Source of the DNA: Candidatus Cloacimonadota bacterium | GTDB lineage: Bacteria; Muiribacteriota; UBA6191 | Reading direction: 5' to 3' | DNA: 64,000 bases | NCBI GenBank assembly: GCA_023954715.1 | Contig: JAGSHD010000001.1 | Coordinates: 428,468-492,467, forward strand | In this document: positions 1 to 64,000 of the stretch, in pieces | Layout: every line of letters starts with the position of its first letter | How positions within the stretch are numbered: position 1 is the first letter of the stretch | Made by a program: the position numbers and the translations under genes | The notes under the pieces: model-generated | The model's database searches: none | What the model was told of the DNA's origin: nothing | Seen by the model: the letters and a program-made list of their open reading frames with translations, nothing else

Positions 1-38
1 AGTTTAATAAATCTAAATCTTTTATATGCTAAATATAC

Positions 39-65
39 TAAAAAACTACCTCAAAGTAAATTTGA
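39..65 (-). terminator. Putative intrinsic terminator downstream of the small minus-strand gene
   Basis: On the minus strand, ctcaaa/tttgag forms a 6-bp stem with a 5-nt loop. A U-run follows (A-run 40-45 on the plus strand). It lies about 50 nt after the stop at 114-116. Confidence 0.35.
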
Positions 66-113
66 GACAGTTTTCATATAAAATAAATATTCAGGTTATA
101 AAATATTACTTAG

Positions 114-293
114 TTACGATTTAAAATCAATATTTACACCAGATGGCCCAAGAGGTGTGGTCGCCTTAAGCGTCAATGGGGCTTTTACTACGTCTGGATT
201 ATTTGATCCACTTTCGTTATTTACCGCGTCAATAATAGCTGTTCGAGCTCTCATAGAATCTACAACAGCCGTCATTAGTTTTGAAACTGACAT
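114..293 (-). CDS. Small hypothetical protein of 58 aa, below the ORF-track size cut-off
   Basis: ATG at 293-291 is preceded by AAAGGAG with 6-nt spacing. My translation is MSVSKLMTAVVDSMRARTAIIDAVNNESGSNNPDVVKAPLTLKATTPLGPSGVNIDFKS. Composition is ordinary and GC-richer than the flanks. A terminator hairpin lies downstream. Confidence 0.45.
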   Translation of the reverse strand: MSVSKLMTAVVDSMRARTAIIDAVNNESGSNNPDVVKAPLTLKATTPLGPSGVNIDFKS

Positions 294-362
294 AATGTAC
301 TCCTTTTTATTTTTGCCATATCGGCAGATTTGACAAAAACTTTACACTTTTTTGTCTTTTTT

Positions 363-395
363 TTGACAGAGGCATACAAAAACTATACAAATTGT
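363..395 (+). promoter_or_regulatory. Sigma70-like promoter candidate (TTGACA -35, then TATACA/TACAAAT -10-like)
   Basis: TTGACA at 363-368 with an A/T-rich -10-like hexamer about 16-18 nt downstream. It would drive a plus-strand transcript starting near 400 that ends at the terminator at 868-897. Confidence 0.3.
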
Positions 396-525
396 ACATT
401 TTTTGTTAACTTATTGTCATGAGATCAATAAACAATCTCAAACGTGCCCACAACTAATCAAAGTTAAACAGTTAAATCTATTTTTAAACTGCTTAATTAA
501 TATATCGACACTAGGAGAAATCATT

Positions 526-750
526 GTGAATCATCTTGCTGAGGAGAGCCCATCTATTATGAAGGTCAGCCATTCGAACCAACTTTTAAAAATGCCATCT
601 GGAGTTAACCCAACTATTACCCAAATTACTCATTTTACTCCAAGTACCGTAAGTAAAAGCCTTTATAAAAACTGTAGCCGGGACTTAAATTACAAAGTGA
701 GCATCTACGCTGATGTAATCCCCCCTGTAAGAGGACTTAGAAGAGCTTAA
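526..750 (+). CDS. Hypothetical small protein (75 aa) with a GTG start. This is an alternative to the 115-aa TTG-start ORF at 403..750; the region may instead be non-coding
   Basis: AGGAG at 513-517 lies 8 nt before GTG at 526, in the same frame as the track ORF. The TTG at 403 has no SD. The region is GC-richer than the flanks and sits inside a promoter-terminator-bounded unit. The protein has no recognisable family. Confidence 0.3.
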   Translation: MNHLAEESPSIMKVSHSNQLLKMPSGVNPTITQITHFTPSTVSKSLYKNCSRDLNYKVSIYADVIPPVRGLRRA

Positions 751-867
751 ACTAGCTACCTTTTCTTTCTTATAGACTGTTCCCAGAAAATTTACGCAAT
801 TTGTTCAATAATTTAATTGTTGTCTTGTACCCAAGTAAAAAAAAAGATAGAATGTAAACTAATACTC

Positions 868-897
868 AGCTTCCCGTTGCAAGGAAGCTAGTTTTTT
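868..897 (+). terminator. Rho-independent terminator
   Basis: agcttcc (868-874) pairs with ggaagct (883-889), a 7-bp GC-containing stem with an 8-nt loop. TTTTTT follows at 892-897. Confidence 0.6.
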
Positions 898-984
898 GTA
901 TAATTAAAAAAGTGACTATTATATTGGATTAAATATTAAATAGACATTTCATCTTTCTAACAGACTAAAGGGTCTATTATATCA

Positions 985-2289
985 ATGAGCGAACTCTCTA
1001 CTTTACATAAAACTGTTGGAATCATCGCTAATGACGAAGACTTCGTCAACAAACTAAAACAAATATTTGCTACTCTTGACAATCAATCTTTTAACGCTAC
1101 TTACTGCGATAACTATCAGACAGCTAGTGAGTTTTTAGACTATGAGTTACCAAATATCTTAATTATTGATATTTCTTCTCCCATAGAAAACCTAGAACAA
1201 CTTCAAAAATCTTTGAAAGATGATCATTGGTTGGTTAACACCGGAGTGATTTTAGCAGCCCAAAGCAACGAAAGAGCCTCTTACATTGAAAAAGCTAGAG
1301 ACTGGAACCTCCTTTCCATCATAGATAAATCTAAATCTAAAGATTTTCAACGAGTCTTAGATTTTGTTCTAAGAAAATGGGATTTACTCAAAGACTCTAG
1401 TACATTTTCTCAATTTGAACAAAATCCAAATGGTACCATTATTATTAAAAATGACATGGAAGAAGCTGAGCGTACTGCTAATATGATCGCATCTTTTCTA
1501 TTTGAAACAGGTCGTATTGATCGTAAAAAGTTTTATAGTGTCAGCATGGGTTTATCAGAGTTACTTATAAATGCTGTTGAGCATGGTAATTGTGGTTTAA
1601 CCTTTGATTGTAAAACCCAACTTCTTGAAGATGATGTCAATATGGTAGACTATGTCCGTGAACTCGCTCAAAGCAATCCTGAAATTGGTAGAAAACGAGT
1701 ACAGCTCGACTACGAAATTCTCCATGATTGTTCGATCTGGAAGATAAGCGATGAAGGAGAAGGTTTTGATCACAGTGATTTTGTAGAACCAGATCCAGAG
1801 CGTTTGTTATTATCCCATGGCCGTGGGATTATCATGGCCCGAACTTGTAGCGATAAATTGGTCTATAACCCAAAGGGAAATGTAGCAACATTAACTTGTT
1901 ATCATAGTTCTGAAGAGCAAATCAATACGCCTGTTGGTTTCAGAGACGAAGAACACGTCAAAATTGACGTCGGTGGAAAAGTTTTTGATGAGGGTGAGTT
2001 CTCTTCTCACTTATTTTATATTCTAAGTGGTGAATTCGACGTTTTTAGTAACAATAAAAAATTAGGATCTTTAAAACCTAGTGATTTATTCGTAGGTGAA
2101 ATGAGTTTCTTACTTAATCAAAAACGTACAGCTACAGTTATAGCAACCTCTCCAGCTACTTTAATAAAATTGAGTAAACAATCTTTTATTAAAGTCGTAA
2201 AAAAATATCCTAATTATTTGATCTTGGTCTCTAGGCTGTTAGCTCAACGCTTGTCACGTTCAAATTCTGATACTGTTTACAAAATGTAA
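985..2289 (+). CDS. Three-domain signalling protein: receiver-like N-terminus, RsbW/SpoIIAB-like GHKL serine-kinase ATPase domain, C-terminal cyclic-nucleotide-binding (CAP-family) domain
   Basis: N-terminus: acidic pair NDED, then IIDIS and DKSK at receiver-like positions. Middle: LINAVEHGNCGL, an N-box of HATPase_c_2 anti-sigma kinases. C-terminus: FDEGEFSSHLFYILSGEFDV...GEMSFLLNQKRTATVIATSPATLIKL, a typical cNMP-binding beta-roll pattern. ATG at 985 with an AAAGGG SD-like sequence upstream. Confidence 0.6.
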   Translation: MSELSTLHKTVGIIANDEDFVNKLKQIFATLDNQSFNATYCDNYQTASEFLDYELPNILIIDISSPIENLEQLQKSLKDDHWLVNTGVILAAQSNERASYIEKARDWNLLSIIDKSKSKDFQRVLDFVLRKWDLLKDSSTFSQFEQNPNGTIIIKNDMEEAERTANMIASFLFETGRIDRKKFYSVSMGLSELLINAVEHGNCGLTFDCKTQLLEDDVNMVDYVRELAQSNPEIGRKRVQLDYEILHDCSIWKISDEGEGFDHSDFVEPDPERLLLSHGRGIIMARTCSDKLVYNPKGNVATLTCYHSSEEQINTPVGFRDEEHVKIDVGGKVFDEGEFSSHLFYILSGEFDVFSNNKKLGSLKPSDLFVGEMSFLLNQKRTATVIATSPATLIKLSKQSFIKVVKKYPNYLILVSRLLAQRLSRSNSDTVYKM

Positions 2290-2486
2290 GCAAAGTTATC
2301 TACCCTTCTAAATCCTAACTTTCCTCAAAGAATAACAACTTTATCAATCATTTTAGTACCTATTCAGCTATAATTTTTCAATGTATTCACAAAGGCTGAT
2401 TACACCTAGGTATATCAATAAAGCAAAAACTGCGAAAAACTTGTATGTTCCCCTCCTTTTATCAAAGAGACCACCTGAATAATTAC

Positions 2487-5400
2487 TTATTTTATTTGAT
2501 ACTTATGCACCCTTTTACGCTCTTTTTCTAATACAAATAAATTAGACTTTCGCATAAGCACATCGATCGAACCAGATAGCTTTCTCATAGGATCACTAGA
2601 AGTTAATGAGTCATCTGTAGTGTTGATAAATTGTAACATAGGAAAACCAGCAGATGGATTTGTTGGGGCAGCAAAAATCTTTACCCCAGTACTATCGGCA
2701 ATAGCTATCTTATCATTACTACAATGCATATCTTTTACATTCGTCATGGTATGAACACTTGTCCCATCGAGATCATAAATTGGATAGCTCGAAAAGAAAA
2801 TATCATTTTGAATTTTTTTGGTACCTGCTGGGTAGGTAGCTACACTAAAACTATTGGCTGGAGAGTTTCCGGCTACTACTAAATAAGTACCCATATCACA
2901 AATACCTACACCACTAGTTTGTCCTGTATGAGTAGAACTCAAGTGAATCTCACTTTCAGAGAACATCTGTACACGATCTTCTGTACCCCCAGACTCTAGG
3001 ATCATCAATCTTTGTACCCCGCTATCTTGAACTAAATCAATTGCTTTTAACTTATAACCATTTTGACCAAAATTATCACGTGCTCCTAAAAAGGATCGTG
3101 GGTTTCTAGTAAAAGTCGTTTTTTGGCTTACTACCCGTTGATTTGGTACAACATTTGGCACATACTCTGGTAAGGTTGTACAAGCATCTGTCCAAGCTAC
3201 TGAAGGTACTACAGACGTACAGATAGCATTTTCGCCTTGAATCACACTAGTTAATATTGCTGTAAATCCAACACTCTGTAAATCATTAACAACGTATAAC
3301 TTATTATCTTGTTCTTCAATAAAGTATAAAGAACTACTGGTCGTTTTATAAGTCTCTAATGAATTAGTAAAGTAAGCCGAATTTAACAAATTAGTAGTAT
3401 TTTCGTTTACTCTTTCGTCTGAATAGATTAACTCTTGAATTTGGGTAGTATAACTTACTAATCCTAAAGATGCTGCAGATACTCTACTGTAAGCCGTATC
3501 AGAAGTATTATACACATCAAAGGTATCAAAGTTTGTATCAAGCATTAACCATTCATCATTTTTATATTCAGAAAGTAAGGCCGGCGCTTGTATCCCACCT
3601 AAACCATAAGGGTTGTCAGCAAAATAGTTTACAAATGTACCTGCGCTTGTAAATACAGATATACGTTTAGATACAGCGTCTGTGATATACAGATTACTAA
3701 AATTATTGCTATTAAGTGGACGAATTCCTCGAATACCATTTATAGACCTAAAGTTTTGGTCCTTATACCCAATTCCACCTATATATCCTACTCCCCCAAA
3801 GTCGGTAACGGCAGTCAATGTATCTGCTGAAGTAACTGAAAACTTATAAACTCTTAGGGTATTTTGATCGGAAATATAAACGGATTTACCGTCTTGATCT
3901 ACTTCTACTTGGCTTGGCTTTATCAATGGAAAAGTCCAACTTGTTAGTTTAGTAAACTTGGCTGAAGCTTCAAATGCAGAGTTAACGAAACGATAGCGTA
4001 CAATAGACTTTTCGTTTGGTAAAGTTAAATAGCTATACTCTACGGACTGACTGATACCTCCCGGTAATAATGAGTTTAATGTGTGAACTTGCGTAATTGC
4101 AATCGATGATACAGCAGAAGGAAAGTCTGCCGCTGTTCCGGTAGATTTTGCAAAGCCGCCTTCTGATGCTTGAACATAAACTTGATTGGTCAGTGGATCA
4201 ACATTTTTTGCAAAACTCTTTACATACCTTCTAAGATATAAATCTAAACCACTACTTGTTTGAGCAGCAACATATACAACAGATCCCAACTTTGGCGCAT
4301 ATCGTACTACAGCATTTGTTAAAAAATTATTGGCGCTTTCTGAAGCATCGTTTTCTCGGAAAATATGATTATCTGAGCCCTTTAGTACATTAGACTCTAA
4401 TACGAACTTACCAATCAACGCGGGACGATTAATTTGATTTTGTTCACTATTTTCTGTTTTTGGAAAATGTGCAATCTCTCCTTGAGTCGTAGTTAAAGTC
4501 CTACCAGAGTATTTACCTGACATTAAAAATGAACCTAGATTTTTAGTCCGATCATATACCATGTCAAATGAGTCTAATCTCTCAATTTGTCCGAAAAATA
4601 CGGAACTAGAGTTTTTGTTACCGACTATAGTAGTACGAGGATCTCCCCCTACTGAAAACTCTCTAACTTGAAGAGCTGACTTATCTGCAACAAATACAGT
4701 ATCTAAATTAGTGCCACCAAACCCCACTTGAATCGGTTCTTTAAACAAATCACCTCTGGTAATCGTTTTAGTAAATAATGGAAAAACATCTACGTTTGTT
4801 GTCAAAGTAGAAGCATTGCCATGAACATCGTTTGCTATAATATTAATTGTTAGCCCTTTTCCACTAGGTAAAGTCAACTCCGCTGAAAAACCAACGGATA
4901 CCAAAGGACTTAAAGTTGTAAACTTACTCCAAGGACTACTCGAAGTTTTTGTTGAAAAAGTTGTAGTACTGATAGCTGTACCATTAACAGAGATGGCTGT
5001 AACAGGTGACAACTCATCTTCTACAGTACCACTTACTTTATATTTTCCGCTTGTATTATCAGTAACCTGTGTAATTGCATCTACTTTAATAACAGGTGCT
5101 GTTTTATCTCGACGAAAATAAAGAGTACCATACTGTTTTAACGCCTTACTTGTATAGCCTCTCTCTTCAAATTTATCACTAGCATTATCTATTAAATCCA
5201 ATTTTAATGGCCATATTCCATCTTGATTTAATACAATCTCACCCTGAAAGGATACCCTAGAACTGACTCCTGCTGAACTCGTTGTCAAACGTACAAAATT
5301 TGTTTTAGTAGAGAAGGTGATATCTTTACCTAAAAGTTTGTTTATATCATCACTTTGAGGTGAAAATAGAGATAAATCTCCAAATCGAAAAGAAAAATTA

Positions 5401-8400
5401 TCAAATGTTCTCGTATCTGTACTAGTGCTTCCTCTAGATAGTTTAAATCCTGACTCATCCTCAATATATCCAGATATATGACCAATACAGCTACTAGTAG
5501 CGCAATTGGTATCAAAAACACTTGAGTTATAGGAGCTTCTTGTTTCGCTAATCAAGTATGGTAATGAAGTTAAATTAAAACCACTGGCCGATTGAATGAC
5601 TGCTCTTGGTTTTGTAATATCATTTAGGTTTAACTTTGTAAAAAAACTACTGTTTGTGAAACGTTTCACAAATCCATGTTGATCACTAATATAACCAGTC
5701 ACAAAATTTGATACACCCTCAGAAATCGGTAGTTTCACAGTCCAGTCCAAAAAGTTTGAAGTCACTATGGAGCAAGCTATCGTTGAACATAGACTCAATG
5801 TTGTTATCTTAGATAAGTCTGTTGCAGCCCCTTTAATTTCAACAATATTTGTTGTAACTAACTGCTCTAAAGAACCTTCGGGTAAGTTGGTGATAGCAAC
5901 TTCAGGGGGTGAAAAATCAACTGTAGCTATTTTAATATGTACAGCAGAAAGAGTTTTAAATTTTTGTGTTAAATCTGTAGTTCCACTATCATTGTTTTTG
6001 TCATCTGTTGCTGTGATTACTAAATCTATGTTATTGCCTTCACTGAGCCCTACTGTCTTCTCAAAGTTAAAGGTCTTTGTTTCAGTAAATACTTGATCAA
6101 CAGATATACCCGTCCTTACAAACTTTACATTATTTACATCACTTGCACTTGCAGATAAGGATATAGATTTGCTAGTTACAAAACCAAGCTGTACGCTGCT
6201 AGGGCTTTGATTTAAGTTAAAAGTATAATCACTATATAGTCCGTTTTGATTACTCACATTGCTAGAAAAATTTATAGGTTTTAAAGGATCACCACTTGTG
6301 AGAGTTGGCTGGGTGGCTACCCCTCTTACATTTAACTGAGATAATGTAATACTTGGCGGAATTACATCTAAGGACAAGAATTCTCGAACTATTGCAGTCT
6401 TATTGATGTTTCCTAACACATCTATAGCGTAAAACTCTAGTTTGTTTTTAATCCCCTGCTCTACAGGAACATCAATGATTTCAAAAGTGTTAAAGCTAAT
6501 CCCTGTATTTTTAGCATAAATACTAGTAATTGCTTGATCTTTCAAACTTACGTTCGAAACCCAAATACTCGTTACTCCAGATAAATCTACAGACTTTCCT
6601 AAAACCGTCAGTTTATTTAAGCCAAGAGCATTGCCATCATCTAACGGATAGGTGATATCAAGACTCGGAGATGTATTGTCCATCAAAGCAAAATAAGTTA
6701 CAATCTCATTTCCTACTATACTTGTGTTAGCAGATTCTGAAACCTTTACCGTGATACGAATATCTTCTTGATCTCCCAAACCAGTAGTATCTGCATCCAA
6801 AATTTCTTTATCCGTATGCCAATAAAATGTAGTAATTACTCCATTATTACTTGAAGATAAAGAAGGAATGATACCTGAACTTAAAAAAGTCGTATTAGCT
6901 GAAGATGAAAGGGATATTTTTGGGTCAGAAGGTAAAGTCAATAAGTTTTGCCCTAGGGTAAATGAAAACCGTAGATTGGCTGAATTTGACTCTTGATCAC
7001 TTATTTTCACACTTACTGGCACAATACCTTGAAGAGTACCATTCGATTGCGGAGTAAATGATACCATTGGTGCACTATTCAAAATTTGGATTTGGTCTAG
7101 CTGCCCTGAGCTTTGAGGCACTGCTTTTATATACTCTTCAGAAAGTGAAAAGTCGGGTAAAATTGTCTCACTTTCAAAGCCTAAAATATAATAGTCAAAA
7201 GCAGCAGTAACAATACTTGCAGAGCTAGTAGAACTTAACAAGTGATTTCTTAACTCTACTCCAAAAGAGTAAGTTTGATCTCCTACTAGTTGATCACTAA
7301 AAAATGAGTAGTAGCCTGAAGCATCTGTCTGCGCAAAGTGCCTAGCTCCATTACTATCTTCAGCGAAAACTGAGTAATAAGCAGCTGGAGTCTTACTTGC
7401 TCCCAACCCTTTAAAAATTCGCCCCTTTACATTTACTTTAACAGCATTCGTTTTTGGTATTTCATACTCTACTAAGCTACTAGTGGATAAAGTGGATAAC
7501 CCTTGTGCTATCGTATTGATAGCTGTATCTGTAGTGAAGTTCGATATTATAGATGAACTAGCTATCATACTTGACCATAAACTATCCATTTTGATTGGTT
7601 CAAAGTTCAATAGTTTTACGTTTTCTAATCTAGGTACTTTAGCCACAATTGGACTTGAAATATCTTTAAAGTATCCAATATCCTTGTCTAAAGAATAGCT
7701 CTGTTTAAACAAAAGAGGTATAAACTGTATCACTTCACGTAAGGAGATTTTAGAAGACATTGTCAATTGATTAGACATATTCTTTAATCTATATAATACC
7801 GCAAAATTACTTTCCAAAATCTCTATATCTGATTCAATCCAGTTATTATTTACTACACGTTGATTAGAAATATTTCTAAATATAAAGTTTTCACTCGCAA
7901 TTTCAGATAATGGATCTGGATAGCCATTGTTTAAATTGACAATGCTAAAGTTTGTCTTAGATAGACGTCCATATTCAGCTTGAAAGATCTTCTTAATTTG
8001 AGAAAAGTAATTTTGTGGTTCTTTTACTAACTTTTCAAACTCTACTAATGTAGTGTCAGTAAACTTCTTGCTTGACCAATAAGTCTTCATATCAGTGGCT
8101 AGCGTCGTTGTTTTTGAATATTGTGCTGACACCAATTGATCCTGTCCAAATAAAATTAGTCCTTCGGATGCTAGAGTTTTTTGAACTCTCTCTATTGAAT
8201 ATCTCTTTTGAGATAATACATTAGATACATTATCAATAACATTGTTTAAGCTAACAAAATACTGAGTATTCTTTTCACTTAAAGCCCCGATAGTTGACAC
8301 ACTCACCCACGGAAAACTATTTGCATCTCTAGAAATCCTTAAGGTTTTTTCTTTTGAAATCGTACCCGCATTTGCATAATTATTTAACTCCGTCAAATTT

Positions 8401-9476
8401 AAACGAAGTATATGATTGGGAGGTGGAAGTAAAGTTAAATCGCTAGTTGTTAAACTCACATCAAAGAATGCAATTAAATCATTACTGCTAATATAGCTTT
8501 TTATGGTCGGAGCATTGCCTTGATAAACTTTTTGCCAACGATCTTTAACAAAAAAGTTTCCAAGACCATCAGAAACATAATAACCAGCATTTAAAAATGT
8601 ATATAGCAACTGTAACTTTCGTCGTTTAAGTTGACTCCCTGAAGAAAGTGGTAAAGAGCTTTCCACAAAAACTTTTGATTTTAAATTATCTGATAAACTG
8701 AAAGATTCTTTCCAAGTTTTACTTGTTAATGCCAAGTTTTTTAACTCTCGTGAAAATGAAGATCCTGAACTCCCGTTAGTAGGTATCGAATCAACAATAT
8801 AGTTTGACTCCTGAAAGTCTGAGGCATTAAAAGTAAATTCGTTTTGAATTTTTATTGCGTTTTCAGACAAATCATCTAGAAGAAGATTCATCTCTTGGGT
8901 AATCTTAGAGTACGTTGGAGAACCTTGATCATTCACTCCACCAATCTTGGCTGATATTTCTTCTTTAACAAAGCGAAAAGCACTATCGGACAACAGGTTT
9001 ACTCCGATTTTATCACCGATAGAAGTTTGCCCTTGTTTCAATTGGGTAAAAGAAGTAAGTTCTTTGTTATCAAAAACCACTCGAACCAAAAGAGACTCTT
9101 TGGAGTTAGTAAATACGCCATCTCGAATCTGGTCGTCAGTAATAGAGAAGCTACCGTCAGAGTTTGTAATAATTACTGTTCCCGATTTTAAAATGCTATC
9201 TTGAAAGAAAATATCTGATGCTTTGTGTAAATAAACTCTACCTTTTCCAACTGGGTTACCAACTAAAGAGCTTGAAATGGATTTTGATATGCTGCTTATT
9301 TTAGATTTAGAAGGTAGAGTATTCGGAAAGTTTACTGTTCCTTGTAGAAAGATATTTGCTGGTGTACTCGTGGAAGATCCGGCTTCTTCGCTAAACCCCC
9401 CGCATCCAACCAAAGTAAGACACAAAAAGATACTTATAAATAGCTTTAATTGATTCCAATAATATTTGTTGTTCAT
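2487..9476 (-). CDS. Giant surface lipoprotein (2329 aa). Has a lipobox, a carboxypeptidase-regulatory-like N-terminal domain, Ser/Thr/Asn-rich probable Ig-like tandem domains and NHL/beta-propeller-like segments near the C-terminus
   Basis: ATG at 9476-9474. Signal peptide with LVGC lipobox (FLCLTLVGCGG). N-terminal GTVNFPNT...GRVYL...GTVIITNSDGSFSI resembles a CarbopepD_reg-like fold. C-terminal region carries NHL-like motifs (YISDQNTLRVYKF...YITDAVSKRISVF). Paralogous to the next gene. Confidence 0.7.
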   Translation of the reverse strand: MNNKYYWNQLKLFISIFLCLTLVGCGGFSEEAGSSTSTPANIFLQGTVNFPNTLPSKSKISSISKSISSSLVGNPVGKGRVYLHKASDIFFQDSILKSGTVIITNSDGSFSITDDQIRDGVFTNSKESLLVRVVFDNKELTSFTQLKQGQTSIGDKIGVNLLSDSAFRFVKEEISAKIGGVNDQGSPTYSKITQEMNLLLDDLSENAIKIQNEFTFNASDFQESNYIVDSIPTNGSSGSSFSRELKNLALTSKTWKESFSLSDNLKSKVFVESSLPLSSGSQLKRRKLQLLYTFLNAGYYVSDGLGNFFVKDRWQKVYQGNAPTIKSYISSNDLIAFFDVSLTTSDLTLLPPPNHILRLNLTELNNYANAGTISKEKTLRISRDANSFPWVSVSTIGALSEKNTQYFVSLNNVIDNVSNVLSQKRYSIERVQKTLASEGLILFGQDQLVSAQYSKTTTLATDMKTYWSSKKFTDTTLVEFEKLVKEPQNYFSQIKKIFQAEYGRLSKTNFSIVNLNNGYPDPLSEIASENFIFRNISNQRVVNNNWIESDIEILESNFAVLYRLKNMSNQLTMSSKISLREVIQFIPLLFKQSYSLDKDIGYFKDISSPIVAKVPRLENVKLLNFEPIKMDSLWSSMIASSSIISNFTTDTAINTIAQGLSTLSTSSLVEYEIPKTNAVKVNVKGRIFKGLGASKTPAAYYSVFAEDSNGARHFAQTDASGYYSFFSDQLVGDQTYSFGVELRNHLLSSTSSASIVTAAFDYYILGFESETILPDFSLSEEYIKAVPQSSGQLDQIQILNSAPMVSFTPQSNGTLQGIVPVSVKISDQESNSANLRFSFTLGQNLLTLPSDPKISLSSSANTTFLSSGIIPSLSSSNNGVITTFYWHTDKEILDADTTGLGDQEDIRITVKVSESANTSIVGNEIVTYFALMDNTSPSLDITYPLDDGNALGLNKLTVLGKSVDLSGVTSIWVSNVSLKDQAITSIYAKNTGISFNTFEIIDVPVEQGIKNKLEFYAIDVLGNINKTAIVREFLSLDVIPPSITLSQLNVRGVATQPTLTSGDPLKPINFSSNVSNQNGLYSDYTFNLNQSPSSVQLGFVTSKSISLSASASDVNNVKFVRTGISVDQVFTETKTFNFEKTVGLSEGNNIDLVITATDDKNNDSGTTDLTQKFKTLSAVHIKIATVDFSPPEVAITNLPEGSLEQLVTTNIVEIKGAATDLSKITTLSLCSTIACSIVTSNFLDWTVKLPISEGVSNFVTGYISDQHGFVKRFTNSSFFTKLNLNDITKPRAVIQSASGFNLTSLPYLISETRSSYNSSVFDTNCATSSCIGHISGYIEDESGFKLSRGSTSTDTRTFDNFSFRFGDLSLFSPQSDDINKLLGKDITFSTKTNFVRLTTSSAGVSSRVSFQGEIVLNQDGIWPLKLDLIDNASDKFEERGYTSKALKQYGTLYFRRDKTAPVIKVDAITQVTDNTSGKYKVSGTVEDELSPVTAISVNGTAISTTTFSTKTSSSPWSKFTTLSPLVSVGFSAELTLPSGKGLTINIIANDVHGNASTLTTNVDVFPLFTKTITRGDLFKEPIQVGFGGTNLDTVFVADKSALQVREFSVGGDPRTTIVGNKNSSSVFFGQIERLDSFDMVYDRTKNLGSFLMSGKYSGRTLTTTQGEIAHFPKTENSEQNQINRPALIGKFVLESNVLKGSDNHIFRENDASESANNFLTNAVVRYAPKLGSVVYVAAQTSSGLDLYLRRYVKSFAKNVDPLTNQVYVQASEGGFAKSTGTAADFPSAVSSIAITQVHTLNSLLPGGISQSVEYSYLTLPNEKSIVRYRFVNSAFEASAKFTKLTSWTFPLIKPSQVEVDQDGKSVYISDQNTLRVYKFSVTSADTLTAVTDFGGVGYIGGIGYKDQNFRSINGIRGIRPLNSNNFSNLYITDAVSKRISVFTSAGTFVNYFADNPYGLGGIQAPALLSEYKNDEWLMLDTNFDTFDVYNTSDTAYSRVSAASLGLVSYTTQIQELIYSDERVNENTTNLLNSAYFTNSLETYKTTSSSLYFIEEQDNKLYVVNDLQSVGFTAILTSVIQGENAICTSVVPSVAWTDACTTLPEYVPNVVPNQRVVSQKTTFTRNPRSFLGARDNFGQNGYKLKAIDLVQDSGVQRLMILESGGTEDRVQMFSESEIHLSSTHTGQTSGVGICDMGTYLVVAGNSPANSFSVATYPAGTKKIQNDIFFSSYPIYDLDGTSVHTMTNVKDMHCSNDKIAIADSTGVKIFAAPTNPSAGFPMLQFINTTDDSLTSSDPMRKLSGSIDVLMRKSNLFVLEKERKRVHKYQIK

Positions 9477-9720
9477 AATGATTTAGTTTTGATCAAATTT
9501 ATCCACTCATTTGTATAGGTCAACTCACAAGGATAAATTTAAGAGTTTCATTTCATCTATCCAAAATACTATAATTGAGTATACACATTTCTTAGTATTA
9601 TCGTATTTTTGTCTGTAAGAATTTACCGAATTTAAGAGGATAAGACGGTACTCTATTAATATTTGTAGCGAAAACGAGTAAAAAGTTGTCTAAAATCATC
9701 AATAATTTAAACTATTCTGT

Positions 9721-12700
9721 TTAACGAAGACGATATTTTATAAGAGAGTTTAGACCATCTACAACAAATAAATAGTCATCATTTATAGCAAGTTGCTTCG
9801 GTTGACTTAAACTCTTAACTTTACCTAAATCTTGGTAATAATCAAGATTAGCCTTTTGTGTGATTTGGACTGTATTATCTAAGTTTACAACAATAGAAAA
9901 TATCTTTATAACCTCTTCATCTATTATAGCCACTTGATCTTTGTTACAAGACATAGCTTTTGGATTCGTAAATCCAATGCTATTCCCAGCGAAATCAATA
10001 ATACTTTCTGAACTCACAAAACCTAATCGATTCAAGGATGGATTGGAGCGACTTAAATAAACTTCTAGTTTGTTTTTTGGGTCGGACCCAATACTAATTA
10101 TACCTTTATCAAATCGACAAAAGTCCACTGCTTCGCTTTGTAAATTTAAATTAGCATGAGTATCTGGAATTGCAGAACCATCGAGCTTTCTATACTGTAA
10201 TCTTGACTTTGCTCCATTTACATTTTCTAGCGTTAATAAATGGTTATCAATATCATAAGCGACATTCATATCAACTGCTTTATCAAAAGCGAGCTCTAGT
10301 CCTGTACTCGTCGTAAGAAAAGTATAAGTTCTACTAGTTTGAAATTCTAGAGTCCTTAATCCATTAGTGAGTATTGATCTAAAATAACTATCTGAAGTCT
10401 CTCTCATAGAATATAAACTTTTTTTACTTGGAACTAATACGTGAACTTCTCTTGTAGATGCCTTTAGTTTTTCAAATGAGTTGGTAAAATATAGAGGATT
10501 ATCTTTATTTGTTACTGCCTGAGTAAAGTTTTGTTCTTGCCACTTAGTAAATCCTACATGAGACTCTGTTTGTAAAAGCCCCTGTCCCAAACTCTCTAAA
10601 TTTATCCTATAATCACTTTGTAGGTTTTTTGTATAAAAGTCGATTGCTGCTAATTGCTGATCCACAACAAATAGCTCATCGTTCGGTGTAAAGTCCATAT
10701 CTACAATATTTTGTTGAGCTCCAATATTGTTTGGATTTTGCAAATAGTGAGATATAAAAACTCCATTGCTAGTAAACGATGATATCCTTGAAGATTGCTC
10801 ATCTACTACCCATATTTCTTCTATTCCTTGATGACTTGTTCTTTGTAAAGCTCGTATTGAAGAAATTGTTATAAATTGACCATCTCTCAATCCATGACCA
10901 CCAAAACTAGTAAGTAATGTTAGAGCATCAGTAGACTCCCTGCGATATTTATGAATCTTCAATTTGTCATCAGCTACATATAAAATATCTCCATTAATAG
11001 ATACCTCAAATGCTACAGGAGAGTATGTAAAGGTCAGTGCAGTTAATGCCTGAAAACTCTGACTAGTTTTACTATCAAAATGTTGTCGCAAGATTTTTTT
11101 ATTGTTGCTATCTAACAAGTGTACTACTTCGCTCCCAATATCCAGATTATTTGGGTTTGAAGAGTTCACCACATAGCTTTGTGTGACCCTTATAGATGAT
11201 ATAGTCGATGGAAGTTGAAAATCTAATAGTCCTAACAGACCAGTAGACGATGGCTTGCCTCCTTGCGAAGATGGCAAGTTTATTCCTGTTTGTACTCCAT
11301 TTACATATCGAAACAATTGACTACTTGAATTTGAAGATGTTGCACTATAGGCATAAGTCACACTAGATAAAAATGGACTATATTCAAAGATAGTTGCTGT
11401 ACTTAAGTTTGTAAAAGAACCTGATACCACAGCTACATCTCTATATAGCTGATGAGACTGATTGTCTTTTCCTTCTCCTTCTGAGATATAAGATAAAAAA
11501 GTACTCGATTGATTATTTAAGTCCTTTTTTAAGTGAATTGTTCGATTTACATCAGAGTTGATGCCTTCAAAATGTCCGTTCAATAATACTGTTTGAGTCG
11601 TATTTGCTGGATTCATGCTAGTAAAACTAGCAAAATTATGAAGTTTCTTTAGTGTTGAATAGTCACTATTTGTAGTCCCAGTAACACCCAAAATACTTTG
11701 AAAACCTACACCGATCAATGACAAGCTTGGGTTCGATTTTTGAGAGATTAGTACAGATGATAAACCTACCCCTGTAAAGTCCATATCACTTGGAGAAGTA
11801 AAAACGTTTTTGTATGTAGATTTCAATGAATCAAAAATAGGAAATATATTAAAAACTAAAGACGAAGTACTTATATTTCCAAAGCTATCACTAGCAGTTA
11901 AAAATACAGTATTTGCACCTGAAACAGCTGTTAAGACCTTTTCAAATACGATAGATGAGTTTGTAGGAAGAGTTACTATATTGTTCCAGGTACTCAATGA
12001 TGTACTTGTTATAAAACTACTAGCCTCTCCATTAATATTTAAATTAGTGATAGCACTTAATTCATCACCTACTTTACCTCTAATCTTGAACTTCCCACCA
12101 ACAGTTAAACTATTAGTATCTAGCTGAAACTCTGATATAACCGGACCTGTTACATCCTTTTTGAAATAGAGAATTGCATTACTTTTCAAGGGAGCTTTCG
12201 TATAACCTTGATATTTACCAGTATAATTATCTTCTAAGTATAGTCTTACTGGCCAAATTCCATCTTTTACGATGGATGCTGTCTGATGAAACAAGGCACT
12301 TTGGCTAAGATGATTATTTATTGTCACTCTAGAGAAGTGAGTCACACTATTTGTGCTACTTAATGGAGGATTAATTAACTCTGAGTAACTTTCTGGAATC
12401 GTCAAACGAAACGAATCAAATAGACCCAGACCATTACTAGATAAGTTAAAACCAGATCGATCTTCTATAAACCCTTTGACATTTACCGGACACAATAGGT
12501 CTTTACAATTAGTGAGCTCATAAATTGGAGGGGAAAGCTCTTGTCCTGTTGTGATAATAATAGACGAGGATACACCGTTAACAGAGGTCACAACTAAACT
12601 AGGTTTAGTAACGTCATCTAATTCATAGACAAATGGAGACAATTTACTAATATTTCCAAAAATATCAGAAGCCGAAATATTTACTGTATTGCTTAATCCT

Positions 12701-15700
12701 TCAGTAAACTGTAGACCGGTCAACTCCCAAGATAGTTGGGTACTTGTTGAGCTTATACTTACACACTGAGACCCAATGCATGCTGATACGCTTGCTATGG
12801 GAGAAGTATCAACTGATAAGCCTTGAATAGATTGAGTAGTAGAGTAGATTGTAGTTAAACTTGAAATAGAAGGCGATGACACAAAAATTGAGGGTCCTTG
12901 AAAGTCTAAAGTTCTAATCTTTAATGACAATTGGGATTGCAAAGACGAGCTATCAAAAGCGCTAATATCTAAAAGATAGTTTTGTTGTTCATTTAAAAAG
13001 CTTACTCTTTCACTCACATTAATGTTGTTACTTTGGGGAGGAAAGATCTTCTTTGTACCAATTTGATAAAACGAAATATTATTTTCGTCTGTAATATTTA
13101 AAGTGTATTGTAAAGAAGATGTAGTTACAGCATCTAGCTCTAAATAAACTGAGCTAACATCGTTTTCAAATCTAGTCCAGCTCTGTGCCAAACTATATTG
13201 CACACTGTTTCCCAAGATAGTTGGAGTTACCGGTATTTCAATTGTAAGCTTGTTGGCTCCATCTACAGAGTATGTTTTAAACACTTTTAACTTAGATTTA
13301 TATTGAGATTTAAATAGTGAGATTTCTTTAAACCAGATCTTTGGAGGCGTAGCATCTAATGAGTTCACCACATGGGTTAGATTTTGAGCATGTTTGTTAG
13401 ATAAAAAATCCATAGTCTCAATCTCAAAAACATTTGCGATACCAGACTCTAACTCAAAATTTTGAAAATGCCAGATATCTCTGTTTTGTAAATCTTGTAT
13501 TCCATTAACTGTTACTCTATTTGAACTTGGTTTACTTAGATTTACCAAATTAGCATAGGCCACTCCACTTTTATCTTTAATTTCTACGTCTACCGAGCTA
13601 ACAATAGTGTTGGACAGAATGGAGCTTGTTGTTGGATAAATAAAACGAACACTAGGTACTTTAAAATCTAAAACCTGAAATTTATTAACAATAGACGAGC
13701 CCACTCTTAAATCTTGAGACTCTTGTAGAGCCATAGATAAAATTATAGAGTTGACCGTGGACAGGTCTGATATTTTAGAGGATAAATCATTATATATATC
13801 CCAGTATATACTCACTGTTGAGGAGTTTCTGGTGGACGATAATGATATAGTATTTTGGGTATTTGTAGTAGTAGGTAAAAGCTTCAAAGATTTTGCTCTA
13901 TAAAGGTTTCCATCATGAGTATAATTCATTAAAAAATTTAAATCCGCTGTTTCAAAATCACTATAAGCAATGGACAACTCTAAAAGAGACTTACTAATTT
14001 GCTTGGTAGTATTGAGTGCTAAAAATGGAGACTGATTGCTCTTTTGAATCTGAGTTAAGACAATTGTTTCTCCAGTACTAGAGTTCACCTGATTCAATAA
14101 AAAATAATCATGTAAAGCTTTTCGTTTCTCCCATCCATGTAAAAAGATCTCTTCTTGAATTGTCATAATTTGTGATTGACTATTTGATAGTGAGTTTAGC
14201 TCAATAGCCAACATCAAGTCTTTTGGAGCTTGTATTGATTGAAAAGAATACTCTCCAAAGCCATTACTATAGGTAGATTGAATCAACTTTTGCTGGCTAT
14301 CAAACAATAGCAGTTTAAAGTTTTCAAGTGGAGTCGCACTTTGATCAGAAGCCAATAGCCTTCCTGCCACTATCGTTGACTCGGTAAAGTTATCGATAAA
14401 ACTTGTTTTATCTAATGTTTGTCTTAAACTTGAGAGTTTTGTTTCCCATAATGAAAAGCCGGTGTCTATATTTAATTGAACATTAATATTACTATCATTT
14501 AATATGGACTGATAATAGCTAACGTAGCTATCTAATTTTTTTGATAGATGTGTAATATTTAAATAATTTGGAATTACATTAGGACCTAGTATCGTAAACA
14601 ATGTTTGAGTACTATCTGAAGGAAAAACCATAAAACCTTCTAATAAAGACTCATAAAAAAAATCCATTACTGAGAGGTTTGTTGTATTCGACAAACTCTG
14701 TCCTTGAATGCTCTTATCTCTATTCCATTCATAGTATTTTTGTAAATATTGAGCCTTTCTAGATATAGCAAGACTAGTATATTGAAGTGACCCAGAAAAG
14801 TTTCTATACATTGTATTTTGTATAGATAATTTAGACTGTGGAGCACTAAAAGAGTCTAGGTGTAGCTTTGGACTAAATCCGTTTTTTATAGCTTTTTTAT
14901 GTTTTGCCTCTAGCGTTTCTAAAAAGTAACCTAAATAGATATTATCTTGTGACAAAAATTCAAAAAATGTATTTAAACCAAAGTTTAAAGCAGATCGAGT
15001 AGATAACCTCTTTTGTAAGCTTGCACTAACACCCTTAGTAAATCCAACACTTTTGATTGCTTGATATGGAAAAAAGTAGTCTAAAGAACCAGATGCATTA
15101 CTTACAAATTCACCATCAGCTAAATGTACTTCATGATTGATACTACTTTTTTGATATAAGCTAGTAACATTCAAAAAGTTTGACCCGGATACTTTTGCAA
15201 GTTCAGATAAAATTTGTAAATTAATCCATGGGAACCTACGAGCATCTTTCACTATAGCATCTATGATTAATTTATGATTTGGGCTTATACTTGCTATTGT
15301 ATCGAGTTCACTCGTAGATAAGCTAATAATTTTATTGGGTGCTTTTAAAATAGATTTTTCACTATCAGGAAGAGTTTGATTGATACTAGATAAAATTTCA
15401 TCTAAGTTTAAATAAGCTTTATATGGAATGGTGTTTCCATTATCTAGTTTTGACCATCGATCTGCTACCAAGACTCTTTGATTTGGTAGCAGTATAAAGT
15501 AACCTAAATCTAATAAGGATAAAACAAGTTGAGCCTGCTTTCTTACAGGAGAAGTATTGTTTTGTACTATCAGTTTGTTTTCTACTCTCGATTTTACTTC
15601 AACAAAACCCTTTACAATACTATCACTAGTATCTAGCTTTTCTGATTGTTCTAACCATTGTTTTCCTCTTCCGGCAAAGCGTTGATCCCTTGTGATCAAG

Positions 15701-16350
15701 AAGTCACTAGCTTTCACATTGTTAAAAACTAAGGAGTCAGCGTACTTTAACTGTAGTGCTAAGACTTCATCTAACATAGGATTGATTTCAGCTTTTATTG
15801 AGGCTACCGTGCTTTGATTAGAGCCTCCACCAATTCTATTGAAAATCTCTTCTTTAACAAAACGATAGGCACCATCAGAGTTAACATCCACATTTATTTT
15901 TGGGACTGACACTAAAAAAGAGTTGGGATCATATAGTGAAAACATTTCTTTATCATCAAAGGTAAAACGTAAAACCAAAGTACCTAGATTTTTTGGATTT
16001 GCTGTTTCAAAATCTTCTTCGTTTAATATAAATTGTCCTTGTGAGTTTGTAATCACATTAGCCGATGATTTTAACAAGTCATTAGAAAACTCAAAGTCAT
16101 CTGCTTTATAAACGCTTAATTTGGCGGAAACTACTCGATTGCTAGAAGAACTTTTAGATATTGATTTTAAAATAGACTTTGAGATCGATGAAGAAACAGT
16201 AGTAGGAAAAGTTAAAGTACCACTTACAAATAACTTACTAGCTATGACCGAACTACTAGAGTCATCTACTTTTGCGCCACAACCAATTAATAGCAATGAC
16301 AGCGCAAAAGCGCACAAACACAAATATGTTTTAATCTTTTTTTTGTCCAT
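9721..16350 (-). CDS. Giant surface lipoprotein (about 2209 aa), paralog of the preceding gene. Start moved to the internal ATG at 16350
   Basis: MDKKKIKTYLCLCAFALSLLLIGCG signal peptide with LIGC lipobox begins at the ATG at 16350; the track start at 16416 adds a non-signal extension. Shares an N-terminal SISKSI(L)KS motif and an RFVKEEI...IGG block with the 2329-aa protein. NHL-like repeats (DILYVADDKLKIHKY..., IWVVDEQSSRISSF) in the N-terminal third. Confidence 0.7.
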   Translation of the reverse strand: MDKKKIKTYLCLCAFALSLLLIGCGAKVDDSSSSVIASKLFVSGTLTFPTTVSSSISKSILKSISKSSSSNRVVSAKLSVYKADDFEFSNDLLKSSANVITNSQGQFILNEEDFETANPKNLGTLVLRFTFDDKEMFSLYDPNSFLVSVPKINVDVNSDGAYRFVKEEIFNRIGGGSNQSTVASIKAEINPMLDEVLALQLKYADSLVFNNVKASDFLITRDQRFAGRGKQWLEQSEKLDTSDSIVKGFVEVKSRVENKLIVQNNTSPVRKQAQLVLSLLDLGYFILLPNQRVLVADRWSKLDNGNTIPYKAYLNLDEILSSINQTLPDSEKSILKAPNKIISLSTSELDTIASISPNHKLIIDAIVKDARRFPWINLQILSELAKVSGSNFLNVTSLYQKSSINHEVHLADGEFVSNASGSLDYFFPYQAIKSVGFTKGVSASLQKRLSTRSALNFGLNTFFEFLSQDNIYLGYFLETLEAKHKKAIKNGFSPKLHLDSFSAPQSKLSIQNTMYRNFSGSLQYTSLAISRKAQYLQKYYEWNRDKSIQGQSLSNTTNLSVMDFFYESLLEGFMVFPSDSTQTLFTILGPNVIPNYLNITHLSKKLDSYVSYYQSILNDSNINVQLNIDTGFSLWETKLSSLRQTLDKTSFIDNFTESTIVAGRLLASDQSATPLENFKLLLFDSQQKLIQSTYSNGFGEYSFQSIQAPKDLMLAIELNSLSNSQSQIMTIQEEIFLHGWEKRKALHDYFLLNQVNSSTGETIVLTQIQKSNQSPFLALNTTKQISKSLLELSIAYSDFETADLNFLMNYTHDGNLYRAKSLKLLPTTTNTQNTISLSSTRNSSTVSIYWDIYNDLSSKISDLSTVNSIILSMALQESQDLRVGSSIVNKFQVLDFKVPSVRFIYPTTSSILSNTIVSSVDVEIKDKSGVAYANLVNLSKPSSNRVTVNGIQDLQNRDIWHFQNFELESGIANVFEIETMDFLSNKHAQNLTHVVNSLDATPPKIWFKEISLFKSQYKSKLKVFKTYSVDGANKLTIEIPVTPTILGNSVQYSLAQSWTRFENDVSSVYLELDAVTTSSLQYTLNITDENNISFYQIGTKKIFPPQSNNINVSERVSFLNEQQNYLLDISAFDSSSLQSQLSLKIRTLDFQGPSIFVSSPSISSLTTIYSTTQSIQGLSVDTSPIASVSACIGSQCVSISSTSTQLSWELTGLQFTEGLSNTVNISASDIFGNISKLSPFVYELDDVTKPSLVVTSVNGVSSSIIITTGQELSPPIYELTNCKDLLCPVNVKGFIEDRSGFNLSSNGLGLFDSFRLTIPESYSELINPPLSSTNSVTHFSRVTINNHLSQSALFHQTASIVKDGIWPVRLYLEDNYTGKYQGYTKAPLKSNAILYFKKDVTGPVISEFQLDTNSLTVGGKFKIRGKVGDELSAITNLNINGEASSFITSTSLSTWNNIVTLPTNSSIVFEKVLTAVSGANTVFLTASDSFGNISTSSLVFNIFPIFDSLKSTYKNVFTSPSDMDFTGVGLSSVLISQKSNPSLSLIGVGFQSILGVTGTTNSDYSTLKKLHNFASFTSMNPANTTQTVLLNGHFEGINSDVNRTIHLKKDLNNQSSTFLSYISEGEGKDNQSHQLYRDVAVVSGSFTNLSTATIFEYSPFLSSVTYAYSATSSNSSSQLFRYVNGVQTGINLPSSQGGKPSSTGLLGLLDFQLPSTISSIRVTQSYVVNSSNPNNLDIGSEVVHLLDSNNKKILRQHFDSKTSQSFQALTALTFTYSPVAFEVSINGDILYVADDKLKIHKYRRESTDALTLLTSFGGHGLRDGQFITISSIRALQRTSHQGIEEIWVVDEQSSRISSFTSNGVFISHYLQNPNNIGAQQNIVDMDFTPNDELFVVDQQLAAIDFYTKNLQSDYRINLESLGQGLLQTESHVGFTKWQEQNFTQAVTNKDNPLYFTNSFEKLKASTREVHVLVPSKKSLYSMRETSDSYFRSILTNGLRTLEFQTSRTYTFLTTSTGLELAFDKAVDMNVAYDIDNHLLTLENVNGAKSRLQYRKLDGSAIPDTHANLNLQSEAVDFCRFDKGIISIGSDPKNKLEVYLSRSNPSLNRLGFVSSESIIDFAGNSIGFTNPKAMSCNKDQVAIIDEEVIKIFSIVVNLDNTVQITQKANLDYYQDLGKVKSLSQPKQLAINDDYLFVVDGLNSLIKYRLR

Positions 16351-16609
16351 TAATTTTTTTGTAAAGCCCTCAAGATTAGTAATACAGCGCAATATAAAGT
16401 TATGAATCGGAAGCAATTTTCTTTCTTTGTGACCGTTTCTAGCTAAAATTTAGAAATTGAATCATTAAAAAAAAGTAACAAAAGCTCTGATATACTATCG
16501 ACCTATTTACTAAAAAACTGTGGATTTAGTGTACAAAAGTCTAGCGAAATACTAACTTTTTGTGTATATTTGCTATCTTCAAAAAACCAACTGAAACCCA
16601 TTATTGATA

Positions 16610-16789
16610 ATGAACGCAAAAAGAATCTCTTGTATAAAGTGTAAATACTACAAAGTTACCTGGGAGCCAGATCGACCTCACTCATGTACTTTGTTTGCTT
16701 TTAAAAGTAAAGCAATCCCTATGCACGTTGTAAGGCAAACTGACGGCAACCAATGTCAGGGCTACAAAAAAAAATAACCTGTTTACAAA
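16610..16789 (+). CDS. Candidate 59-aa Cys-rich basic small protein (CxxC...C...C). Not in the ORF track and has no SD, so doubtful
   Basis: ATG at 16610 follows an in-frame TAA. Translation: MNAKRISCIKCKYYKVTWEPDRPHSCTLFAFKSKAIPMHVVRQTDGNQCQGYKKK. It coincides exactly with a locally GC-rich island in an AT-rich spacer. It converges on the stop of the minus-strand gene. Confidence 0.2.
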
Positions 16790-18054
16790 ACATCCATAAA
16801 AGCAGAAACGCTAAACACTGCATTTCCTGGGCCTGTTGGTCCATATCCTTTAGGGTTTGGCAGATCATGTTTGTGAAATGTCTCACGAAACACTCTTAAG
16901 AGTTTCATAAAGTACTCTAATTTTGGTGCTTCTTGTGGCCCTAACTTTGCATAAGGCTCGGGACACCAACTTGTAAATCGAGGCATTATTTTTTTACTCA
17001 TAAAAAACTCTAGACCTTCTTTAGTAGACGCAATTGCTTGATCCACATCAGTGTAACCATAGTTTTTATTCATTTCTACGCCACCAACAAAGTTAGGAAT
17101 CACATTTTCAGGACCAAATATTTCGGCCGAATCAACAATCCGCTTCATCCATTCTTCTCTTCCTATCCAACGAGTTTTACCTGGACAGATTTGTGGCCAT
17201 AAATCCTTATCCCATACTTCAAAGTTTGGGTGGTAGATGCTAACACCACTATCTTTAAGAATCTGACATTCACTTTTTTCATAAGCTTGAACTACGGCTT
17301 TAATCAACCATCGATCTCCAAAGCGGTCATGTATTGCTTTAGCATAAGGAGCATAAAACTCAACTTCTGTTTTATTTTGTAGTCCTGTAATGATAGAGCC
17401 ACCTGTTAGAGTAATCGCTTTGGAGATTGTATCTTCTTCTGCGATTAACTCTAGCGCTTCAAGGATTTCATCTAAAGATTTGACACCAGTATAGTCTCTA
17501 CCAGACTCTCTTTGCTGTTTGTAGTTTTTATTTAAATCACAAAATTGACACTGCTCTTCTTTGTTAAAATACTGACACATACGGTATACCGTTAGATAAA
17601 CCAAGTATCCCCACTCTAAAACAGGAGCGATTTCAGATATTTTTTTTCCGTTGGATAATTTTTTATGATAAAAAACAGGAACTGGATGATATTCAACATC
17701 TGCTAAATACTCGTCATTCAAAGAAATGATCAATCTACCTTCCAACAAATCTACTTTATATGGAGATTTTGGATTTAGTCTAACTGAGATTACAGTCTTT
17801 TTAAGATCAAAGATACCACCAGATATCTTAATCTCTTCGGGAGCATTTAAGTTTTCTTCTTTTTTCATATCTTTGATTGGAACCAAATCAAATGAAAAAA
17901 TAAAATAGTCTTTCGGTTTATATCCTTTTGCTATTTTAAGTGAATCTAAAGAAAAATCTAATCCATCTCTTAAGATATCTTGTTTTACTACTGCTTCTTT
18001 TGGTAAGTCTTTAAACTCGATGATATGATCTTCGAGATATTTCAAATTGGCCAT
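16783..18054 (-). CDS. Radical-SAM-like enzyme with an atypical Cys cluster (Cx9Cx2C) and a GGS motif about 40 residues downstream
   Basis: ATG at 18054. CQYFNKEEQCQFC is followed by ITLTGGSIIT at the spacing where canonical radical SAM proteins carry GGE. No other family recognised by eye. Sits 10 nt upstream of a SAM methyltransferase on the same strand. Confidence 0.4.
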   Translation of the reverse strand: MANLKYLEDHIIEFKDLPKEAVVKQDILRDGLDFSLDSLKIAKGYKPKDYFIFSFDLVPIKDMKKEENLNAPEEIKISGGIFDLKKTVISVRLNPKSPYKVDLLEGRLIISLNDEYLADVEYHPVPVFYHKKLSNGKKISEIAPVLEWGYLVYLTVYRMCQYFNKEEQCQFCDLNKNYKQQRESGRDYTGVKSLDEILEALELIAEEDTISKAITLTGGSIITGLQNKTEVEFYAPYAKAIHDRFGDRWLIKAVVQAYEKSECQILKDSGVSIYHPNFEVWDKDLWPQICPGKTRWIGREEWMKRIVDSAEIFGPENVIPNFVGGVEMNKNYGYTDVDQAIASTKEGLEFFMSKKIMPRFTSWCPEPYAKLGPQEAPKLEYFMKLLRVFRETFHKHDLPNPKGYGPTGPGNAVFSVSAFMDVL

Positions 18055-18064
18055 TATTTATCTT

Positions 18065-18694
18065 CTATCGAAACGCAAAGTGTCTTGCAATTGCTGGGGG
18101 AAAGTTTAAAAATACTTCGTCAGTGTCTACTTGATAAGCATCAACAAAGCTGTTAAGTAGTTTATATTTAGGCATGCTAACTTGTCTTTTAAGTGCTACA
18201 TTAAGTTTTTCTTTTATCTTTCTAACATATAAATACTCAAAGTAAGATAGCTTACCATTGTCTGTAAGAAGATTTTGATAACCCGTTAGAATACTTTGTA
18301 TCACGTCTGATTTAAAGTTATTTAACGGTAAGCCAGAGATCACAAAATCAAATTTGTGCTCTAGACCTATTTCTTCCATAAAACAACAATGAACCTTAAA
18401 GTCCACACCTTCTAACTGCTCTTTCCATTCATTTTCAGCCATCTTGTTTAACAACTCACAAAATGACTCGTTAACTTCAACCAAATGGAAAGTATCGCCA
18501 GGCTTAACATGTTTCAGTATACCTTCAGTAATTGGTCCCGTACCAGGCCCAATCTCGATGATTCTTTTTGGTCCTTCGAATGTCTTTAGGTTTTTGGCTA
18601 AAGCCTCTGCTAAATAAGAAGTAGAGGGAAATATAGAGCCTACAGTCATAGAGTTATCTTTAAACTCTTTAAAAAATGATAAAACGCTTCTCAT
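18065..18694 (-). CDS. Class I SAM-dependent methyltransferase (209 aa)
   Basis: Motif I IIEIGPGTGPITEGIL is followed by an acidic residue after a beta strand (HLVEVNE). Size and layout resemble small-molecule or lipid N-methyltransferases. ATG at 18694. Confidence 0.65.
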   Translation of the reverse strand: MRSVLSFFKEFKDNSMTVGSIFPSTSYLAEALAKNLKTFEGPKRIIEIGPGTGPITEGILKHVKPGDTFHLVEVNESFCELLNKMAENEWKEQLEGVDFKVHCCFMEEIGLEHKFDFVISGLPLNNFKSDVIQSILTGYQNLLTDNGKLSYFEYLYVRKIKEKLNVALKRQVSMPKYKLLNSFVDAYQVDTDEVFLNFPPAIARHFAFR

Positions 18695-18719
18695 ATTAGT
18701 TTGTCCAAGCTACAAAGAA

Positions 18720-20162
18720 TTAATGTCCGAAACATAAGTAGTTATATAGTTTCCCGTAGGTCTCAGCAGATTTATACCAAGAAAAATCTGTTGTCATTCC
18801 ACGTTGTCTCACGATTTTTAATATATCTTTATATTCAAAAAGACCAAGCGCTCTTGAAACTGCATCCATAAAGCTACCTTTATTATAATCATAAAAAACG
18901 TAGCCGTTTCCGCGGTCTTGATGACGATCACAATCAAATACAGTATCTGCTAAGCCACCTGTATTATATACAATTGGAATTGTCCCATACTTTAAAGAAT
19001 ACATTTGATTTAAACCACAAGGCTCGTATCGAGAAGGCATTAAAAAGTAATCACTAGCTGCTTCAATTTGATGAGAAAGCTCATTTGAAAAAGTTACAAA
19101 CGCTCTCACTTGTCGTGGGTATTTTTGTTCAAAATGCTTTAAAGTTTGAGCAAAATTTGGATCTCCAGACCCTAAAATTACTACTTGAGTTCCCATTCGT
19201 AGAATTTCTTCTAAAGCTGCTTCAATTAATTGGATTCCTTTTTGTGGGGTAAATCGACAAACCATGCCAATTAACGGTACATGTGACCAATATGGTAACC
19301 CGAGTTCAGACAAAAATCTTTCTTTAAATTGCTCTTTAACTTCTAGAGTTTCTGGCCCAAATTGATAATCCCCTAAAAATTGATCCGTTAAAGGGTTCCA
19401 TTCATCGTTATCAACACCATTCAGCACACCCGCTAGACGGTAACTATTTGCTCTTAGAACCTCTTCAAGTCCGCAACCAAACTCTTTTGTTTGAATCTCA
19501 TGGGCATAAGTAGGACTCACCGTTGTAATGAAGTCGGAATACTGTAATCCTGCTTTTAGTAAAGAGGCTGCCCCATGAATCTCCATACCATCGAAGTTCA
19601 TTACTGAATCAGGTAAGTCAAATTTTTTGTAGGAATTTGACCCCACATAACCTTGATATGCCAGATTATGAATGGTAAAGACTATTTTTGTATTAGCAAA
19701 AAAAGGGTCGTCTGCATATTTAAGCTTTAAGATTGCTGCTAAAATCCCTGTTTGCCAGTCATTTAGATGAACGATATCTGGTTGCCAATTTTGCATCTTA
19801 CACAATAACAATGCCGCTTCACAAAAATAGGCAAATCTCTCGTCATTATCTCCAAAGTCTCCATGGTCATCACCGTAGATTCCGTTTCTATCATAATAAT
19901 ATGGATTATATACAAAGTATCTATCTACATCATCATCGTTATTTCGAAGAAAAACGCCATCAACTGGTTGAGAAGAAATGTGAATATGAAATTTTTCGTA
20001 AGGAGTCATTTCTTCTTTGATAAAATGATAATAAGGTAAAACTGTTTTTACATCGTGACCCATATTTTGCAGTGCTTTTGGGAAGGCACCTGCTACGTCA
20101 GCTAAACCACCAGTTTTACAATACGGAACCATCTCTGAAGCTAAATAGAGAACTTTTGCCAT
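18720..20162 (-). CDS. glgA: Glycogen/starch synthase (GT5 family)
   Basis: Canonical KTGGLADV motif (MAKVLYLASEMVPYCKTGGLADVAGAFP) at the N-terminus. Start corrected to the ATG at 20162 (MAKVLYL); the track ORF adds 26 residues upstream. Confidence 0.85.
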   Translation of the reverse strand: MAKVLYLASEMVPYCKTGGLADVAGAFPKALQNMGHDVKTVLPYYHFIKEEMTPYEKFHIHISSQPVDGVFLRNNDDDVDRYFVYNPYYYDRNGIYGDDHGDFGDNDERFAYFCEAALLLCKMQNWQPDIVHLNDWQTGILAAILKLKYADDPFFANTKIVFTIHNLAYQGYVGSNSYKKFDLPDSVMNFDGMEIHGAASLLKAGLQYSDFITTVSPTYAHEIQTKEFGCGLEEVLRANSYRLAGVLNGVDNDEWNPLTDQFLGDYQFGPETLEVKEQFKERFLSELGLPYWSHVPLIGMVCRFTPQKGIQLIEAALEEILRMGTQVVILGSGDPNFAQTLKHFEQKYPRQVRAFVTFSNELSHQIEAASDYFLMPSRYEPCGLNQMYSLKYGTIPIVYNTGGLADTVFDCDRHQDRGNGYVFYDYNKGSFMDAVSRALGLFEYKDILKIVRQRGMTTDFSWYKSAETYGKLYNYLCFGH

Positions 20163-20421
20163 GGAACATCCTTTGTTAATATCGCTTCTAAACCTCTGAT
20201 CCTTCAGATGTAGAATTAATATATAAAAATTAATCCCCATTTTTTGAGGATTTAATTGCTGAGATTTTAATGTAAAAAAACAATTCTTGCAACAAAAATA
20301 AGTGCTCTAGCTCTGCTTTGTAGCACAACAAAGACTAATTTCTTTATCAAATCGAATAATATCTGTAAAAAATTAGCTGTCTGTGAAGTTTCAACGCTAA
20401 ATATTGTAGAGTCTCTTAGAA

Positions 20422-21207
20422 TTAAATATCAAATAATACTAGTTTATCTTCTTGGGTAAAATCTGCTGATGCAGCTGGATGTCGATCCAATTTTGAAAGC
20501 TTTTCTTGAGAATAAGATTGCTCATAATAAAAAGGATGATATCGTAAATTGTTTTGCTGAAGTACTTCTAACCGTGAGTTTAACAAATCATTTACCATTG
20601 CATAATGACAATTATCTTCAAAGTACATTAAGCTTTTCTTAATCAACTCAATCTGTAAAAGTGTTGATTCGTTTAAAAAGAGCTGTAAAGTCGCCCCTAA
20701 AGACTTATTAGAATATTTCATTAAAGACAGAAATGCTGCTACTTTTACAACGTCATTACTATCTTGTAAAAATCGTTGCAACAAAAAAGCATGGTGGCTT
20801 GTTCGAATACATCCCATAAGGATCATAGAGCAAATTCGATCATTACAACCTTTAGACTCACTTAAAGACAGGATAGTTTCTTTCATATCCTGTCCTAAGT
20901 TTTGGATATGCCTAGATACATGAAATCGAAACACTCTACTTTCAGAGCGATTTAAAATACTTGATTCAAAAAGCTTCATGGTATCAGCACTAGGAAAAAG
21001 TTGAGACAACATATTGGCTGATTTAATTCGTATGCTTAGTTTTCTGTGGTGAAACCCACTTAAAAGAACTTCATAAGCATCTTCACCCATAAATTCAAGG
21101 GCGCTTTTATCATCGATAATATCTTCAACTGACGGAAGACATTCATCTTCATCAAAATCAATCTCGTCATCTAATAATAAATCAGTAATATCTATCAAAT
21201 TATTCAT
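20422..21207 (-). CDS. Hypothetical protein with an acidic N-terminus and a predicted helical repeat body
   Basis: ORF with a GGGAGA SD 8 nt upstream of the ATG at 21207. No recognisable catalytic motif. N-terminus is D/E-rich (DLLLDDEIDFDEDE). Confidence 0.5.
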   Translation of the reverse strand: MNNLIDITDLLLDDEIDFDEDECLPSVEDIIDDKSALEFMGEDAYEVLLSGFHHRKLSIRIKSANMLSQLFPSADTMKLFESSILNRSESRVFRFHVSRHIQNLGQDMKETILSLSESKGCNDRICSMILMGCIRTSHHAFLLQRFLQDSNDVVKVAAFLSLMKYSNKSLGATLQLFLNESTLLQIELIKKSLMYFEDNCHYAMVNDLLNSRLEVLQQNNLRYHPFYYEQSYSQEKLSKLDRHPAASADFTQEDKLVLFDI

Positions 21208-21790
21208 TCTAGTGTTCTCCCAAATGTCTTAACAACTCACATCAACTTTATCACGAGTTCATAAAGAATGTAAATAAAAAAAGCACTTTCTTGTTAATAG
21301 CGGAAAAGCTCATTATTACTATACTCTACAGCTTTTCCCGCTAATTTCCCTACCCCTTTTCTTTGTTTTTGTATTCTTTTTTTTAAAATAAAAACAAGTG
21401 AAAATTGTCCTTGAAAAATCAAGTTTTTTTTATCTTTTTTTAGCAAATAATGACAAAAGATTCATCAAAGCATCTGTTTCTAGAATTAACTACAAAATAA
21501 AACGAGTTCAAACACTAATAAACAGCTAACAACAAGAGATTTAGTTAAGCTCAGGTTTTTTATAATTTTCTTCGATCCATATTGGATTTATTCATTTGTT
21601 ATCTCCATTTTATTCAAATTTGCTAAAATTTTAGATTCTAAAATATGATTTAAAAGATTATGGATGATTTTGGAGCAAACAAAAATATTTTCCTAGTTAA
21701 TTGTTAGATTTACATCAAAATTAACTATGAAACATCAAGTCAAAACACTGGTTTTTAAAAGTACTATTAATTACTTTTGTAGGAGAAGGC

Positions 21791-22549
21791 ATGAATTTAA
21801 AAGGTAAAAAAGGCATTATATTTGGAATTGCCAATGAAAAAAGTATCGCATGGGCCTGTGCTCAGTCACTTAAAGAGCAAGGAGCATCTTTTGGGGTTAC
21901 TTACTTAGGAGATAACATGGAAAAGCGTGTTCGACCTCTAGGTGAGCAAATTGGAGCAGACTTCATAGTGCCTTGTGACCTTACAAATGATCAAGAAACT
22001 AAAGCATGTTTTGATAAAGCACAAGAAGTATACGGTAAAATAGATTTCGTAGTTCATTCTGTTGCTTGGGCAGACAAAAAGGCTTTAGCAGGAGGAATCT
22101 CTCAAGTAAGCATTGAAGATTTTACTTCTGCCTTACAAATTAGCTCTTGGTCTCTTTTAAATATGTGTAAATATGCACAAGAAATCTTAAATGACGACGG
22201 ATCGATTGTCACAATGTCCTACATTGGCTCTCAAAGAGCCATCCCTAACTATGGATTAATGGGGATAGCAAAAGCAACTCTTGAGTCAGAAGTTAGATAT
22301 TTAGCTAGTGAATTTGGAGAAAGAGGAATCAGAGTAAATACATTATCAGCTGGCCCATTAAGGACACTTGCTTCTGCTGGAATCAAAGGTTTTAAAGGGT
22401 TTCAAAGTGATGTAGGAGAGCTTCAATCTATCAAAAGGACATTAACAACCCAAGAAGTTGGAAACACCTGTGCTTTCTTGTTGAGTCCAATGTCGTCTGG
22501 TATCACTGGACAAACAATCTATGTGGATTTAGGATTTAGTTCTAAATAG
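21791..22549 (+). CDS. fabI: Enoyl-[acyl-carrier-protein] reductase (NADH)
   Basis: GIANEKSIAWACAQSL... N-terminus, SDR fold length of 252 aa, and a Tyr/Lys active-site region (SYIGSQRAIPNYGLMGIAKATLE). GGAGAAGG SD precedes the ATG. Confidence 0.9.
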   Translation: MNLKGKKGIIFGIANEKSIAWACAQSLKEQGASFGVTYLGDNMEKRVRPLGEQIGADFIVPCDLTNDQETKACFDKAQEVYGKIDFVVHSVAWADKKALAGGISQVSIEDFTSALQISSWSLLNMCKYAQEILNDDGSIVTMSYIGSQRAIPNYGLMGIAKATLESEVRYLASEFGERGIRVNTLSAGPLRTLASAGIKGFKGFQSDVGELQSIKRTLTTQEVGNTCAFLLSPMSSGITGQTIYVDLGFSSK

Positions 22550-22556
22550 TAAATAA

Positions 22557-22583
22557 GGGTGCAACATTGCACCCTATTTTTTT
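22557..22583. terminator. Intrinsic terminator between convergent fabI and the PH-domain membrane protein gene
   Basis: gggtgcaa/ttgcaccc inverted repeat forms a 7-8 bp GC-rich stem. TATTTTTTT follows on the plus strand; an A-rich run on the other side makes it potentially bidirectional. Confidence 0.7.
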
Positions 22584-22609
22584 ATCTATCTAAAAGTATA
22601 AATCGTATT

Positions 22610-23368
22610 TTAAGTCCTAGTCATAAAGCTTAAAATATGCTGATGAACTTCTTCTACCCATGGAATATCATGGAGTGCATATTCGCTGTTTTCATCAATT
22701 ACTTTGCTGCTATGCCCAGCGCTCACCCCTGCCATCACGGAGTTAGCAACCTGCCCACCAACATGAACTTGACTCTCCATTGCACCTGTACCTAATCCAC
22801 TTGAAGTGATAGGAATAATCGTACCATAGCCAAATATTTTGCCAAAAATACCCACATGCATTTGGATATCTTGAATCTTTGAATAAAACACGGTTCTACT
22901 TCTTGTTTTAAAGCCTGGTTTTAGAAACTCGATCCTAAAGTTAGTCACCATATACTTCGTACCAACCCTTACGTACTCTTGATAAAACAAAAATAATAGG
23001 CTTAACATAAAAAGTACTCTAGGCCCCAAATCTTCAATCTCCGGGTAAAACCACTGTAAGATAATCAATAAGCTCAAAGATACTAACAAATACGAGTATT
23101 CTCGCCACATAATTCGAGTGACCGCAATAACTAAACCACAAAGTACAGGAGGAACAATCCAAATATTATGAGAAAACTTCAAAACAAACCAAGATAAAAT
23201 GGCAATCGACTCCACCTTAGAGTCAATAAAAGCTAATAAATCCAGTTTATATAAAAGCCACACTCCTAATAAAACGACATTCATTAGCCAAAATAAGCTC
23301 TTCGAACCCAATGTTAGTAATCTAGGGTTTAACTCATAATAGACTTGTTCGTCATCAATTAACTTCAT
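22610..23368 (-). CDS. Membrane protein with a bacterial PH (YdbT-like) domain
   Basis: Several hydrophobic helices, then a C-terminal soluble region. Last gene of the sugar/LCP operon; it starts 2 nt after the LCP stop. Confidence 0.5.
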   Translation of the reverse strand: MKLIDDEQVYYELNPRLLTLGSKSLFWLMNVVLLGVWLLYKLDLLAFIDSKVESIAILSWFVLKFSHNIWIVPPVLCGLVIAVTRIMWREYSYLLVSLSLLIILQWFYPEIEDLGPRVLFMLSLLFLFYQEYVRVGTKYMVTNFRIEFLKPGFKTRSRTVFYSKIQDIQMHVGIFGKIFGYGTIIPITSSGLGTGAMESQVHVGGQVANSVMAGVSAGHSSKVIDENSEYALHDIPWVEEVHQHILSFMTRT

Positions 23369-23370
23369 TG

Positions 23371-24798
23371 TTACTCCTTGATGTTAGGTTTTGTAGATGC
23401 AGGAAAACCTAATACACTTGTTTGAATAACAAAGCCAAAACTACTACTTTGTTTTGTCACTATATCCATCTGATTTAAACTATCACTTAAGACATGGTGT
23501 GACGATACACTTTGGGTCTCTAATATACTTGTTTTTGGTATAACTGCAGTAGTTGAAAGTAACGAAGGGGTTATTGAACTTACTATTATACTAATATCAG
23601 TCGACGCTGTCATGGCTATGTTAGAGCTCACAGAACTACTTAACACCATTGACTTGGTTCTTGTAACGGTCTTTGGTTTAGAAATATTCAATGGATCATT
23701 TAAAGGATCTAATATTGCTTGTGGAATCTCATTGGTTTGAAACAACCACGAGTAAGAAGCAATTTTATCTTTTCTACTCGATACAAAAAAGTTAATTTTT
23801 TTCTTGTAGTTTTTAACATGTAAATAAAGCCCTTCCCCTTTTAAAGTTCCGTGTTTTAATGCGCCTTTTTTCATGTCTCTAAATCGCAATAAAAGCTTAA
23901 ATACTAAATCTGCACTCAAATCGGTCTCTACATCTTTTAGCAAAGACACAAAAAACTTAGGTAATCTCCCGATAAAGGCGATATTTTTCCATTTAAATGA
24001 AAATAGATCTCTCAATCTCTCTTCAAATGACAAGATAAACTTTTTTTGTCTTTTAATTCGTCCTAGATCACCCATACCATCAGCTCTAAATCGAACATAA
24101 CCTTCGGCATTTTTCCCAGTTAAGTATTGACTTCCTTTTTTAATATCTATAATCAGACCATCCGCTTTATCTTGATAATACATATCTTTCAATACATCTA
24201 CTTTTACTCCCCCAAGAGTATCAATGATTTTTCTGAACAATTTTAAATCTACTACAATAGAGTGATCTATTTTTATATGAAAGAATCTAGTCAAGGAATC
24301 CTTAAGCATCGTTAAACCACCCCATCGAAATGTATGATTTAACTTGTCTAAAATAAGGTCTCCATCCTTTAAAATGGGTACTCTAGTATCTCTTGGCATA
24401 GATAAAAGGTGGATTTTTCCGCTATCTAAAAAGACATGGCATAATATAATAGTATCAGCACGATTTTTATTTTCTTTTCCTAAGACAAGAATCGTATAGC
24501 GTTTTTTAAGTTTATCTGTAGCATACTCTTTGGTGGCATAGGCTTTAGCACCTTTGATTTTTTTTATCTCTAATTTACTATTAGCGATATATAGATTTAC
24601 TTGAAACAAAAAGACTACGATTGCAATACAAACTAAAAATAAAAAACGCCCAAGAATCTTTCTCTTTCTAGCTCCTATATTATTGTCTTTTAAATCTACA
24701 AAATCATCTTGTTTTTTAAAGAGTGCTATCCCTGGAAACTCAGGGATACAATCCAATATTTTCTTGAAGAACTTGCCCATGAATTTACTGTCCAGCAA
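23371..24798 (-). CDS. LytR-CpsA-Psr (LCP) family protein with a Ser/Thr-rich C-terminal tail
   Basis: N-terminal TM helix, then ILVLGKENKNRADTIILCHV...LLSMPRDTRVPI, an LCP core motif. C-terminal 110 residues are S/T-rich. Start ambiguous: TTG at 24798 or ATG at 24780. Confidence 0.7.
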   Translation of the reverse strand: MLDSKFMGKFFKKILDCIPEFPGIALFKKQDDFVDLKDNNIGARKRKILGRFLFLVCIAIVVFLFQVNLYIANSKLEIKKIKGAKAYATKEYATDKLKKRYTILVLGKENKNRADTIILCHVFLDSGKIHLLSMPRDTRVPILKDGDLILDKLNHTFRWGGLTMLKDSLTRFFHIKIDHSIVVDLKLFRKIIDTLGGVKVDVLKDMYYQDKADGLIIDIKKGSQYLTGKNAEGYVRFRADGMGDLGRIKRQKKFILSFEERLRDLFSFKWKNIAFIGRLPKFFVSLLKDVETDLSADLVFKLLLRFRDMKKGALKHGTLKGEGLYLHVKNYKKKINFFVSSRKDKIASYSWLFQTNEIPQAILDPLNDPLNISKPKTVTRTKSMVLSSSVSSNIAMTASTDISIIVSSITPSLLSTTAVIPKTSILETQSVSSHHVLSDSLNQMDIVTKQSSSFGFVIQTSVLGFPASTKPNIKE

Positions 24799-25351
24799 TC
24801 ATAAAGTTATAACAGTGAATACTATCTGGATGAACTTGTTTACCAGAATCAATAGTATATTTAATCTTATGACTTAATATTTTTAGTATTAGAGCATCTA
24901 TACTCTCTATTGCTTGCTTCATGAAAGTCTTGTCATGCCATGTCCTCAAAGGCTCAATATAATCAGCCACATAAAGGATTTTATCGTCTACACTCATTTG
25001 AGCTTTACCCGTAGTATGCCATAGTATTGGTGACAAATAATCTGCTGTAAGGCCAAACAACTCTTGAGACTTAAAAAATGAAGTTTTTGCATGATAGAGT
25101 GCTGAGTTAGCTAAAAGAGTTTGATCTTTTGGAAACTTCACTTGAAGCAACTCTTTTTGGCTTTGATTGTCATCCTCTTTGCATAGATCATGTAACAAGC
25201 CAAGAATCTTATGCCTTTGGCTATCTAAGTTAAAATGTAAGGCTAGTTTTTCAGCGGTTTTACTTACAGAAATTATATGCCCTAAACGCTTACTAGCAAC
25301 TCTTTTTTTTAGCTCGCTCAATATGTCAGTTTCTAGTTGCTTGAAGTTCAC
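24785..25351 (-). CDS. HD-domain phosphohydrolase, YqeK-like (GTG start)
   Basis: H..V...A..LA........LGLLHDLCKED, an HD motif. 188 aa, as in YqeK-type Ap4A hydrolases. Overlaps the LCP gene by 14 nt. Confidence 0.6.
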   Translation of the reverse strand: MNFKQLETDILSELKKRVASKRLGHIISVSKTAEKLALHFNLDSQRHKILGLLHDLCKEDDNQSQKELLQVKFPKDQTLLANSALYHAKTSFFKSQELFGLTADYLSPILWHTTGKAQMSVDDKILYVADYIEPLRTWHDKTFMKQAIESIDALILKILSHKIKYTIDSGKQVHPDSIHCYNFMIAGQ

Positions 25352-25375
25352 AGTTTTATCCGAATCAACATAAAA

Positions 25376-26377
25376 TTACAAAATACCTTGTTTTTCTTCG
25401 AGGCTTAATAATAGATTTAATATTTCTTCTTTAGATAAGTAGGTAGAATGCTCAGAGTCATAAATACTCTTATCAATTGATTCATCTTTGTTTACGGTGT
25501 GTCCTACAATCAACATTTCAGTCTCTTCTTTGCAGTAAGGCAACTCATGTGCAAATAAAAGCTCTTCATGTAGTTTTTCGCCCTCACGTGTGCCCACAAT
25601 ATTTAAATCAACCGTTTTTAATCCTTTTAAAGAAGCATACTCTCCACGAATTACTTCAACAAGATCTAATACACGAATACATGGCATCTTAAGAATGAAT
25701 GTTTCTCCATATTTAGCTAATTGCCCTGCTTGTAAAACTAATGATACTGCTTTTTGTAAAGTCATCACAAAACGAGTCATATCAGCATGAGTCAAAGTAA
25801 TGGATTTACCCTCTCTTAATTGAGATAAAAACAAGGGAATCACTGAGCCGCGAGTACCTAAAACATTACCAAATCGAACACAAGAAAAGATTGTTTTTCG
25901 AGGCCCCTTGTAGCGATTTGCTGTACCCATCAGTTTTTCAGCCAGTAATTTAGTAGTACCCATAGTATTAATTGGGTTAACAACTTTATCAGTGGAGACT
26001 AAAATTACTTTTTTAACGCCTTTTTCCATGGCAACTTCAATGATATTTTGAGTCCCAATTACATTTGTTTTAACAGCTTCAAATGGATTAAACTCACAAG
26101 ACGGAACTTGCTTTAAAGCAGCTGCATTAAATACATAGTCTACGTTTTCCATTGCTAGTGACAATCGTGACTTATCTCGAATATCTCCCATCAAAAAACG
26201 AACTTTAGAGGTATCGTCTAACTCCTGATGAAAACAATATTGTTTGTATTCATCTCTAGACAAGACTCGAATAGAAGCAGGTTCATATTTCAAGACCTCT
26301 TGAACTAAAGCACGCCCGATAGAGCCGGTACCACCCGTGACCAATATTGTTTTACCTTTGAGATAATCTAAGCCCAT
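25376..26377 (-). CDS. pseB: UDP-N-acetylglucosamine 4,6-dehydratase (PseB/CapD/FlaA1 family)
   Basis: KTILVTGGTGSIGRAL Rossmann motif, 333-aa length, YxxxK region. Position in a nucleotide-sugar operon. Confidence 0.75.
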   Translation of the reverse strand: MGLDYLKGKTILVTGGTGSIGRALVQEVLKYEPASIRVLSRDEYKQYCFHQELDDTSKVRFLMGDIRDKSRLSLAMENVDYVFNAAALKQVPSCEFNPFEAVKTNVIGTQNIIEVAMEKGVKKVILVSTDKVVNPINTMGTTKLLAEKLMGTANRYKGPRKTIFSCVRFGNVLGTRGSVIPLFLSQLREGKSITLTHADMTRFVMTLQKAVSLVLQAGQLAKYGETFILKMPCIRVLDLVEVIRGEYASLKGLKTVDLNIVGTREGEKLHEELLFAHELPYCKEETEMLIVGHTVNKDESIDKSIYDSEHSTYLSKEEILNLLLSLEEKQGIL

Positions 26378-26378
26378 T

Positions 26379-27470
26379 TTAGCTCCGATCTAAGACCATT
26401 AAATTTGAGGGAGTATTCCCATTGTCTAAATGTACTAAAGTCCCTTTATTTTGGCAAGAATTATATATACAATCTATGACTTTTACAGCATCTAAACCAT
26501 CTTGAATTGTGGACTGATTGGGAGCCTTCGACTCGATGATATCAAGTAAATGTTTTAAACGACTTTTAAACGGATTGATGGCTGTTGGCAGCTCTAATTG
26601 CTTAGGCTTTAAAAACGGTGAGTTACTCGGCTTTTGAAAAAAGCTGATATTTCCGTGAGAATCAATCAATTTTGCTCTCTCCCATTGAATTTGTATTTCA
26701 AAATGAAAGTACCTTCTTCTTCCACCTACTAAAAAACTGCCTAATACATTGTTTTCAAAAAACATATTACCCAAACAAGTATCCTCAGTTAACAGATTTT
26801 TCTTTTCTTGGCTAGCCACTCCGTTTACGCTTAAAGGTCGTCCAGCATACCAAACCATCAAATCAAACAAATGAGTCCCATCATGCAATAGTGGGCCACC
26901 AAAGTAGCTTTTTTCTTTTTGCCCTTTTGATTTTTTTACAAAAGATCCACAATGAATTTCACCATGAATTGATTTCAATTTACCCAACCCTCTTTTATTG
27001 ATTAAACTTTTATAGAAAGAAAAACTAGAATAAAAACGCCGATCGTGGCAAACAACAACATTTAACCCCTTCAAAAGCTCTTGAATTTCAATAGCTTCTT
27101 TTGTATCCATCCCTACAGGTTTTTCTAATAGAACTCCAAAAACTTGATTAGATTTTGCATATTCAGCTACAATTTGACAAGATTCCAAATGAGCACTAGA
27201 GCTTGCACAGATTGAGATGATATTTGGTTTAAGCTCTTGTAAGATGTTTTTTAGATTTTTACTAGCAGTCTTAACTCCGGTATAACTCTCTTCAAACAAG
27301 TCGCATTGATTTTGATCTATATCATATCCACCGATCAAGTCTACTTCTTGATGATCAAAATAAGCCCCAGCATGTGTACAAGGAAAAGTTCGAAAGCTAT
27401 CCTGCTCCATAGTAAAAGCAATACGGCCCAATCCAATAACAAATGCTTTATACATATAATTCAGACTCAT
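26379..27470 (-). CDS. Gfo/Idh/MocA-family NAD(P)-dependent oxidoreductase
   Basis: N-terminal VIGLGRIA dinucleotide-binding motif and EKP catalytic-region motif (LLEKPVG). Confidence 0.65.
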   Translation of the reverse strand: MSLNYMYKAFVIGLGRIAFTMEQDSFRTFPCTHAGAYFDHQEVDLIGGYDIDQNQCDLFEESYTGVKTASKNLKNILQELKPNIISICASSSAHLESCQIVAEYAKSNQVFGVLLEKPVGMDTKEAIEIQELLKGLNVVVCHDRRFYSSFSFYKSLINKRGLGKLKSIHGEIHCGSFVKKSKGQKEKSYFGGPLLHDGTHLFDLMVWYAGRPLSVNGVASQEKKNLLTEDTCLGNMFFENNVLGSFLVGGRRRYFHFEIQIQWERAKLIDSHGNISFFQKPSNSPFLKPKQLELPTAINPFKSRLKHLLDIIESKAPNQSTIQDGLDAVKVIDCIYNSCQNKGTLVHLDNGNTPSNLMVLDRS

Positions 27471-28368
27471 ATTTCATCATAATTAAATGCTCATGCTCCA
27501 CTTCAAAACTACTAATTTTACGATCACAAGCCCACTCCAATAAATTTTGGCAAAAATCTAATCCAGCTGCAATTGTTAATGGGATTCCGCCTGAAAACCT
27601 TGGATTAATTTCAAGAAAATAGAACTCATTGTTATGCTCAATACACTGAATATTCCAGGGACCTTTTAATGCAAAATTTTGATTTATGGATTGAATCAAC
27701 TCAATCAATTTTTGATTCATACAAACATATCCAACATCAGATACCCCTGCTCGAACTTTATCTCGAACTCTGGGTAAAATATTTATTATATTGCAATCAT
27801 TATCACTGAATACATCAACAGTATACTCCTTACCATCAACCCATTTTTGTATAAAACCATTTGTCAGTCTAGGCCAAAACACATCTAACTCTGCATCTGA
27901 GTAAATCTTAAATTGATTTACTGACCCATAACCTAAATCTTCTTTTAAAACAGAAGGATAAGATTTAGACCCATTTTTTTGATAAATTTCAGGTACATTC
28001 AAACCGTGCTTTTTAAAAAACTCTGCTGACTCGGTTTTCGATAAAAACTTCTTTAATGTTGACCCAGAGTCTAAAACACGAACCTTTGAGTCAATAGGAT
28101 TACTTAGAAAATACTTTAAATCTAAATCACTCCCCGGAAGGATAAAATCAATTTGATACTTATCTAATACATCTTTCAATGCTTCATTAAAGTTTGCATG
28201 ATCCATTCTTGGCACCATTTCAAAATAATCACAAAATCGCAAAGATGGAGTATGCTCATAAATCTCAGTACCAACTAATTTTAATGGGATATCTAATTTT
28301 TTTGCCGCCTGTCTAAGAAGTTTAATTAAAGTGACTCTTCGGCCTGTGCTTGGGAGTAAAATATTCAT
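27448..28368 (-). CDS. ATP-grasp domain ligase
   Basis: C-terminal LEINPRFSGG and neighbouring KGPWNIQCIEHNNEFYFLE match the ATP-grasp fold (CPSase-like). Confidence 0.6.
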   Translation of the reverse strand: MNILLPSTGRRVTLIKLLRQAAKKLDIPLKLVGTEIYEHTPSLRFCDYFEMVPRMDHANFNEALKDVLDKYQIDFILPGSDLDLKYFLSNPIDSKVRVLDSGSTLKKFLSKTESAEFFKKHGLNVPEIYQKNGSKSYPSVLKEDLGYGSVNQFKIYSDAELDVFWPRLTNGFIQKWVDGKEYTVDVFSDNDCNIINILPRVRDKVRAGVSDVGYVCMNQKLIELIQSINQNFALKGPWNIQCIEHNNEFYFLEINPRFSGGIPLTIAAGLDFCQNLLEWACDRKISSFEVEHEHLIMMKYESELYV

Positions 28369-29282
28369 TGAGGATGGTCTTCTTTTTGAAAAGGGATGTC
28401 ACACTGTGCACAAAGCCCACTACATTTGCTGCTAGTCTTATTTAAAGAGAAGCTGTCTTTTCTAGCAATAAGCCACTTTCGTAGCGAAACCATTTCTTTT
28501 GAGTTCCAGGCATCCATAATGGGTATATTTTTACCTAATGGATAAATCCCATCAAAATCTACACAACAAGGAACAAAAGTGCCATCCCACAAAACGGCCA
28601 TGGACCTCCATGGATAAGAACATATATTGTATTGCTTAACCACATCCTCTGTTTTAAGACCATCTAAATATCCAATCCAGTTTCTGTATACTTTTACATT
28701 TAAATAGTCTGGATTGAGCAATTTCATTTGCTTTTTGAAATCCTCGATAAGATCTCTTGTTTCATCTAACTCTATTACCTCTATTGTAATTTCACAGCTA
28801 GATTTTAACTCATTTTTTAGCTCAATAACTCTTGTTATATTTGCTAAAGTTGTTTCATAATTACCATTTACTCTTAAGGACTCGTAAATCTCTTTATTTA
28901 CGCCTTCAAAAGAAATTGTTATATGTTGAATCCCCGTTTTTAAAAGAGCAATGGCCTTCTTTTCATTTAAAAAAGATGCATTGGTATTTAATCTACACTC
29001 CAAACCACGCTTTACAATTTCTTCAATCATAAAAAAGAGTTCTTTGTGCATTAAAGACTCACCCAAAAAGAACAAGTTAATCTTTTTAACTCCACAGTTA
29101 CATGCATCTTCTAAAAGATTTAAAAAGACTTCTCTCTCCATAAACCCTTTATCTCTAGTTTGATCTTTTTGAGGACAAAAAACACATGCTAAATTACAAT
29201 GATTGGTTGGTTCAATGAATAGTGTATAAGGTGCGTTGTCGCACACTGCTGATCGGTTTTTATATTTTTCCAGATTGTCCAT
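28365..29282 (-). CDS. Radical SAM enzyme with a SPASM-like C-terminal Cys cluster
   Basis: IEPTNHCNLACVFCPQ is a canonical Cx3Cx2C. C-terminus carries CCVDFDG...CSGLCAQC. Confidence 0.7.
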   Translation of the reverse strand: MDNLEKYKNRSAVCDNAPYTLFIEPTNHCNLACVFCPQKDQTRDKGFMEREVFLNLLEDACNCGVKKINLFFLGESLMHKELFFMIEEIVKRGLECRLNTNASFLNEKKAIALLKTGIQHITISFEGVNKEIYESLRVNGNYETTLANITRVIELKNELKSSCEITIEVIELDETRDLIEDFKKQMKLLNPDYLNVKVYRNWIGYLDGLKTEDVVKQYNICSYPWRSMAVLWDGTFVPCCVDFDGIYPLGKNIPIMDAWNSKEMVSLRKWLIARKDSFSLNKTSSKCSGLCAQCDIPFQKEDHPQ

Positions 29283-30210
29283 GTTGAATTATTAGATCTA
29301 CTACAAGCTTTGTAGAGTCTTCTCCGTTTAGTTTTTGAAAGTGCTTTACTATACTATCGACATCTTCTATTTCAAAGACTTCATTTATAGCTTTTATCAA
29401 TTGAGTTTCGTCAAAATTATGGTGTAAACCAAAGTATTGCCCCAATTTATGATGAACCAAGTTTAATGCTGTTGTTTCTTGCTCTTGATTTTGCGCAATC
29501 ATTAACGGAATACAGCCTGACTTTAAAGCCTCGTACGCTGTAATTCCTCCTGAGCAAATAATCACCTTATAGGCTCCCATAAATAATGAAAGCTGTTTTA
29601 CATTTTCTAAAAAAGTTAGTTTTGGAAAAGCCTCTTTTAAAAAATGTCTACGCTTTTGGGTAAACCCAGGACCAATCACAATATCTAAATTATCCATAGA
29701 ACATTTTTTTAAAAACTGCTCTGTTATCTCATTGGGGTCTGATCCCCCAAAACTCAGTAATACTTTATTATTTTTTACCTGTTTTTTTATACCGCGTCCA
29801 AAGACAAAATACTTTACACCGATATACTCTACTCTTTGATTTAAATTAAGAACTTGATGATCTAACCCTAGTAAAGTACTACAAATATGAACATCAACCA
29901 AATACCGAAGATCAGATAATTCATCTATGGCTATTGTAGTAATCTCATCTACTGCTGAGTAAAATGACTTTGGAAACTCAGGCTCATCTATAATTAAAAC
30001 ATCAGCAGACTTACAGAGCTTCAAAAACTCTTTTTCTGAATCAATATGTAATGCAGTAAAATCAAGTAAAAGCATAGCTTTTTGTGAATGAAAATGTACA
30101 AAAAGAACTTCGTATCCTTTGTAAGCTAGCTCTTTGGCAATGACTTCCAATCTCTTTAAATGACCAAAGCCGATCGAGACACTAGCCTCTGTCTTTAGCA
30201 AAAACTTCAT
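29260..30210 (-). CDS. PseG/SpsG-like UDP-sugar hydrolase (MurG-like GT-B fold)
   Basis: SIGFGHLKRLEVIAKEL matches the GxGHxxR signature of the PseG family. 316 aa. Confidence 0.5.
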   Translation of the reverse strand: MKFLLKTEASVSIGFGHLKRLEVIAKELAYKGYEVLFVHFHSQKAMLLLDFTALHIDSEKEFLKLCKSADVLIIDEPEFPKSFYSAVDEITTIAIDELSDLRYLVDVHICSTLLGLDHQVLNLNQRVEYIGVKYFVFGRGIKKQVKNNKVLLSFGGSDPNEITEQFLKKCSMDNLDIVIGPGFTQKRRHFLKEAFPKLTFLENVKQLSLFMGAYKVIICSGGITAYEALKSGCIPLMIAQNQEQETTALNLVHHKLGQYFGLHHNFDETQLIKAINEVFEIEDVDSIVKHFQKLNGEDSTKLVVDLIIQHGQSGKI

Positions 30211-30920
30211 ACTCTATTTTGCTCTACTTGACGATTCATTTCAAATATATTGGGTTTGCTTTGAAACAGCTCTGCTATTTCTTTTATAGAAATTTCATAA
30301 GGGTCTTTTTGTAAAGTTGTACAAATAGCTCGAACCATATCTAAGTCTAATTGCTCATCAATCGTCAATCGCAAATCAGACAAAGACTTATATTTTTGTC
30401 TAAAAACTCCGCATTTATAGATATCTTGCCTTTGATAATAAGCACAAGTCACATGCTCTTTTTGAAAGTCATCTTGTTTATCCTGCGCTTGTTTTAAAAA
30501 GCTTTTTTTAGTTAATATTTCAAAGCTACAACCCAAAGGTAAATCAACATTTAAAATACGATCTAAATTTACGCTTTTCATTTGATCTAACATGGCTAGA
30601 TAGTCACTCACTTCAACAAATGGATTGTCTCCTGTTACCCTTGCGAAATATGGAGTCTTGAGATTTTTTACTACATCTAAAAACCTCTGAAAAACATTTT
30701 CTTCACTTCCCCTATAAACAGTAATATTTCGATCTTTACAAAATACTTCTAGCTCATCATCTTGCTTAGAGTCAGATGTTAAAATAATAGTATTATGATG
30801 ATTAATCCTATGAACTATGTTTTCGATCAAAGACTCTTTGTATAGTTTCATCAAAACTTTCTTAGGAAGTCTCTTAGAGCCTAATCTAGCTTGTACTAGA
30901 AAAGTAATTTCTTCACTCAT
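30207..30920 (-). CDS. CMP-nonulosonic-acid cytidylyltransferase family (PseF/SpsF/NeuA-like)
   Basis: N-terminal ARLGSKRLPKKVL motif is typical of this family. First gene of the minus-strand operon. Confidence 0.65.
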   Translation of the reverse strand: MSEEITFLVQARLGSKRLPKKVLMKLYKESLIENIVHRINHHNTIILTSDSKQDDELEVFCKDRNITVYRGSEENVFQRFLDVVKNLKTPYFARVTGDNPFVEVSDYLAMLDQMKSVNLDRILNVDLPLGCSFEILTKKSFLKQAQDKQDDFQKEHVTCAYYQRQDIYKCGVFRQKYKSLSDLRLTIDEQLDLDMVRAICTTLQKDPYEISIKEIAELFQSKPNIFEMNRQVEQNRV

Positions 30921-31303
30921 AGTTTAATCCCTAGGCTTAGTTTAACAAATACAAAATCTTTAGTTTTCAATCAAGTGATGCTCTATCACTTAGACTTACA
31001 AAGATAAACGCATCAATATTTATAGTCAATTTTTCATTTTCAGAGAAACATCTTTCTCTTCCCAAAAAAAATTAAGAGTTTGCATTTAGGTCTAACTTAT
31101 AAACTAAATTCATGACAACAATTGCAAAAGAATTCATTTCTTCAGCTCGGATAATTTTAATAAATAAGCTTTTAGTGTAAAATCTTTAAGTCTCTTTTTT
31201 GAATAGTTACAAATTTACCGTAAGAAAATATATTCATTAGAGGATATTGAAATTTCGACACCCAAGCATTCGATTTTTAATTTTAAAAGGCAGGACATGT
31301 TTT

Positions 31304-32698
31304 ATGTTACCAAGATTCTATATACTTCAAGATGATGAACAACTTCTTACCCAAACTTTTGGTAAAAAGTCAGTAATCAACGGTCCAAAAGTCTATTTCA
31401 AACCTCCTACTACCTCTATAATTGAAAGAAGAAGAGGTATTTCTCTTTCTTCTAAACAATTTATACATGTTAGAAACGCTCTTAGTGGAGAGATTACAAT
31501 GAAAACAGGGCCTTGCTTTTACTTTTTGGAGTCCCAAGAAAAGATCGAGTCCGCTGGTGAAGCCTTACCTCTTGCTGTTGATGAATATACTTATGTTAGA
31601 AATAATAGTACGGGTAAAACAACCGTAGTCAAAGGTGAATGCTCCTATATGCTACAACCCCATGAAAGTTTTTTAGGCAACTCCTTTAAAGCCACTCAGA
31701 TCGATGACCTTACAGCAGTCATTGTACGTAACATTGCTAATGGTAGCCTCAAACTAATCACTGAGTCACAAACCTTTATGCCACAAGATGATGAAGAAAT
31801 CACTGAAGTAGTAAACAAAATTCGACTAGAAGAACACGAATTAATGGTCTTGATTGATAACGAGGGTAAATATCATTTTTATTCTGGTCTTGGCGAGGAT
31901 AGCTCCTTTTTCATTCCACCTCACTGGAAACCACTCGTATGCCAATGGTCTTCTGGTTTGTTAAAGGAGTCTCGAAATTTAAAAATCTCTCGTTTTGATA
32001 TACGTCCTAAATTCATGTGGTATGAGTTTGAGGTTCGTACAAAAGACAATGTTGAACTCATCTTAAAAGTAACTTTCTTTTGGCAAATAGTTGATGTAAA
32101 CACCTTGGTAAAAAATACAGACGATGCCCCTGGGGATGTTTGTGCTCATGCTAGATCCTTGATTATACAAAAAGTTTCTAATGTGGAGTTTTCTGATTTT
32201 TTATCTCGTTTCAATGAGCTAGTACATGAGGCCATTTTTGGACAAGAGGATAGTTTTTATTCTTCTAGAGGAATAAAAATTCACTCGGTAGAAGCTAGAG
32301 AAATAGCCTGTAAAGATCAAAGAACCCAAGACGTATTAACAGAAATCATTCAAGAGACAACATCTCGTATCAACAGGATACAAAAGCAAGTTTCACAAAA
32401 TGAAGTCTCTATGAAGCAACTTGAAGGTAAACTCTTAGAAGAAGAAAATGCTATGAAATTAGCCAAAATGAAAGCGAAAAGAGTTGAAGAGGAAGGACGC
32501 ATAGAAGGACTTAAAAAAGCTAAAATCATCTCAAGCTTTATGGAGGGTTTAGGTTCAGAGTTGAGCCTGAGTCAAAAGGTTCAAATGTATGAAAATCTAA
32601 ACAAAAAAGAAAGTCTACAAACTTTAGCCAATGGCAATACCAAGATGTTTCTTACTCATGATGATATTCAAATGAAGTTAGAAATCAAAGAACCCTAA
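31304..32698 (+). CDS. Bacterial major-vault-protein-like protein: about five MVP (vault) repeats, an SPFH-like shoulder domain and a coiled-coil cap-helix
   Basis: Tandem repeats of about 40 aa fit the vault-repeat pattern Y.hV.N..tG......GP..y.L.P.E (FIHVRNALSGEITMKTGPCFYFLESQE; YTYVRNNSTGKTTVVKGECSYMLQPHE; AVIVRNIANGSLKLITESQTFMPQDDE). A band-7/SPFH-like block follows (RFDIRPKFMWYEFEVRTKDNVELILKVTFFWQIVD). A heptad-rich coiled coil of about 100 aa ends the protein. Start chosen at the ATG at 31304 (AGGA 8 nt upstream) rather than the TTG at 31247. Confidence 0.65.
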   Translation: MLPRFYILQDDEQLLTQTFGKKSVINGPKVYFKPPTTSIIERRRGISLSSKQFIHVRNALSGEITMKTGPCFYFLESQEKIESAGEALPLAVDEYTYVRNNSTGKTTVVKGECSYMLQPHESFLGNSFKATQIDDLTAVIVRNIANGSLKLITESQTFMPQDDEEITEVVNKIRLEEHELMVLIDNEGKYHFYSGLGEDSSFFIPPHWKPLVCQWSSGLLKESRNLKISRFDIRPKFMWYEFEVRTKDNVELILKVTFFWQIVDVNTLVKNTDDAPGDVCAHARSLIIQKVSNVEFSDFLSRFNELVHEAIFGQEDSFYSSRGIKIHSVEAREIACKDQRTQDVLTEIIQETTSRINRIQKQVSQNEVSMKQLEGKLLEEENAMKLAKMKAKRVEEEGRIEGLKKAKIISSFMEGLGSELSLSQKVQMYENLNKKESLQTLANGNTKMFLTHDDIQMKLEIKEP

Positions 32699-32737
32699 AT
32701 TTAATACGGAGATCGATCTATCCACTTTAAGTCTTTT

Positions 32738-33718
32738 TTGAAGTTTCTTTTATTTAGCCTAAGCTTAATTTTGCTAGTTGGTTTGACTATCTTTTTTATC
32801 TCACCAAAGATTAAAAGCAAAAACTTAGTTAATATCTTTAAGCAAGATCAAATAAAGACTCATGTACACCATTTGAGCCAAATTATTGGTGAAAGAAACA
32901 TAACAAAACCGCCACAATTACAAAAGTCTGCGGACTATATAAAAAACTTCCTAAAAAATCTTAACTTAAAAGTAGAAACACAAAAGTATGAGATTCAAAG
33001 CAACAAAGAATATCTCCCCATAGCAGAGCGTAAACTACCCTTTACTGTTGAAAACATCTATGTAACACTCAATGCACAATCAAAACTCCCACATTTAGTA
33101 GTTGGTGCGCATTATGACACTTTCTTTGATACTCCTGGCGCCGACGACAATGCCAGTTCTGTCTCTGTTTTACTAGAGATGATAAAACAGTTTGCTTCTA
33201 GTAAAACACTGAAACGCCCTATTGATTTTGTTTTTTTCACTTTAGAGGAACCCCCATTTTTCCAAACAAATGAAATGGGAAGCTACCAGTTTGCTAAGAT
33301 GCTTCAATCAAAACAGACGAAAATCCTTGGAATGATCAGTCTTGATTGTCTGGGCTATTTTAGTGAAAGTCAAAGCTACCCCTTTCCATTAAATCTCTTT
33401 TATAAAAGCAAAGGTGACTTTATCAGTTTGATATCCTCTTGGGACTCCTTCTCATTTTATAAAAAAGTAAGTAACCAAACTTATCAAAGCAACCAACTTA
33501 AGTTGAATAATTTTAGCCTACCGAGCCAAATACCTGGGGTCACTTACTCAGATCACTGGTCTTTTGAACAGTTTTCCTATCCAGCGGTGCTATTTACTGA
33601 CTCTGCTTTTTATAGATCATCTCATTATCATGAAAATACTGATCATCATGACACTCTCAATTATGAAAAATTAACTGAATTTACAAATATTTTATACAAT
33701 CTAATACAAGTTTTATAA
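32738..33718 (+). CDS. M28-family zinc aminopeptidase with an N-terminal TM or signal anchor
   Basis: GAHYDTFFDTPGADDNASSVSVLLEM is the M28 Zn-ligand motif. TTG start assumed; no nearby in-frame ATG. Confidence 0.7.
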   Translation: MKFLLFSLSLILLVGLTIFFISPKIKSKNLVNIFKQDQIKTHVHHLSQIIGERNITKPPQLQKSADYIKNFLKNLNLKVETQKYEIQSNKEYLPIAERKLPFTVENIYVTLNAQSKLPHLVVGAHYDTFFDTPGADDNASSVSVLLEMIKQFASSKTLKRPIDFVFFTLEEPPFFQTNEMGSYQFAKMLQSKQTKILGMISLDCLGYFSESQSYPFPLNLFYKSKGDFISLISSWDSFSFYKKVSNQTYQSNQLKLNNFSLPSQIPGVTYSDHWSFEQFSYPAVLFTDSAFYRSSHYHENTDHHDTLNYEKLTEFTNILYNLIQVL

Positions 33719-33841
33719 CATTTTTTGATAAAATTCGTAGTAATATATAGCAAAGTAAAATTTTACTTACAATTTAAAATACACAAACACCTTTAACTCC
33801 TTTTATAAGTGGGTATAGAGTATTTATATCATAGGTTTTTT

Positions 33842-35293
33842 ATGAAGTTTTTTATTTTTATTATCTTATCAGTCAGTCTTTGCACCTTTGCCGAAACTGA
33901 TTATTTTGGATTAAGCACAGAAACTACTGATTATTTTGGTGATATCGCAAAAAGTGGTAGCACTTCTAACGATTTTGTTCTAGTTGTAGAAAAAGACGAC
34001 AATCAATATGACTCTGATGATGACTACTTTCAAAATGACTCAGACGATAGTTCAGATACATCAAACAAGAGTGATTATATTGATGAGCAAATCAAAGAAG
34101 CTAAACAACTCAACACCAAGAAAAAGTTTATAGAAGCATTAGACCTATTGAGAGTCTTAAACTTTCAAGTGGACTTTAATAATATCAAGGCTCAATATTA
34201 CTTTGCTCGACAATATTTGATTGTGATAGGCAACAAAGCAATCCAATCTGATGAGTATAGACTTTATTTTAAAAAAGCGAAACATCATATTAAAAAGATA
34301 GAGACCCACATTGAAAACGGAAATGTATCACGAAGTGAAAAGTCTAACTATGAAAAAAAGGTGAGAGAACTAAAACTACTCTATTCTAAATTGCTTCCAA
34401 AATCATCGAAGCCTCGACCTAGTAACTCTTCTAACGACAATAACGATACAGATGTTAACTCACCCAATGGAGACACATTTTATGATAATGATGCAGCAGA
34501 CGATGATGACGATGTTGTAGCAAATTTAAATGATAACGAAATCTCACAAGACAATTTAGCTGCTAGTAAAGCCCCTATTTATAACTTACAATTGAGTAGT
34601 GCCGATCAGATTGACTCACAACACGCTAAGACGATTTTAGATGCAATGGGACTAACAGGATCTAATAGTGTTCATAAATTAAGTTACTCCAATGCTTTGG
34701 CCGCTGTTTGTAACGGAAAAACCTACGGGAGTTATCGACGGTCTTATACTGGACCAAACGGCACGGGCTGTAAAGGGATCGGGTTAAACGATAAAAAGCT
34801 ACACAAATATCACCGAACAGCAACTATGAAGCAATACCTCTTTGAAGAGTATCAACTTTTACGGACTGCTGTAATTAAATATAAAGCATATCCAGTTATC
34901 AGTTATAAAGATACACCTAAACTCTATGAAAATTGGATTAATAAAGCAGCAGCAGAGTTAACTTCTGTTCCTCAATCTAAAAGAGTTGCGCTTTTACAAT
35001 CTCAACTTAGAGAAGAAAGTGGCCGTGCTCACTGGAGAAACTTTCGACCGATTGCGTCTCAAGCCGGTGCGGTTGGAGTTGCTCAACTACTTCCTGCAAC
35101 TGCAATTATATCATCAAAAGTTAATCCTTATGACCCAGAAGGAAACTTTGTTGGTGGTGCGAAATATTTAAACAAAATGATTAAAAACCACGGTTCAATC
35201 AAAAGTGGATTGGCTGCATACAATGGTGGTGGCGGTAATGTAAATGCTGCTGGCCCTCAACGATATGCAAGAAACATCACTTCTAGGATGTAA
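33842..35293 (+). CDS. Secreted protein with an acidic low-complexity N-terminal region and a C-terminal lytic transglycosylase (SLT) domain
   Basis: Signal peptide MKFFIFIILSVSLCTFA starts at the ATG at 33842. C-terminal ES...AGAVGVAQLLPATA...GLAAYNGG are SLT catalytic Glu and family motifs. Two DYFG repeats and D-rich stretches lie in between. Confidence 0.7.
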   Translation: MKFFIFIILSVSLCTFAETDYFGLSTETTDYFGDIAKSGSTSNDFVLVVEKDDNQYDSDDDYFQNDSDDSSDTSNKSDYIDEQIKEAKQLNTKKKFIEALDLLRVLNFQVDFNNIKAQYYFARQYLIVIGNKAIQSDEYRLYFKKAKHHIKKIETHIENGNVSRSEKSNYEKKVRELKLLYSKLLPKSSKPRPSNSSNDNNDTDVNSPNGDTFYDNDAADDDDDVVANLNDNEISQDNLAASKAPIYNLQLSSADQIDSQHAKTILDAMGLTGSNSVHKLSYSNALAAVCNGKTYGSYRRSYTGPNGTGCKGIGLNDKKLHKYHRTATMKQYLFEEYQLLRTAVIKYKAYPVISYKDTPKLYENWINKAAAELTSVPQSKRVALLQSQLREESGRAHWRNFRPIASQAGAVGVAQLLPATAIISSKVNPYDPEGNFVGGAKYLNKMIKNHGSIKSGLAAYNGGGGNVNAAGPQRYARNITSRM

Positions 35294-35295
35294 TT

Positions 35296-36096
35296 ATGAG
35301 AAAATTGTTATTCCCTCTTTTATTTAGTATTGTAAGCAGCTCTAGTTTTACTGATCCCCAATCAGACCTTTTAGCTAAGTACAACCTTGTTTATCAACAG
35401 ACTGATAAAACAGGCTTACTAAACTTTACTAAAAATCAGCAATCGGTAGAGCTTAGTAAACATAAAAATTATGATTTGATTCAAAGTGAAGAAGTAGCTA
35501 TCGCCAACGATGAAAAGCTGCTCTTTTTAGTCTGGAAAAGCAAAGTCAAAAATGCTTATGCTTTTTTAGAAGGATACCGTTTTAACAAAAGCTTAAATAA
35601 GGCAACTCGTGTAGCTTTACCCAAGGTATTTAACTCTGAACTCTTAAATGGTGATATCAAACTAAGCAAAGCCAATGAAGACCTTCTAATAAGTGTAAAG
35701 TATCAAATATACTCCTACTTTCTTGATGATGAGGGTGTTTTTCACAGAGTTAGCTATAAAATCGATAAAGTCACCGGAAAGTTCAAATTTCATAAGCATA
35801 AAGTTGATCATGGCAAAACAAGCCACGATTATTTTAACTTAGCTGGGTTTTATTCTGATCATAAAAAAATCAAAACTAGCCTAAAGTATTTTGAGTTGGC
35901 TCTAGATGAAAACTATAGTGACGAAAAGCAAATCGATAAAGCTCATTTAGCCCACTTAAATTTTGAATATGCTAAAGCACTCATTAAAGACAAACAAGCT
36001 AATAAAGCCAAGGTTATTTTACAGAAAGTAGCTCAAGAGTTTTCTGATGTACAATTTGGTAAAGATGCTAAAAAGCTTCTTGAGCAAACAAAGTAA
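35296..36096 (+). CDS. Secreted hypothetical protein with TPR-like C-terminal helices
   Basis: Signal peptide MRKLLFPLLFSIVSSSS. Lies 3 nt after the SLT gene stop, so probably cotranscribed. Confidence 0.5.
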   Translation: MRKLLFPLLFSIVSSSSFTDPQSDLLAKYNLVYQQTDKTGLLNFTKNQQSVELSKHKNYDLIQSEEVAIANDEKLLFLVWKSKVKNAYAFLEGYRFNKSLNKATRVALPKVFNSELLNGDIKLSKANEDLLISVKYQIYSYFLDDEGVFHRVSYKIDKVTGKFKFHKHKVDHGKTSHDYFNLAGFYSDHKKIKTSLKYFELALDENYSDEKQIDKAHLAHLNFEYAKALIKDKQANKAKVILQKVAQEFSDVQFGKDAKKLLEQTK

Positions 36097-36100
36097 GCAA

Positions 36101-37486
36101 TTATTTAGTTTGCTTTAAAATCCATTTTTTTAGGATAGCTAGTACTTTAGGAGAGATTGTCTCTTCAATAGTGGAGTACTCTGAAACAGCCCCAGTTTTT
36201 GCTGTTTGAAACAAATGATTTACACCATCGATAAGCTCATATTGAACATGTGAGTTATTCGCCTCTTTAAACGACTCTTTAATACTTGGTAAGTTTAGGT
36301 CTATATCTACTTGCTGATCGAGTGTTCCGTTCATAACTAAAACTGGTATTTTCACTTTTTTCAGATATTTACTTGGTTCAAAAGTTAAAAAAAACTTCAT
36401 CCATGGGTTAGCTAAGGCTACATAAATTGATTGCAGATAATTTTTTGCATCCATATCTTGCCCAAATTCTTTTTTGAAAATTGCTGTATAATCTAAAGTC
36501 ATTGGTGTTAGCGATTTAACAAAATCTGCCTCCGATGCAGACGATTGAATCAAAGGTAGAGCTCCATCAAAAATCTTTTCATTTCCATAATGAATTTTTA
36601 AATCTACTCCTTTGTTGATATGTAATTGCTTACGCTGAAAAGACAATACCTTGTGTCCATTAACGCCCATCCCAGCCATCATAACGATAAAAGACAATTT
36701 AGGCTCTAAGTCTGCTGCTAGCATACTAACAATGCTAGCACCTTCGCTATGCCCAATCATACCAATATTTTGGGTATCGATATCTTTTCTTTTCAAAAAG
36801 TAATTTACAGCCCCTCTAGCATCATTTGCAAAATTCAAAGTATTTGCTTTTGAAAAGTCTCCTTTTGATCTAGCTACACCCCGATCATCATATCGAAACA
36901 CAGCAATCCCCGATTTTGTTAAAAAATCAGCTAATACAGCAAAAGGTTTATGATTCAAGATGGTTTCATCTCTATCTTGAGGGCCACTTCCTGACACTAA
37001 TATCACTAAGGGTGGTATTTCTTTGCTTTTAGGATGGGTCAATGTCCCAGATAATAAATCTGTTTCTCCCTTAAATTGAAGTTCTTCGATAAGATAATCA
37101 AAAGGTGGTTTAGGAGTCTGAGGACGTAGTTCAACAACAGCTTTACCCCTTGCTAGCTCAAATGTACCAAAAACGGAGCTTTGGCTATATTTTCCAGTAA
37201 TCTGTTGCCCTTCAATTTTACCTTCAAAGCTTGGATCCCCTGTGATCCCTTTTAATTTAAAAGATACATTATTGTCATCTAAAACAAGTTGATCCAAGCC
37301 AATATCTTTTGCTCCTTGTGAGATAATATCCATCGACCCAACTAGTCGAGATGACTTATCCTTTAAAAACTGAGCTGATATCTTTAACTCAATCCCTGAA
37401 ACAGAGATTTTACCCTGCCAATTTCCAAATATGTCATTTGAAAAGTTATTCATAATCACACCTAAAAATAACAGTAAGCTAATCAT
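36101..37486 (-). CDS. Alpha/beta-hydrolase fold protein with a GHSEG nucleophile elbow
   Basis: MIGHSEGAS GxSxG motif. 461 aa. Immediately downstream of DUF885 on the same strand. Confidence 0.65.
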   Translation of the reverse strand: MISLLLFLGVIMNNFSNDIFGNWQGKISVSGIELKISAQFLKDKSSRLVGSMDIISQGAKDIGLDQLVLDDNNVSFKLKGITGDPSFEGKIEGQQITGKYSQSSVFGTFELARGKAVVELRPQTPKPPFDYLIEELQFKGETDLLSGTLTHPKSKEIPPLVILVSGSGPQDRDETILNHKPFAVLADFLTKSGIAVFRYDDRGVARSKGDFSKANTLNFANDARGAVNYFLKRKDIDTQNIGMIGHSEGASIVSMLAADLEPKLSFIVMMAGMGVNGHKVLSFQRKQLHINKGVDLKIHYGNEKIFDGALPLIQSSASEADFVKSLTPMTLDYTAIFKKEFGQDMDAKNYLQSIYVALANPWMKFFLTFEPSKYLKKVKIPVLVMNGTLDQQVDIDLNLPSIKESFKEANNSHVQYELIDGVNHLFQTAKTGAVSEYSTIEETISPKVLAILKKWILKQTK

Positions 37487-39175
37487 CTAGTTTTTACCGA
37501 AATCAATGTCATTCATGACTTCTTCTAGTACTTTTAAAGGAAGAGCCCCGTGACATAGCAACTCATGATGAAACTTTTTAATATCAAAACTATCTTGATG
37601 CTTTTCTTGAAGTTTCTTGCGAAGGTTCATGATAAATATTTCACCCATTTTGTAAGATAGTGCCTGTCCAGGCATTACAATGTAACGATCAATCTCCACT
37701 TCAATATTTTCTTTGGATAGGCAGGTATTGTTTACCATATAATCAATAGCTTCTTGTCTACCCCATCCTTTATGATGAATCCCGGTATCAACTACTAATC
37801 GAGAAGCACGCCAAACTTCAAAGGATAATTTACCAAATCGAGCTTCAGGAGTTTTGTAAAAACCCATTTCTTCAGATAGTTTTTCTGTATATAAAGCCCA
37901 ACCCTCAACATAAGCTGTCTCGTTATATCTTTTTCTAAATTCTGGGATCCCTTGTAACTCTTGTGCAATAGAGATCTGAAAGTGATGACCTGGTACTGCT
38001 TCATGAAAAGCTAAGGCTTCTGCATTATGCTTACCTCTTGTTTGTGGGTTGTAAGTATTTACAAAATAAACACCAGGTCTTGCCGTCTTACTATCTCCTG
38101 GCATATAAAATGCATCTGGTGCTTCTTTTTCTTGATACTCGGGTAAAGGCTGTACCTCATAAAGGTTTTTTGGTAAGACCGAAAAGTATTTAGGTAGTTC
38201 TTTTTCCATTTCTTTTAACAATGCCGTGTGATGCTCTACTATTTCTTCTCGAGAGCTATAATGTAGATCTTTATTGCCACGCATTGATTCAAAAAAGTCA
38301 TTTAATGAACCACTGAGTCCCATCTCTTTTTGAATACTCTCCATTTCGCTATGGATTCTTGCCACTTCTTGTAAACCAATTTCATGAATCTCTTGAGGTG
38401 CTATATCTAAGGTCGTATTTTGCTTTACTTTTAAAGCATAGTAATCATCGCCACCGGGTAAATTACATAGTCCAATGCTTTCTCTTGTATATTGTAAATA
38501 AGTCTTTCTTAAATATTTAACTAATCTTTTTAATGGACGATTTACATGCTTAGACACAGCCTCTTGAAGCTGAGAGTTTACTTTAGATTTTTGGTTTTTT
38601 GCTAATACAGAAAAGCTCTTTGACGCTGTTAGAAAGTAAGTACTTTTTTGAGGATCATTAGTAATCATTTTTTCAATTTGAGCAATAACTAAAAGTGTAA
38701 TATTAGTTGGTAGTACCCACTGTCGCACAATCCCTCGATGTAAATGTCTTTGAACTTGTTTAACCTGTTTACTAAAACCCTTTAGTCTTGAAAGATAGTC
38801 TTCAAAGTCCTTTTTATCTCTAAAAGGATGAACATTAGCAATTTGTAAAAAGCTAGTATGTACTCCACCCATTTGCGATAATGCCAAGTGATGAGAAGGA
38901 ACATCTAAATATGCACGAGAACTCTTCACATCTTCTAAAAATAGACTTCTAGAGATTTTCTCTTCTGTATCTAAACTGGCAACATCAACATTTTGTACTT
39001 TTTTATAGTATTTCTCTAGGGTCTGATGAGACTTAAATCCACTTTTTAAACCGTAACTCTCTAACTTAGAGTTATAATCATATACCCCATAAAAAGTTGC
39101 CATAGAAGGAGAATTTTGCAAGGACAAATCCCAGTAGCTATCAAAAATATTGTTTAGTTTCATGTGAGGCTCCAT
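37487..39175 (-). CDS. DUF885-family (M3/M32-like) putative metallopeptidase
   Basis: AFHEAVPGHHFQ is the characteristic DUF885 HExxH-like motif. 562 aa. Confidence 0.65.
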   Translation of the reverse strand: MEPHMKLNNIFDSYWDLSLQNSPSMATFYGVYDYNSKLESYGLKSGFKSHQTLEKYYKKVQNVDVASLDTEEKISRSLFLEDVKSSRAYLDVPSHHLALSQMGGVHTSFLQIANVHPFRDKKDFEDYLSRLKGFSKQVKQVQRHLHRGIVRQWVLPTNITLLVIAQIEKMITNDPQKSTYFLTASKSFSVLAKNQKSKVNSQLQEAVSKHVNRPLKRLVKYLRKTYLQYTRESIGLCNLPGGDDYYALKVKQNTTLDIAPQEIHEIGLQEVARIHSEMESIQKEMGLSGSLNDFFESMRGNKDLHYSSREEIVEHHTALLKEMEKELPKYFSVLPKNLYEVQPLPEYQEKEAPDAFYMPGDSKTARPGVYFVNTYNPQTRGKHNAEALAFHEAVPGHHFQISIAQELQGIPEFRKRYNETAYVEGWALYTEKLSEEMGFYKTPEARFGKLSFEVWRASRLVVDTGIHHKGWGRQEAIDYMVNNTCLSKENIEVEIDRYIVMPGQALSYKMGEIFIMNLRKKLQEKHQDSFDIKKFHHELLCHGALPLKVLEEVMNDIDFGKN

Positions 39176-39317
39176 AAGTCATCATTAGTGTTAATGTTTG
39201 GTAGTATATCAAAGTGTAAATACTTTGTCTTTTTAGTCTGGATAATATCTGTTTATACAAAAAAAAATCTACCTTATGCAGATGCATAAGATAGATTTAT
39301 CGATTGTTTATAAAAAA

Positions 39318-41984
39318 TTAAAGTCTTCTACCTCGAGTGGCAAAGTCACTTGTTTGTAAGCGGCCGATTCTAGCTTTTGGATCTAGTTGTTTTTTAATTT
39401 TTCCTAAGTCTACGCCTAAATTTTTCAATTCAGTACTATAATCTCCAACTAAGTAATTCAATGCTTTTCGATCTTTTCTATCCATGCCAGCAATACTTTT
39501 AAAGGACTCTTCTACCATTTGAGCTACTTTATATCGTGAAAACCCATGAGATTGGACAGAAATAGATTTTGCTAAACGATTTTGAATAAATCCCTTCTTA
39601 TAAAATACTTCAATCAATTTCAAAGACTGAGTTTGATCTACTTGTGCAATAGACTCTTCTTTGTAAGATCTTGCCTTAGCTAGATTTTTTCTTTGCTCTG
39701 CTTCTTGACCAATAAACCTTGTAGAAATCATTGTTGTTCTACCATTTCTAAGGTAGTTGCCATCCATATCAGTGATATTAGGAGATACATAAAACTGAAA
39801 GTCTGACTTATCAGGTATACGTTGAAAGGAGCTAAAAAACAATTCCTTTCCACTCTTAGAAATATCAACTTTTCCCTTGTAGCTGTAGTTTGCTCCTTTT
39901 AAGAAAAACTCATCTCTGTTTAAAGACTTTGCATTTATCTTGCGATTAAAACGCACAACAATTTGTTGAGTACTTGAGTCCATAACCTTCTTAGGAAAGT
40001 TCTGAATCAAAAATGGAGTTGTATAAGTTGTTTTAAATTTAATAATGTTCTTTCCGGTTAAAGACGCACCATCACTTGTTTTTAAATCCTTTGATACTTT
40101 AACAGTAAAAATAGAAGCTTCTCCCAAATTTCGATATGGTTTAAGATTTAAAATTTGATCATTTTTCTCAAAGTTTAACTCTCCAGCTACTAGCTTACCT
40201 TTATTATATAATTGTAAAGACTGGGATGATACTGTAGCAGGGTCAATTTTTTGGTTAAATTTAACTCGCACCATAGCGTTTACAGGTACTTTTCTAGATC
40301 TATTTTTAGGAAATATTTTTTCTATCTCAAGATTTTGAATCTGTCTAGGTGGAATTCTTTTAGCTAAAGTTGGTCTACGAACTGACTGCAATTGTCCCAT
40401 TGTAGTGAAGTTAAACTCCGCTCTACCTGCCACTACTCTATATTTCATACCTTCTTTTAATTTATTTTTTGGTATAACATCTAATCTGTTTTGTGATTTT
40501 AGATATTTTGATTCAGAAGGAATCTCAACATCCCCTTCATATAGTTTAGCACTTAAATACCCTTCTTCTCCTTGATAGACCTCTCGTTTATAGATAAACG
40601 AAATCGGAGTATATAAAGCATTATTTTTAGAATCTAAACTCGGTATGGTTGCTAAAAGCATATCAGGGTTTTTTCTTGTGTAATACTCTTTCATAGAAAC
40701 AGGTTTTTTTGGAGTTGTTTCTGCAAGTTTTGAAAAGTCTACTGCTTCTGGTTCTTTTACTCTTTCACTTTCTATTTTTTCAAAAACGCTTTGTGATGTC
40801 TTTTCATTTAATGCTTGCATTGGAGAAGCTGTATCTTCAACTGCAGTAATCACTGGTGGATTATTTGAGTTTATAATTCCAGTTTGAGCTGGTTCTTCTT
40901 CTAAAAACTTTAAATCAAAGCCATGAGAATCAAAATTTACTTTTGGTGTATTTACTTGACTTGCCATTTCAACTTTTTCTTCTTTGATTCTCTTGTAAGT
41001 TTTTTCAAAGTTTTCTAAATTTTTAGTTTTGATTTCATTAATCTTTACTTTTAATTCAGAAAACTGCCCTTCTGAGTTAATTTTTTTCCAAGAATCTTGA
41101 AACTCTTTTGTAATTTTCACTTGTTTTATACCAAAAACCCCATGTTCTTGGCAGTCAAAAACTAAATTCATGTTGGAGATCTTTGGCATACTCGCTTCAA
41201 AATCACCTTTACTCACTTGAAATGTCTGATATGTATCTAAATCAAAGTAATAGATTTGAGAATGACCCGATCGATTAGAGTCAAAAAAGATTCCGTAACC
41301 ATTTTCTGAAAACACGGGATGAGCAGAAACTGTTTCTTCTTGCGTTAATTGCATGGGTACAGATCGTTCTAGCTCGATATTTTTTAAAAATAAATTGAAA
41401 GTTTTGTTTCTAAAAGAAGTGTAAACCAACAATCTACCATCGGGAGAATAAGATGGATAAAAGTCGTGATTACCAAAAACTGTTCGTTGAATTTTACTTT
41501 GATCTTTTAATGAATAACTCCATATATCAAAGTTTCCAGACTCATCAGAATCAAAAGATACTTCATTTCCATCAGGTGAAAAAACTGGATGATAGGCATT
41601 AAAGTCGCCCATGGTTATTTGCTTTGGAGAACTGGAGCTTTTTAAGGATTTTACAAATACATGTGACTTTCCTCGAACCATGTTGGTATATACTATTTGC
41701 TTATCATCATAACTAAAAGATGGGCTATCAATTTTACCTTGAATCCCCTTAACTTTTATTCCTTCTGATTTATCGCCTAAATACTTAATCCACAACTCCG
41801 AGTTTCCTCCGAGGTCCTTTATATAAGCTAAAATCTTCCCATTGTGAGATAAGGCGCCACTACTAGTTTTACTAGTACCTGAGGTTAACCATTTATACTC
41901 TATCTCTTGAGATACCCCGTGATTTATAAATATCAAAAATAATATTGAGCTTAATATAGATATTGTTTGAGTAAGCTTTATCAT
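39318..41984 (-). CDS. Secreted TolB-like WD40 beta-propeller protein fused to a long Ig-like/beta-rich C-terminal region
   Basis: Repeated PxFSPDG...DIWxx blades (PVFSPDGNEVSFDSDESGNFDIWSY; PSYSPDGRLLVYTS). Signal peptide MIKLTQTISILSSILFLIF starts at the ATG at 41984, so the track start at 42014 is likely over-extended. Confidence 0.65.
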   Translation of the reverse strand: MIKLTQTISILSSILFLIFINHGVSQEIEYKWLTSGTSKTSSGALSHNGKILAYIKDLGGNSELWIKYLGDKSEGIKVKGIQGKIDSPSFSYDDKQIVYTNMVRGKSHVFVKSLKSSSSPKQITMGDFNAYHPVFSPDGNEVSFDSDESGNFDIWSYSLKDQSKIQRTVFGNHDFYPSYSPDGRLLVYTSFRNKTFNLFLKNIELERSVPMQLTQEETVSAHPVFSENGYGIFFDSNRSGHSQIYYFDLDTYQTFQVSKGDFEASMPKISNMNLVFDCQEHGVFGIKQVKITKEFQDSWKKINSEGQFSELKVKINEIKTKNLENFEKTYKRIKEEKVEMASQVNTPKVNFDSHGFDLKFLEEEPAQTGIINSNNPPVITAVEDTASPMQALNEKTSQSVFEKIESERVKEPEAVDFSKLAETTPKKPVSMKEYYTRKNPDMLLATIPSLDSKNNALYTPISFIYKREVYQGEEGYLSAKLYEGDVEIPSESKYLKSQNRLDVIPKNKLKEGMKYRVVAGRAEFNFTTMGQLQSVRRPTLAKRIPPRQIQNLEIEKIFPKNRSRKVPVNAMVRVKFNQKIDPATVSSQSLQLYNKGKLVAGELNFEKNDQILNLKPYRNLGEASIFTVKVSKDLKTSDGASLTGKNIIKFKTTYTTPFLIQNFPKKVMDSSTQQIVVRFNRKINAKSLNRDEFFLKGANYSYKGKVDISKSGKELFFSSFQRIPDKSDFQFYVSPNITDMDGNYLRNGRTTMISTRFIGQEAEQRKNLAKARSYKEESIAQVDQTQSLKLIEVFYKKGFIQNRLAKSISVQSHGFSRYKVAQMVEESFKSIAGMDRKDRKALNYLVGDYSTELKNLGVDLGKIKKQLDPKARIGRLQTSDFATRGRRL

Positions 41985-42334
41985 TTGTGCCCTCCGAATA
42001 TGGCAGTCATACATTTTACTACCTTATCGGCCACTTTTTGTATTACTTTCACTATTTGAATGAAAAGAACTGAGCTTGAAATCGATAATTTAAATTGATA
42101 GTTTTTAAATTGAACTTATATTAATAGTCGCTTCAACAAATGCTAAAAAACTACTGTTTCTGCATGTTACTTTAATCATAAATTCTATTTCGAATTTAAT
42201 TTTTATGTTAGTATTTATAAAAACACAAGCATTTTGAACTCTATCCAATCTCAACTTCTTACGCAGTTCATATCCACAATTTAGATAAAAAACTTTATAG
42301 AGACAATGCTCCAATAAACTTATAGGACAACCTC

Positions 42335-42934
42335 ATGTCACCAAAGTTAAAATTTCAATCGGATCGACTCATAATTCGCCCTGCTCATAGAACAGACTAC
42401 CAAGAGTGGAGACGTGCTTACCTAGCTGAACTACCCAAACAAAGTTCTTTTGACCCTTCTCCAAGTCAAGGAGACTGTATAACTTACTCTGAATTTCTGG
42501 CTCAGCTTAAAAGATCGAAGCACCTAGTAAAAATGGGCTTAACCTTCAATTTTTTAGCTTTTAAAAAAAGCACCCAGCAGATTATCGGAGACTCTCAACT
42601 TTGGTGTGTACAACGAGGAGACTGTCAAAGAGCAACTTTAGGATTTTCTGTAATAAATAATCACTGGAGATTAGGTTATGGATTTGAAATTGCTCATGCT
42701 ACTATTTGTTTTGCAATCAAAGAAATGGGTTTAAACAGAATTGAAGCAGAAATCAGGCCAGATAATACGCCATCAATCAAACTTTGTGAAAAACTAGGTA
42801 TGCAATCAGAAGGAATTCGAAGACATGCACTGTATGAAGATAATCAATGGCAAGATCATCTCGTCTACTCTATTACTGCACAAGACCTAGGAATAACTGG
42901 TTTAAAGCCTTGTTCAGAGAAAGGTATAATTTAA
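42335..42934 (+). CDS. GNAT-family N-acetyltransferase (RimJ/RimL-like)
   Basis: RLGYGFEIAHATICFAI...NRIEAEIRPDNTPSIKLCEKLGM is the acetyl-CoA-binding motif A/B pattern. 199 aa. Confidence 0.7.
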   Translation: MSPKLKFQSDRLIIRPAHRTDYQEWRRAYLAELPKQSSFDPSPSQGDCITYSEFLAQLKRSKHLVKMGLTFNFLAFKKSTQQIIGDSQLWCVQRGDCQRATLGFSVINNHWRLGYGFEIAHATICFAIKEMGLNRIEAEIRPDNTPSIKLCEKLGMQSEGIRRHALYEDNQWQDHLVYSITAQDLGITGLKPCSEKGII

Positions 42935-43001
42935 GTCACTCATTTTTCACTAAGTAAGTACAACAACCTCATTTTCATATTTAGTAGGAATCGATTAAAA
43001 C

Positions 43002-44174
43002 TTAAGGTCTAAAAGTTTTACGCTTGATTTTAAAAGCTTTAGCCAGAACTTCAGCAGCAGCTGCAAAAAGAGTCTCTGAGATTTCTTGATTTAGTCCTAC
43101 TTGACGATAGAGCGCTCTTGCAAGCGGCTTATCCTCTATGATTGGTACGTCATTCTCACGTGCAATCTCTTTAATCTTATGAGCTATAATATTTTGTCCT
43201 TTAGCTACAACAACAGGAGCCGCAAAACCAGACTCCCTATCGTACTTTAAAGCAACAGCAAAATGAGTCGGGTTGGTTACCACGACATCGGCCTTAGGGA
43301 CCTCAGACATCATGTTACCTTGTGCCATCTCCATTTGCTTTTGTCGAATTTTAGCCTTTACTTGTGGGTCCCCATCCGTTTGCTTTCTCTCTTCTTTTAC
43401 TTCTTGCTTGGACATTTTTAAATCTTCGTTTGTTTTCCACTTTTGATACATCAAATCAAACAAACCATAAATAACCAAAACCAAGCCCATTTCAATAATC
43501 AAACGCACCATTAACCAAGCAATATAGTCCAAGGCATGGCCAATGGTCTCACCAAACAGTGCAGTCATCGTAGGATATTCATTGATAAACATTTTATAAG
43601 GAAAGTATCCTAAAATTACAAGCTTAATCAAAGACTTAGCTAATTCAACTAAAGCTTGTTTACCAATGATTTTTTTCATCCCATTTACAGGATTAAATCT
43701 CTGTAAATCTGGGGTCATGGATTCTGTAGAAAAATTAATCCCTACTTGTGAAATCTGAACGGTCATGGTTAAAATTATAACCACAAAAAATAATGGGCCC
43801 ATGATCAAGTACCAATATAAAATAATATCTAAAAAATAGATCCACATATCATTGGCTGTCATTTCTTGTACTTCAAACATTCGTAAGGAGCGATTAAACA
43901 TGTCACCAACGGCACCATAAAAACGCGGTAACATCATATAAACAAAAATCGTTAAAATCATTAAGTTTATTGCAGAGTTTAGATCCTCACTTTTGGGTAT
44001 GTTTCCCTTTTTTCGTGCATCAGCTTTACGCTTATCTGTCGGCTCTTCTGTTTTTTCCCCAGCGCTTTCTTCGAACTGAGTTAAATTTAATGGAAGCAGT
44101 AAGTCTAAGCTATCTAACTCTAAAGCAAATTGGTTTAGTTTATGGCCGCTGATATGTCTTTGATCTACTATCAT
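43002..44174 (-). CDS. flhB: Flagellar export-gate protein FlhB
   Basis: EKTEEPTDKRKADARKKGNIPKSEDL N-terminal signature, four TM helices, and the NPTHFAVALKY autocleavage motif. Confidence 0.85.
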   Translation of the reverse strand: MIVDQRHISGHKLNQFALELDSLDLLLPLNLTQFEESAGEKTEEPTDKRKADARKKGNIPKSEDLNSAINLMILTIFVYMMLPRFYGAVGDMFNRSLRMFEVQEMTANDMWIYFLDIILYWYLIMGPLFFVVIILTMTVQISQVGINFSTESMTPDLQRFNPVNGMKKIIGKQALVELAKSLIKLVILGYFPYKMFINEYPTMTALFGETIGHALDYIAWLMVRLIIEMGLVLVIYGLFDLMYQKWKTNEDLKMSKQEVKEERKQTDGDPQVKAKIRQKQMEMAQGNMMSEVPKADVVVTNPTHFAVALKYDRESGFAAPVVVAKGQNIIAHKIKEIARENDVPIIEDKPLARALYRQVGLNQEISETLFAAAAEVLAKAFKIKRKTFRP

Positions 44175-44938
44175 ACGAAATTACCTAAAAACGACGCCAT
44201 ATCTTTAAAGGAGTTGCCATACAATGCCTTTATCAGATTTACCATAAAAGGTAAAATAATAATATAAGTTACCATTCCAACTACAATTTGAAGAGGAATA
44301 CCTACCATAAAAATGTTTAGCTTAGGCATAGTTCTAGCCAAAACTCCCAATGCAAAATTAATCATAAATAATGGTGCTAAAATAGGTAAACTAATTTGTA
44401 CTGCTATTAAAAATATCTTATAAAAAGTATGAATCAAAATTGGAATACCTGTTACCTCAAAGGAAAACTCTCCTAAAGGAATAACAAAGTAGGAGTTTTG
44501 GTATGCATTAAAGACATAATGATGACCATCAATTACCAAAAATAAAAATGTCGCCAATGTAGAATTAAACTGCCCCATTGTAGTAGATCCCTCACCACTA
44601 GCAGGGTCAACAGCAGTTGCTATAGATAAACCCATTGGAGTCGAAATAATCGAACCTGAAAAGTTTAAAACTTCATTGACCAAAGCTACATTTAGTCCAA
44701 TTAATACACCAACAGCAAACTCTTTAACGCTGATGATCACTAGAGTTACATCATCCACAATAGGTACAAAAGTGTCTATTGGGATAGTAAAAAAGATAGA
44801 TAAACTTACCAAAAAGGCCATAAAAGCCTTAGCTTTAACAGGAAAGTTATTACTCGAAATCAAAGGAGTCATCATCAAAACTCCAACAAAACGAATAAAG
44901 CACAAAAAGAAGTTAATTATCGTTTCTACAGAGTCCAT
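44171..44938 (-). CDS. fliR: Flagellar export-gate protein FliR
   Basis: 255-aa polytopic membrane protein directly between fliQ and flhB with overlapping stop/start codons. Confidence 0.8.
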   Translation of the reverse strand: MDSVETIINFFLCFIRFVGVLMMTPLISSNNFPVKAKAFMAFLVSLSIFFTIPIDTFVPIVDDVTLVIISVKEFAVGVLIGLNVALVNEVLNFSGSIISTPMGLSIATAVDPASGEGSTTMGQFNSTLATFLFLVIDGHHYVFNAYQNSYFVIPLGEFSFEVTGIPILIHTFYKIFLIAVQISLPILAPLFMINFALGVLARTMPKLNIFMVGIPLQIVVGMVTYIIILPFMVNLIKALYGNSFKDMASFLGNFV

Positions 44939-45207
44939 TATCCGATGTATAAGTCGATATTTTCAATTAGATTAATGGCCCAGGTACTAATCTTAGATAT
45001 CATCCAAGGCCCCAATGCAATCACCGTACTCATCGTTGCTACTACTTTTGGAATAAATGTCAGGGTTTGCTCTTGTAAAGAAGTAGTTGTTTGAAAAACA
45101 GAAACAGCTAGTCCAACAACCAGACCTACTAACAAAGGAGGCAAGCCAACTAACATGGCCATCCACATGGTATCTTTTACTAAATTCATTGCAACTAGTT
45201 CGTTCAT
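44938..45207 (-). CDS. fliQ: Flagellar export-gate protein FliQ
   Basis: 89 aa with two TM helices. Position between fliP and fliR. Confidence 0.8.
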   Translation of the reverse strand: MNELVAMNLVKDTMWMAMLVGLPPLLVGLVVGLAVSVFQTTTSLQEQTLTFIPKVVATMSTVIALGPWMISKISTWAINLIENIDLYIG

Positions 45208-46079
45208 ACAATTATCGACTTCATTAAGGCATTAACAATCAGTGTCCAACCATCAATCAACACAAAGAGGAGTAACTTAAACGGAGTAGAAACCATGGCG
45301 GGTGGTAACATCATCATCCCCATAGACATTAAGGTAGTGGCAATAACCATATCCAACATCAAAAACGGTAAAAACAAAATAACGCCAAACTGAAAGCCAG
45401 TTTTAAACTCCGAAATAATAAATGCTGGTATCAATGTTAAAGTGGAAACATCATCAAAAGTTTTTGGCTTCTCCCCTTGAGACAGTTTTACAAAAATCTT
45501 TAAATCAGACTCTCTGGTAGCCCTTCTCATATACATACGTAAGGGCTCGAGCCCCTTTTTAAAGGCTGTTTTGTAATCTATTTGATTGGCAATATAGGGT
45601 TCAAGTGCATCCGTATTAATTTTGTTCCAGATGGGAGACATTTGAAACAAAGTCAAAAACATAGCAAGAGATACCAACATTTTATCAGAAGGCATTGATT
45701 GCGTACCAATGGCTTTTCTAGTAAATGACAATACGATTAATATCCTCGTAAATGGGGTCATCATGATCAAAATAGAAGGTGCTAAAGTTAGCAAGGTCAA
45801 AAGTAACACTAGCTTTAATCCTAAACTCAACTGTTTTGGACTAACTTCATCATCCATTTCTAAAGAAAACTTAGGCAGCGGAAATGCAAAATTTGTTTGA
45901 TCGTTATCAAGAGTGGTAGTTTTAACAGTCTCTCTAGACTTAGTGGTCTCTGAACCATCTCCTACCTTACCATTAAAAATCTCCTCAACAGTAGCTAAGG
46001 GCAATTGATCAGCCTGCACTACATTACCCATAAGAGGAAGAAAAAATGCTATAAAAAAGAAAATGATAAATTTATTCAT
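45204..46079 (-). CDS. fliP: Flagellar export-gate protein FliP (start moved to the ATG at 46079)
   Basis: Signal-like N-terminus MNKFIIFFFIAFFLPLMG, then conserved FliP core (PSILIMMTPFTRILIVLSFTR; MLPPAMVSTPFKLLLFVLIDGW). The 38-aa upstream extension in the track overlaps non-coding sequence. Confidence 0.85.
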   Translation of the reverse strand: MNKFIIFFFIAFFLPLMGNVVQADQLPLATVEEIFNGKVGDGSETTKSRETVKTTTLDNDQTNFAFPLPKFSLEMDDEVSPKQLSLGLKLVLLLTLLTLAPSILIMMTPFTRILIVLSFTRKAIGTQSMPSDKMLVSLAMFLTLFQMSPIWNKINTDALEPYIANQIDYKTAFKKGLEPLRMYMRRATRESDLKIFVKLSQGEKPKTFDDVSTLTLIPAFIISEFKTGFQFGVILFLPFLMLDMVIATTLMSMGMMMLPPAMVSTPFKLLLFVLIDGWTLIVNALMKSIIV

Positions 46080-46198
46080 ACAAAAACGTAAAGATTTGGT
46101 AAACTTTTGTCGATGTACTGAATTTATCCTATTTTTTAGAGGATCGCAAGGATTAAATAATCCTATGATCAAAATAGAGCTATCTATAAGCAAATAGA

Positions 46199-47740
46199 TT
46201 AATATCTGCGCTCTGTGCAGTTTCCTACTTTGTCACAAACTTCAATCTTAGATTGTAAACAATTGGTGATCTTAGAGGTGAGTATTATCCAATTACGATC
46301 TGAATCATAATCAAGGTCGCTACTCTTATCATTGCAAGTTAAGCTAATGGAATTTCGATCTACTCCAGACTCTACATCATTTACTTTTATATAATCAAAA
46401 GCCAGTCTTAGTCCTTTGTATCGATTGATCTCTTCTCCTAAAAAGGGAGCATACAAATCTTTTTTTACAGAGTAAATGCCTGTACTACGAATATCGCTAC
46501 TCACAAATCTATGATAGGTTTTAGTCGATAGAGACTTCCACTTTTTTACGAAGGGATCCCACCTACTTAAGTATAATTTGTCCGTATTTGATGAACGATA
46601 AATCAACTGAGCTTTTTTCATAAAGAACACATAAGAAGGAGAGACTTTAATTATTTCTATTCTATCTTGACCTAGCTCCTTTGAAGAATAGGACTCAATC
46701 TCTGCTCTGATATTTTGCACCGATCGCAAAGATTGGATTAAACTAAAGTCCCCTTGATACTCTGATAAATCAGCCCGATCGATCGAACTAATTTTATGAG
46801 ACGCCACTTTTAAATGAACCGTCTTTTTTGCAATATTTCCAAAAAAGTCTTCTACTTCAATTTCAAGTTTATGATCCCCAACACCTAGTATTCCGTCCTC
46901 AACAATATTTTCTATATATGAAGATGGCTTATCAAAGTCTTTATACATTTTATATACGTATTGCGTAGGAGATAGATGGGTATGACTCCCAACAAAATGC
47001 ATTTGCGTATTGGGGCTTTTACCATAGTGAATCGTTTCAAATCTAGCATTATAAATTTCATTTCCGTTATCTAACAATTTTAATTTATATACACTACACT
47101 TAGAATAAGAACCATCCATACGATCATCAAGCTTTAAAGCTATTCCATATTTACCGTGGAGTATATGATTCGATTTTAATGAGATAATTGGCTTTTTACT
47201 TTTGTAAGGAACTAAAAATACATCCCTAATTACTGGTGGGATATTATCTGTTATTCCAGAGAGGTACATACTACGCTTTTCTGACTTTGAGATACTAGAT
47301 CGCATCTCAAAATGCAAATGTGGAAACCCTGCTCCAGATTCACCACTATACCCAATCACTTCACCTTCCAAAAATTGAATCATCTTACTCGGAAAAATAT
47401 CATAAGTTTTAGATAATACCTTAGAGTCTAAATAATCTTGGATTTTAGGAGAAAAAGACTCCAAATGAGCATACACAGAAATATCTCCACTTTGATGTCT
47501 GATATAAAGCGCTTTTCCTTCGCCATGAATAATATTCTTTACCCTGTAAAGGGTTCCAGCTGCTACTGCTTGTATATCATGTCCTGTTATCTTTTGAGTG
47601 GATAGATCGATTCCCCCATGAAAATGAGACTCGCGGTACTCACAAAAGCTACCATTTACCTTTAAAGGGATTTTCATAGGAGGAACTAAAGCAAAACTAT
47701 TGGTATAGCAAAATAAGTAGAAAATTATAAATGGTCGCAT
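46199..47740 (-). CDS. Secreted M23-family (LytM-like) metallopeptidase
   Basis: HFHGGIDLS (HxxxD) and GFPHLHFE (HxH) motifs. Signal peptide. 513 aa, with the catalytic domain in the N-terminal third. Confidence 0.75.
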   Translation of the reverse strand: MRPFIIFYLFCYTNSFALVPPMKIPLKVNGSFCEYRESHFHGGIDLSTQKITGHDIQAVAAGTLYRVKNIIHGEGKALYIRHQSGDISVYAHLESFSPKIQDYLDSKVLSKTYDIFPSKMIQFLEGEVIGYSGESGAGFPHLHFEMRSSISKSEKRSMYLSGITDNIPPVIRDVFLVPYKSKKPIISLKSNHILHGKYGIALKLDDRMDGSYSKCSVYKLKLLDNGNEIYNARFETIHYGKSPNTQMHFVGSHTHLSPTQYVYKMYKDFDKPSSYIENIVEDGILGVGDHKLEIEVEDFFGNIAKKTVHLKVASHKISSIDRADLSEYQGDFSLIQSLRSVQNIRAEIESYSSKELGQDRIEIIKVSPSYVFFMKKAQLIYRSSNTDKLYLSRWDPFVKKWKSLSTKTYHRFVSSDIRSTGIYSVKKDLYAPFLGEEINRYKGLRLAFDYIKVNDVESGVDRNSISLTCNDKSSDLDYDSDRNWIILTSKITNCLQSKIEVCDKVGNCTERRY

Positions 47741-47745
47741 CGGCT

Positions 47746-49521
47746 TTAAGTAGTACTCACTTTGTTTCGTCCAGATTCTTTTGATACATATAGGGCCTTA
47801 TCAGCAAGTTGAATCAACTCATCCATATCGGTAGCATCATCATTGAAACAAGCAACTCCAAAGCTCATAGTTATGGGCCATTCACTTATGCCACTTTGCT
47901 TAGCAAGGGTCTCTTCAGCACTAATTCGGATCCTGTTAGCCAGAGAAACTGCTCCTTTTTTACCTGTTTCTGGTAAAATAATAGCAAATTCCTCGCCGCC
48001 GATTCTGGCAACAAAGTCGATATTATCTCTAGCTTCAGCCAAAAGAATATTAGAAGCGTTTTTAATTACCTGATCCCCAACAACATGACCATAAGTATCA
48101 TTTACACGCTTAAAAAAATCAATATCAGCATAGATTAATGAAAAAGTTAAATTGTAACGCTTAGCCTGTACAATGGTCTCGTTCATTCGATCCAAGAAGT
48201 ATCTTTTGATATAAAGACCAGATAAACCATCGGTAATTGCTAAATTATATAGTTTCATGTTTTCGATAGATCTTGCTAATAACGAAGCTAAACCTAAAAG
48301 CAATCTTTGATCTTCACTTGTAAAAGATCCTTCTAGTTTGTTAATTACGTTAATAACACCAATTGCCTTTCCGTCGACAATGAGTGGAACACATATCATA
48401 GATTTAATGCTAGACTCTCGTGGCTGATCTATTGTACAAAAATGTCTGTCTTTTGCTCCTTCATGAGCGATGTAAGGCTCTAAATCTTGAAAGACTTTAC
48501 CAGCAACACCTTCATTCCAACCAATACTAACACTGCCTTGTGGAAAACAATATTCACCTCGAACCAAACGAGGCACCAATACCTTTTCTCTTTCATCAGC
48601 TAATAGTAGAGATGCCCATGAAGCACTCAATCCCTGCCAACAAGAGTCTAAAATATGATCCAAAACTTCATTTGAATAACACTTGGAGTTCATCTTTAAA
48701 CTGGCATCCATTAAGATTTTTTGCTCGTATACTTTTCTGTCTAGTTTTTGATTGGATTTTTTTAGTTCAACAATTTGATTTTCAATGGTGTTAGACATGG
48801 CAAACAAAGAGCCTTTGAGCTCACCTTCTTCACGAAAATAATTTTTGGACTCTTTAATCTCATAATCACCATTTTCGATTGACTTTGCAATACCAACCAT
48901 ATTTTGTATAGATCGATTGATTTGATGTGCAATGATGACTCCTAATACAAAACACATAACTAAGGCCACTAAAAAAACCTTGATGAGAATCGTCTTTAAA
49001 TTACCTAAAGATTTATAAATATAGTCCTTTCTCACTCCTAGATGAACCGAACCATAAAATTGCTTTAAGTTTTCAATTCGAATCGGATAAATCACATCAA
49101 TAATATCCTCTCGTGCCTTAGATACTATCCATGAATCGATTTTATCCTCACTACCAGAGCTTTTAAAATCTCTTTGCCAGTTTGCAATTTTACTCAGTGA
49201 AAACCTTGTGCCAATTTTAGATGGATTAGTATGGGAAAGACAAATACCATCACGATCTAATATATAAGCATACTCTGTATCAGCTCCTTCAATACCTAGC
49301 TTTAGGATATTAGGGAGCTCTACGAAATTATTAGTCAAAATAAATGTCTTTGAAGATACTCCGATAGATCGAGCCACAATTTTTGAATTACGTAGAAGTA
49401 AATCACTTAGGGCTTCATCTTGAAATGTCATCACTCGATATCCGGTTATCGCTAATATAATACCCGTTAAAACCGAAACAAATAATGTCACTTTTTGAAA
49501 AATACCAAGTTTACTTAACAT
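47746..49521 (-). CDS. Membrane sensor diguanylate cyclase: two TM helices flanking a periplasmic domain, then HAMP, GAF and GGDEF (GGEEF) domains
   Basis: RIGGEEFAIIL active-site motif. A GAF-like middle region. N-terminal TM, a periplasmic loop of about 150 aa, a second TM (LVALVMCFVLGVIIAH), then HAMP. Confidence 0.8.
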   Translation of the reverse strand: MLSKLGIFQKVTLFVSVLTGIILAITGYRVMTFQDEALSDLLLRNSKIVARSIGVSSKTFILTNNFVELPNILKLGIEGADTEYAYILDRDGICLSHTNPSKIGTRFSLSKIANWQRDFKSSGSEDKIDSWIVSKAREDIIDVIYPIRIENLKQFYGSVHLGVRKDYIYKSLGNLKTILIKVFLVALVMCFVLGVIIAHQINRSIQNMVGIAKSIENGDYEIKESKNYFREEGELKGSLFAMSNTIENQIVELKKSNQKLDRKVYEQKILMDASLKMNSKCYSNEVLDHILDSCWQGLSASWASLLLADEREKVLVPRLVRGEYCFPQGSVSIGWNEGVAGKVFQDLEPYIAHEGAKDRHFCTIDQPRESSIKSMICVPLIVDGKAIGVINVINKLEGSFTSEDQRLLLGLASLLARSIENMKLYNLAITDGLSGLYIKRYFLDRMNETIVQAKRYNLTFSLIYADIDFFKRVNDTYGHVVGDQVIKNASNILLAEARDNIDFVARIGGEEFAIILPETGKKGAVSLANRIRISAEETLAKQSGISEWPITMSFGVACFNDDATDMDELIQLADKALYVSKESGRNKVSTT

Positions 49522-50377
49522 ATTTTTTTAACTTTCTCACTGAGTCGTAGTCTTCATCTTTTACCGTAGTAAAACCATCTAAACCAGGAACCTTATTTAA
49601 AAGCCCTAATTTACCTGCACTCAATAATGTTTCTAAGAGTTTTTTTCTAATGATTGGATCCACCTTATTCAAAATAACTAAGGGTTCATTAGAGATCGGC
49701 TCTGTTTTAGCAAGTATCGTAAACTCATGTTTTCGATTATTATATGCTGGTAAATCTAAAACCCCCACATAACTTGCCCCAACCTGAAATTGACGACTCA
49801 AAATCGAAAAAACTACTGCGTCATGCTTTTTTAAAAAAGCATACTCTTGTAAAGAGTCTAATGTAACTCCTTGCTGCTCTAACATCATTTTAGGAAAAAC
49901 AAAACCTGATGTAGAGTTTTTAGATACGAAAGCAAATTTTTTACCTTTTGTATCTGATAGCTTATTTATGTCAGAGTCTGCTCTAGTTAAAATTTGTCCT
50001 TGATAGGTAACTCGCCCCTTCCAGACAGGACGTACAAATGGAGTAAAGCTCTTTTGATCAAGACCCACATAAAAAGAAGTACCTAGCCAACCAATATCAA
50101 TGGTAGATTTATCTAACTCCTCTAAAATCCGATCATAAGAGTTATACAACTTTAGATCGACACGATCTACTCCAATAGATGTAGCTAAATGGTCCATCAA
50201 TGGAGCATATTGTATAATTAAAGACTCCGGATTTGTGTGAGCTATTCGCCCTATTCTGATTATTTTTAAATCAGGAATAATCTCTGAAGAGAGTTCTTGC
50301 TTAGGAATAGATTTGTCTTCGCATGCAACAAATAACATGGAAGCAAAAATAAAAAGTATCAAACCTACAATTTTCAT
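49511..50377 (-). CDS. PhnD/SsuA-like periplasmic substrate-binding protein (lipoprotein), overlapping the GGDEF gene start
   Basis: Signal peptide with Cys (MKIVGLILFIFASMLFVAC) from the ATG at 50377. ABC-type phosphonate-binding-like fold motifs. Its 11-nt overlap with the downstream cyclase gene implies coupling. Confidence 0.55.
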   Translation of the reverse strand: MKIVGLILFIFASMLFVACEDKSIPKQELSSEIIPDLKIIRIGRIAHTNPESLIIQYAPLMDHLATSIGVDRVDLKLYNSYDRILEELDKSTIDIGWLGTSFYVGLDQKSFTPFVRPVWKGRVTYQGQILTRADSDINKLSDTKGKKFAFVSKNSTSGFVFPKMMLEQQGVTLDSLQEYAFLKKHDAVVFSILSRQFQVGASYVGVLDLPAYNNRKHEFTILAKTEPISNEPLVILNKVDPIIRKKLLETLLSAGKLGLLNKVPGLDGFTTVKDEDYDSVRKLKKYVK

Positions 50378-50549
50378 ATTATCTCTAAAGACGATCAAGC
50401 GAATCAAAATATCTAATCTAGCTTGTATAAATATACCCTATTCAAACAAAATAATCTAAGATTAAGACCCACAGGTCTTTATTTTTTTAAAATACGCTTT
50501 AAGCGATAGTTCAAAATTACTATCGAAAGAGGTTTGATACAATCTATTT

Positions 50550-53500
50550 TTAGTTTTGATATAAACCTGATAACTCCATCAATTGATTTAAAGCTGTTTT
50601 TGCTGCAACTCGAACTTCTTTATTATGATCTCGTTGGGCATCTCTTAAAGACATAGTTGCTCCTAAATCGCCTATTTTACCAAGCGCTTTTGCGGCCATT
50701 TCTCTAACTTCAAAATCTCTATCTTGCAATAAGTAAACGATCGGAATCACTGCACTCTTTTCTTGATGCATTCCAAGTACAATAGCTGAATTTGCTCTTA
50801 AATGCTTATATCGACTATCTAAGGTTCGAATTAATTTTTGAATCAATCTACGATCTTGTATGCTAGCAACTACTTCTATGGAGTTTTTGCGTACAATTTC
50901 ACTTTCATGATGTAGACATTCAATCAGTGAATCATAAGCCAACTCTTTAAACGATTTGATATTTTCTATCACATCGTTTTTGACCCAAATATTTTCATCT
51001 TCCATAGCTTCAAGCAATTGTACAATTGAAGAAACAGCACTAAGTTGCCCTAGGGACCTTACAGCCGTTTGTCGTACTCTTGCATCTGAGTCTAAAAGCA
51101 TCTTGGTTATTGGCTCAATTGCAGACTTATCCTTCAAAACACCTAATGACTCTATAATCATCTGTCTTACCGATACATTTTCATCGTAAATATATGTTAC
51201 TAAGATACTAACTACTTTTGAATCATTGATTTTAGATAAAGCTCTAGCTGCCTCAATTCGAACACCAACACTTCTATCTTCCATTGCAACACCCAAGGTA
51301 TTGATGGACTCATCCGTAACAAATTTTTCTAATACTTCAACAGCTCTTTTTCTATTTTTATCAGAAACATCTCGAGTACATTGTGATAATGCAAATACAG
51401 CCTTATTAGATCCAATCTTTTCTAAGGCATTAATGCTTTCATATCGAACATCTTCGTCCATATCTGTCACTAACTTAGTAAGTTTTCCGATGGCTCTCAC
51501 ATCTCTAAACTGTCCTATGATAATCACGACACGTAATCGTATGATTGGATTTGCAGTATTAATTATTTGTAATAGCTGATCCAATAAGTCTTCTTCTTTA
51601 GAACGACTTAATGCTTCTGCCATAACCTCAGCATCAACTTTTAGATCGGGTTTTTTCACTAACTCGAGTAAGGCACTAACAGAACTTTTATTTGCAATTG
51701 CACCCAGTGCATAAATATACCAATTTGTATTTACAGCTTGGCAACGTAACATCGCTTCTAAAATTGCACTCACACGATTTGGAAAATCTAATGTACCTAT
51801 AATCTCAGATGCAGATCTTTGGATTGCTTGTAGTACTTCTACAGAAACTTCATAGATTGAATTGTCTGGAAAGCGATTTAAGTATTGCTGATCCTCTAGT
51901 GCAAATGTATTTTCTATCATATCCAATACTAAATGAATGCATCGATCATCTTTAGCCCGACCAATTGCTTTTGCAACACTAAATCTCATCCAAGCATATC
52001 CACTTTTTAACAATGAAACTAATGGTGTGTCTATGGTTAGTGCTCTATCAATTTCAACCAATGCATCACAAATATCATGAACTAAATCTTTGTTAGATAA
52101 ATCTAATAATCTTAAAAGCGGGTTCATGGCTCGGATGTCACCTGATTTTCCTAACACCGCTATTAATTTTTGCTTATATTTATCTCTTACAGTAAACAAA
52201 ATCTCAACGATATAAGGAACAGCTAGTTTACCTATTTTTTCTAGGCCCCAAACAGCTTGATCTGAAACAATATCTACCCCATCTTGCATTAATAATAACA
52301 AAGAAGTGATACAATCATCTGTCCCAATTTTACCCAAACTCTCAGCTGTCAATTGCCTAACATACTTGTCTGGATCATGTAAAAGTTTAATAAGATGTGG
52401 TACAGAATCCACTGAAGCCACATCACCAATAGCTCTTACAGAGTCCTGTCTGATAGATAAATCATGGTCTAAAATTAGTTTATGTAATGCTACTAACCCT
52501 TCAGAAGATCCGATTTTTCCTAGAGCAGTAGTAATTACTGATCGTAACTCTGGGATATCTTCTTCAAGTAATAAAAACAAAACATCTAAACCGGACTCTT
52601 CTCCTATATGCCCTAAAGCTTCAATACCTAAGCGTTGCAATTCAATAGAAGACTCTAATATGATATTTCTAATAGGAGCTACTGCTCGAGCATCACCGAT
52701 TTTCCCAAGTGCCTCAACACTAGAGAATAGTATTTCTTCTTTTTCACTTTCTAGTAGTTCGAGTAATAAAACAACGGACTTATTAGAGGCAATTTCACCT
52801 AAAGCTCTGATGATTACAACTTTAGTTGCACTATCACAATTGTGTACTTTTTCAATCAATGCATCTACTACAGAGTCATCTTGAATCTCACCCAAAGAGT
52901 TTGCAGCTTCTAAAACAAGATCTCTATCATCTTCATTTAAAAATTGAAGAAGAGTACGTATTGCCCGCTTATCACCAATTTGGCCAAACGCCTTTGCAAC
53001 TACATATTTTAAATCTCTATCTGCTGAAGAAACTAACATCAGTAGTGGCTCGATAGCACGATCTGAACCAATAGATCCTAAAGCTTCAACAGCCATGTAG
53101 CGTAAGTTTTCATCCTGCTCTTGTAATAATAGAATCAAAGCATCTAAAGATTTTTCTGACCCAATGTATCCTAAAGCCGTCGTCGCAACATATTTCATGT
53201 TTTGAGAGTCTAAGCTTAAAATTCTGATCAGAGGTTCTACAGCATCTTCAGCCGCTAACTCCCCTAAGGTTTTTGCAGAATATTCTCGTATATCTAAATT
53301 GTCGTCATTTAAAAGCTCTATAAAGTTTGGAATATATTGTGTATCGCAAGTTAACGCTAGTGATTGTAACACTTTATATCGCTGATCTTCATCACTAGAA
53401 GTTTTTAATACTTCTAAAAAGTTACTAGAAGGAACTTCAAAGCGCTGTACTTGAGATGATTGTATACTAGGAGAATCCTCAGGCGAATCTAACTGAGATA

Positions 53501-54848
53501 ACAAGCTTGAAATTTCATCTTCATCTTCTTCGTCAAAGCCATCGTCAAAATCGACTTCGGATGAAGTTAACTCTTGGTCAAAATCTTCATCTTCATCAAA
53601 ATCATCATCAAAGTCACTTGAACTCTCTGTCTCTACTTTGTCATCTTCAGCGAAATCATCACCCGAATCAAAACTATCGAATTCATCGTCTGAATCAAAA
53701 TCATCATCAGACTTACTATCACTTCCAAAATCATCAAAGTCATCATCTGCTTCAAAATCATTTGTGTCTTCTGCAAAAACTTCATCATCCCCAAAACCAT
53801 CGTCCAAAGAGTCTTTTGTCGCATCAGCTGAATCTTCTAAAAGAAAATCATCATCAGATGCATCGTCGGCAAACAAATCGTCATCATCACTTGAAGAGCT
53901 ATCTCCAAACAATTCATCATCTTCTTTTGAAGAAGCATCATCAAACAATTCATCACTATCTGTACTTGCCATACCAGCCTTTACAGAAATATCATCATCT
54001 AAAAAAGATAAATCATCCTCTTCTATAGCTTCTGTATCGGTGAACGAATCATCATTATCATCAATTTCAAAAGAGTCTTCAGAATTATCACCTAATGAAA
54101 AGGAGTCCCCAGAAGAATCACTTGTATCATCAAACAAACCTAAGCCATCATCAGAACTTTGATCTTCTGTCTCATCAAATAGACCTCCTAGTTCATCGGT
54201 GATTTCTCCAGAGGAGTCTTCACTATCAATTCCAAACAAGTCATCGTCTCCGCCATCATCAACAATTGCTTTGTCCTCTATATTATCTAATCCACCAAAT
54301 AAATCATCTTCGGCAAACAGATCATCTGATGACGTGTCAGCCTTTGCCGTTGGCTCAGTAAAAAGATCATCTGAACCCGTATCAAGCTCACCAAAGAGTT
54401 CATCTGCTGAGTTATCTGGCTCTTCTAGCACTATAAACTCATCTTCAACTTCTTCTTCCATATTAAAAATATCATCTGTGCTTTCTTGCGTGGTTGCTTC
54501 TTCTAGTGGTGCCGTAGGCTCTTCTGTGATGGAGAATAAGTCATCATCGATTGACTCTTCTTGATTGGAAGTCTCTGACTCTTTTGCATCCGGAATAGCG
54601 AAAATATCATCTAAATCTTTTACGGGTTCTGAAGTGACTTCATCATCCATAGAAAACAAATCGCCTAGATCATCGTCTCCACCAAAAATATCATCAATGG
54701 AGTCAACTTCTCCTAGTGGAGAGTCCGCATCTAAATCAAATAGATCATCTTCCACTTCTGAAACGCTTGTTTCATCTAATGGAGAACCACATTGATTACA
54801 AAATTTATTTCCATCTTTGTTTTCAAAACCACAAGTAGGGCAACCCAT
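50550..54848 (-). CDS. Giant (1432 aa) protein: N-terminal double zinc-ribbon, an acidic low-complexity region of about 420 aa with a periodic [DE][DE][LI]F motif array, and about 30 PBS-lyase-type HEAT repeats
   Basis: CPTCGFENKDGNKFCNQCGSPL zinc ribbon. At least 12 DDLF/DELF/DDIF motifs lie between residues 30 and 330, then D[DE]F-type motifs up to about residue 450. Regular 31-aa repeats of the form ...VR..A..ALG.IG...A...L..LL.D.D... continue to the C-terminus. Confidence 0.8.
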   Translation of the reverse strand: MGCPTCGFENKDGNKFCNQCGSPLDETSVSEVEDDLFDLDADSPLGEVDSIDDIFGGDDDLGDLFSMDDEVTSEPVKDLDDIFAIPDAKESETSNQEESIDDDLFSITEEPTAPLEEATTQESTDDIFNMEEEVEDEFIVLEEPDNSADELFGELDTGSDDLFTEPTAKADTSSDDLFAEDDLFGGLDNIEDKAIVDDGGDDDLFGIDSEDSSGEITDELGGLFDETEDQSSDDGLGLFDDTSDSSGDSFSLGDNSEDSFEIDDNDDSFTDTEAIEEDDLSFLDDDISVKAGMASTDSDELFDDASSKEDDELFGDSSSSDDDDLFADDASDDDFLLEDSADATKDSLDDGFGDDEVFAEDTNDFEADDDFDDFGSDSKSDDDFDSDDEFDSFDSGDDFAEDDKVETESSSDFDDDFDEDEDFDQELTSSEVDFDDGFDEEDEDEISSLLSQLDSPEDSPSIQSSQVQRFEVPSSNFLEVLKTSSDEDQRYKVLQSLALTCDTQYIPNFIELLNDDNLDIREYSAKTLGELAAEDAVEPLIRILSLDSQNMKYVATTALGYIGSEKSLDALILLLQEQDENLRYMAVEALGSIGSDRAIEPLLMLVSSADRDLKYVVAKAFGQIGDKRAIRTLLQFLNEDDRDLVLEAANSLGEIQDDSVVDALIEKVHNCDSATKVVIIRALGEIASNKSVVLLLELLESEKEEILFSSVEALGKIGDARAVAPIRNIILESSIELQRLGIEALGHIGEESGLDVLFLLLEEDIPELRSVITTALGKIGSSEGLVALHKLILDHDLSIRQDSVRAIGDVASVDSVPHLIKLLHDPDKYVRQLTAESLGKIGTDDCITSLLLLMQDGVDIVSDQAVWGLEKIGKLAVPYIVEILFTVRDKYKQKLIAVLGKSGDIRAMNPLLRLLDLSNKDLVHDICDALVEIDRALTIDTPLVSLLKSGYAWMRFSVAKAIGRAKDDRCIHLVLDMIENTFALEDQQYLNRFPDNSIYEVSVEVLQAIQRSASEIIGTLDFPNRVSAILEAMLRCQAVNTNWYIYALGAIANKSSVSALLELVKKPDLKVDAEVMAEALSRSKEEDLLDQLLQIINTANPIIRLRVVIIIGQFRDVRAIGKLTKLVTDMDEDVRYESINALEKIGSNKAVFALSQCTRDVSDKNRKRAVEVLEKFVTDESINTLGVAMEDRSVGVRIEAARALSKINDSKVVSILVTYIYDENVSVRQMIIESLGVLKDKSAIEPITKMLLDSDARVRQTAVRSLGQLSAVSSIVQLLEAMEDENIWVKNDVIENIKSFKELAYDSLIECLHHESEIVRKNSIEVVASIQDRRLIQKLIRTLDSRYKHLRANSAIVLGMHQEKSAVIPIVYLLQDRDFEVREMAAKALGKIGDLGATMSLRDAQRDHNKEVRVAAKTALNQLMELSGLYQN
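53501..54761 (-). repeat. Coding low-complexity region (acidic DDLF-motif array) inside the HEAT giant. It generates four spurious S-, H- or K-rich plus-strand ORFs
   Basis: The nucleotide sequence is dominated by gat/gaa/ttc triplet periodicity. The overlapping plus-strand ORFs 53507..54028, 53638..54162, 54199..54564 and 54565..54795 are homopolymer-like (S-rich or H/Q/N-rich) and are artefacts. Confidence 0.7.
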
Positions 54849-55061
54849 ATTTTCCCCTTGAAAAATAGTGTTCTATAGTGCTTAGCCAAAGCCCACATCG
54901 ATCAAAATGTTTACTTCTTTACTAATAATTATGCCGTAGAGAGTTCATTTTACAACAAAAAAAACAAACTACGTCCTTCTAAAAATCGACCTCTAGCACA
55001 AATATATTAACAAAATATCATTGATTTGTATTACTTTTGTATGGCCCTAAAAGTTTTTAAG

Positions 55062-55096
55062 CAAAAAAACATCGAACCAATAAAAAGTTCGATGTA
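55062..55096 (-). terminator. Rho-independent terminator ending the pfkB-glmS-glmU' operon
   Basis: acatcgaac/gttcgatgt forms a 9-bp stem with a 9-nt loop. A U7 run follows on the minus strand (A-run 55063-55069), about 125 nt after the glmU' stop. Confidence 0.7.
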
Positions 55097-55219
55097 AAAG
55101 TTTGTAAATTTAAGACTCAGATTTTAAAAATATTTTAGCCTTTATCTAGATACAAAAGCCTAAACAGTTTTGTAATCAAAATCATCTACTTCAAAGTTTA
55201 GCCTTTGAATTGCCAAATA

Positions 55220-55957
55220 TTAATTGTTACGTTCACTGAGAACTTTCTCAGCAACCTCCAATTGATCTTTAGAGTTGACCCCTAAAAACTCATCTTCTTG
55301 CCCCATTGCAATAGATTCAACTCGATAGCCTTTATCTTGTGCAATAGTTAAAATATCTGTCAGATAATACTCTTTTTGGGCATTATTGTTTTGTACTAAA
55401 TTCAAGGCTTCAAATACGATCGAAGCCTTACCTAAATAAATGCCTGTATTAATTTCTTTGATCTTTTTTTCTTGGTCAGAGCAATCTTTGTCTTCTTGAA
55501 TTTTTACGAACTTCCCATCTTTACGAACAATTCGTCCGTATCCATTCGAGTCCTCAAAATCACAACTTAAAACTATGATTCCAGCCTCTCCATCTTTGTA
55601 AATATCTACAAACTTTTTTATAGTTTCAGACTTTAACAAAGGAGTGTCACCACATAAAATCAAAAGAGTTGAATCCATATCACAGATTGCATCTTTGGCA
55701 CACAAAACAGCACTAGCAGTGCCATTTTGCTCCTTTTGAATAGCATAAGTTACATTATTTCGATCAGATAGTGACTCAATTACTAGATCTTTTTTAAATC
55801 CAGCAACAACGCAATGCTTATCTACACCCGCTTGATCCGCGACATCCAAAACATGCTCAATCATTGATTTACCAGAAACTGGGTGTAACACTTTTGGTAG
55901 ATCAGATTTCATCCGAGTACCTTTTCCAGCTGCCAAAATAATAGTTTCTAAGGACAT
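55220..55957 (-). CDS. glmU: UDP-N-acetylglucosamine pyrophosphorylase: GlmU N-terminal uridyltransferase domain only, with no left-handed beta-helix acetyltransferase domain
   Basis: LAAGKGTRMKSDLPKVLHPVSGKSM and EINTGIY...NNAQKEYYLTDI align with the E. coli GlmU N-terminal domain. The ORF ends after 245 aa and the downstream 120 nt show no beta-helix remnant before the terminator. Confidence 0.7.
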   Translation of the reverse strand: MSLETIILAAGKGTRMKSDLPKVLHPVSGKSMIEHVLDVADQAGVDKHCVVAGFKKDLVIESLSDRNNVTYAIQKEQNGTASAVLCAKDAICDMDSTLLILCGDTPLLKSETIKKFVDIYKDGEAGIIVLSCDFEDSNGYGRIVRKDGKFVKIQEDKDCSDQEKKIKEINTGIYLGKASIVFEALNLVQNNNAQKEYYLTDILTIAQDKGYRVESIAMGQEDEFLGVNSKDQLEVAEKVLSERNN

Positions 55958-55959
55958 AT

Positions 55960-57804
55960 CTACTCCACAGTCACCGATTTAGCTAGATTTCGTGGTTGAT
56001 CTACATCAGCACCTTTTAAATCCGCTACGTAATATGCAAACAATTGTAAAGGTAAAACATTTAACAGTGGTGATAGTAAGTCCATTACCTTAGGTACTTT
56101 TATCACATCATCAGAAAAACCCTGAACCTCTTTATCACCCTTTGAAGCTATAGACAATACTCTACAATCTCGAGATCTTGCTTCAACGATGTTACTTACT
56201 ACTTTTTCGTATACTGGTGAATCAGTAACAACTGCTACTACAGGGCATTCTCTATCAACAAGAGCAATTGGCCCGTGCTTCATTTCACCAGCTGCATATC
56301 CTTCAGCATGTATATAAGAGATTTCTTTTAATTTTAAAGCACCCTCTAAAGCTGTAGGAAAATTTAAGTCTCTACCTAAAAACAACATACTCTTATACTG
56401 AGTATATTTCTGAGCAATTTTTAAAATATCCTCTTTATCTTTTAAAACTTCTTCAATTTTTTGGGGAATCACTTTGAGCTCATGAATCAATTGTTTTGCG
56501 ACAGCTACTTCAATTGTAGATTTCAAATTAGCTAAATACAATGCAAACAGTTCAAACGCTACTAACATAGCCATATAGGCTTTAGTAGAAGCAACACCAA
56601 TTTCTGGTCCGGCATGAATAAAAATGTTTCCGTCTACCGCTCGAGCAATAGAAGAACCTTGTACATTTACGATGGCCATAGTTTTACAGCCTCGCTCTTT
56701 AGCTAAATTAATAGCAGCAAGTGTATCCGCTGTTTCTCCTGATTGGGTTACAGCAATTACTAATGTATCTTTATCTAAAACGGGATCTCTATAACGAAAC
56801 TCTGAGGCTAAATCCATTTCAACAGAAACTCTAGCTAGCTTTTCTACGAGGTACTTTCCTACTAATCCTGCATAAAATGCAGTACCACAGGCAACCACTA
56901 TGATTTTACGAATCCCTAATAAATCATCATTGGACATATTTATATCAGGTAAGTAAACACTTCCATCTTCTTCGTTTGTATTAGTACCGATGGTGTTTCT
57001 GATAACGTCTGGCTGCTCATGAATCTCCTTAAGCATAAAGTGACGGTATCCGTTCTTTTCTGCCATTACAGGGTTCCAGTCTACTCTTTCTACATTATAG
57101 TTAATTTGAGTCTTTGTTTTCGTATCAAACAAATCTAAATTACCCGGAGTGAGCATACCTGCTTGATGGTCTTCAAGATATACTACATCACGAGTATATT
57201 TAATGATTGCAGTAATGTCAGAACTAACAAAGTTGCCTTCATCTTCAGTAAGGCCAATCAATAATGGGCAGTTTTTCTTGGCAATAAAAATCGTATCTGG
57301 GTAGTCCACATGCACAACAGAAAGTGCCCATGCACCCTCTAGTTGACCTAGTGTCTTAAAAAATGCATCTTTAAAACTTGCTTCATGCTTTTCATTTTCA
57401 GCTAATAGATGCACAATGATCTCGGTATCTGTATCAGATAAAAACTTGTGACCTTTTTCTAGAAGAGTACTTTTTAGTTGCAAATAGTTTTCTATGATCC
57501 CATTATGAACTAAAACGATGCGTGAGTTATTATCTTTATGAGGATGAGCATTATCTTGGGTCGGTCGACCATGAGTTGCCCATCGAGTATGCCCAATAGC
57601 AAGATGATTAGATGGTAACCCCGATTCTAATCCTTCTCGAATATTCCTTAACTTACCTGAATCTCTCTTTACTGAAATTTCACCGTTAGTTAATATGGCT
57701 AGACCAGCTGAGTCATATCCTCGATATTCGAGTCTTTCTAGGCCGTCCAACACTATTTTAGAGGCTAAATATGTTTGTCCTGTATATCCTATTATTCCAC
57801 ACAT
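55960..57804 (-). CDS. glmS: Glutamine--fructose-6-phosphate aminotransferase (isomerising)
   Basis: MCGIIGY N-terminal nucleophile motif. Start corrected to the ATG at 57804. Two SIS domains and a C-terminal ...VDQPRNLAKSVTVE. Confidence 0.9.
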   Translation of the reverse strand: MCGIIGYTGQTYLASKIVLDGLERLEYRGYDSAGLAILTNGEISVKRDSGKLRNIREGLESGLPSNHLAIGHTRWATHGRPTQDNAHPHKDNNSRIVLVHNGIIENYLQLKSTLLEKGHKFLSDTDTEIIVHLLAENEKHEASFKDAFFKTLGQLEGAWALSVVHVDYPDTIFIAKKNCPLLIGLTEDEGNFVSSDITAIIKYTRDVVYLEDHQAGMLTPGNLDLFDTKTKTQINYNVERVDWNPVMAEKNGYRHFMLKEIHEQPDVIRNTIGTNTNEEDGSVYLPDINMSNDDLLGIRKIIVVACGTAFYAGLVGKYLVEKLARVSVEMDLASEFRYRDPVLDKDTLVIAVTQSGETADTLAAINLAKERGCKTMAIVNVQGSSIARAVDGNIFIHAGPEIGVASTKAYMAMLVAFELFALYLANLKSTIEVAVAKQLIHELKVIPQKIEEVLKDKEDILKIAQKYTQYKSMLFLGRDLNFPTALEGALKLKEISYIHAEGYAAGEMKHGPIALVDRECPVVAVVTDSPVYEKVVSNIVEARSRDCRVLSIASKGDKEVQGFSDDVIKVPKVMDLLSPLLNVLPLQLFAYYVADLKGADVDQPRNLAKSVTVE

Positions 57805-58706
57805 TAGAACTTTACCATTTCTAGAAATTCTTGATATCGATCTTCCACTTGATCCCAAGAAGTTTTTGATATCTTATCAACAGCAATTCCTTGCACATTA
57901 AAAGATCCCATGATGTTTCCGTATACAACAGCTTTTCTTAGGCTATCTTTGGAAAAGTCGTTTGTTTTTGCCAAGTGTCCTACAAAACCACCTGCAAAAG
58001 AATCCCCAGCACCAGTAGGATCAATTACTTCAGCAACCGGAAATCCAGGTACTTGAAATACATCCTCAGAAGAGATTAGCATCGCTCCATGCTCACCTCT
58101 TTTAATAATTACAATATCTGGGCCTAGTTCTCGAACTTTTTTACCTGCAACTACTAAATTATCTTCGCCAGTTAAAATCCTAGCTTCTGTCTCATTGAAA
58201 ATCAAAACGTCAATTTGCTTTAATACACCTAATAAATCTTCTTTACTTGTGTTGATCCAAAGGTTCATTGTATCTAGGATTGTTAGTTTAGCAGAAGCTT
58301 TAGAAGCTACACGACTTTGTAAACAAGGATGAATATTTCCTAGAAATAAGATATTAGGATTTTGTGATGCCCCTTCTAAAATAGGGTCGAAAGTTTCAAA
58401 TACGTTTAGTTGAGTATTTAAAGTAATTGCTTCATCCATTTGCTCTTCAACGTATTGCCCTGTCCATCGAAAAGTCTTACCGTCTTGAACTTTTATTCCT
58501 TGGGTATCAGCGTTCATGCTTGAATAGTAGTCCATATGCTCTTTTGGGAAGTCTTCTCCTACAACACCAACCATAGCCACAGGCACTCCAAATCGGGAAC
58601 AAGAAGTTACAAAGTGTGATAATGATCCACCTAATACATCTTCAAATTTTCCAGTTGGTACGATAAGTGTATCTAGTCCAATAGAACCGATTGCTGTTAC
58701 TGACAT
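57804..58706 (-). CDS. PfkB-family carbohydrate kinase (ribokinase-like)
   Basis: DPTGAGDSFAGGFVGHL is PfkB signature 2. N-terminal GG motif region. Its stop overlaps the glmS start. Confidence 0.7.
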   Translation of the reverse strand: MSVTAIGSIGLDTLIVPTGKFEDVLGGSLSHFVTSCSRFGVPVAMVGVVGEDFPKEHMDYYSSMNADTQGIKVQDGKTFRWTGQYVEEQMDEAITLNTQLNVFETFDPILEGASQNPNILFLGNIHPCLQSRVASKASAKLTILDTMNLWINTSKEDLLGVLKQIDVLIFNETEARILTGEDNLVVAGKKVRELGPDIVIIKRGEHGAMLISSEDVFQVPGFPVAEVIDPTGAGDSFAGGFVGHLAKTNDFSKDSLRKAVVYGNIMGSFNVQGIAVDKISKTSWDQVEDRYQEFLEMVKF

Positions 58707-59080
58707 CTTAACTCCTATAAAAGTTAGCCCAAAAAATAATGGCTATATCATGCTTTAAACAAAGCTTATAATTAAAAATACTGATAAAATTATTATTCAG
58801 CATACAAAAGTTAGGAATGCTATCATAACTCTCAACAAAGTTATAGACAGAAATTCAACATATTCTGATTTTTCACGAAAATTATCGAATTTGCCCTAAT
58901 ACATAAGTCATATATTAACTTTTGGCCCATATTTTTCATCAATTTAATAAATTTACACTTTCAATCTATGCCCTTGCTACGTATAATGCTCGCACAAATA
59001 ATTCAATAATATTACCTACTTTGTCTACTATCATACTGTATCGAGTTTTAATTTAGCTTATTTTCAGGACTAAAACACTT

Positions 59081-60826
59081 ATGAAACAAAACAACAATCC
59101 TTTAATTTTTACATTAATTTTTATATTATTCGTAATCCAGTTATCTCAAATTTTTCAATTACCTTTTTTGCCAAAAGCTCCACATAATCTCAAGCAAGCT
59201 GACCAAGAGTGGATCCTTAGTCAAGTAGAAGAAAAGCTCCCCATACTTGTTCAAAAGGAGATAGGATTTCAAATTCATGAACTTGTAATGGATAAAATAA
59301 AGCTCAACGAAAAAATTACTACTGCCAAGTCTAAGCTTGTTAATAGTTCAAAAGTTGCTAGTTCTGTTTTAAAAATAGGCAACTCCATCGTGGACAAAGA
59401 GCTGTTTCAAACAAAACTAAAGTCATTTGCTGAAAAACCTGAAAATAAAGCTAAGGCTAAAGTTGATCTAAAAAACTCTTTAGTTAGTGAGCTACACAAG
59501 CATTATGCGGTTATTGAGAGCTGTAAACGAGAAGACATGCAAAAATCTAAGGATTTCTTATATAAATTGCAAAGGTTTCAGCAAAAAGTATTTTTGAGTG
59601 AACTCATCCGAAACAAAGTGAAAACCATTTCACCAAGTGACGTAGAAAAATACTATCAAGATAATTTGAGTCTATATGAAAAAGGAGAAGCTTACAGCTT
59701 TGTAGCACTACAATCAGAAAAGAGAGAAGACCTAATGAAAGTTTCGTCTGTAGACCTATTTGATCAAAGTGCTCTAACCAAATCCGTTTTTAAAGAAAAA
59801 CAAGACTCAGTAATACCTTACTCCTTTATGCAAGCTCTCAATACATTAAAACCAAATCAATTGAGCCCCGTACTACGTTATAATAAGCTATTTTTTATAT
59901 TGAAAAAAACCAAAGAACAGCAAAAGTTTTACACTCCCTTCACTGAAGTTCTCCCGTTTATTCAAAAACATTTAACGCACTCCCGAATTAGAAACTTTCT
60001 TCAAAAAACATCAAATCCAATTCGCTTTAAATACAGTATTAAAAAGACAGACTCTTCTTACACCATCGATGGCAAAGATATTCTAGATCATGGGATCACG
60101 ATCGCAAAAGAAATCCTTCCCCCTGCTTTTTTAGGTCCAATCATCAACATCCCCGAAGAAAAATCTCTTTTAAATTTACAACTCTCTCTTATATTCAAAG
60201 AGTTATCCGAAAACCCTAGCCACTTTGATTCTTATGTTACAAGGCAAACTTCTATAAAAACTTCAGAGTATAAAGAGATACTTTTGATTCAATCAAAGCG
60301 AGATCAATTATTTCAAGCCGTAAAAGTCTCTGAACAAGAAATCAAAGACTTCTACACCAAAAACCCAAATCGTTTTATCCAAACTAAAGGCGAACTAAGT
60401 TCTCATATTTTTGTTTCCAATCGATCTAAAGCATTAGAGGTACTTAATTTGAGTTTAATGGACTCCAATAATTTTGCAGCCCTAGCCAAGCAACATTCAG
60501 AAGAGAGTAAAACTGCTCAATTTGGTGGTGACATGAGATATCTAGATAAAAAATCCATTACTCCTGAAATGAATGCCGCTGTAAAAACTCTATCTGAAGG
60601 AGAAGTCTACCCTAAGCTAATAGAGAGCACTTCTAAAAAAGGTTTTCATATACTAAAATTTGAAAAAACTCTACCTACTGAGGTCGTAAGCTTTGATAAA
60701 GTTAAAGACAAGTTACGTCAATGGATCACAGAAAAAAAACAAGCTTTGAGCTTTTCTGAATTTATCTCTAAAGCCATTAAAAAATATCCAATTCAAGTTG
60801 ACCAAAACGAGTTAGCCTCCATCTAA
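59081..60826 (+). CDS. Periplasmic SurA/PrsA-like chaperone with a C-terminal parvulin-type peptidyl-prolyl isomerase domain
   Basis: Signal peptide or anchor (LIFTLIFILFVIQL). C-terminal SSHIFVSNRSKA...FAALAKQHSEESKTAQFGGDMRYL...GEVYPKLIESTSKKGFHILKFEK fits the PpiC rotamase pattern. Confidence 0.6.
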   Translation: MKQNNNPLIFTLIFILFVIQLSQIFQLPFLPKAPHNLKQADQEWILSQVEEKLPILVQKEIGFQIHELVMDKIKLNEKITTAKSKLVNSSKVASSVLKIGNSIVDKELFQTKLKSFAEKPENKAKAKVDLKNSLVSELHKHYAVIESCKREDMQKSKDFLYKLQRFQQKVFLSELIRNKVKTISPSDVEKYYQDNLSLYEKGEAYSFVALQSEKREDLMKVSSVDLFDQSALTKSVFKEKQDSVIPYSFMQALNTLKPNQLSPVLRYNKLFFILKKTKEQQKFYTPFTEVLPFIQKHLTHSRIRNFLQKTSNPIRFKYSIKKTDSSYTIDGKDILDHGITIAKEILPPAFLGPIINIPEEKSLLNLQLSLIFKELSENPSHFDSYVTRQTSIKTSEYKEILLIQSKRDQLFQAVKVSEQEIKDFYTKNPNRFIQTKGELSSHIFVSNRSKALEVLNLSLMDSNNFAALAKQHSEESKTAQFGGDMRYLDKKSITPEMNAAVKTLSEGEVYPKLIESTSKKGFHILKFEKTLPTEVVSFDKVKDKLRQWITEKKQALSFSEFISKAIKKYPIQVDQNELASI

Positions 60827-61593
60827 TGATCTATAAACTACATTCTTTAAATAATGATTTTTTGATTAGTGATCAAATTCTTGAACCACTTTCTCAAAAT
60901 TCTAAAGTATTATGTGAACGTAAAACTGGATTTGGTGCTGATGGTTTAATTTGCTATAAGCTTAGCGAGAAATCAGACAAACAAGCTATTATACATGCAT
61001 ACTTAAATAACTTTGATGGAAGCTCTGCTAGTTTTTCTGGCAATGGGTTTTCGTGCTTAGCTAAACTTATATTCTTGTTAAACGAGGATTTAGATACTCT
61101 CGTTATCCACTGTAACAAGTATACATTTAATGTACGTAAAAGTAGTAGTTCTACTGTTTTAACCTTGAACCACTATCAAAATATTAATGAAAAATACTCC
61201 AATTCAACAATTCATGAAAAAAACACTTGTTTTCATATAGATGTTGGCAATGAACATGCGATAATCTTTGACAGTCGTCCAAGTAAATATGTAGAATCAC
61301 ATTTTGAAAGTTTAGAAAATTATCCAAATTCGATTAATGTTGATTTTGTGGAGATAATGGACGCCAGTACAATTGCTTTAGATGTAATAGAAAGAGGCTG
61401 TGGAAGAACCCAAGCATGCTCTTCTGCCGCACTTGCCTCAACAATTGTTGGCCATGAAAATGGTTTGTTAAAGTTACCGGTTCGTGTTCAACAAAAAGGT
61501 GGAAATTGTATTGTATCTAAAAATAAAAATAATTATGAGATAACGCTAAATCCGGTTCTCATTGGTAAGGTGGAATATGAATTCAAACAGTAA
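60826..61593 (+). CDS. Diaminopimelate-epimerase-fold protein (DapF-like) with Ser in place of the first catalytic Cys
   Basis: MIYKLHSLNNDF matches the DapF MHGLGNDF start. FSGNGFSC aligns with the DapF QCGNGARC segment but has Ser at the Cys73 position. ERGCGRTQACSSAA aligns with ERGAGETQACGSGA and keeps the second Cys. 255 aa. Start overlaps the upstream stop (TAATGA). Confidence 0.55.
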   Translation: MIYKLHSLNNDFLISDQILEPLSQNSKVLCERKTGFGADGLICYKLSEKSDKQAIIHAYLNNFDGSSASFSGNGFSCLAKLIFLLNEDLDTLVIHCNKYTFNVRKSSSSTVLTLNHYQNINEKYSNSTIHEKNTCFHIDVGNEHAIIFDSRPSKYVESHFESLENYPNSINVDFVEIMDASTIALDVIERGCGRTQACSSAALASTIVGHENGLLKLPVRVQQKGGNCIVSKNKNNYEITLNPVLIGKVEYEFKQ

Positions 61594-62515
61594 TAAGACT
61601 TCTTACATTTTTCTTTCTCCTTTTTTACTTATATTTTTCATATTTTTATTTATACCTGTTTTATATTCATTTTGGATATCTCTGCATGAAGTATCCCCTT
61701 ATACTGATTTATTTAATATCTTTGGAGATATGAAATTTGTTGGCTTAAAGCACTATCAAGCCTTGATTCAAGATCAACAATTTATTTGGTCTTTAGTACT
61801 TACTATAATCTATGCTCTTCTTTATATCCCAGGAATGATAGCCGTATCACTAGGACTTGCCTTACTCATCAGTAAAGAGTTTTTCGGAAGAGTCTTTTTT
61901 AGATCTGCATTTTTCTTGCCCAATGTACTCGATATGTTAGTTGTTGGTTTTATCTGGCAACTAATCTATAGTCCAAAATTTGGCTTACTTACAACTTTCT
62001 TAGAAAAAGTTTTCAATATTCATTATTTTCATGACACTGGCTTTTTAGAAAACCCTTGGGTAGCCTTACCAGCCATTGCCTTTGCTATGATTTTAAAAGG
62101 CTCTGGTTTCGGAATGATCCTGTTTATGGCGAGTCTAAATAATATATCCCCATCGCTCTATGAGGCTGCATCTATTGATGGCGCTAACAAGCGACAAACT
62201 TTCTTCAATGTGACAGTGCCTCATTTAAAACCTACTATACTGTTTTTGGTGGTCACTGGGATAATGTGTGCACTCAATGGATTTACAGAGATTTATGCCA
62301 TGACCAATGCTTCTGGTGGTCCTTACTTTGCAGACTCTACAGGTATTTTCAAATATGAGACTCTAGGAGCAACAAAAATTTCTGGTTTTTATCTTTGGCA
62401 AAAATTTAGTGCAGGTCAGTATGGATATGCAGCAGCTATGAGCTACTTAATGCTGATCTTTGCACTGATAGTATCTTACTTTAATGTCAAGTTTTTATCT
62501 CCGGAGAGTAAATAA
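61577..62515 (+). CDS. ABC sugar-type transporter permease (MalF/UgpA-like)
   Basis: EAASIDGANKRQTFFNVTVPHLKP is the EAA-loop signature. Six TM helices. ATG at 61577 with AAGGTGG upstream is preferred over the TTG at 61562. Confidence 0.75.
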   Translation: MNSNSNKTSYIFLSPFLLIFFIFLFIPVLYSFWISLHEVSPYTDLFNIFGDMKFVGLKHYQALIQDQQFIWSLVLTIIYALLYIPGMIAVSLGLALLISKEFFGRVFFRSAFFLPNVLDMLVVGFIWQLIYSPKFGLLTTFLEKVFNIHYFHDTGFLENPWVALPAIAFAMILKGSGFGMILFMASLNNISPSLYEAASIDGANKRQTFFNVTVPHLKPTILFLVVTGIMCALNGFTEIYAMTNASGGPYFADSTGIFKYETLGATKISGFYLWQKFSAGQYGYAAAMSYLMLIFALIVSYFNVKFLSPESK

Positions 62516-63849
62516 TGAAAGTGATTAAAATTAGCCTATTTTACATTTTTTTAGTTGTTCTAACTATTATTTTTTCTACTCCCTTAATCTGGATGATGAC
62601 AACATCACTAAAGGTATCTGGTACTGGCGATAAACATATATACTTCCCTCAAGATTTAAAGTCTTTTTATACTGTAAAGGTAACTGATTTGTCTAATATT
62701 GGCATAAAAGTAAGTTCTGAAATTAACTTAGACCTAGCTATAAGAGATCTCTATGCCAATCAATCAGTTCCGTCTATTAATAGTATCGTCAATGCATTAG
62801 GACAACTCAGTGGTGCTCCATTAAATTCTACACAAATAAGTGATCTAAAAGCTAAGTACTCTAACCGTTTTAATATCAATACATTAACAGCAGAGCAGTT
62901 TCAAAAACAATTGCCCATGACTCTTTTAGATGCGCAGGCTATTGTCTCTTACAGAAAAGCTCACGGTAATTTTGATTTACCTGAAGATCTTTTAAAAGTT
63001 CCACAATTTAATGATGCTGACATTAAAGATCTACAAGAAAACCGTAAGCGCTTGAAAAACTCTAATTATGTTTCTATTGCCAAGTTAAAAAAACAAAAGA
63101 AGTTCACAAGACAGCAGGTTTCTACCTGGAAACGCTTATTGTATTCTAATACCTTATATACTGGCTCAAATTTTAATAAAGTATTGTTTGAGTTTGAACC
63201 TCGAGATAACTTCACGTTAGTTGATGCATTTATAAACTCTATGATTGTGGCTGTTGGGACAGCCTTACTAACCGTATTTATTAGTTTACTTGGTGGATAT
63301 GTTTTTGCTAAAAAACAATTTTTTGGTAAAGACTTTTTATGGGCTATGTTTTGGTCTAGTATGTTGATCCCTGGCATGATGTTTATTGTTCCTCAATATG
63401 CAATTATATCTCGCTTTGGTTTTATAAATACCTATGCTGCTATGATAGTCCCTCATTGTGCTAGTATTTTTGGTCTCTATTTGATGCGACAATACATTGA
63501 AGGGATCCCCCACTCGTTATTTGAAGCTGCTTATATGGATGGGGCCAATGAAGTTGATCTATTTTCAATCATTATTATTCCATTAACTAAGCCAATTATC
63601 GCTACACTTTTTCTTATGACATTTTTGTCTCAATGGTCTAATTTTTTATGGCAATTGATCGTAAATACATCGGACTCTCCTTACTCTACTTTACCTGTAA
63701 TTTTAGGTTCATTTAAGGGGCAATATGTATCGGACTGGACATTGCTAATGGCAGGGTCTAGCGTCATGTTAATACCGATTGTGATTCTCTTTTTATGTGC
63801 ACAAAAATACTTTGTGGCAGGAATGACAGCAGGAGCAGTTAAAGAATGA
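62515..63849 (+). CDS. ABC sugar-type transporter permease (MalG/UgpE-like) with a periplasmic insertion of about 190 aa containing ComEA-like helix-hairpin-helix repeats
   Basis: N-terminal TM (FSTPLIWMMTTSLK) and C-terminal core with EAAYMDGANEVDLFSIIIIPLTKP EAA loop. The loop between TM1 and TM2 contains NINTLTAEQFQKQLPMTLLDAQAIVSYRKAHGNFDLPEDLLKVPQF. This resembles the ComEA N.NtA..eeL..LpGIG...A..Iv.yR...G.F.s.edL..V.GIG pattern but lacks both GIG hairpins. Confidence 0.7.
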   Translation: MKVIKISLFYIFLVVLTIIFSTPLIWMMTTSLKVSGTGDKHIYFPQDLKSFYTVKVTDLSNIGIKVSSEINLDLAIRDLYANQSVPSINSIVNALGQLSGAPLNSTQISDLKAKYSNRFNINTLTAEQFQKQLPMTLLDAQAIVSYRKAHGNFDLPEDLLKVPQFNDADIKDLQENRKRLKNSNYVSIAKLKKQKKFTRQQVSTWKRLLYSNTLYTGSNFNKVLFEFEPRDNFTLVDAFINSMIVAVGTALLTVFISLLGGYVFAKKQFFGKDFLWAMFWSSMLIPGMMFIVPQYAIISRFGFINTYAAMIVPHCASIFGLYLMRQYIEGIPHSLFEAAYMDGANEVDLFSIIIIPLTKPIIATLFLMTFLSQWSNFLWQLIVNTSDSPYSTLPVILGSFKGQYVSDWTLLMAGSSVMLIPIVILFLCAQKYFVAGMTAGAVKE

Positions 63850-64000
63850 AAACCGACAAGATTTCCAATACCCCAGCTTTTTACTATTCTGTTTTGTCAA
63901 TTTTGTTTGGGTGCTCTTTAATGCTTTTTGTCATTATGTCCACCCAGTTAGATAATACACCTTTTGCTTCTACTCAAGTTGCCTCTGCGACTGTTCATGA
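63847..64000 (+). CDS. 5' end of a downstream gene (partial), possibly a lipoprotein or secreted component of the same transporter locus
   Basis: ATG at 63847 overlaps the permease stop. N-terminus MKTDKISNTPAFYYSVLSILFGCSLMLF is signal-peptide-like. Truncated by the window edge. Confidence 0.4.

Follow-up and report, generated by a model that had tools for sequence, protein, structure and literature searches.

A widespread, mostly spirochaete protein family that joins a degenerate receiver-like domain, an RsbW/SpoIIAB-type GHKL domain and a cyclic-nucleotide-binding domain

The 434-aa protein described here, encoded in a 64-kb stretch of DNA (the window), consists of a receiver-like domain, a GHKL domain of the RsbW/SpoIIAB type and a cyclic-nucleotide-binding (CNB) domain, and it is not a one-off: the fusion of REC-like, HATPase_c_2 and CNB domains is a widespread, mostly spirochaete family. 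The AlphaFold2 (AF2) model, built on 47 relatives, has a mean pLDDT of 84.4 and a pTM of 0.65, and in it the chain folds into three units, a (βα)5 unit, an α/β GHKL unit and a β-roll that ends in a helix, with the domain boundaries listed in Table 1. Pfam found two significant domains on the single sequence, cNMP_binding and HATPase_c_2, and no TIR, TM or PP2C domain in the 434-aa protein, and an NCBIfam search of the protein gave nothing specific in addition. In a Foldseek comparison with the PDB, LvrC of Leptospira (9qih) ranked first, with an E-value of 1e-17 over 311–322 columns, which means that the alignment covers both the receiver-like and the GHKL domain. It was followed by the CNB domains of CRP, GlxR and SthK, and then by SpoIIAB.

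An earlier reading, made from the sequence only, had named the same three domains and called their fusion unusual. The domains were correctly named, but the fusion cannot be called unusual, because it turned up in at least 508 clusters in a protein search and in at least 519 loci/genomes when species-representative genomes were scanned. Among the matches listed from the protein search (120 clusters), the proteins are about 390–580 aa long and all have both PF13581 and PF00027. Among the matches listed from the genome scan (80 loci), 68 are labelled Spirochaetota, 6 belong to the clade of the query and 6 carry other phylum labels; the labels within the query's clade among these matches are NORP72 'Cloacimonadota', UBP17 and unclassified. 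Leadbettera azotonutricia, Breznakiella homolactica and Thiospirochaeta perfilievii are cultured carriers. The annotation of the family members is generic only, and the database entry that is 100% identical to our protein is named 'MAG: Candidatus Cloacimonetes bacterium, cyclic nucleotide-binding domain-containing protein'. No paper on this three-domain architecture was found in the literature searched. The parts and the logic are already known, the CNB-fused version is uncharacterised, and the family is large and unstudied.

The three domains differ in how well they are conserved. The mean pairwise identity in 120 sequences is 0.51 for the CNB domain, 0.44 for the GHKL domain and 0.29 for the REC-like domain. 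Judging from the conservation, the strongest selection is on GHKL ATP binding and on the cyclic-nucleotide (cNMP) cassette, and the weakest constraint is on the receiver-like domain.

The open reading frame is exactly as the sequence-only reading had it, and the motifs that it quoted are all found, N16-D17-E18-D19, I60-I61-D62-I63-S64 and D114-K115-S116-K117 in the receiver-like domain and L193-I-N196-A-V-E-H-G-N202 in the GHKL domain. The G+C content of the window is about 34%. The downstream neighbour, a 2,329-aa ORF at 2487..9476, is convergent with the gene, and together with the upstream terminator and a promoter-like site of its own (Table 1) this makes the gene look monocistronic, so that it looks to form its own transcription unit. 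Further upstream there is a conserved block of 370 nt (window 226-595), which is 78% identical to NORP72. The block was considered as an ncRNA or leader and rejected as such, with no Rfam match and no tRNA or tmRNA in it; its alignment shows two small divergent ORFs and their promoter region, and the terminator lies between the block and the three-domain gene.

Table 1. Features of the three-domain gene and the region just upstream of it, with coordinates in the window.
Feature	Position	Strand	Basis
Hairpin and T-run, putative terminator of the upstream unit	868..889	+	Hairpin followed by a T-run
Candidate σ70-like promoter, TTGCAA-16-TATAAT	877..904	+	10/12 consensus match only, about 80 nt before the ATG
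ORF of the three-domain protein	985..2289	+	ATG start, 434 aa, stop codon within the coordinates, complete
Receiver-like (βα)5 domain, aa 9-130, degenerate	1009..1374	+	AF2 topology, family profile, hhalign
RsbW/SpoIIAB/LvrC-type GHKL domain (HATPase_c_2, Bergerat fold), aa 149-306	1429..1902	+	Pfam, phmmer, Foldseek
Cyclic-nucleotide-binding domain, β-roll and C-helix, aa 323-433	1951..2283	+	Pfam, PDB matches
Predicted phosphate-binding cassette, F369-V-G371-E372-M-S-F-L-L-N-Q-K-R381-T382-A383-T-V385	2089..2139	+	Conservation in 120 relatives

The assignment of the middle domain to the GHKL ATPases, proposed earlier as an RsbW-type HATPase_c_2 domain, stands. Pfam places residues 156-304 in HATPase_c_2 (PF13581) with an E-value of 1.9e-10 and 41.3 bits as compared to a cut-off of 27.4. 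The ATP-binding motifs are intact, with E192, N196, H200 and G201 in the N-box, D256, G258 and G260 in G1, and G279 and G281 in G2, and each of these residues is identical in 120/120 relatives. The invariance of E192/N196 and of the G1 and G2 motifs suggests that the ATP chemistry is under selection, and not merely protein binding, and the domain is predicted to bind ATP. The SpoIIAB structures 1th8 and 1til match the domain in Foldseek with a TM of 0.74–0.75, normalised to the target. When residues 121-312, the GHKL domain with short flanks, were searched against the PDB with phmmer, the sole match was LvrC (9qih_A, E 1.1e-15), and the alignment runs through a segment of about 50 residues between the N-box and G1 that is common to both proteins.

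The C-terminal domain had been read as a member of the CAP-type cNMP-binding domains, and the suggested check of its conserved Arg and Glu came out in favour of this. Pfam cNMP_binding (PF00027) covers residues 333-408 with an E-value of 4.9e-14 and 52.5 bits as compared to a cut-off of 27.5, and the PDB matches are the CNB domains of PKG, PKA-R, SthK and CRP. In the phosphate-binding cassette G371 and R381 are found in 120/120 relatives, E372 in 119/120, A383 in 117/120, and position 382 is S or T in 116/120. We infer from the cassette that the domain would bind a 3',5'-cyclic nucleotide. The R-[ST]-A cassette is present in cAMP-binding as well as in cGMP-binding CNB domains, so the ligand specificity is not readable from it. 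The C-helix occupies residues 409-433 in the AF2 model and the protein ends one residue past it. A CRP-like transcription factor was considered and rejected, as there is no C-terminal HTH and the NCBIfam CRP model reaches 32.3 bits against a cut-off of 266, and matches the CNB part only.

The N-terminal domain is, judged by its fold and its profile, homologous to REC but degenerate. In the AF2 model it is composed of β1 (9-14), α1, β2 (36-41), α2, β3 (58-62), α3, β4 (87-92), α4, β5 (109-114) and α5, with a mean pLDDT of 79–96 in most 10-residue blocks, and D62 is found at the C-terminal end of β3, as in a receiver fold. Pfam Response_reg (PF00072) was not significant on the single sequence, 13.6 bits as compared to a cut-off of 30.2 (E 0.08), and it reached an E-value of 1 or lower in only 4 of the 26 family members scanned. 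When a profile of the N-terminal domain of the family was compared with the PDB, receiver domains alone matched (RcpA 2.9e-6, Rcp1 1.4e-4). These matches support homology to REC, but not membership at the level of the Pfam family. The positions of CheY were mapped by combining hhalign, the RcpA alignment and the AF2 model; the single-sequence hhalign match to CheY is a weak local one (E 0.029), which served for the position mapping and was cross-checked with the RcpA alignment. The catalytic quintet D12/D13/D57/T87/K109 of CheY corresponds to N16/D17/D62/A92/K115, so that 3/5 are kept. The fold, the PDB profile and Foldseek thus bear out the receiver-like domain of the sequence-only reading, whereas the acidic pocket that it described is incomplete. 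Four of the 122 columns in this domain are conserved to at least 90% (P56, D80, W82 and N108), none of them phospho-chemistry residues, and D80-x-W82 is the signature of the family.

The genes around the target were searched for partners. By Pfam on essentially all ORFs of at least 100 aa in the 64-kb window there are no STAS, σ-factor, PP2C or class III cyclase genes, and a screen of the intergenic gaps of the window for small ORFs found none that could be a STAS protein; the earlier remark that no STAS partner is visible nearby is valid for the whole window. Furthermore, in an all-against-all clustering of the neighbour ORFs in 88 related loci no family occurred in more than 9 of them, and none was STAS or σ. 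As no σ, STAS or PP2C gene is linked in the window or recurs beside the homologs, the case for an anti-σ or partner-switching output is made from homology alone. Within the clade of the query the synteny is malQ, cvpA, small ORFs and then the target, towards which two giant ORFs converge. In about nine Spirochaetales loci, three of them checked with Pfam, a GAF-HD/HD_5 (HD-GYP-type) gene is located upstream of the target, and at L039, L049 and L087 there is a 4-nt overlap between its stop and the start of the target. At one locus a REC-PAS-HD_5 gene lies downstream of the target, and in Thiospirochaeta perfilievii cdaA and ybbR adjoin it. The target gene is coupled to cyclic-nucleotide enzymes in some lineages. 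In seven termite-gut Treponema loci a 95-aa ORF, with its family unassigned, is found just downstream.

Among solved structures the nearest relative is LvrC (LIC11110), a spirochaete protein from Leptospira interrogans that was deposited as 'SenB' (PDB 9QIH) and presented in a 2026 paper on LvrB (PMC13269768). It combines a canonical Rec domain with a Bergerat-fold domain, and LvrB phosphorylates it on Rec (PMC13269768). The crystal contains a dimer with ADP:Mg, to which the Rec domains contribute, and the authors propose a Rec-regulated anti-σ factor acting with a 'yet unknown σ factor', an anti-σ role that is their own deduction (PMC13269768). Like the query, LvrC has an N-terminal receiver fold directly followed by the same Bergerat/HATPase_c_2 subtype. 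In contrast to the query, it is 304 aa long, has a canonical Rec (D53, Y-T switch) and is without a CNB domain, while the query combines a degenerate receiver with an added C-terminal CNB domain, and its N-terminal profile does not single out LvrC among the receivers in the PDB.

SpoIIAB and RsbW of Bacillus are single-domain proteins of about 140–160 aa, encoded in an operon with a STAS antagonist and a σ factor. They share with the query the GHKL fold, the HATPase_c_2 family and intact ExxxN, DxGxG and GxG motifs, but the GHKL domain of the query has an insertion of about 30 residues, two flanking sensor-type domains and no linked STAS or σ gene. The CNB domains of CRP/FNR and of PKA/PKG have the β-roll, the G-E...R-[ST]-A cassette and the C-helix in common with the query; unlike in CRP/FNR, the CNB domain of the query is C-terminal, there is no DNA-binding HTH, and the GHKL domain is the output. 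HsbR of Pseudomonas and CrsR of Shewanella are Rec-PP2C-kinase/anti-σ response regulators, and like the query they have a receiver fused with an RsbW-like kinase/anti-σ domain in one polypeptide (PMC6482189). They differ in having a PP2C between these domains, a functional receiver that takes its input from a phosphorelay, a neighbouring STAS partner (HsbA/CrsA) and no CNB domain, whereas the query has no PP2C match and no STAS gene nearby.

Taken with these comparisons, we give an even chance to the reading that the protein is a free-standing, cNMP-controlled anti-σ factor or Ser kinase of the RsbW/LvrC kind, with its partners elsewhere and with a REC-like domain that is mainly structural. 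It would be a soluble signalling protein with the ATP-binding GHKL domain of the RsbW/SpoIIAB/LvrC kind as its core. It is conceivable that a 3',5'-cyclic nucleotide binds to the C-terminal CNB domain, and that the CNB hinge and the C-helix transmit the binding, so that the GHKL domain switches between two states. One of these states would sequester a σ factor and/or phosphorylate a Ser on an antagonist, and the other state would do neither; the partner proteins would be encoded elsewhere in the genome. The receiver-like domain would then most probably be a scaffold for dimerisation or regulation, comparable to Rec in the LvrC dimer. The analysis itself shows the identity of the domains, their folds, the conservation of the motifs, the distribution of the family and the lack of a linked partner gene, and from these we infer the kinase or anti-σ activity, as well as the direction of the regulation.

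The target may also be something other than a σ factor or its antagonist. HATPase_c_2 domains can also phosphorylate proteins that have nothing to do with σ factors, for which the SiaB-type HATPase_c_2 kinases are a model, and the query could be a cNMP-regulated Ser/Thr kinase or an ATPase with such a target, for instance enzymes of second-messenger metabolism. The invariant E192/N196, G1 and G2 motifs agree with this, as do the lack of a linked σ or STAS gene and the linkage to GAF-HD-GYP-type phosphodiesterases and cdaA in some lineages. However, this phosphodiesterase/cyclase linkage is seen in only about 10 of the 88 loci, and the nearest structural relatives, LvrC and SpoIIAB, are putative anti-σ or anti-σ factors. 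A target of this sort is therefore possible, but doubtful.

The sequence-only reading had instead proposed that a phosphoryl signal and a cNMP signal are both integrated into σ control. Here D62 would be phosphorylated, by an orphan histidine kinase or by acetyl-phosphate, and would together with the cNMP set the RsbW-like activity. The cNMP input is well supported by the intact cassette, and σ control is, as described above, argued from homology only. For the phosphoryl input it was possible to follow each catalytic position in the query's clade, defined as the relatives with at least 39% identity (n=20), and in the spirochaete clade (n=100). D17, D62 and K115 are at the right structural places. 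D62 (D57 of CheY) is Asp in 20/20 of the query's clade, which argues against a purely structural receiver there, and the position of D17 (D13) is Asp in about 75% of the relatives; K115 (K109) is K or R in 16/20 of the query's clade and in a minority elsewhere. LvrC, the closest solved relative, is itself phosphorylated on Rec by LvrB, and an HTH_17-REC gene adjoins the target at one clade-mate locus.

On the other hand, the position of N16 (D12 of CheY) is never acidic in the query's clade and acidic in only 6/120 relatives, and that of A92 (T87) is A, V, I or S in the clade and S or T in 12/120. The Pfam Response_reg match is below threshold, the receiver-like domain is the least conserved of the three, and by Pfam annotation of the ORFs there is no histidine kinase gene in the 64-kb window. 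The proposed check on the acceptor Asp, whose loss in homologs the sequence-only reading had named as refuting, gave a divided answer: it is kept throughout the query's clade, but in the 100 spirochaete-clade homologs the position is mostly Asn (N 78, D 17, H 4, C 1). The Asp is absent in 83/100 of them, which implies that the shared function of the family does not need it. A phosphoryl input is doubtful because 2/5 of the catalytic residues are missing, because the domain is so little conserved and because the Asp is lost in most spirochaete homologs. Comparison of the homologs suggests that across the family the receiver-like domain most probably acts as a scaffold for dimerisation or regulation and not as an obligatory phospho-acceptor, and the conservation of D62 leaves room for a residual or atypical phosphorylation in the query's clade. 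The two-input arrangement is plausible for that clade only, where N16 and A92 weaken it, and as an account of the protein we consider it unlikely.

It is also conceivable that the protein is a self-contained, cNMP-gated partner switch, in which the pseudo-receiver replaces the STAS antagonist, possibly with its β3-α3 loop, and that the family is a major missing cNMP effector of the spirochaetes. Two residues after the acceptor position, in this loop, there is a Ser in the query and in 84/100 of the spirochaete clade, and Asp or Glu in 12/20 of the query's clade. We regard this as very unlikely; if it is true, the cyclic-nucleotide levels would be wired directly to the availability of σ factor with no separate partner gene. 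A Pycsar-type anti-phage effector, in which sensing of a phage-induced cyclic pyrimidine by the CNB domain would turn on a toxic effector domain, is essentially refuted: the PADLOC PycTIR/effector models match the query with their CNB part (E 5.8e-18), and PycTIR 8jsk in the PDB matches its CNB domain too (E 8e-6), but the PADLOC match is confined to the CNB domain (aa 323-428), a TIR or TM effector domain is absent, neither the window nor the related loci have a cyclase gene next to the target, and the gene has a stable chromosomal synteny within the clade and a vertical spread across the phylum, unlike a defence island.

The reading of the protein as a free-standing anti-σ factor or Ser kinase under cNMP control has consequences for how modules of this type are thought to be regulated. 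RsbW/SpoIIAB-type modules are normally controlled through phosphorylation of STAS partners, and control by a receiver was found recently, in HsbR/CrsR and in LvrC. A conserved CNB domain fused to an RsbW-type module would add a direct route from a cyclic nucleotide to a σ factor or to a protein kinase. The family is also a clear case of a receiver decaying to a pseudo-receiver while the flanking domains stay tightly constrained. Its spirochaete carriers number hundreds of species, cultivable ones among them, and it constitutes a natural comparison set for LvrC, a component of a virulence pathway in pathogenic Leptospira.

In some spirochaete lineages, genes for cyclic-nucleotide enzymes adjoin the homolog of the target gene, the 434-aa fusion of receiver-like, HATPase_c_2 and cyclic-nucleotide-binding (CNB) domains. 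The HD-GYP-type gene found upstream overlaps the homolog by 4 nt, stop with start, at three of the compared loci of related genomes (L039, L049 and L087), and at L018 a FabH-like gene separates the two. The arrangement downstream with a REC-PAS-HD_5 gene was seen at one locus, and in Thiospirochaeta perfilievii cdaA-ybbR follows directly (table). In the window itself the only gene of the nucleotide-cyclase type is the diguanylate cyclase, which adjoins a gene for a phosphonate-binding-type periplasmic protein. One family member from the protein search, P0015 (576 aa), carries a second, C-terminal copy of the CNB domain, in which the GEMSFLL...RTA cassette is intact.

Features of the window and of related loci (L-numbers)
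Feature	Position	Strand	Remarks
Small ORF, 59 aa	114..293	-	conserved with NORP72 relative
Small ORF, about 71 aa	about 535..750	+	conserved with NORP72 relative
Giant Ser/Thr-rich ORF, 2,329 aa	2487..9476	-	first of tandem pair
Giant Ser/Thr-rich ORF, 2,231 aa	9721..16416	-	second of tandem pair
Sugar-nucleotide cluster	25376..30920	-	resembles nonulosonic-acid pathway
MVP-like protein, 483 aa	31247..32698	+	Vault_4 repeat, SPFH/Band 7, MVP shoulder
flhB, fliR, fliQ, fliP	43002..46193	-	flagellar export
Diguanylate cyclase	47746..49521	-	sCache_3_2-GAF-GGDEF
HEAT-repeat protein, 1,432 aa	50550..54848	-	zinc ribbon, then about 11 HEAT_2 units
GAF-HD/HD_5 (HD-GYP-type)	L039 4169..6001		upstream of homolog
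GAF-HD/HD_5 (HD-GYP-type)	L049 4145..6001		upstream of homolog
GAF-HD/HD_5 (HD-GYP-type)	L087 4145..6001		upstream of homolog
GAF-HD/HD_5 (HD-GYP-type)	L018 2958..4886		upstream of homolog
REC-PAS-HD_5	L017 7465..9114		downstream of homolog; one locus
cdaA-ybbR	L004 9299..10099		directly after homolog

In genomes of termite-gut Treponema, a conserved 95-aa ORF lies 3' of the homolog, on the same strand and about 60-150 nt away (L028, L029, L072, L076, L082 and L086). Its product has no Pfam match, is probably all-helical, and is a candidate for a lineage-specific partner.

Upstream of the target gene lies a divergent pair of small ORFs. The block 226..595, which spans parts of both, is 78% identical in nucleotides to that of NORP72, a relative from the same clade, and the intergenic promoter region (~110 nt), with two copies of ACAAAAACT(T/A)TACA, is nearly invariant between them. 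The pair and its block gave no match in Pfam or Rfam. The first giant ORF, with a lipoprotein-like N-terminus (LTLVGCGG), keeps its position convergent with the target gene at six related loci (L001, L007, L008, L010, L011 and L014), and a counterpart of the second was seen in L007 and L008 only; no Pfam matches are recorded for homologs of either.

Elsewhere in the window, the bacterium encodes a protein resembling the Major Vault Protein (MVP). The sugar-nucleotide cluster consists of a Polysacc_synt_2 dehydratase, a GFO oxidoreductase, ATP-grasp and radical SAM/SPASM proteins and a CTP_transf_3 cytidylyltransferase, and the HEAT-repeat protein has its zinc ribbon at the N-terminus and repeats of the PBS-lyase HEAT-like type. 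Genes of flagellar export (flhB, fliR, fliQ and fliP) also lie in the window. Since the target-gene family is mostly spirochaete, the label 'Cloacimonetes' of the source MAG may warrant a second look.

Follow-up and report, generated by a model that had tools for sequence, protein, structure and literature searches.

Tandem paralogous genes for giant predicted lipoproteins in an uncultured marine bacterium

Two adjacent genes, here called A and B, are among the largest of an uncultured marine lineage. What kind of protein do they encode, where would it reside, and why are there two? Both lie on one strand of the window, the 64,000-nucleotide stretch of DNA that was analysed (Table 1). A first-pass annotation, made from the sequence alone, described them as giant tandem paralogues with lipoboxes, Ig-like arrays, and propeller-like stretches. 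Most of that description stands; parts of it require revision.

A tandem pair

Gene A has an identical entry at NCBI (MCO4781020.1; KC646_01750), annotated as a hypothetical protein; gene B is MCO4781021.1 (KC646_01755). The open frame of B spans 9721..16416 (minus strand), and its ATG at 16350 gives the 2209-residue product; the alignment with the B orthologue of NORP72, a related MAG, begins from the same ATG. The genes are intact, and their products are 245-255 kDa each.

A and B are distantly related paralogues along their full length. BLASTP aligns them end to end across about 2316 columns, with 26% identity and E 1e-139; the match is well above chance and runs far past the N-terminal 150 residues to which the similarity might have been confined, and the paralogy claimed at first sight is thereby borne out. 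Both proteins are acidic (pI 5.5-5.9), rich in Ser, Thr, and Asn, and poor in Cys, with three conserved Cys pairs. This make-up fits an extracytoplasmic protein.

The 244-bp spacer (9477-9720) was searched on the minus strand for a terminator-like hairpin, and none was found; its RNA folding is unremarkable, with no stable fold (z = 0.55). The single sigma-70-like match (9523-9496) agrees at 9 of 12 positions, which is chance level. Some 100 nt of it form a block that is partly conserved in the 142-bp spacer of NORP72. With this block, the spacer could hold a promoter for A; co-expression with B, called probable at first sight, is one possibility.

Table 1. Features of the locus (window coordinates; residues numbered per protein)
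Feature	Position	Strand	Extent and content	Basis
Syntenic neighbour	985..2289	+	434 aa; HATPase_c_2 (RsbW-type) and cNMP-binding domains; convergent with gene A	Pfam
Gene A	2487..9476	-	2329 aa; ATG start	ORF and translation; orthologue in NORP72 64% identical
A C-terminal beta-propeller region	2490..4781	-	aa ~1566-2329 (~765 aa)	AF2: all-beta, four-strand units
A NHL repeats inside propeller region	3507..3980	-	aa ~1833-1990	Family profile versus PDB
A repetitive beta-sandwich (Ig-like) array	4782..7109	-	aa ~790-1565 (~780 aa); ~6 units	
A divergent CarboxypepD_reg-like (transthyretin-like) sandwich	7179..7442	-	aa ~679-766	
A family-specific, mostly helical domain	7464..8990	-	aa ~163-671 (~500 aa)	AF2, low confidence
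A N-terminal beta-sandwich with SISK-type Ser/Lys loop	8997..9359	-	aa ~40-160	AF2 beta strands, pLDDT ~50-60
A signal peptide and lipobox	9402..9476	-	aa 1-25; L-V-G-C25, then GGFSEE	Read from sequence
B-A spacer	9477..9720	-	244 bp	
Gene B	9721..16350	-	2209-aa paralogue	ORF, translation, full-length alignment to A
B C-terminal beta-propeller region	9724..11850	-	aa ~1501-2209	Collinear with A propeller region
B Ig-like array	11851..14073	-	aa ~760-1500; same conserved Cys pairs	Collinear with A array
B N-terminal module	14074..16275	-	aa 26-759; SISK-loop sandwich, helical, and CarboxypepD_reg-like domains	Aligned to A 27-790
B signal peptide and lipobox	16279..16350	-	aa 1-24; L-I-G-C24, then GAKVDD	Read from sequence

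Distribution and duplication

Pfam and NCBIfam scans yield no model at threshold for A or B, and no family name can be assigned, as had been anticipated. When 1.84 billion representative proteins were searched exhaustively with HMMER, the N-terminal module turned up in only some 10-13 entries, of which several are fragments. The two proteins represent a new family of giant, surface-type lipoproteins, restricted in lineage to a few uncultured bacteria; as a feature it is real but of a fairly ordinary kind. Neither Pfam nor NCBIfam sees the family, and its members are extremely scarce in public data. Giant envelope proteins with Ig and propeller domains and no characterisation are nothing unusual in MAGs, however, and A and B so far add to the catalogue rather than surprise.

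NORP72, placed by a published study in the GTDB candidate phylum UBP17, carries an intact pair, with 64% identity between the A orthologues and 54-55% between those of B. (NCBI labels the record of the window organism Cloacimonetes/Cloacimonadota.) Neither NORP72 copy is disrupted; with both copies intact in two genomes, both are maintained. Three more distant relatives (P0003, P0006, and P0007) have a single copy, which for P0006 and P0007 occupies the same syntenic slot. Copy number therefore varies across relatives, and the duplication is specific to the lineage that includes the window organism and NORP72. Orthologues from syntenic loci share 33-43% identity.

By sequence comparison, the duplication predates the split of the window organism and NORP72. 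In the NJ tree the branch of the B clade has roughly double the length of the A clade branch, which marks B, by that measure, as the faster-evolving copy; the low identity between A and B would then reflect in part the fast evolution of B, and not age alone. The first-pass annotation had called the duplication old. This holds with respect to the NORP72 split, but the single-copy relatives and the rapid evolution of B temper the claim. With some relatives single-copy and others carrying a pair, of which one member evolves faster, the family offers a clean natural experiment.

At five loci (the window, NORP72, P0003, P0006, and P0007), the gene immediately downstream of the A-type gene is convergent with it and encodes a 434-436-residue protein with PF13581 and PF00027 domains. 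The constancy of this neighbour does not demonstrate a functional link, because the wider region is syntenic too. Farther off, 7-14 kb from A and B, are a cluster for nonulosonic-acid-type sugar biosynthesis and a LytR_cpsA_psr gene.

Signal peptides and lipoboxes

Judged by eye, both N-termini comprise a basic n-region, a hydrophobic h-region, and a lipobox of the form [LVI][ASTVI][GAS]C. They read MNNKYYWNQLKLFISIFLCLTLVG-C25 in A and MDKKKIKTYLCLCAFALSLLLIG-C24 in B, in agreement with the lipoboxes noted at first sight. All family members whose N-terminus is intact retain the lipobox, and across the family Cys25 of A and its flanking residues Gly24 and Gly26 are nearly invariant. Lipidation of Cys25 in A and Cys24 in B is predicted from this motif.

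After the lipobox comes a conserved GGFSE or GAKV(D/E)2, that is, a polar or Lys residue and two acidic residues; in the B orthologue of NORP72 the corresponding stretch is ITGCGAKVEE. In Bacteroidota, the lipoprotein export signal (LES) consists of K-(D/E)2, S-D-D, or S-(D/E)n located between +2 and +5/+6 relative to the Cys, with an optimum in Capnocytophaga of +3 to +5 (PMC5080379). A (C-G-G-F-S-E-E) and B (C-G-A-K-V-D-D) match these residue types. However, their motif sits at +5 to +7, shifted two to three residues from the optimum (PMC5080379), and their host belongs to a different (candidate) phylum. Since the acidic residues lie farther from the Cys than the critical Capnocytophaga position, and since the organism is outside the Bacteroidota, A and B could face the periplasm.

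Periplasm-facing lipoproteins might act in structure or scaffolding, for example in spacing or tethering the outer membrane. A lipobox by itself leaves surface exposure unspecified; the motif after the Cys is off the position defined experimentally for export in Bacteroidota (PMC5080379); and the sole non-family matches to the N-terminal profile are periplasmic OmpA-/PD40-linked proteins that combine propellers with CarboxypepD_reg domains. Nevertheless, we regard a periplasmic location as unlikely. About six Ig-like units and more than 750 residues of propeller would, from the domain sizes, far exceed the typical width of the periplasm, and the rapid divergence between orthologues at syntenic loci is more typical of exposed proteins.

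The N-terminal module

A and B share an N-terminal module, in which the SISKSI-type loops and the RFVKEEI...IGG block occur alike, as the first-pass annotation described. Its leading sandwich is 37-38% identical between the two. This sandwich had been compared to CarbopepD_reg domains; the beta structure is predicted by AF2, but its likeness to the second, CarboxypepD_reg-like sandwich (A 679-766) is marginal (hhalign E 0.0024, probability 12%), and CarboxypepD_reg signal is confined to A 679-766 and B ~655-735.

At that second site the Pfam model PF13620 scores 12.4 bits in A (E 0.21) and 14.2 bits in B (E 0.057). The best E in the family is 1e-4, and no member reaches the gathering threshold of 32.3 bits. 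In the reverse direction, the family profile at ~640-720 retrieves about 30 unrelated proteins, with E down to 3.5e-21; the three that were scanned all contain CarboxypepD_reg repeats and OmpA domains, and two of them also PD40. This reverse search supports the homology of A 679-766 to CarboxypepD_reg. The scanned proteins carry CarboxypepD_reg repeats, whereas the A/B family has a single copy and no repeat array. The N-terminal module of B matches the family profile along the full length (P0004, 1059.6 bits).

Between the two sandwiches is the mostly helical domain, which opens with a conserved SD.A.RF.KEEI..KIGG block. It found no match in Pfam, NCBIfam, or PDB searches, and matched only family members in the exhaustive HMMER search; an internal repeat was looked for and none was found. 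It is where A and B have diverged most (9-18% identity over residues 401-700), and its nearly invariant charged and polar residues are D164, R168, E172, E173, E429, S524, and N619. There is a slim chance that it represents a new fold in which the real activity of A and B resides, such as a novel ligand-recognition, enzymatic, or membrane-active module. If so, the two proteins would be an envelope system that defines its lineage within an uncultured candidate phylum, beyond another Ig/propeller adhesin.

Ig-like array and C-terminal propellers

The Ig-like array proposed at first sight is internally repetitive. Alignment of A 780-1570 with itself gives off-diagonal hhalign matches (E 2.4e-12) at shifts of about 134, 238, and 491 residues, and AF2 models the array as all-beta, with the best-scoring parts at residues 1211-1274 and 1459-1564. 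Pfam scans of family members found no significant bacterial Ig-like (Big) model match; the weak ones are Big_6 (E 0.69), Big_7 (E 0.017; three of ten members), and Big_15 (E 0.17). Two invariant CxxxxC pairs, C1230/C1235 and C1325/C1330, lie within the array of A.

The C-terminal region probably comprises more than one propeller. Its self-similarity at blade size (46 residues) is weak, and Foldseek matches multi-propeller proteins at TM-scores of only about 0.1 on a poor model. AF2 reaches pLDDT ~60-70 only locally, so that blade number and ring closure are not fixed by the model. The propeller region is the best conserved between orthologues: A and its NORP72 counterpart share 70-76% identity in the last 330 residues, and the propeller region of B is 54% identical to the NORP72 orthologue fragment. 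The C-terminal ends form a conserved strand (...RVHKYQIK or ...LIKYRLR).

The NHL character that had been suspected emerges from profile comparison. The family profile matches NHL propellers in the PDB, including Thin (6d69, E 6.9e-10), TRIM3, TRIM71, TRIM2, and the designed Pizza protein 3wwa (E 2.6e-9), and BLASTP matches an NHL/SBBP protein (P0005). The Pfam NHL model (PF01436) matches no family member at E <= 1, and we treat A ~1833-1990 as divergent NHL-type blades. This segment and its B counterpart align with NHL blades, a repeat known from TRIM-NHL proteins, Thin, the PknD sensor domain, and Pizza; the alignment includes the motif D..S.RIS.F...G.F. However, only three to four blades are recognisable in about 765 residues, and the surrounding architecture is unrelated. 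Where NHL domains have been solved, they act as binding modules.

Possible functions

What might such proteins do? Their architecture tentatively suggests an adhesin or receptor anchored in the envelope, with a propeller head on a stalk, a reading to which we give somewhat less than an even chance. After Sec export and lipidation at Cys25 (A) or Cys24 (B), the N-terminus would hold the protein on a membrane, most likely the outer membrane, facing outward. The N-terminal sandwich, helical domain, and CarboxypepD_reg-like domain would lie close to the membrane; the six or so Ig-like units would form a long stalk; and the C-terminal NHL-type propellers would serve as a distal binding head for an external ligand (a polymer, a particle, or another cell). 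B, having arisen in the common ancestor with NORP72 and diverged fastest in the helical domain, may provide a second specificity or a partner subunit.

We infer surface exposure, stalk-and-head geometry, and binding function together. The strong conservation of the propeller region between orthologues fits a constrained functional head. The AF2 models, a check that the first-pass annotation had proposed, contain an all-beta array and propeller as well as the helical domain; both are of low confidence (pLDDT 39 and 43), so the geometry is not established by them. Pfam and NCBIfam scans detected no adhesin, lectin, or CBM domain, and the helical domain of about 500 residues could carry the real activity instead. 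The suggestion of a prey adhesin finds no support, since nothing points to a predatory organism. If exposed at the surface, A and B are candidates for cell attachment to particles or surfaces.

Alternatively, A and B could be the two subunits of an S-layer-like coat, abundant and possibly glycosylated, that tiles the cell surface. TfsA and TfsB of Tannerella, a tandem-encoded S-layer pair, offer a comparison. Two very large tandem proteins of acidic, Ser/Thr/Asn-rich, Cys-poor composition would suit such a coat, as would the nonulosonic-acid-type cluster and LytR_cpsA_psr gene nearby; an archaeal S-layer protein (1l0q, beta-propeller and PKD) is among the Foldseek matches, but the model is poor and the TM-score about 0.1. 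We nonetheless think a coat improbable. Because three relatives have a single copy, in two cases at the same locus, a lattice of two components is not a trait of the family; Pfam and NCBIfam scans of full-length A and B reveal neither SLH nor any other domain for S-layer anchoring or lattice formation, and no T9SS-CTD; and neither the Bacteroidota O-glycosylation motif D[ST][AILVMT] nor N-x-S/T is enriched (z -1.4 to 0.5; one 2.2).

Very unlikely are envelope-anchored enzymes acting on an extracellular polymer, with the helical domain or an NHL-type propeller (lactonase, SGL, PAL-like) as catalyst and the Ig array as spacer: the nearly invariant residues of the helical domain and a weak match of one family member to the Lactonase 7-bladed propeller model (E 0.072) are outweighed by the lack of any enzyme family in Pfam, NCBIfam, or PDB profile searches, by the helical domain being the least conserved between the paralogues, and by best PDB matches that are non-catalytic NHL domains.

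Among known surface proteins, those of the SprB/RemA type are giant T9SS adhesins of Bacteroidota. A and B are likewise very large, repetitive, beta-rich envelope proteins, from an organism filed by NCBI under Cloacimonadota, but Pfam and NCBIfam scans detect no T9SS C-terminal sorting domain, and their predicted anchor is an N-terminal lipid. LigA and LigB of Leptospira, surface lipoprotein adhesins, combine a lipobox with a bacterial Ig-like array, with or without a C-terminal domain. They have no sequence relationship to A and B, in which Big_2 is not detected, and they lack the N-terminal module of about 640 residues and the propeller head; what is alike is the layout of a (predicted) N-terminal lipid anchor, a long Ig-like array, and a distinct C-terminal region.

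Two giant paralogues in tandem

The window contains two long minus-strand ORFs, encoding proteins A and B (Table). The second frame is open up to position 16416; the ATG at 16350 is preferred as the B start, since alignment with the orthologue of a related genome begins at this very Met. BLASTP aligns A and B over their full length (26% identity, 45% positives, E 1e-139), so that the paralogy proposed in the first-pass annotation clearly extends past the first 150 residues. Two N-terminal motifs named there, the SISK-type loop and the RFVKEEI...IGG block, also are found in A and B alike. At the N terminus of each protein, a basic n-region leads into a hydrophobic stretch and then a lipobox. 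GC content stays near 34% throughout, and composition shows no break at either gene.

A and B are exported multidomain proteins that bear a lipobox and in which a repeat array precedes a propeller region; we class them as giant multidomain envelope lipoproteins. Identity between them is lowest in the helical domain (9-18% over A 401-700) and highest (34-39%) in the first beta-sandwich, parts of the Ig-like array, and the propellers. Among orthologues, the C-terminal propeller is the best-kept part (70-76% identity).

Genes, domains, and neighboring features. A and B denote protein coordinates; L002, L003, and L006 are loci of relatives
Feature	Location	Strand	Evidence or remarks
Gene A, 2329 aa	window 2487-9476	-	ATG start; MCO4781020.1
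Gene B, 2209 aa	window 9721-16350	-	MCO4781021.1
Signal peptide and lipobox	N-terminal end of A and B		LVG-C25 (A); LIG-C24 (B)
Beta-sandwich with SISK loop	A ~40-160		beta in AF2 model
Mostly helical domain, ~500 aa	A ~163-671
Divergent CarboxypepD_reg-like sandwich	A 679-766		Pfam E 0.06-0.2; family best 1e-4
Repetitive all-beta array	A ~790-1565		hhalign self-comparison; weak Big_6, Big_7, Big_15 matches
All-beta propeller region of four-strand units, ~765 aa	after the array		AF2 model
NHL repeats	A ~1833-1990, inside the all-beta region		divergent NHL type; family profile versus PDB NHL propellers
Split distant family member, 1521-aa (P0010) and 761-aa ORFs	L006 5377-12224		GCA_964503595.1, CAZDAM010000053.1
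HATPase_c_2 (RsbW-type) and cNMP-binding protein, 434 aa	window 985-2289	+	convergent with A; weak receiver-like N-terminus
Small ORF, ~57-62 aa	window 16604-16777; L002 2971-3234; L003 5988-6176	+; -; -	CxxC...C...C pattern (MIMNAKRISCIKCKYYKVTWEPDRPHSCTLFAFKSKAIPMHVVRQTDGNQCQGYKKK)
Variant radical SAM protein, 423 aa	window 16783-18054	-	NCBIfam NF045502, E 6e-57; directly upstream of the giant genes
Sugar-nucleotide cluster	window 25376-30920, with 23371-24798	-; -	Polysacc_synt_2, GFO_IDH_MocA, ATP-grasp, radical SAM/SPASM, cytidylyltransferase
Vault-like protein, 483 aa	window 31247-32698	+	Major Vault Protein repeat (Vault_4, E 7e-11), SPFH/Band_7, MVP_shoulder
HEAT/PBS-lyase-type repeat protein, 1432 aa	window 50550-54848	-	nearly all repeats; N-terminal zinc ribbon

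Domain architecture

Pfam and NCBIfam scans of A, B, and eight relatives returned no match at threshold, and the domain order was pieced together from several weaker lines of evidence. Individual modules can be assigned to known superfamilies, namely the NHL propeller, the transthyretin-like sandwich, and the Ig-like sandwich, each scoring below the curated threshold. AF2 models of A 27-790 and A 1130-2329, built from four-sequence alignments with mean pLDDT of 39.2 and 43.1, were used for secondary structure only. In Foldseek searches of the PDB, no match to the N-terminal model scored below E 0.06, and the C-terminal model drew generic multi-propeller proteins (TM-scores around 0.1); neither result was used to classify.

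The helical domain yielded no internal repeat, and no relative in Pfam, NCBIfam, or the PDB; we think it quite unlikely to represent a new functional fold. The preceding beta-sandwich had been described as CarboxypepD_reg-like, an assignment that is not established: its hhalign similarity to A 679-766 is marginal (E 0.0024, probability 12%). The CarboxypepD_reg-like part of the family profile itself matches about 30 unrelated proteins, with E values down to 3.5e-21. All three that were scanned are CarboxypepD_reg-repeat proteins with OmpA, and two also carry PD40.

Within the array, off-diagonal hhalign matches (to E 2.4e-12) occur at shifts of about 134, 238, and 491 residues, indicating about six units of 125-135 residues. 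Two CxxxxC pairs in this Ig-like array are invariant in 10 of 10 aligned family members. In the stretch of divergent NHL-type repeats, the family profile matches Thin NHL (6d69; E 6.9e-10) and Pizza (3wwa; E 2.6e-9), and the TRIM3, TRIM71, and TRIM2 NHL domains match more weakly than Thin.

A rare family

Word-indexed searches of 5.8 billion proteins returned, for A, only itself, its 64% orthologue P0002, and a 33% relative, P0003; for B, only itself; and in addition one unrelated NHL protein. The rest of the family came to light only when 1.84 billion cluster representatives were searched exhaustively with HMMER, using the N-terminal module (A 27-790) as the query. This search gave 44 matches, three of which are the profile's own rows: P0002 (A's cluster), P0003, and P0004 (B itself). 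New matches upstream of the CarboxypepD_reg-like domain are P0006 to P0012, P0014, P0017, and P0026; the family-specific part is fully covered only in P0006, P0007, P0009, and P0010, the others being fragments. All remaining matches are confined to the CarboxypepD_reg segment. This pattern indicates that the first ~640 residues are specific to the family, and that the family is very rare.

The contig that encodes A and B is 600 kb long and comes from a MAG labelled Candidatus Cloacimonetes/Cloacimonadota. The closest relative is another MAG, NORP72, from the North Pond subseafloor aquifer, which one study regards as an outlier, perhaps outside the Cloacimonadota (bioRxiv 10.1101/2021.10.08.463351), and another assigns to the GTDB candidate phylum UBP17 (PMC9426571).

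Duplication history

NORP72 also has the tandem pair: A' (2330 aa, 64% identical to A) and B' (2185 aa, 54% identical to B, lipobox ITGC), separated by 142 bp. Both genes are intact, indicating that neither copy is decaying. In two more distant relatives, P0006 (locus L003) and P0007 (locus L005), a single giant gene occupies the same syntenic slot, in the order glycogen synthase, methyltransferase, variant radical-SAM protein, giant gene, convergent HATPase_c_2/cNMP-binding gene, GH77, CvpA, and topoisomerase I. P0003 likewise is single-copy with the same convergent neighbor; P0009 and P0010 lie in other gene contexts.

A neighbor-joining tree built from 2060 ungapped columns unites the B clade with the A clade, the branch to B (1.0) being roughly double the length of that to A (0.45). 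The main alternative draws B to the long P0009 branch; support for the B placement is taken as moderate, the bootstrap counts being imperfectly normalised. Together, synteny and tree favor a tandem duplication in an ancestor shared by the window organism and NORP72, after which B evolved at an accelerated rate. The family thus described is real, dark, and rare, with a tidy duplication history; MAGs commonly encode giant envelope proteins that are uncharacterised.

The split family member at locus L006 was considered as a natural two-gene form and rejected: the reading frame is broken within the last Ig-like unit, indicating a frameshift. This could be a sequencing or assembly error, or could reflect gene decay.

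The 244-bp spacer between B and A was searched for an RNA element or terminator, and both were rejected: neither a terminator-like hairpin nor a stable RNA structure occurs in it, and Rfam has no match anywhere in the window. The NORP72 spacer shares with it a partly conserved block of about 100 nt. The one σ70-like match, just upstream of A, is of a kind no more frequent than in shuffled sequence. Co-transcription of B and A is possible.

Proposed function

Several hints suggest that A and B are lipid-anchored stalk-and-head binding proteins, adhesins or receptors, probably on the cell surface: the three Cys pairs conserved in the family; a composition that is acidic, Ser/Thr/Asn-rich, and Cys-poor; the NHL propeller, which has a binding role in solved examples; and a conserved motif following the lipobox Cys, GGFSEE in A-type and GAKV(D/E)2 in B-type proteins. 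This motif resembles the Bacteroidota lipoprotein export signal, but is displaced by two to three residues from that signal's critical position (PMC5080379), and the organism belongs to another phylum.

Rival readings would make A and B an S-layer-like coat, a periplasm-facing scaffold, or an anchored enzyme. Sorting domains, whether T9SS, SLH, or other, are absent, and motifs for O-glycosylation (D[ST][AILVMT]) and N-glycosylation (N-x-S/T) are not enriched over shuffled sequences. The earlier suggestion of a prey adhesin finds no support: neither the NCBI label nor the NORP72 papers give any sign of predation.

Leptospira Lig proteins are lipoprotein adhesins. The A/B family resembles them in overall logic but not in sequence, and differs in having its unique ~640-residue N-terminal module.

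Neighboring genes

No specific functional link can be claimed between the giant genes and the variant radical-SAM, methyltransferase, or HATPase_c_2/cNMP neighbors, because conserved synteny extends from them to the wider region. In five loci an A-type gene has beside it a HATPase_c_2/cNMP gene of near-equal length that encodes this pair of Pfam domains. A gene for a 433-438-aa protein occupies the radical-SAM position in L003 and L005, and the L003 sequence visibly resembles that of the window protein; a methyltransferase and glycogen synthase precede the variant radical-SAM gene. In three lineages the small CxxC ORF sits in the interval from this gene to the giant gene, encoded on the other strand; it was first noticed as a conserved DNA block and has no Pfam match.

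Elsewhere in the window, the vault-like protein combines domains in a way that, to our knowledge, is unusual in a bacterium. The sugar-nucleotide cluster, adjoined by a LytR_cpsA_psr gene, looks like a pathway for nonulosonic-acid biosynthesis, of the pseudaminic or legionaminic type.

Follow-up and report, generated by a model that had tools for sequence, protein, structure and literature searches.

A composite nine-gene operon joining nonulosonic-type sugar genes to a yqeK–LCP pair in an uncultured marine lineage

What might be made by an operon that carries homologues of three pseudaminic acid biosynthesis steps alongside a radical SAM enzyme, an ATP-grasp ligase and a Gfo/Idh/MocA oxidoreductase, and why does it run on into genes for YqeK, an LCP protein and a PH-domain membrane protein? 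The question was raised by a 64-kb stretch of DNA (the window), in which the open reading frame listing placed nine intact, tightly packed minus-strand genes at 22610-30920. The ORF coordinates and the junctions between them (-23 to +24 bp) agreed with this layout as given in the initial annotation, and Pfam and NCBIfam profile matches agreed with its domain assignments for all nine genes. The features are as follows:

30921..31246, minus strand: intergenic region upstream of the operon with promoter-like sites, common to a divergent vault/Band_7 gene
30207..30920, minus strand: SpsF-type cytidylyltransferase (CTP_transf_3; PF02348), operon gene 1
29260..30210, minus strand: PseG/SpsG-like GT-B protein, putative UDP-sugar hydrolase (weak TIGR03590)
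28365..29282, minus strand: radical SAM protein with a truncated SPASM (twitch-like) C-terminal domain (PF04055 + PF13186)
27448..28368, minus strand: PRK12767-type ATP-grasp ligase (PylC-like_N, ATP-grasp_3, ATPgrasp_Ter)
26379..27470, minus strand: Gfo/Idh/MocA NAD(P)-dependent oxidoreductase (PF01408, PF02894, PF22725)
25376..26377, minus strand: UDP-GlcNAc 4,6-dehydratase of the PseB/Pen/CapE/FnlA/SpsM group with a Met-type active site (PF02719, Polysacc_synt_2)
24785..25351, minus strand: YqeK-type HD phosphohydrolase (TIGR00488)
23371..24798, minus strand: predicted LCP (LytR-CpsA-Psr) glycopolymer transferase (PF03816, LytR_cpsA_psr; TIGR00350)
22610..23368, minus strand: bacterial PH-domain (bPH_2) membrane protein (PF03703), final operon gene
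22556..22575, no strand assigned: bidirectional terminator-like hairpin between the operon end and the convergent fabI

The junctions measured, in gene order, -4, -23, -4, -23, +1, +24, -14 and +2 bp, and the widest gap within the operon (24 bp) fell exactly at the boundary between the PseB-like gene and yqeK. The 326-bp gap upstream contained sigma-70-like matches at 31181-31154 (10/12) and 31029-31001 (9/12); shuffled sequence gave at least as many matches of this kind as the region scanned. At the other end, the G+C-rich hairpin has an 8-bp stem with five G-C pairs, followed by a T-run on the plus strand. Given the gene overlaps, the single upstream gap and the single terminator, the nine genes are one tightly coupled operon. 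YqeK alone among the operon's enzymes reached an NCBIfam equivalog cutoff, and every substrate assignment below is therefore made by analogy.

The full nine-gene order, here referred to as the cassette, was found again on at least five further distinct contigs (collinear copies L001/L002, L003, L004/L005, L006 and L092; radical SAM identity 50-82%), and was seen only in one small uncultured marine lineage labelled Cloacimonadota by NCBI. The copies differ in their flanks, with vault/Band_7, Tricorn/Big_5 or amidohydrolase genes on the upstream side and either fabI or a pseudouridine synthase gene on the downstream side, and identities across the cassette genes drop together, from 60-92% to 28-66%. 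The dehydratase is the most conserved gene (66-92% identity between copies), the cytidylyltransferase shares 29-60% identity with its counterparts, and a bPH homologue occupies the same position in every copy (28-81%). Despite the altered flanks, the junction between the sugar block and yqeK was retained in all copies, down to 50% radical SAM identity, and among the copies found there was none with the sugar block and yqeK–LCP separated. Such conserved gene order amid differing flanks is more than chance.

Three of the sugar genes had initially been called canonical members of the pseudaminic acid pathway. Their homology to steps 1, 4 and 6 held, but none reached its NCBIfam equivalog cutoff and the dehydratase proved to be of the Met type. 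The dehydratase matched PF02719 (342 bits), the PseB model TIGR03589 (328 bits, cutoff 407.75) and FnlA (259 bits), and its PDB matches were, in rank order, 6bwc (deposited as CapD, and which we take to be Bacillus thuringiensis Pen), 4j2o, CapE and FlaA1. In its motif STDKVVNPINTMGTTK a Met stands at the position of the catalytic Tyr of PseB and Pen, and this Met-for-Tyr change in the active-site stretch STDK…PINTMGTTK is also found in CapE, FnlA and B. subtilis SpsM. SpsM carries an M146/K150 pair and acts with SpsG and SpsF (PMC7439481, Dubois et al., 2020), and a reference cited there reports, by its title, that B. thuringiensis Pen releases a 5,6-ene. The PseG-like protein scored 83.3 bits against TIGR03590 (cutoff 153.55), had no Pfam match and was weakly similar to GT-B glycosyltransferases; in an alignment with C. 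jejuni PseG (3hbm), its N-terminal motif MKFLLKTEASVSIGFGHLKR matched residues 1-37 and kept the GFGH histidine. The cytidylyltransferase matched PF02348 (88.8 bits) and, as top PDB match, 6oew, an uncharacterised Leptospira cytidylyltransferase; it gave no NCBIfam equivalog or PseF match, and its matches to KdsB were weak and N-terminal only. Because Met replaces the catalytic Tyr in the dehydratase, B. subtilis SpsM/SpsG/SpsF (legionaminic acid) is a better analogue of this trio than Campylobacter PseB/G/F.

The reported absence of PseC, PseH and PseI from the window was confirmed and extends to every related cassette copy, with no homologue of the three in the 64-kb window or the seven related loci. 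The Pfam scan covered every window ORF of 120 aa or more, except four short plus-strand ORFs inside the 50550-54848 gene, and tblastn with NeuB and DegT queries gave no match in the window or in loci L001-L007 (about 20 kb around each other cassette). The sole GNAT in the window was an Acetyltransf_3 protein at 42335-42934. We assume that genes elsewhere in the genome provide the aminotransferase and the NeuB-type synthase; a functional replacement of PseC, PseH and PseI by the Gfo/Idh/MocA, ATP-grasp and radical SAM enzymes is conjectural.

The origin of the sugar genes could be approached through relatives of the ATP-grasp ligase. A neighbourhood table of 31 loci, each 6 kb or longer (30 outgroup loci and cassette copy L092), contained NeuB in 25 and CTP_transf_3 in 30, usually as immediate neighbours of the ATP-grasp, together with PseG-like (23/31), DegT (15/31), flagellin (12/31) and PseB-like (9/31) genes; the outgroup ATP-grasps were 28-34% identical to that of the cassette. 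In the cassette, the radical SAM gene immediately precedes the ATP-grasp and occupies what is the NeuB slot in the outgroup islands. Gene neighbourhoods thus show that the ATP-grasp and its cytidylyltransferase partner have a nonulosonic-acid ancestry, and the NeuB and CTP_transf_3 counts indicate that the sugar genes stem from such a pathway, in line with the nonulosonic-acid link first proposed.

Profile classification of the radical SAM protein (305 aa), suggested as a check in the initial annotation, assigned it to PF04055 and PF13186, with a truncated, twitch-like SPASM domain. The CxxxCxxC motif (C29/C33/C36) and C221, C239, C291 and C294 were invariant in 27 homologues, and the invariant C221/C239…C291-x2-C294 arrangement fits one auxiliary cluster. 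BtrN was the top PDB match by sequence (about 20% identity) and the best Foldseek match (4m7t) to the AF2 model (pLDDT 88.4); the nearest relatives by sequence and fold are the BtrN dehydrogenase and other single-substrate enzymes. Distant relatives reside in polysaccharide clusters, and the clade itself has one representative among 1.84 billion cluster representatives. The ATP-grasp scored 167.6 bits against NF009405, under the cutoff of 390, and its AF2 model (pLDDT 90) was closest in fold to 2pn1, PylC, PurK, biotin carboxylase and PurT. The oxidoreductase shows a GLGRIA Rossmann motif and an EKP motif, with weak matches to inositol 2-dehydrogenase, archaeal UDP-GlcNAc 3-dehydrogenase and 3cea. 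Sugar deoxygenation by a radical SAM and reductase pair has been described (PMC5461906).

The operon runs on into yqeK and the LCP gene, but these are no novel extension of the sugar pathway, given the conservation of HD(YqeK)–LCP(–RsfS) in H. orenii, a Riflebacteria MAG and the nearest outgroup LCP. YqeK scored 92.7 bits against TIGR00488 (cutoff 70.15). The order is nadD–HD–LCP–rsfS in H. orenii (L171, CP001098) and HD–LCP–RsfS at the nearest outgroup LCP locus (L174), while in the Riflebacteria MAG (L172) the LCP is directly preceded by a NadD-family gene with no HD domain recorded, whose length of 359 aa suggests a NadD-YqeK fusion. Of five outgroup LCPs inspected, two lacked an HD neighbour. 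Judging from gene order, yqeK–LCP is an ancestral housekeeping pair, usually arranged nadD–yqeK–LCP–rsfS, and YqeK is thus probably not a sugar enzyme. The LCP protein matched PF03816 (125.8 bits) and TIGR00350 (114.6 bits, cutoff 62.3), and its catalytic motifs are intact, with RADT, PRDT and R..R..GD.GR..RQ aligning with TagU (6uf6). It has a single hydrophobic helix at residues 53-71 (an N-terminal membrane anchor), its last 100 residues are 36% Ser+Thr, and its closest named relatives are in Halanaerobiales, Negativicutes and Riflebacteria; the protein has 469 aa in NCBI, so the true start may be a few codons downstream of the annotated TTG. The bPH_2 protein matched PF03703 (32.1 bits) and has hydrophobic segments at residues 24-42 and 65-83. 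The flagellar genes nearby, previously taken to indicate a diderm, are only flhB, fliR and fliP (43002-46193), which encode the export gate and so say nothing about an outer membrane.

These results show the composite origin of the operon, and the explanation that we tentatively favour, as a possibility somewhat short of probable, is a composite of a nonulosonic-type sugar block, the housekeeping yqeK–LCP pair and bPH, with the missing steps supplied in trans. Its first part, the six sugar genes (30920 to 25376), would derive from a pathway of the B. subtilis Sps or Pse type that leads from UDP-GlcNAc to a nonulosonic acid, and by analogy with that pathway its substrate and product may be proposed. 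The PseG/SpsG-like enzyme would remove UDP, the ATP-grasp would add an acyl or aminoacyl group, and the SpsF-type cytidylyltransferase would make a CMP-activated sugar acid. The BtrN-like radical SAM enzyme, with its single predicted auxiliary cluster, and the Gfo/Idh/MocA oxidoreductase would remodel the sugar skeleton, perhaps by oxidation, epimerisation or deoxygenation at a secondary alcohol; AprD4, a radical SAM dehydratase that works with the reductase AprD3, is a precedent for deoxygenation. The sugar block would then have become joined upstream of the ancestral yqeK–LCP pair (the second part), with the bPH membrane protein as the third. There is roughly an even chance that the LCP protein links a polymer containing the operon's sugar to peptidoglycan.

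The two blocks might instead be functionally unrelated modules under a shared promoter, the sugar serving flagellin or lipopolysaccharide glycosylation, like the outgroup relatives of the sugar block, and yqeK–LCP(–bPH) doing its usual housekeeping on another polymer. The nine genes include no glycosyltransferase, flippase, polyprenyl-phosphate transferase or lipid-carrier gene, so the sugar has no direct tie to the LCP substrate, and yqeK–LCP occurs without the sugar genes in H. orenii, the Riflebacteria MAG and L174. The coincidence of the largest internal gap with the PseB-like/yqeK boundary and the flagellin genes adjoining outgroup ATP-grasp/CTP_transf_3 clusters also fit two modules. However, the junction is preserved in all copies despite changed flanks and the blocks were never found apart; flagellin adjoins no cassette copy, and flhB, fliR and fliP lie 12 kb off, past unrelated genes. 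The cassette is also invariant within its lineage, whereas glycosylation islands are typically hypervariable. We consider this separation unlikely, if still credible.

Distinctly unlikely, in our view, is a self-contained pathway that is not nonulosonic, in which the six enzymes by themselves make an activated derivative of a 2-acetamido-2,6-dideoxy-L-hexose from UDP-GlcNAc. The 4-keto sugar formed by the dehydratase would be oxidised, dehydrated or reduced at a ring position by the radical SAM and Gfo/Idh/MocA enzymes, much as by AprD4/AprD3, the PseG-like protein would act as glycosyltransferase or hydrolase, the ATP-grasp would acylate or phosphorylate, and CTP_transf_3 would re-activate the product with CTP. 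NeuB and DegT are missing from all cassette copies, and this strict absence, with the radical SAM gene in the NeuB slot, also fits self-contained chemistry; Met-type dehydratases also serve L-FucNAc and related sugars (CapE/FnlA matches), and the PseG-like protein falls well under the PseG cutoff and weakly resembles GT-B glycosyltransferases. A CTP_transf_3–Gfo/Idh/MocA fusion protein in locus L067 indicates that these two activities can couple, but L067 has DegT and GNAT as well. To our knowledge, the characterised CTP_transf_3 enzymes act on 2-keto-3-deoxy sugar acids and not on hexoses, which speaks against hexose activation. Ligase-type ATP-grasps require a carboxylate and an amine, neither of which is offered by a hexose that derives from UDP-GlcNAc and is acetylated at N2, and relatives of the ATP-grasp and cytidylyltransferase occur in NeuB-containing clusters.

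That the radical SAM enzyme replaces the synthase by forming a chain-lengthening carbon-carbon bond, giving a higher-carbon sugar without NeuB (for example by radical addition to UDP-6-deoxy-GlcNAc-5,6-ene from a Pen-like dehydratase, as reportedly proposed for TunB in tunicamycin biosynthesis), is very improbable: its place directly upstream of the ATP-grasp, where outgroup islands have NeuB, and the dehydratase's best structural homologue 6bwc (presumably Pen) fit the idea, but position is a weak argument, the nearest relatives of the radical SAM protein are BtrN dehydrogenase and other single-substrate enzymes, the Met motif is CapE/SpsM-like and not the Tyr of Pen, and no three-carbon donor enzyme is apparent.

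Among known systems, the composite operon most invites comparison with B. subtilis sps (SpsM, SpsC, SpsD, SpsG, SpsE, SpsF). Common to both are UDP-linked precursors (predicted for the cassette), a Met/Lys-type 4,6-dehydratase (SpsM M146/K150; cassette STDK…M…K), a PseG-like hydrolase (SpsG), a CTP_transf_3 cytidylyltransferase (SpsF) that matches no PseF/NeuA equivalog model and a product destined for a cell-surface layer, not necessarily flagellin (again predicted). In contrast to sps, the cassette lacks the SpsC aminotransferase, SpsD acetyltransferase and SpsE (NeuB) synthase, has radical SAM, ATP-grasp and Gfo/Idh/MocA enzymes instead, and shares its operon with yqeK–LCP–bPH. With the CMP-pseudaminic acid pathway of Campylobacter and Helicobacter (PseB, C, H, G, I, F) it shares homologues of steps 1, 4 and 6, including the GFGH of PseG, and the dehydratase has its best PDB match in 6bwc, presumably Pen of the B. 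thuringiensis Pen/Pal variant, with FlaA1/PseB also strong; however, PseC, PseH and PseI are lacking, the three homologues fall under their equivalog cutoffs, and Met stands where PseB and Pen have Tyr. The uncharacterised flagellin glycosylation islands (L087-L163; PseG-like – (HAD) – NeuB – ATP-grasp – CTP_transf_3) share with the cassette a PseG-like protein, the ATP-grasp subfamily (28-34% identity across the whole protein) and a CTP_transf_3 enzyme of similar sequence (23-35%). Their ATP-grasp gene is immediately preceded by NeuB, however; DegT is usually present and flagellin often, and they have no radical SAM, Gfo, YqeK, LCP or bPH gene. The H. orenii nadD–yqeK–LCP–rsfS neighbourhood likewise has an HD/YqeK gene directly upstream of and overlapping the LCP gene, whose domain and motifs are kept, whereas the cassette has six sugar genes in place of nadD and the bPH_2 membrane protein in place of rsfS. 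The radical SAM enzyme resembles BtrN, its top match by sequence and fold, in its four invariant C-terminal cysteines fitting one auxiliary cluster, and resembles both BtrN and AprD4/AprD3 in its small size, carbohydrate context and NAD(P) oxidoreductase partner; BtrN acts on an aminocyclitol, whereas the cassette enzyme, whose activity is predicted only, would act on a sugar or nucleotide-sugar.

The nine minus-strand open reading frames between 22610 and 30920 encode, from 5' to 3', a CTP_transf_3 cytidylyltransferase, a PseG-like protein, a radical SAM protein, an ATP-grasp protein, a Gfo/Idh/MocA oxidoreductase and a PseB-like dehydratase (together the sugar block, 30920 to 25376), followed by YqeK, an LCP-family protein and a bPH_2 membrane protein. 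ORF listing placed all nine where the initial annotation had them, its domain calls were borne out by Pfam and NCBIfam, and sequences and alignments revealed the expected motifs in all nine proteins. The successive junctions are overlaps of 4, 23, 4 and 23 bp, gaps of 1 and 24 bp, an overlap of 14 bp and a gap of 2 bp, and non-coding DNA of appreciable length occurs only at the two ends of the operon:

326 bp, 5' of the first gene: upstream region with sigma-70-like sites
22556-22575: G+C-rich hairpin between the operon end and the convergent fabI

The radical SAM protein is rare: a search of 5.8 billion protein clusters yielded only about 16 that are closely related. Among 1.84 billion representatives clustered at 50% identity, one alone (425 bits) stands for its clade, and the runner-up scored 208 bits at 41% identity. 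Every sufficiently long contig with a close radical SAM relative carried all nine genes in unchanged order (L001/L002, on NVVD01000017 of GCA_002402105.1; L003; L004/L005; L006, from MAG BROCD023; and L092). Identity to the window falls jointly across the cassette, from 57-92% in L001 to 28-66% in L006, and the dehydratase is the most conserved gene in every copy (66-92%). The flanks vary among copies, with a vault/Band_7 gene, a Tricorn-like protease or an amidohydrolase upstream and fabI or a pseudouridine synthase downstream. Because the order is kept, the identities fall together and the flanks differ, we infer that the nine genes are inherited as a block. Even conservatively read, the cassette cleanly marks a single uncultured marine lineage, and it shows how glycosylation genes that are otherwise variable can be turned into a fixed, core operon of the envelope. 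Literature searches that paired nonulosonic or pseudaminic acid with radical SAM and ATP-grasp enzymes turned up no account of a cluster of this kind.

Several steps of the Pse and Sps pathways were absent from the cassette. No DegT aminotransferase (PseC) was detected by Pfam in the window ORFs or by tblastn in the window and cassette-relative loci L001-L007, and no NeuB-family synthase (PseI) was detected by PF03102 in the window or by tblastn with the NeuB of L087, an outgroup ATP-grasp locus, in the window and L001-L007. The Pfam scan covered all other large window ORFs except four short plus-strand ORFs inside the 50550-54848 gene. On the same evidence, SpsC and SpsE of the Bacillus subtilis Sps-type pathway have no counterpart in the window and L001-L007. 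The operon likewise lacks a PseH-type GNAT, and with it a counterpart of SpsD; the only GNAT in the window (42335-42934, Acetyltransf_3) lies 11 kb away and is unlinked.

The wider context of the ATP-grasp protein bears on how these absences are read. It combines a PylC-like N-terminal domain with ATPgrasp_Ter, and among the NCBIfam models NF009402-NF009406 its best match, NF009405, reached 167.6 bits, below the cutoff of 390; the L087 outgroup homolog, at 313.5 bits, also fell below it. The predicted structure (pLDDT 90) has generic fold neighbors (2pn1, PylC, PurK, biotin carboxylase and PurT), and the fold and the invariant aligned residues are consistent with an active ligase. The model would suit either a ligase joining a carboxylate to an amine or a transferase of small acyl groups (formyl or carboxyl). 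The protein has many relatives at 28-34% identity, for which 80 metagenome loci were fetched and the 31 of at least 6 kb, including the cassette copy L092, were tabulated.

Neighbors of the ATP-grasp gene in the 31 tabulated loci
CTP_transf_3: 30 of 31, usually just downstream
NeuB-family synthase: 25 of 31, usually immediately upstream
PseG-like protein of 317-329 aa (TIGR03590, 41-55 bits): 23 of 31
DegT aminotransferase: 15 of 31
Flagellin: 12 of 31
PseB-like SDR: 9 of 31

A HAD phosphatase is additionally present in some outgroup loci, and in the three from long assemblies (L087-L089) the ATP-grasp cluster lies between flagellin/fliD/fliS and motAB. These neighbors and the placement beside flagellin assign the ATP-grasp, together with the cytidylyltransferase next to it, to the nonulosonic-acid pathways of flagellin glycosylation islands. 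The islands of the outgroup loci L087-L163 (e.g., L087 7452-13486 and L109 6075-12903) form a recurrent, apparently uncharacterized flagellin glycosylation type, with the order DegT, PseG-like, (HAD phosphatase), NeuB, PRK12767-type ATP-grasp, CTP_transf_3 and PseB-like, often with DUF8042. No PseH-type acetyltransferase was found among their few annotated genes, and the ATP-grasp may be their N-acylating enzyme. Three loci (L090 10001-12309, L104 and L128) hold a three-gene unit of ATP-grasp, CTP_transf_3 and Formyl_trans_N without NeuB nearby, which shows that such pathways can have some of their genes at a distance from the synthase gene.

The initial annotation had proposed a remodeled nonulosonic-acid pathway in which non-canonical enzymes stand in for the missing ones. 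The pathway assignment is supported by the shared ATP-grasp and CTP_transf_3 context and by the cassette itself, where DegT is missing and the radical SAM gene fills the slot directly upstream of the ATP-grasp gene that elsewhere belongs to NeuB; a takeover of the missing enzymes' jobs does not follow from this. To our knowledge, characterized CTP_transf_3 enzymes act on 2-keto-3-deoxy sugar acids. Ligase-type ATP-grasps require an amine or a carboxylate, and a UDP-GlcNAc-derived hexose would offer neither. Mainly because of this chemistry, and with the split pathways of L090, L104 and L128 as precedent, we favor supply of the missing steps in trans; the ordinary explanation, that the missing genes lie elsewhere in the genome, is quite likely. 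Our leading but still tentative reading as a whole is a composite envelope operon, in which an Sps/Pse-derived block leads to a CMP-linked nine-carbon acid, with the missing steps in trans and the LCP protein possibly attaching the polymer. The sugar block would be a lineage-specific Sps/Pse-type derivative making a CMP-activated, acylated and redox-tailored nine-carbon sugar acid; the aminotransferase and synthase would be encoded elsewhere in the genome; and the LCP protein might link a polymer containing this sugar to peptidoglycan.

The last of these steps depends on the far end of the operon. YqeK, of the HD-domain Ap4A hydrolase family, matched TIGR00488 at 92.7 bits (cutoff 70.15). The LCP domain was recovered with PF03816 (125.8 bits) and TIGR00350 (114.6 bits, cutoff 62.3), and its RADT, PRDT and Arg-rich motifs align with B. 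subtilis TagU (6uf6). The protein has a single N-terminal hydrophobic helix (residues 53-71) and a tail that is 36% Ser+Thr. As listed, its ORF (23371-24798) begins at a TTG, with a 14-bp overlap into yqeK. The same protein in NCBI counts 469 aa instead of 475, and translation therefore probably begins six codons further on, at an ATG (MGKFFKK…). The closest named relatives are from Halothermothrix orenii, Anoxybacter, Pectinatus, Desulfitobacteriia and several Riflebacteria MAGs, and five outgroup contexts were examined.

Gene contexts of outgroup LCP homologs
H. orenii (L171): nadD – HD(yqeK) – LCP – rsfS – leuS
Riflebacteria MAG (L172): obg – nadD (359 aa, with room for a YqeK domain) – LCP
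Nearest outgroup LCP (L174, 43% identity): HD – LCP – RsfS
Pectinatus: LCP alone
P0173: LCP alone

The HD–LCP pairing in outgroups indicates that the yqeK–LCP pair is older than the cassette. The six sugar genes are placed upstream of this pair in the usual nadD position (nadD is not adjacent to yqeK in the window), and the bPH_2 membrane protein occupies the usual rsfS position. A role for YqeK as a dedicated nucleotide-sugar phosphatase was rejected, as the HD–LCP pair is found elsewhere without sugar genes; its ancestry makes YqeK an unlikely sugar-pathway enzyme, and it weakens the case for the LCP protein acting on the operon's sugar, which we nevertheless retain. The ancestral pair, together with an operon that encodes no glycosyltransferase, flippase or lipid-carrier enzyme, could also be accommodated by two unrelated modules under one shared promoter. 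The junction between the sugar block and yqeK is kept in every cassette copy, and we consider this alternative rather unlikely. LCP-attached wall polymers are so far undescribed in this lineage, and the fixed junction with yqeK–LCP provides a concrete handle on what LCP enzymes attach outside the classical Gram-positives.

The radical SAM protein contains the CxxxCxxC motif and the Radical_SAM and SPASM domains by Pfam. Four C-terminal cysteines are invariant in 27 homologs (C221-x12-G-x4-C239 and C291-x2-C294, with the protein ending 11 residues later); the full seven-Cys SPASM motif with its two auxiliary clusters is not matched, and the C-terminus is best read, from this pattern, as a truncated SPASM forming a one-cluster twitch domain. 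The pattern was compared with what we take to be the ligand pattern of BtrN. BtrN was the top phmmer match and also the top Foldseek match (4m7t, E = 6e-14, TM 0.62/0.76) of the AlphaFold model (pLDDT 88.4), followed by SuiB, BlsE, DesII and anSME. HMM classification, suggested in the initial annotation and carried out with NCBIfam, gave no functional assignment: all 55 matches were weak and far below their cutoffs, the best being a tungsten-cofactor maturase (94 bits, cutoff 380). Distant relatives (25-36% identity, 78 GTDB genomes) sit in generic polysaccharide clusters with GT4, GT2, Wzx, SDR epimerases, asparagine-synthase-like amidotransferases and DegT. The other eight cassette genes were absent beside them, apart from sporadic SDRs and one Bacteriovoracaceae cluster with Gfo and CTP_transf_3. 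A single 572-aa protein (L067 12753-14471), from the glycan cluster of a Bacteriovoracaceae MAG, fuses CTP_transf_3 to Gfo/Idh/MocA; that cluster further holds a second CTP_transf_3, a radical SAM/SPASM protein, DegT, a GNAT and a PIG-L deacetylase. Because BtrN ranks first by both sequence and fold and the relatives lie in polysaccharide clusters, the protein likely modifies a sugar by dehydrogenation, epimerization or dehydration. The radical SAM dehydratase AprD4 and the nicotinamide-dependent reductase AprD3 together deoxygenate a sugar (PMC5461906), and by analogy the adjacent Gfo/Idh/MocA enzyme could be an AprD3-like partner.

These enzymes and the consistent absences could instead belong to a self-contained pathway with a product other than a nonulosonic acid, which the cytidylyltransferase and ATP-grasp chemistry makes unlikely in our view. 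If the six enzymes do work without an aminotransferase and NeuB, the biosynthesis of sugar acids or deoxy-sugars in bacteria would gain a new branch, and the widespread, uncharacterized ATP-grasp of flagellin-glycosylation islands a first function. In a bolder and very improbable version, the cassette would suffice on its own to make an activated sugar, higher-carbon or otherwise unprecedented, specifically for an LCP-attached wall polymer, with the twitch radical SAM protein performing NeuB's chain building or another skeleton-defining step. That the radical SAM protein simply replaces the synthase for carbon-chain extension would fit its place in NeuB's slot; given the likeness to BtrN, this is the least credible of all.

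Elsewhere in the window, two adjacent giant ORFs without a Pfam match at E ≤ 1e-3 may encode large surface or structural proteins:

2487-9476, minus strand: 2329 aa
9721-16416, minus strand: 2231 aa

The Pfam scan found in neither of them SLH or S-layer domains, which could bind an LCP-attached polymer. Divergent from the operon, a plus-strand gene (31247-32698) encodes Vault_4 (Major Vault Protein repeat), MVP_shoulder and SPFH/Band_7 domains, and a similar gene adjoins the cassette in L001/L002. At 50550-54848 (minus) lies a 1432-aa protein made up almost entirely of HEAT/PBS-lyase-type repeats with an N-terminal zinc ribbon. Three consecutive genes at 55220-58706 (minus) encode a nucleotidyltransferase (NTP_transferase/IspD-like), GlmS and a sugar kinase of the PfkB family, a possible supply line for activated hexosamine. 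Just downstream of glgA, at 16783-18694 (minus), the gene of a small SAM-dependent methyltransferase neighbors one for a 423-aa protein whose Radical_SAM match is below threshold (23 bits); both genes likewise follow glgA in L001. The earlier argument that nearby flagellar genes indicate a diderm was rejected, as only export-gate genes are present in the window.

Comparison with known systems centers on the three genes initially called canonical. The dehydratase (Polysacc_synt_2) is closest to PseB (TIGR03589, 328.2 bits against a cutoff of 407.75). Its PDB matches were, in order, 6bwc (E = 1e-85, deposited as 'CapD'), which we take to be Pen of B. thuringiensis, 4j2o (a UDP-GlcNAc 4,6-dehydratase/5-epimerase), Staphylococcus aureus CapE and Helicobacter pylori FlaA1/PseB. 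The aligned motif STDKVVNPINTMGTTK carries the Met that CapE and 4j2o also have, at the position of a Tyr in 6bwc; in PINTMGTTK it stands in place of the Tyr of PseB's Tyr-x3-Lys. The PseG-like protein has no Pfam match and a weak TIGR03590 match (83.3 bits, cutoff 153.55); it retains the N-terminal GFGH motif, which aligns with Campylobacter jejuni PseG (3hbm). The cytidylyltransferase matched CTP_transf_3 in Pfam and, in the PDB, the uncharacterized Leptospira enzyme 6oew; NCBIfam gave no PseF or NeuA equivalog match and weak KdsB matches of at most 40 bits. In B. subtilis, where M146A and K150A alleles of SpsM have been examined, SpsM works with SpsG (PseG-like) and SpsF (cytidylyltransferase) to supply a UDP-linked legionaminic-acid pathway (PMC7439481). 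By motif and domain type, this trio appears to be the closest characterized analog of the three window genes. Every part of the cassette comes from known families. What is new, alongside the consistent lack of NeuB and DegT, is the fixed union of a Met-type dehydratase, a PseG-like protein and an SpsF-type cytidylyltransferase with a twitch radical SAM protein, an ATP-grasp and a Gfo enzyme, and its fusion to yqeK–LCP.

Follow-up and report, generated by a model that had tools for sequence, protein, structure and literature searches.

The window, by which we mean the whole 64-kb stretch of DNA analyzed here, carries a gene whose 464-aa product resembles the major vault protein (MVP) of eukaryotes (Table 1). 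Downstream on the same strand follow genes for an M28 peptidase, an SLT-domain protein and a third protein of 266 aa. A sugar-nucleotide cluster of the nonulosonic-acid type lies upstream on the opposite strand, and flagellar export genes are found further downstream. By exact look-up, the MVP-like protein is identical to NCBI MCO4781036.1, which is recorded as "hypothetical protein [Candidatus Cloacimonetes bacterium]" and encoded on a 600,611-bp contig from a MAG that carries the label Candidatus Cloacimonetes. The mechanical list of open reading frames starts the gene at a TTG (31247..32698, + strand). We rejected this start in favor of the ATG at 31304 because the nearest homologues are exactly 464 aa long, because conservation of the family N-terminus (MxxPxxYxL...EQLL) begins at that methionine and because a Shine-Dalgarno-like motif, AGGCAGGA, is positioned 8 nt 5' of the ATG. 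The gene is real, maintained and under strong purifying selection, with a dN/dS of 0.06 in the single orthologue pair formed with an 83%-identical sister lineage (genome L001).

The locus is set in ordinary chromosome. PADLOC, PHROGs and NCBIfam returned no match and tblastn found none in phage and plasmid collections, and a defence, phage or mobile origin was set aside. Fold matches in BFVD were to ordinary viral SPFH proteins only.

Table 1. Positions in the window of the MVP-like gene, its Shine-Dalgarno-like motif and the segments of the encoded protein (AF2, AlphaFold2 model).
Feature	Residues (aa)	Position	Strand	Evidence
Shine-Dalgarno-like motif AGGCAGGA		31288..31295	+	Direct sequence reading; 8 nt before ATG 31304
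MVP-like gene	464 aa + stop	31304..32698	+	Pfam Vault_4, MVP_shoulder and Band_7; PDB sequence matches; Foldseek; hhalign; dN/dS
Repeat a, divergent first vault-type repeat with conserved N-terminal tip	1-44	31304..31435	+	AF2 five-strand module; hhalign to b and c, 55-70%
Repeat b, canonical, equivalent to human MVP R5	45-86	31436..31561	+	hhalign; repeat-HMM E 1.2e-15
Repeat c, canonical, Vault_4 site, equivalent to human MVP R6	87-129	31562..31690	+	Vault_4 E 6.5e-11; hhalign
Repeat d, canonical, equivalent to human MVP R7	130-171	31691..31816	+	hhalign; repeat-HMM E 6.2e-14
Repeat e, larger, divergent, equivalent to human R8+R9 with large deletions	172-228	31817..31987	+	AF2 strands; hhalign; conserved columns
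Shoulder, SPFH/Band-7 fold, equivalent to human MVP 514-647	229-338	31988..32317	+	MVP_shoulder; Band_7; AF2; hhalign
Cap-helix equivalent, one continuous 77-residue helix	339-415	32318..32548	+	AF2; aa 339-397 equivalent to human MVP 648-717
Second helix and C-terminal strand-like motif	422-443 (helix)	32567..32695	+	AF2; column conservation

Domain architecture and homology to MVP

The AlphaFold2 monomer model, built with 53 family sequences (mean pLDDT 85.9), resolved five beta-strand modules ahead of the shoulder, in agreement with the approximately five vault repeats counted in the first-pass annotation. The vault motif (aromatic-x-h-V-R-N...G......G-P/E..y.L.P.E) could be read directly in repeats b, c and d, whereas a and e are divergent. 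Profile-profile comparisons (hhalign) of slices of the family alignment reproduced this division: repeats b, c and d are mutually homologous (94-99% probability, E 1e-7 to 1e-17; 98.9% for the b-c pair and 97.5% for b-d), and repeats a and e scored 40-79%. The first 20 residues of the protein are among the better-conserved columns of the repeat region, and repeat e terminates in a conserved WSSGLxKxxRxL loop. The shoulder, which had been described as SPFH/band-7-like and was recovered as such, is where conservation within the family is highest (DxRPKFMWYEF..RT.DNVEL..TFFWQI..TDDAPGDxCxHARS). A further peak of conservation marks the start of the long helix, noted earlier as a heptad coiled coil after the shoulder and modelled as a continuous helix followed by a second, shorter one. 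Column conservation recovers once more at aa 441-460, where the C-terminal consensus reads FFTPxDVDLxIE, yet pLDDT in the monomer model drops below 50 over aa 443-452 and 454-464. A motif that is conserved but disordered in a monomer model is what would be expected of a segment that folds on assembly.

Pfam searches matched vault-repeat and shoulder models and not the SPFH superfamily alone. Above the curated cut-offs we recovered Vault_4 (aa 87-121, E 6.5e-11), MVP_shoulder (aa 235-317, E 1.6e-7, 31.8 bits versus a cut-off of 25) and Band_7 (aa 227-343, E 6.2e-9), and the SPFH alpha/beta domain is present. In human MVP itself, Vault_4 falls on R8 and Vault_3 on R9. The six best matches in a search of all PDB sequences were all eukaryotic MVP, with stomatin reaching only E~0.2, and one alignment from this search paired aa 61-407 with rat MVP 353-692. 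Similarly, the top 12 Foldseek matches of the model against the PDB were all MVP (E 3e-24 to 2.6e-19), at an identity of only 17-18%; SPFH cages (HflK/C, stomatin, prohibitin, erlin and flotillin) scored about 1e-9, as did a murine MVP R1-R7 fragment. Alignment by hhalign of the family profile with human MVP (a sequence identical to the PDB entry over 893 residues) gave a probability of 98.5% and E 2.5e-15 and was collinear from the repeats through the shoulder to the cap helix (aa 21-397 to human MVP 194-717). Sequence profiles and predicted fold thus bear out the earlier proposal of an MVP built in three parts and roughly half as large as in eukaryotes (464 aa versus 861-893 aa in rat and human MVP), with the repeats modelled as beta-strand modules. 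Of the two outcomes that the first-pass annotation had named as refuting, profile matches to SPFH/flotillin only and repeats lacking the MVP fold, neither was obtained. We regard the protein as almost certainly a true MVP homologue with the MVP fold.

Eukaryotic MVP (rat and human; PDB 4V60, 9BW5 and 9R86) is the best match in both sequence and fold, shares the succession of vault beta repeats, SPFH shoulder and cap helix, and likewise has no membrane anchor. It differs in having nine repeats rather than the five of the bacterial protein (three canonical and two divergent), in which human R8 and R9 are collapsed to one, and in the length of its cap helix (about 156 residues versus about 77, plus 22 in the second helix, or roughly half). 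The PARP4-binding repeats R3-R5 are without a conserved counterpart in the bacterial protein, and no part of its C-terminus aligned in hhalign to the MVP cap-ring, the position being taken instead by the protein's own conserved motif.

Hydropathy and leader scans revealed no signal peptide, transmembrane (TM) segment, hairpin or lipidation site in the MVP-like protein. Its N-terminus is a polar vault repeat, and the maximum 19-residue Kyte-Doolittle hydropathy (1.19) falls inside an SPFH beta strand. From these features the protein is predicted to be soluble and cytoplasmic. The same features weigh on an alternative reading, a flotillin- or HflK-like SPFH dome on the inner face of the cytoplasmic membrane that would organize microdomains or regulate a membrane protease. 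Such a scaffold would suit the HflC/SPFH labels that several sources attach to family members and the membrane association in situ of a fraction of eukaryotic vaults (PMC13100048). However, the protein has no TM segment, hairpin or lipidation site to hold a dome to the membrane, and the hydropathy maximum is low across 120 homologues (median 1.21). Membrane SPFH cages (HflK/C, stomatin, prohibitin, flotillin and QmcA) are anchored and have no vault repeats, whereas here five vault repeats occupy the position of the anchor. Furthermore, MVP structures outscored every SPFH cage in Foldseek by at least 10 orders of magnitude, and among the neighbors of the gene in the 77 loci described below there is no conserved partner of the FtsH, NfeD or protease type. 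A membrane scaffold is therefore unlikely in our assessment. The protein probably belongs, as a short form, to the MVP branch of the SPFH superfamily and is soluble and cytoplasmic, with a fold documented by the comparisons above and an assembly and function that we infer.

Distribution of the family and its genomic neighborhoods

Searched with the family profile, 1.84 billion representatives yielded at least 306 clusters (50% identity) of the family at E<=1e-30, and 788 when the threshold was relaxed to E<=1e-10. Proteins range from about 460 to 960 aa and carry 3 to 11 canonical repeats, as counted with an HMM made from repeats b-d; the three-hit form of ~464 aa is the commonest (130 of 285 proteins sampled). 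A two-motif scan of one genome per species, which gives a minimum, located the gene in 77 of 185,579 species representatives, and the earlier description of such proteins as rare is fair on this count. The hosts include four named Herpetosiphon species along with further Herpetosiphon and Herpetosiphonaceae isolates and MAGs, Oscillochloris, many Chloroflexota MAGs, Riflebacteria/Ozemobacter, Sericytochromatia, Elusimicrobia, Muiribacteriota and Oligoflexales; filamentous cyanobacteria have versions of ~550 aa. An alignment of 53 sequences from several phyla retained 48 invariant columns. The bacterial MVP family is widespread but patchy, with only the repeat number varying among its members. 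Annotations of family members vary among sources, HflC and SPFH protein being among the names in use.

The kind of protein is already known, and what is new is a member from an uncultured lineage. The orthologue of Herpetosiphon aurantiacus (UniRef100_A9AUD4, WP_012187961, 462 aa), which is 43% identical over its full length, was listed in 2013 as a putative bacterial MVP homologue predicted to fold and dock like MVP, including lateral docking in silico (Daly, Sutherland-Smith and Penny, 2013, PMC3762200). It belongs to the same family as the protein studied here, which differs in coming from an uncultured MAG lineage labelled Cloacimonetes/Cloacimonadota. Long bacterial MVPs were later treated by Sokolskyi (2019, bioRxiv 10.1101/872010), and MVPs have also been reported in phages (bioRxiv 10.1101/2023.11.10.566534). 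Bacterial MVPs in the literature are mostly long forms, averaging about 820 aa (bioRxiv 10.1101/2023.11.10.566534), and the bacterial-MVP literature that we examined does not single out the short form as the commonest type. Our literature searches turned up no experiments on bacterial MVPs. The statement that these proteins are uncharacterized in bacteria therefore holds for experiments but not for the family as such, which has been in the literature since 2013 (PMC3762200). An architectural parallel in a prokaryote, with five repeats, a shoulder and a cap helix, is provided by Asgard MVP homologues modelled as a small closed cup (ipTM 0.525; PMC12962969, 2026); these are archaeal, are likened here by architecture and have an assembly known as a model only.

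The first-pass annotation had raised, as a speculation, that a vault-like assembly organizes or sequesters the lytic enzymes encoded downstream. The identity of these enzymes was only partly upheld. The M28 peptidase is secure (Pfam E 4.6e-29). The SLT protein does contain an SLT domain (E 1.7e-10), but this domain is C-terminal (aa 416-490) and the acidic stretches, described earlier as a long tail, are N-terminal and central. The supposed TPR lipoprotein, the 266-aa third protein, gave only sub-threshold TPR/HAT matches and has no cysteine in a leader or lipobox. All three have N-terminal hydrophobic export leaders and the MVP-like protein has none, which would place the trio and the MVP-like protein in different compartments.

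Several features speak for a single module, perhaps for predation. The four genes share one strand, the MVP-like gene is separated from the M28 gene by 39 bp with no predicted terminator, and the order is retained in the sister genome. There are moreover predators among the hosts of the family, Herpetosiphon for example. Against this reading, just 1 of the 77 other genomes, that of the sister lineage, has homologues of the trio within 8 kb of its MVP-like gene; the remaining 76 loci, those of the next relatives (52-58% identical) among them, have none in their 8-kb flanks. When the M28, SLT and third-gene proteins of the window, together with its cytidylyltransferase and hydrolase proteins, were searched by tblastn against all loci, they matched the sister locus only. 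Nor did clustering the ORFs of the 77 loci and searching the recurrent neighbors with Pfam reveal any neighbor family common across phyla. In the Riflebacteria-type loci sampled, the neighbors that stay together within a lineage are housekeeping genes: RNase J-like beta-CASP proteins, alanine racemases, a pseudouridine synthase, G6PD/6PGL, a sigma-54 activator and an alpha/beta hydrolase. Promoter and terminator scans, with fewer matches than in shuffled sequence, were uninformative, which takes weight from the missing terminator, and the predicted export of the trio sets it apart from an MVP-like protein predicted to be cytoplasmic. We conclude that the adjacency of the MVP-like gene and the trio is recent local synteny and not a functional module. 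The absence of co-occurrence already largely refutes the lytic-module reading, to which we attach very little probability.

Predicted assembly and a possible shoulder pocket

The short-form MVP probably assembles into a vault-like or SPFH-like cage that is free in the cytoplasm, a prediction made from homology. We infer lateral assembly into a cup or cage because all solved proteins in our fold searches that join an SPFH domain to a long helix form large rings or cages, because a lone exposed helix of 77 residues is unlikely to be stable and because the C-terminus, though conserved, is modelled as disordered in the monomer. The lateral docking predicted for the Herpetosiphon orthologue (PMC3762200) speaks for the same reading. 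By homology with MVP and the SPFH cages, many copies would stand side by side, packed through their repeats and shoulders; the long helices would then come together in a parallel helical barrel and the conserved C-terminal strand could close the apex, yielding a cup or a closed cage. Such a cage would be shorter than the eukaryotic vault, a closed barrel of 39-fold half-shells, because it has five repeats and not nine. The conserved N-terminal tip may serve to join two cups at the waist or to dock a cup on a partner. Weighing against a cage are the shortened cap helix, the lack of a sequence equivalent to the cap-ring, the absence of vault companions from the 64 kb searched, the partial retention of the nucleotide-pocket residues and the lack of a cross-phylum neighbor that would point to a cargo. 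We attach very little probability to any specific cargo.

The same three considerations count against a protein that retains MVP-like domains without assembling, for example a monomeric or dimeric protein that binds a ligand or nucleic acid. What such a reading would explain is the pattern of conservation, which is strongest in one patch of the shoulder (DxRPKFMWYEF...TFFWQI...TDDAPGDxCxHARS) rather than even over the lateral faces and could mark a binding site. Given the company of rings and cages in which the fold is found, the exposed helix and the conserved C-terminal motif, we judge a non-assembling protein improbable. We tentatively propose, at less than even likelihood, that among prokaryotic MVPs the five-repeat form of 464 aa is the commonest and self-assembles in the bacterial cytoplasm into a distinct, small closed "mini-vault" with a conserved ligand pocket in the shoulder, and that it was ancestral to the nine-repeat vault, which would have arisen by repeat duplication.

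What vaults do has been unclear for about 40 years, and opinion on where they came from is divided between a transfer from eukaryotes to bacteria and a prokaryotic or Asgard origin. The compact five-repeat MVP forms a well-conserved bacterial family, found in Herpetosiphon, Riflebacteria, filamentous cyanobacteria and the present uncultured lineage. Because Herpetosiphon can be cultivated, vault biology gains in it a system open to expression studies, EM and genetics; if the mini-vault proposal is true, vault function would become genetically testable in a bacterium. The gain at the locus itself is modest, amounting to a corrected annotation for a "hypothetical protein" and the removal of an unsupported link to lytic enzymes. 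The value lies in a compact model for vault biology and in nothing specific to this locus.

Searches of the window found none of the companions of the eukaryotic vault (vault RNA, TEP1 and PARP4). Rfam searches of the 64 kb at gathering thresholds detected no ncRNA family, vault RNA included, and the window has no tRNAs. Pfam searches of 34 ORFs (at least 120 aa, from 985 to 57858, short overlapping frames excluded) identified no TROVE, PARP or NACHT-like gene. The intergenic region upstream of the MVP-like gene spans 384 bp here versus 84 bp in the sister genome and is thus not conserved.

Human MVP has a pocket for NAD+/ADP-ribose between adjacent shoulders (PMC12280208). We mapped its residues, as given in that study, onto the bacterial protein through the PDB-search alignment and the hhalign alignment to human MVP. 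Four positions do not keep their character (human R511, D521, K573 and P565, aligned with L226, K236, A281 and D273, respectively). Character is kept at four others (K506, H509, W545 and F522, aligned with K221, R224, W260 and F237), leaving a basic and aromatic patch that hints, speculatively, at a putative small-ligand site.

Genes downstream of the MVP-like gene

The gene that the first-pass annotation called a TPR lipoprotein encodes a product with a signal-like leader (MRKLLFPLLFSIVSSSSFTDPQ) and only sub-threshold TPR/HAT matches, and that label is not confirmed. Because the leader has no cysteine, the protein fails the lipobox rule and is not a lipoprotein by it. In the SLT-domain protein, the domain is limited to residues 416-490; the first ~400 residues contain Asp/Ser/Asn-rich low-complexity stretches and had no Pfam family above its cut-off in a Pfam scan. 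The true start is likely the ATG at 33842, giving a protein that begins MKFFIFIILSVSLCTFA. The region is rich in exported hydrolase-like genes, which comprise the M28 peptidase and the DUF885, S33/S15-type, M23 and PD40/Big_5 proteins.

Features of the window
Feature	Position	Strand	Remarks
Giant ORF, 2329 aa	2487-9476	-	Adjoins 2231-aa ORF
Giant ORF, 2231 aa	9721-16416	-	Adjoins 2329-aa ORF
Sugar-nucleotide cluster	25376-30920	-	Pfam content
SLT-domain protein ORF	33809-35293	+	
Third downstream gene	35296-36096	+	First-pass "TPR lipoprotein"
S33/S15-type alpha/beta hydrolase	36101-37486	-	Adjoins DUF885 protein
DUF885 protein	37487-39175	-	DUF885 E 1.2e-158
PD40/Big_5 protein	39318-42014		
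Flagellar export genes FlhB/FliR/FliP	43002-46193		
M23 peptidase	46199-47740		
HEAT/PBS-lyase-type repeat protein, 1432 aa	50550-54848	-	Pfam

Synteny in Riflebacteria-type loci

In Riflebacteria-type loci of other genomes (L037-L041, L047 and L065), genes for G6PD, 6-phosphogluconolactonase and an RluA-type pseudouridine synthase lie immediately upstream of the MVP-like gene on the same strand and a sigma-54 activator follows it, a synteny that is lineage-specific.

Other gene clusters and large ORFs

The sugar-nucleotide cluster encodes a Polysacc_synt_2 dehydratase, a GFO/IDH/MocA oxidoreductase, ATP-grasp, radical-SAM+SPASM and CMP-type cytidylyltransferase proteins and a 316-aa protein without a match in the Pfam scan. 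The cluster resembles a nonulosonic-acid pathway in modified form and, given the flagellar export genes in the window, may serve flagellin glycosylation. A Pfam scan of the two giant ORFs returned no family at E<=1e-5 in either. HEAT/PBS-lyase-type repeats make up nearly the whole length of the 1432-aa protein, which carries a zinc ribbon at its N-terminus.
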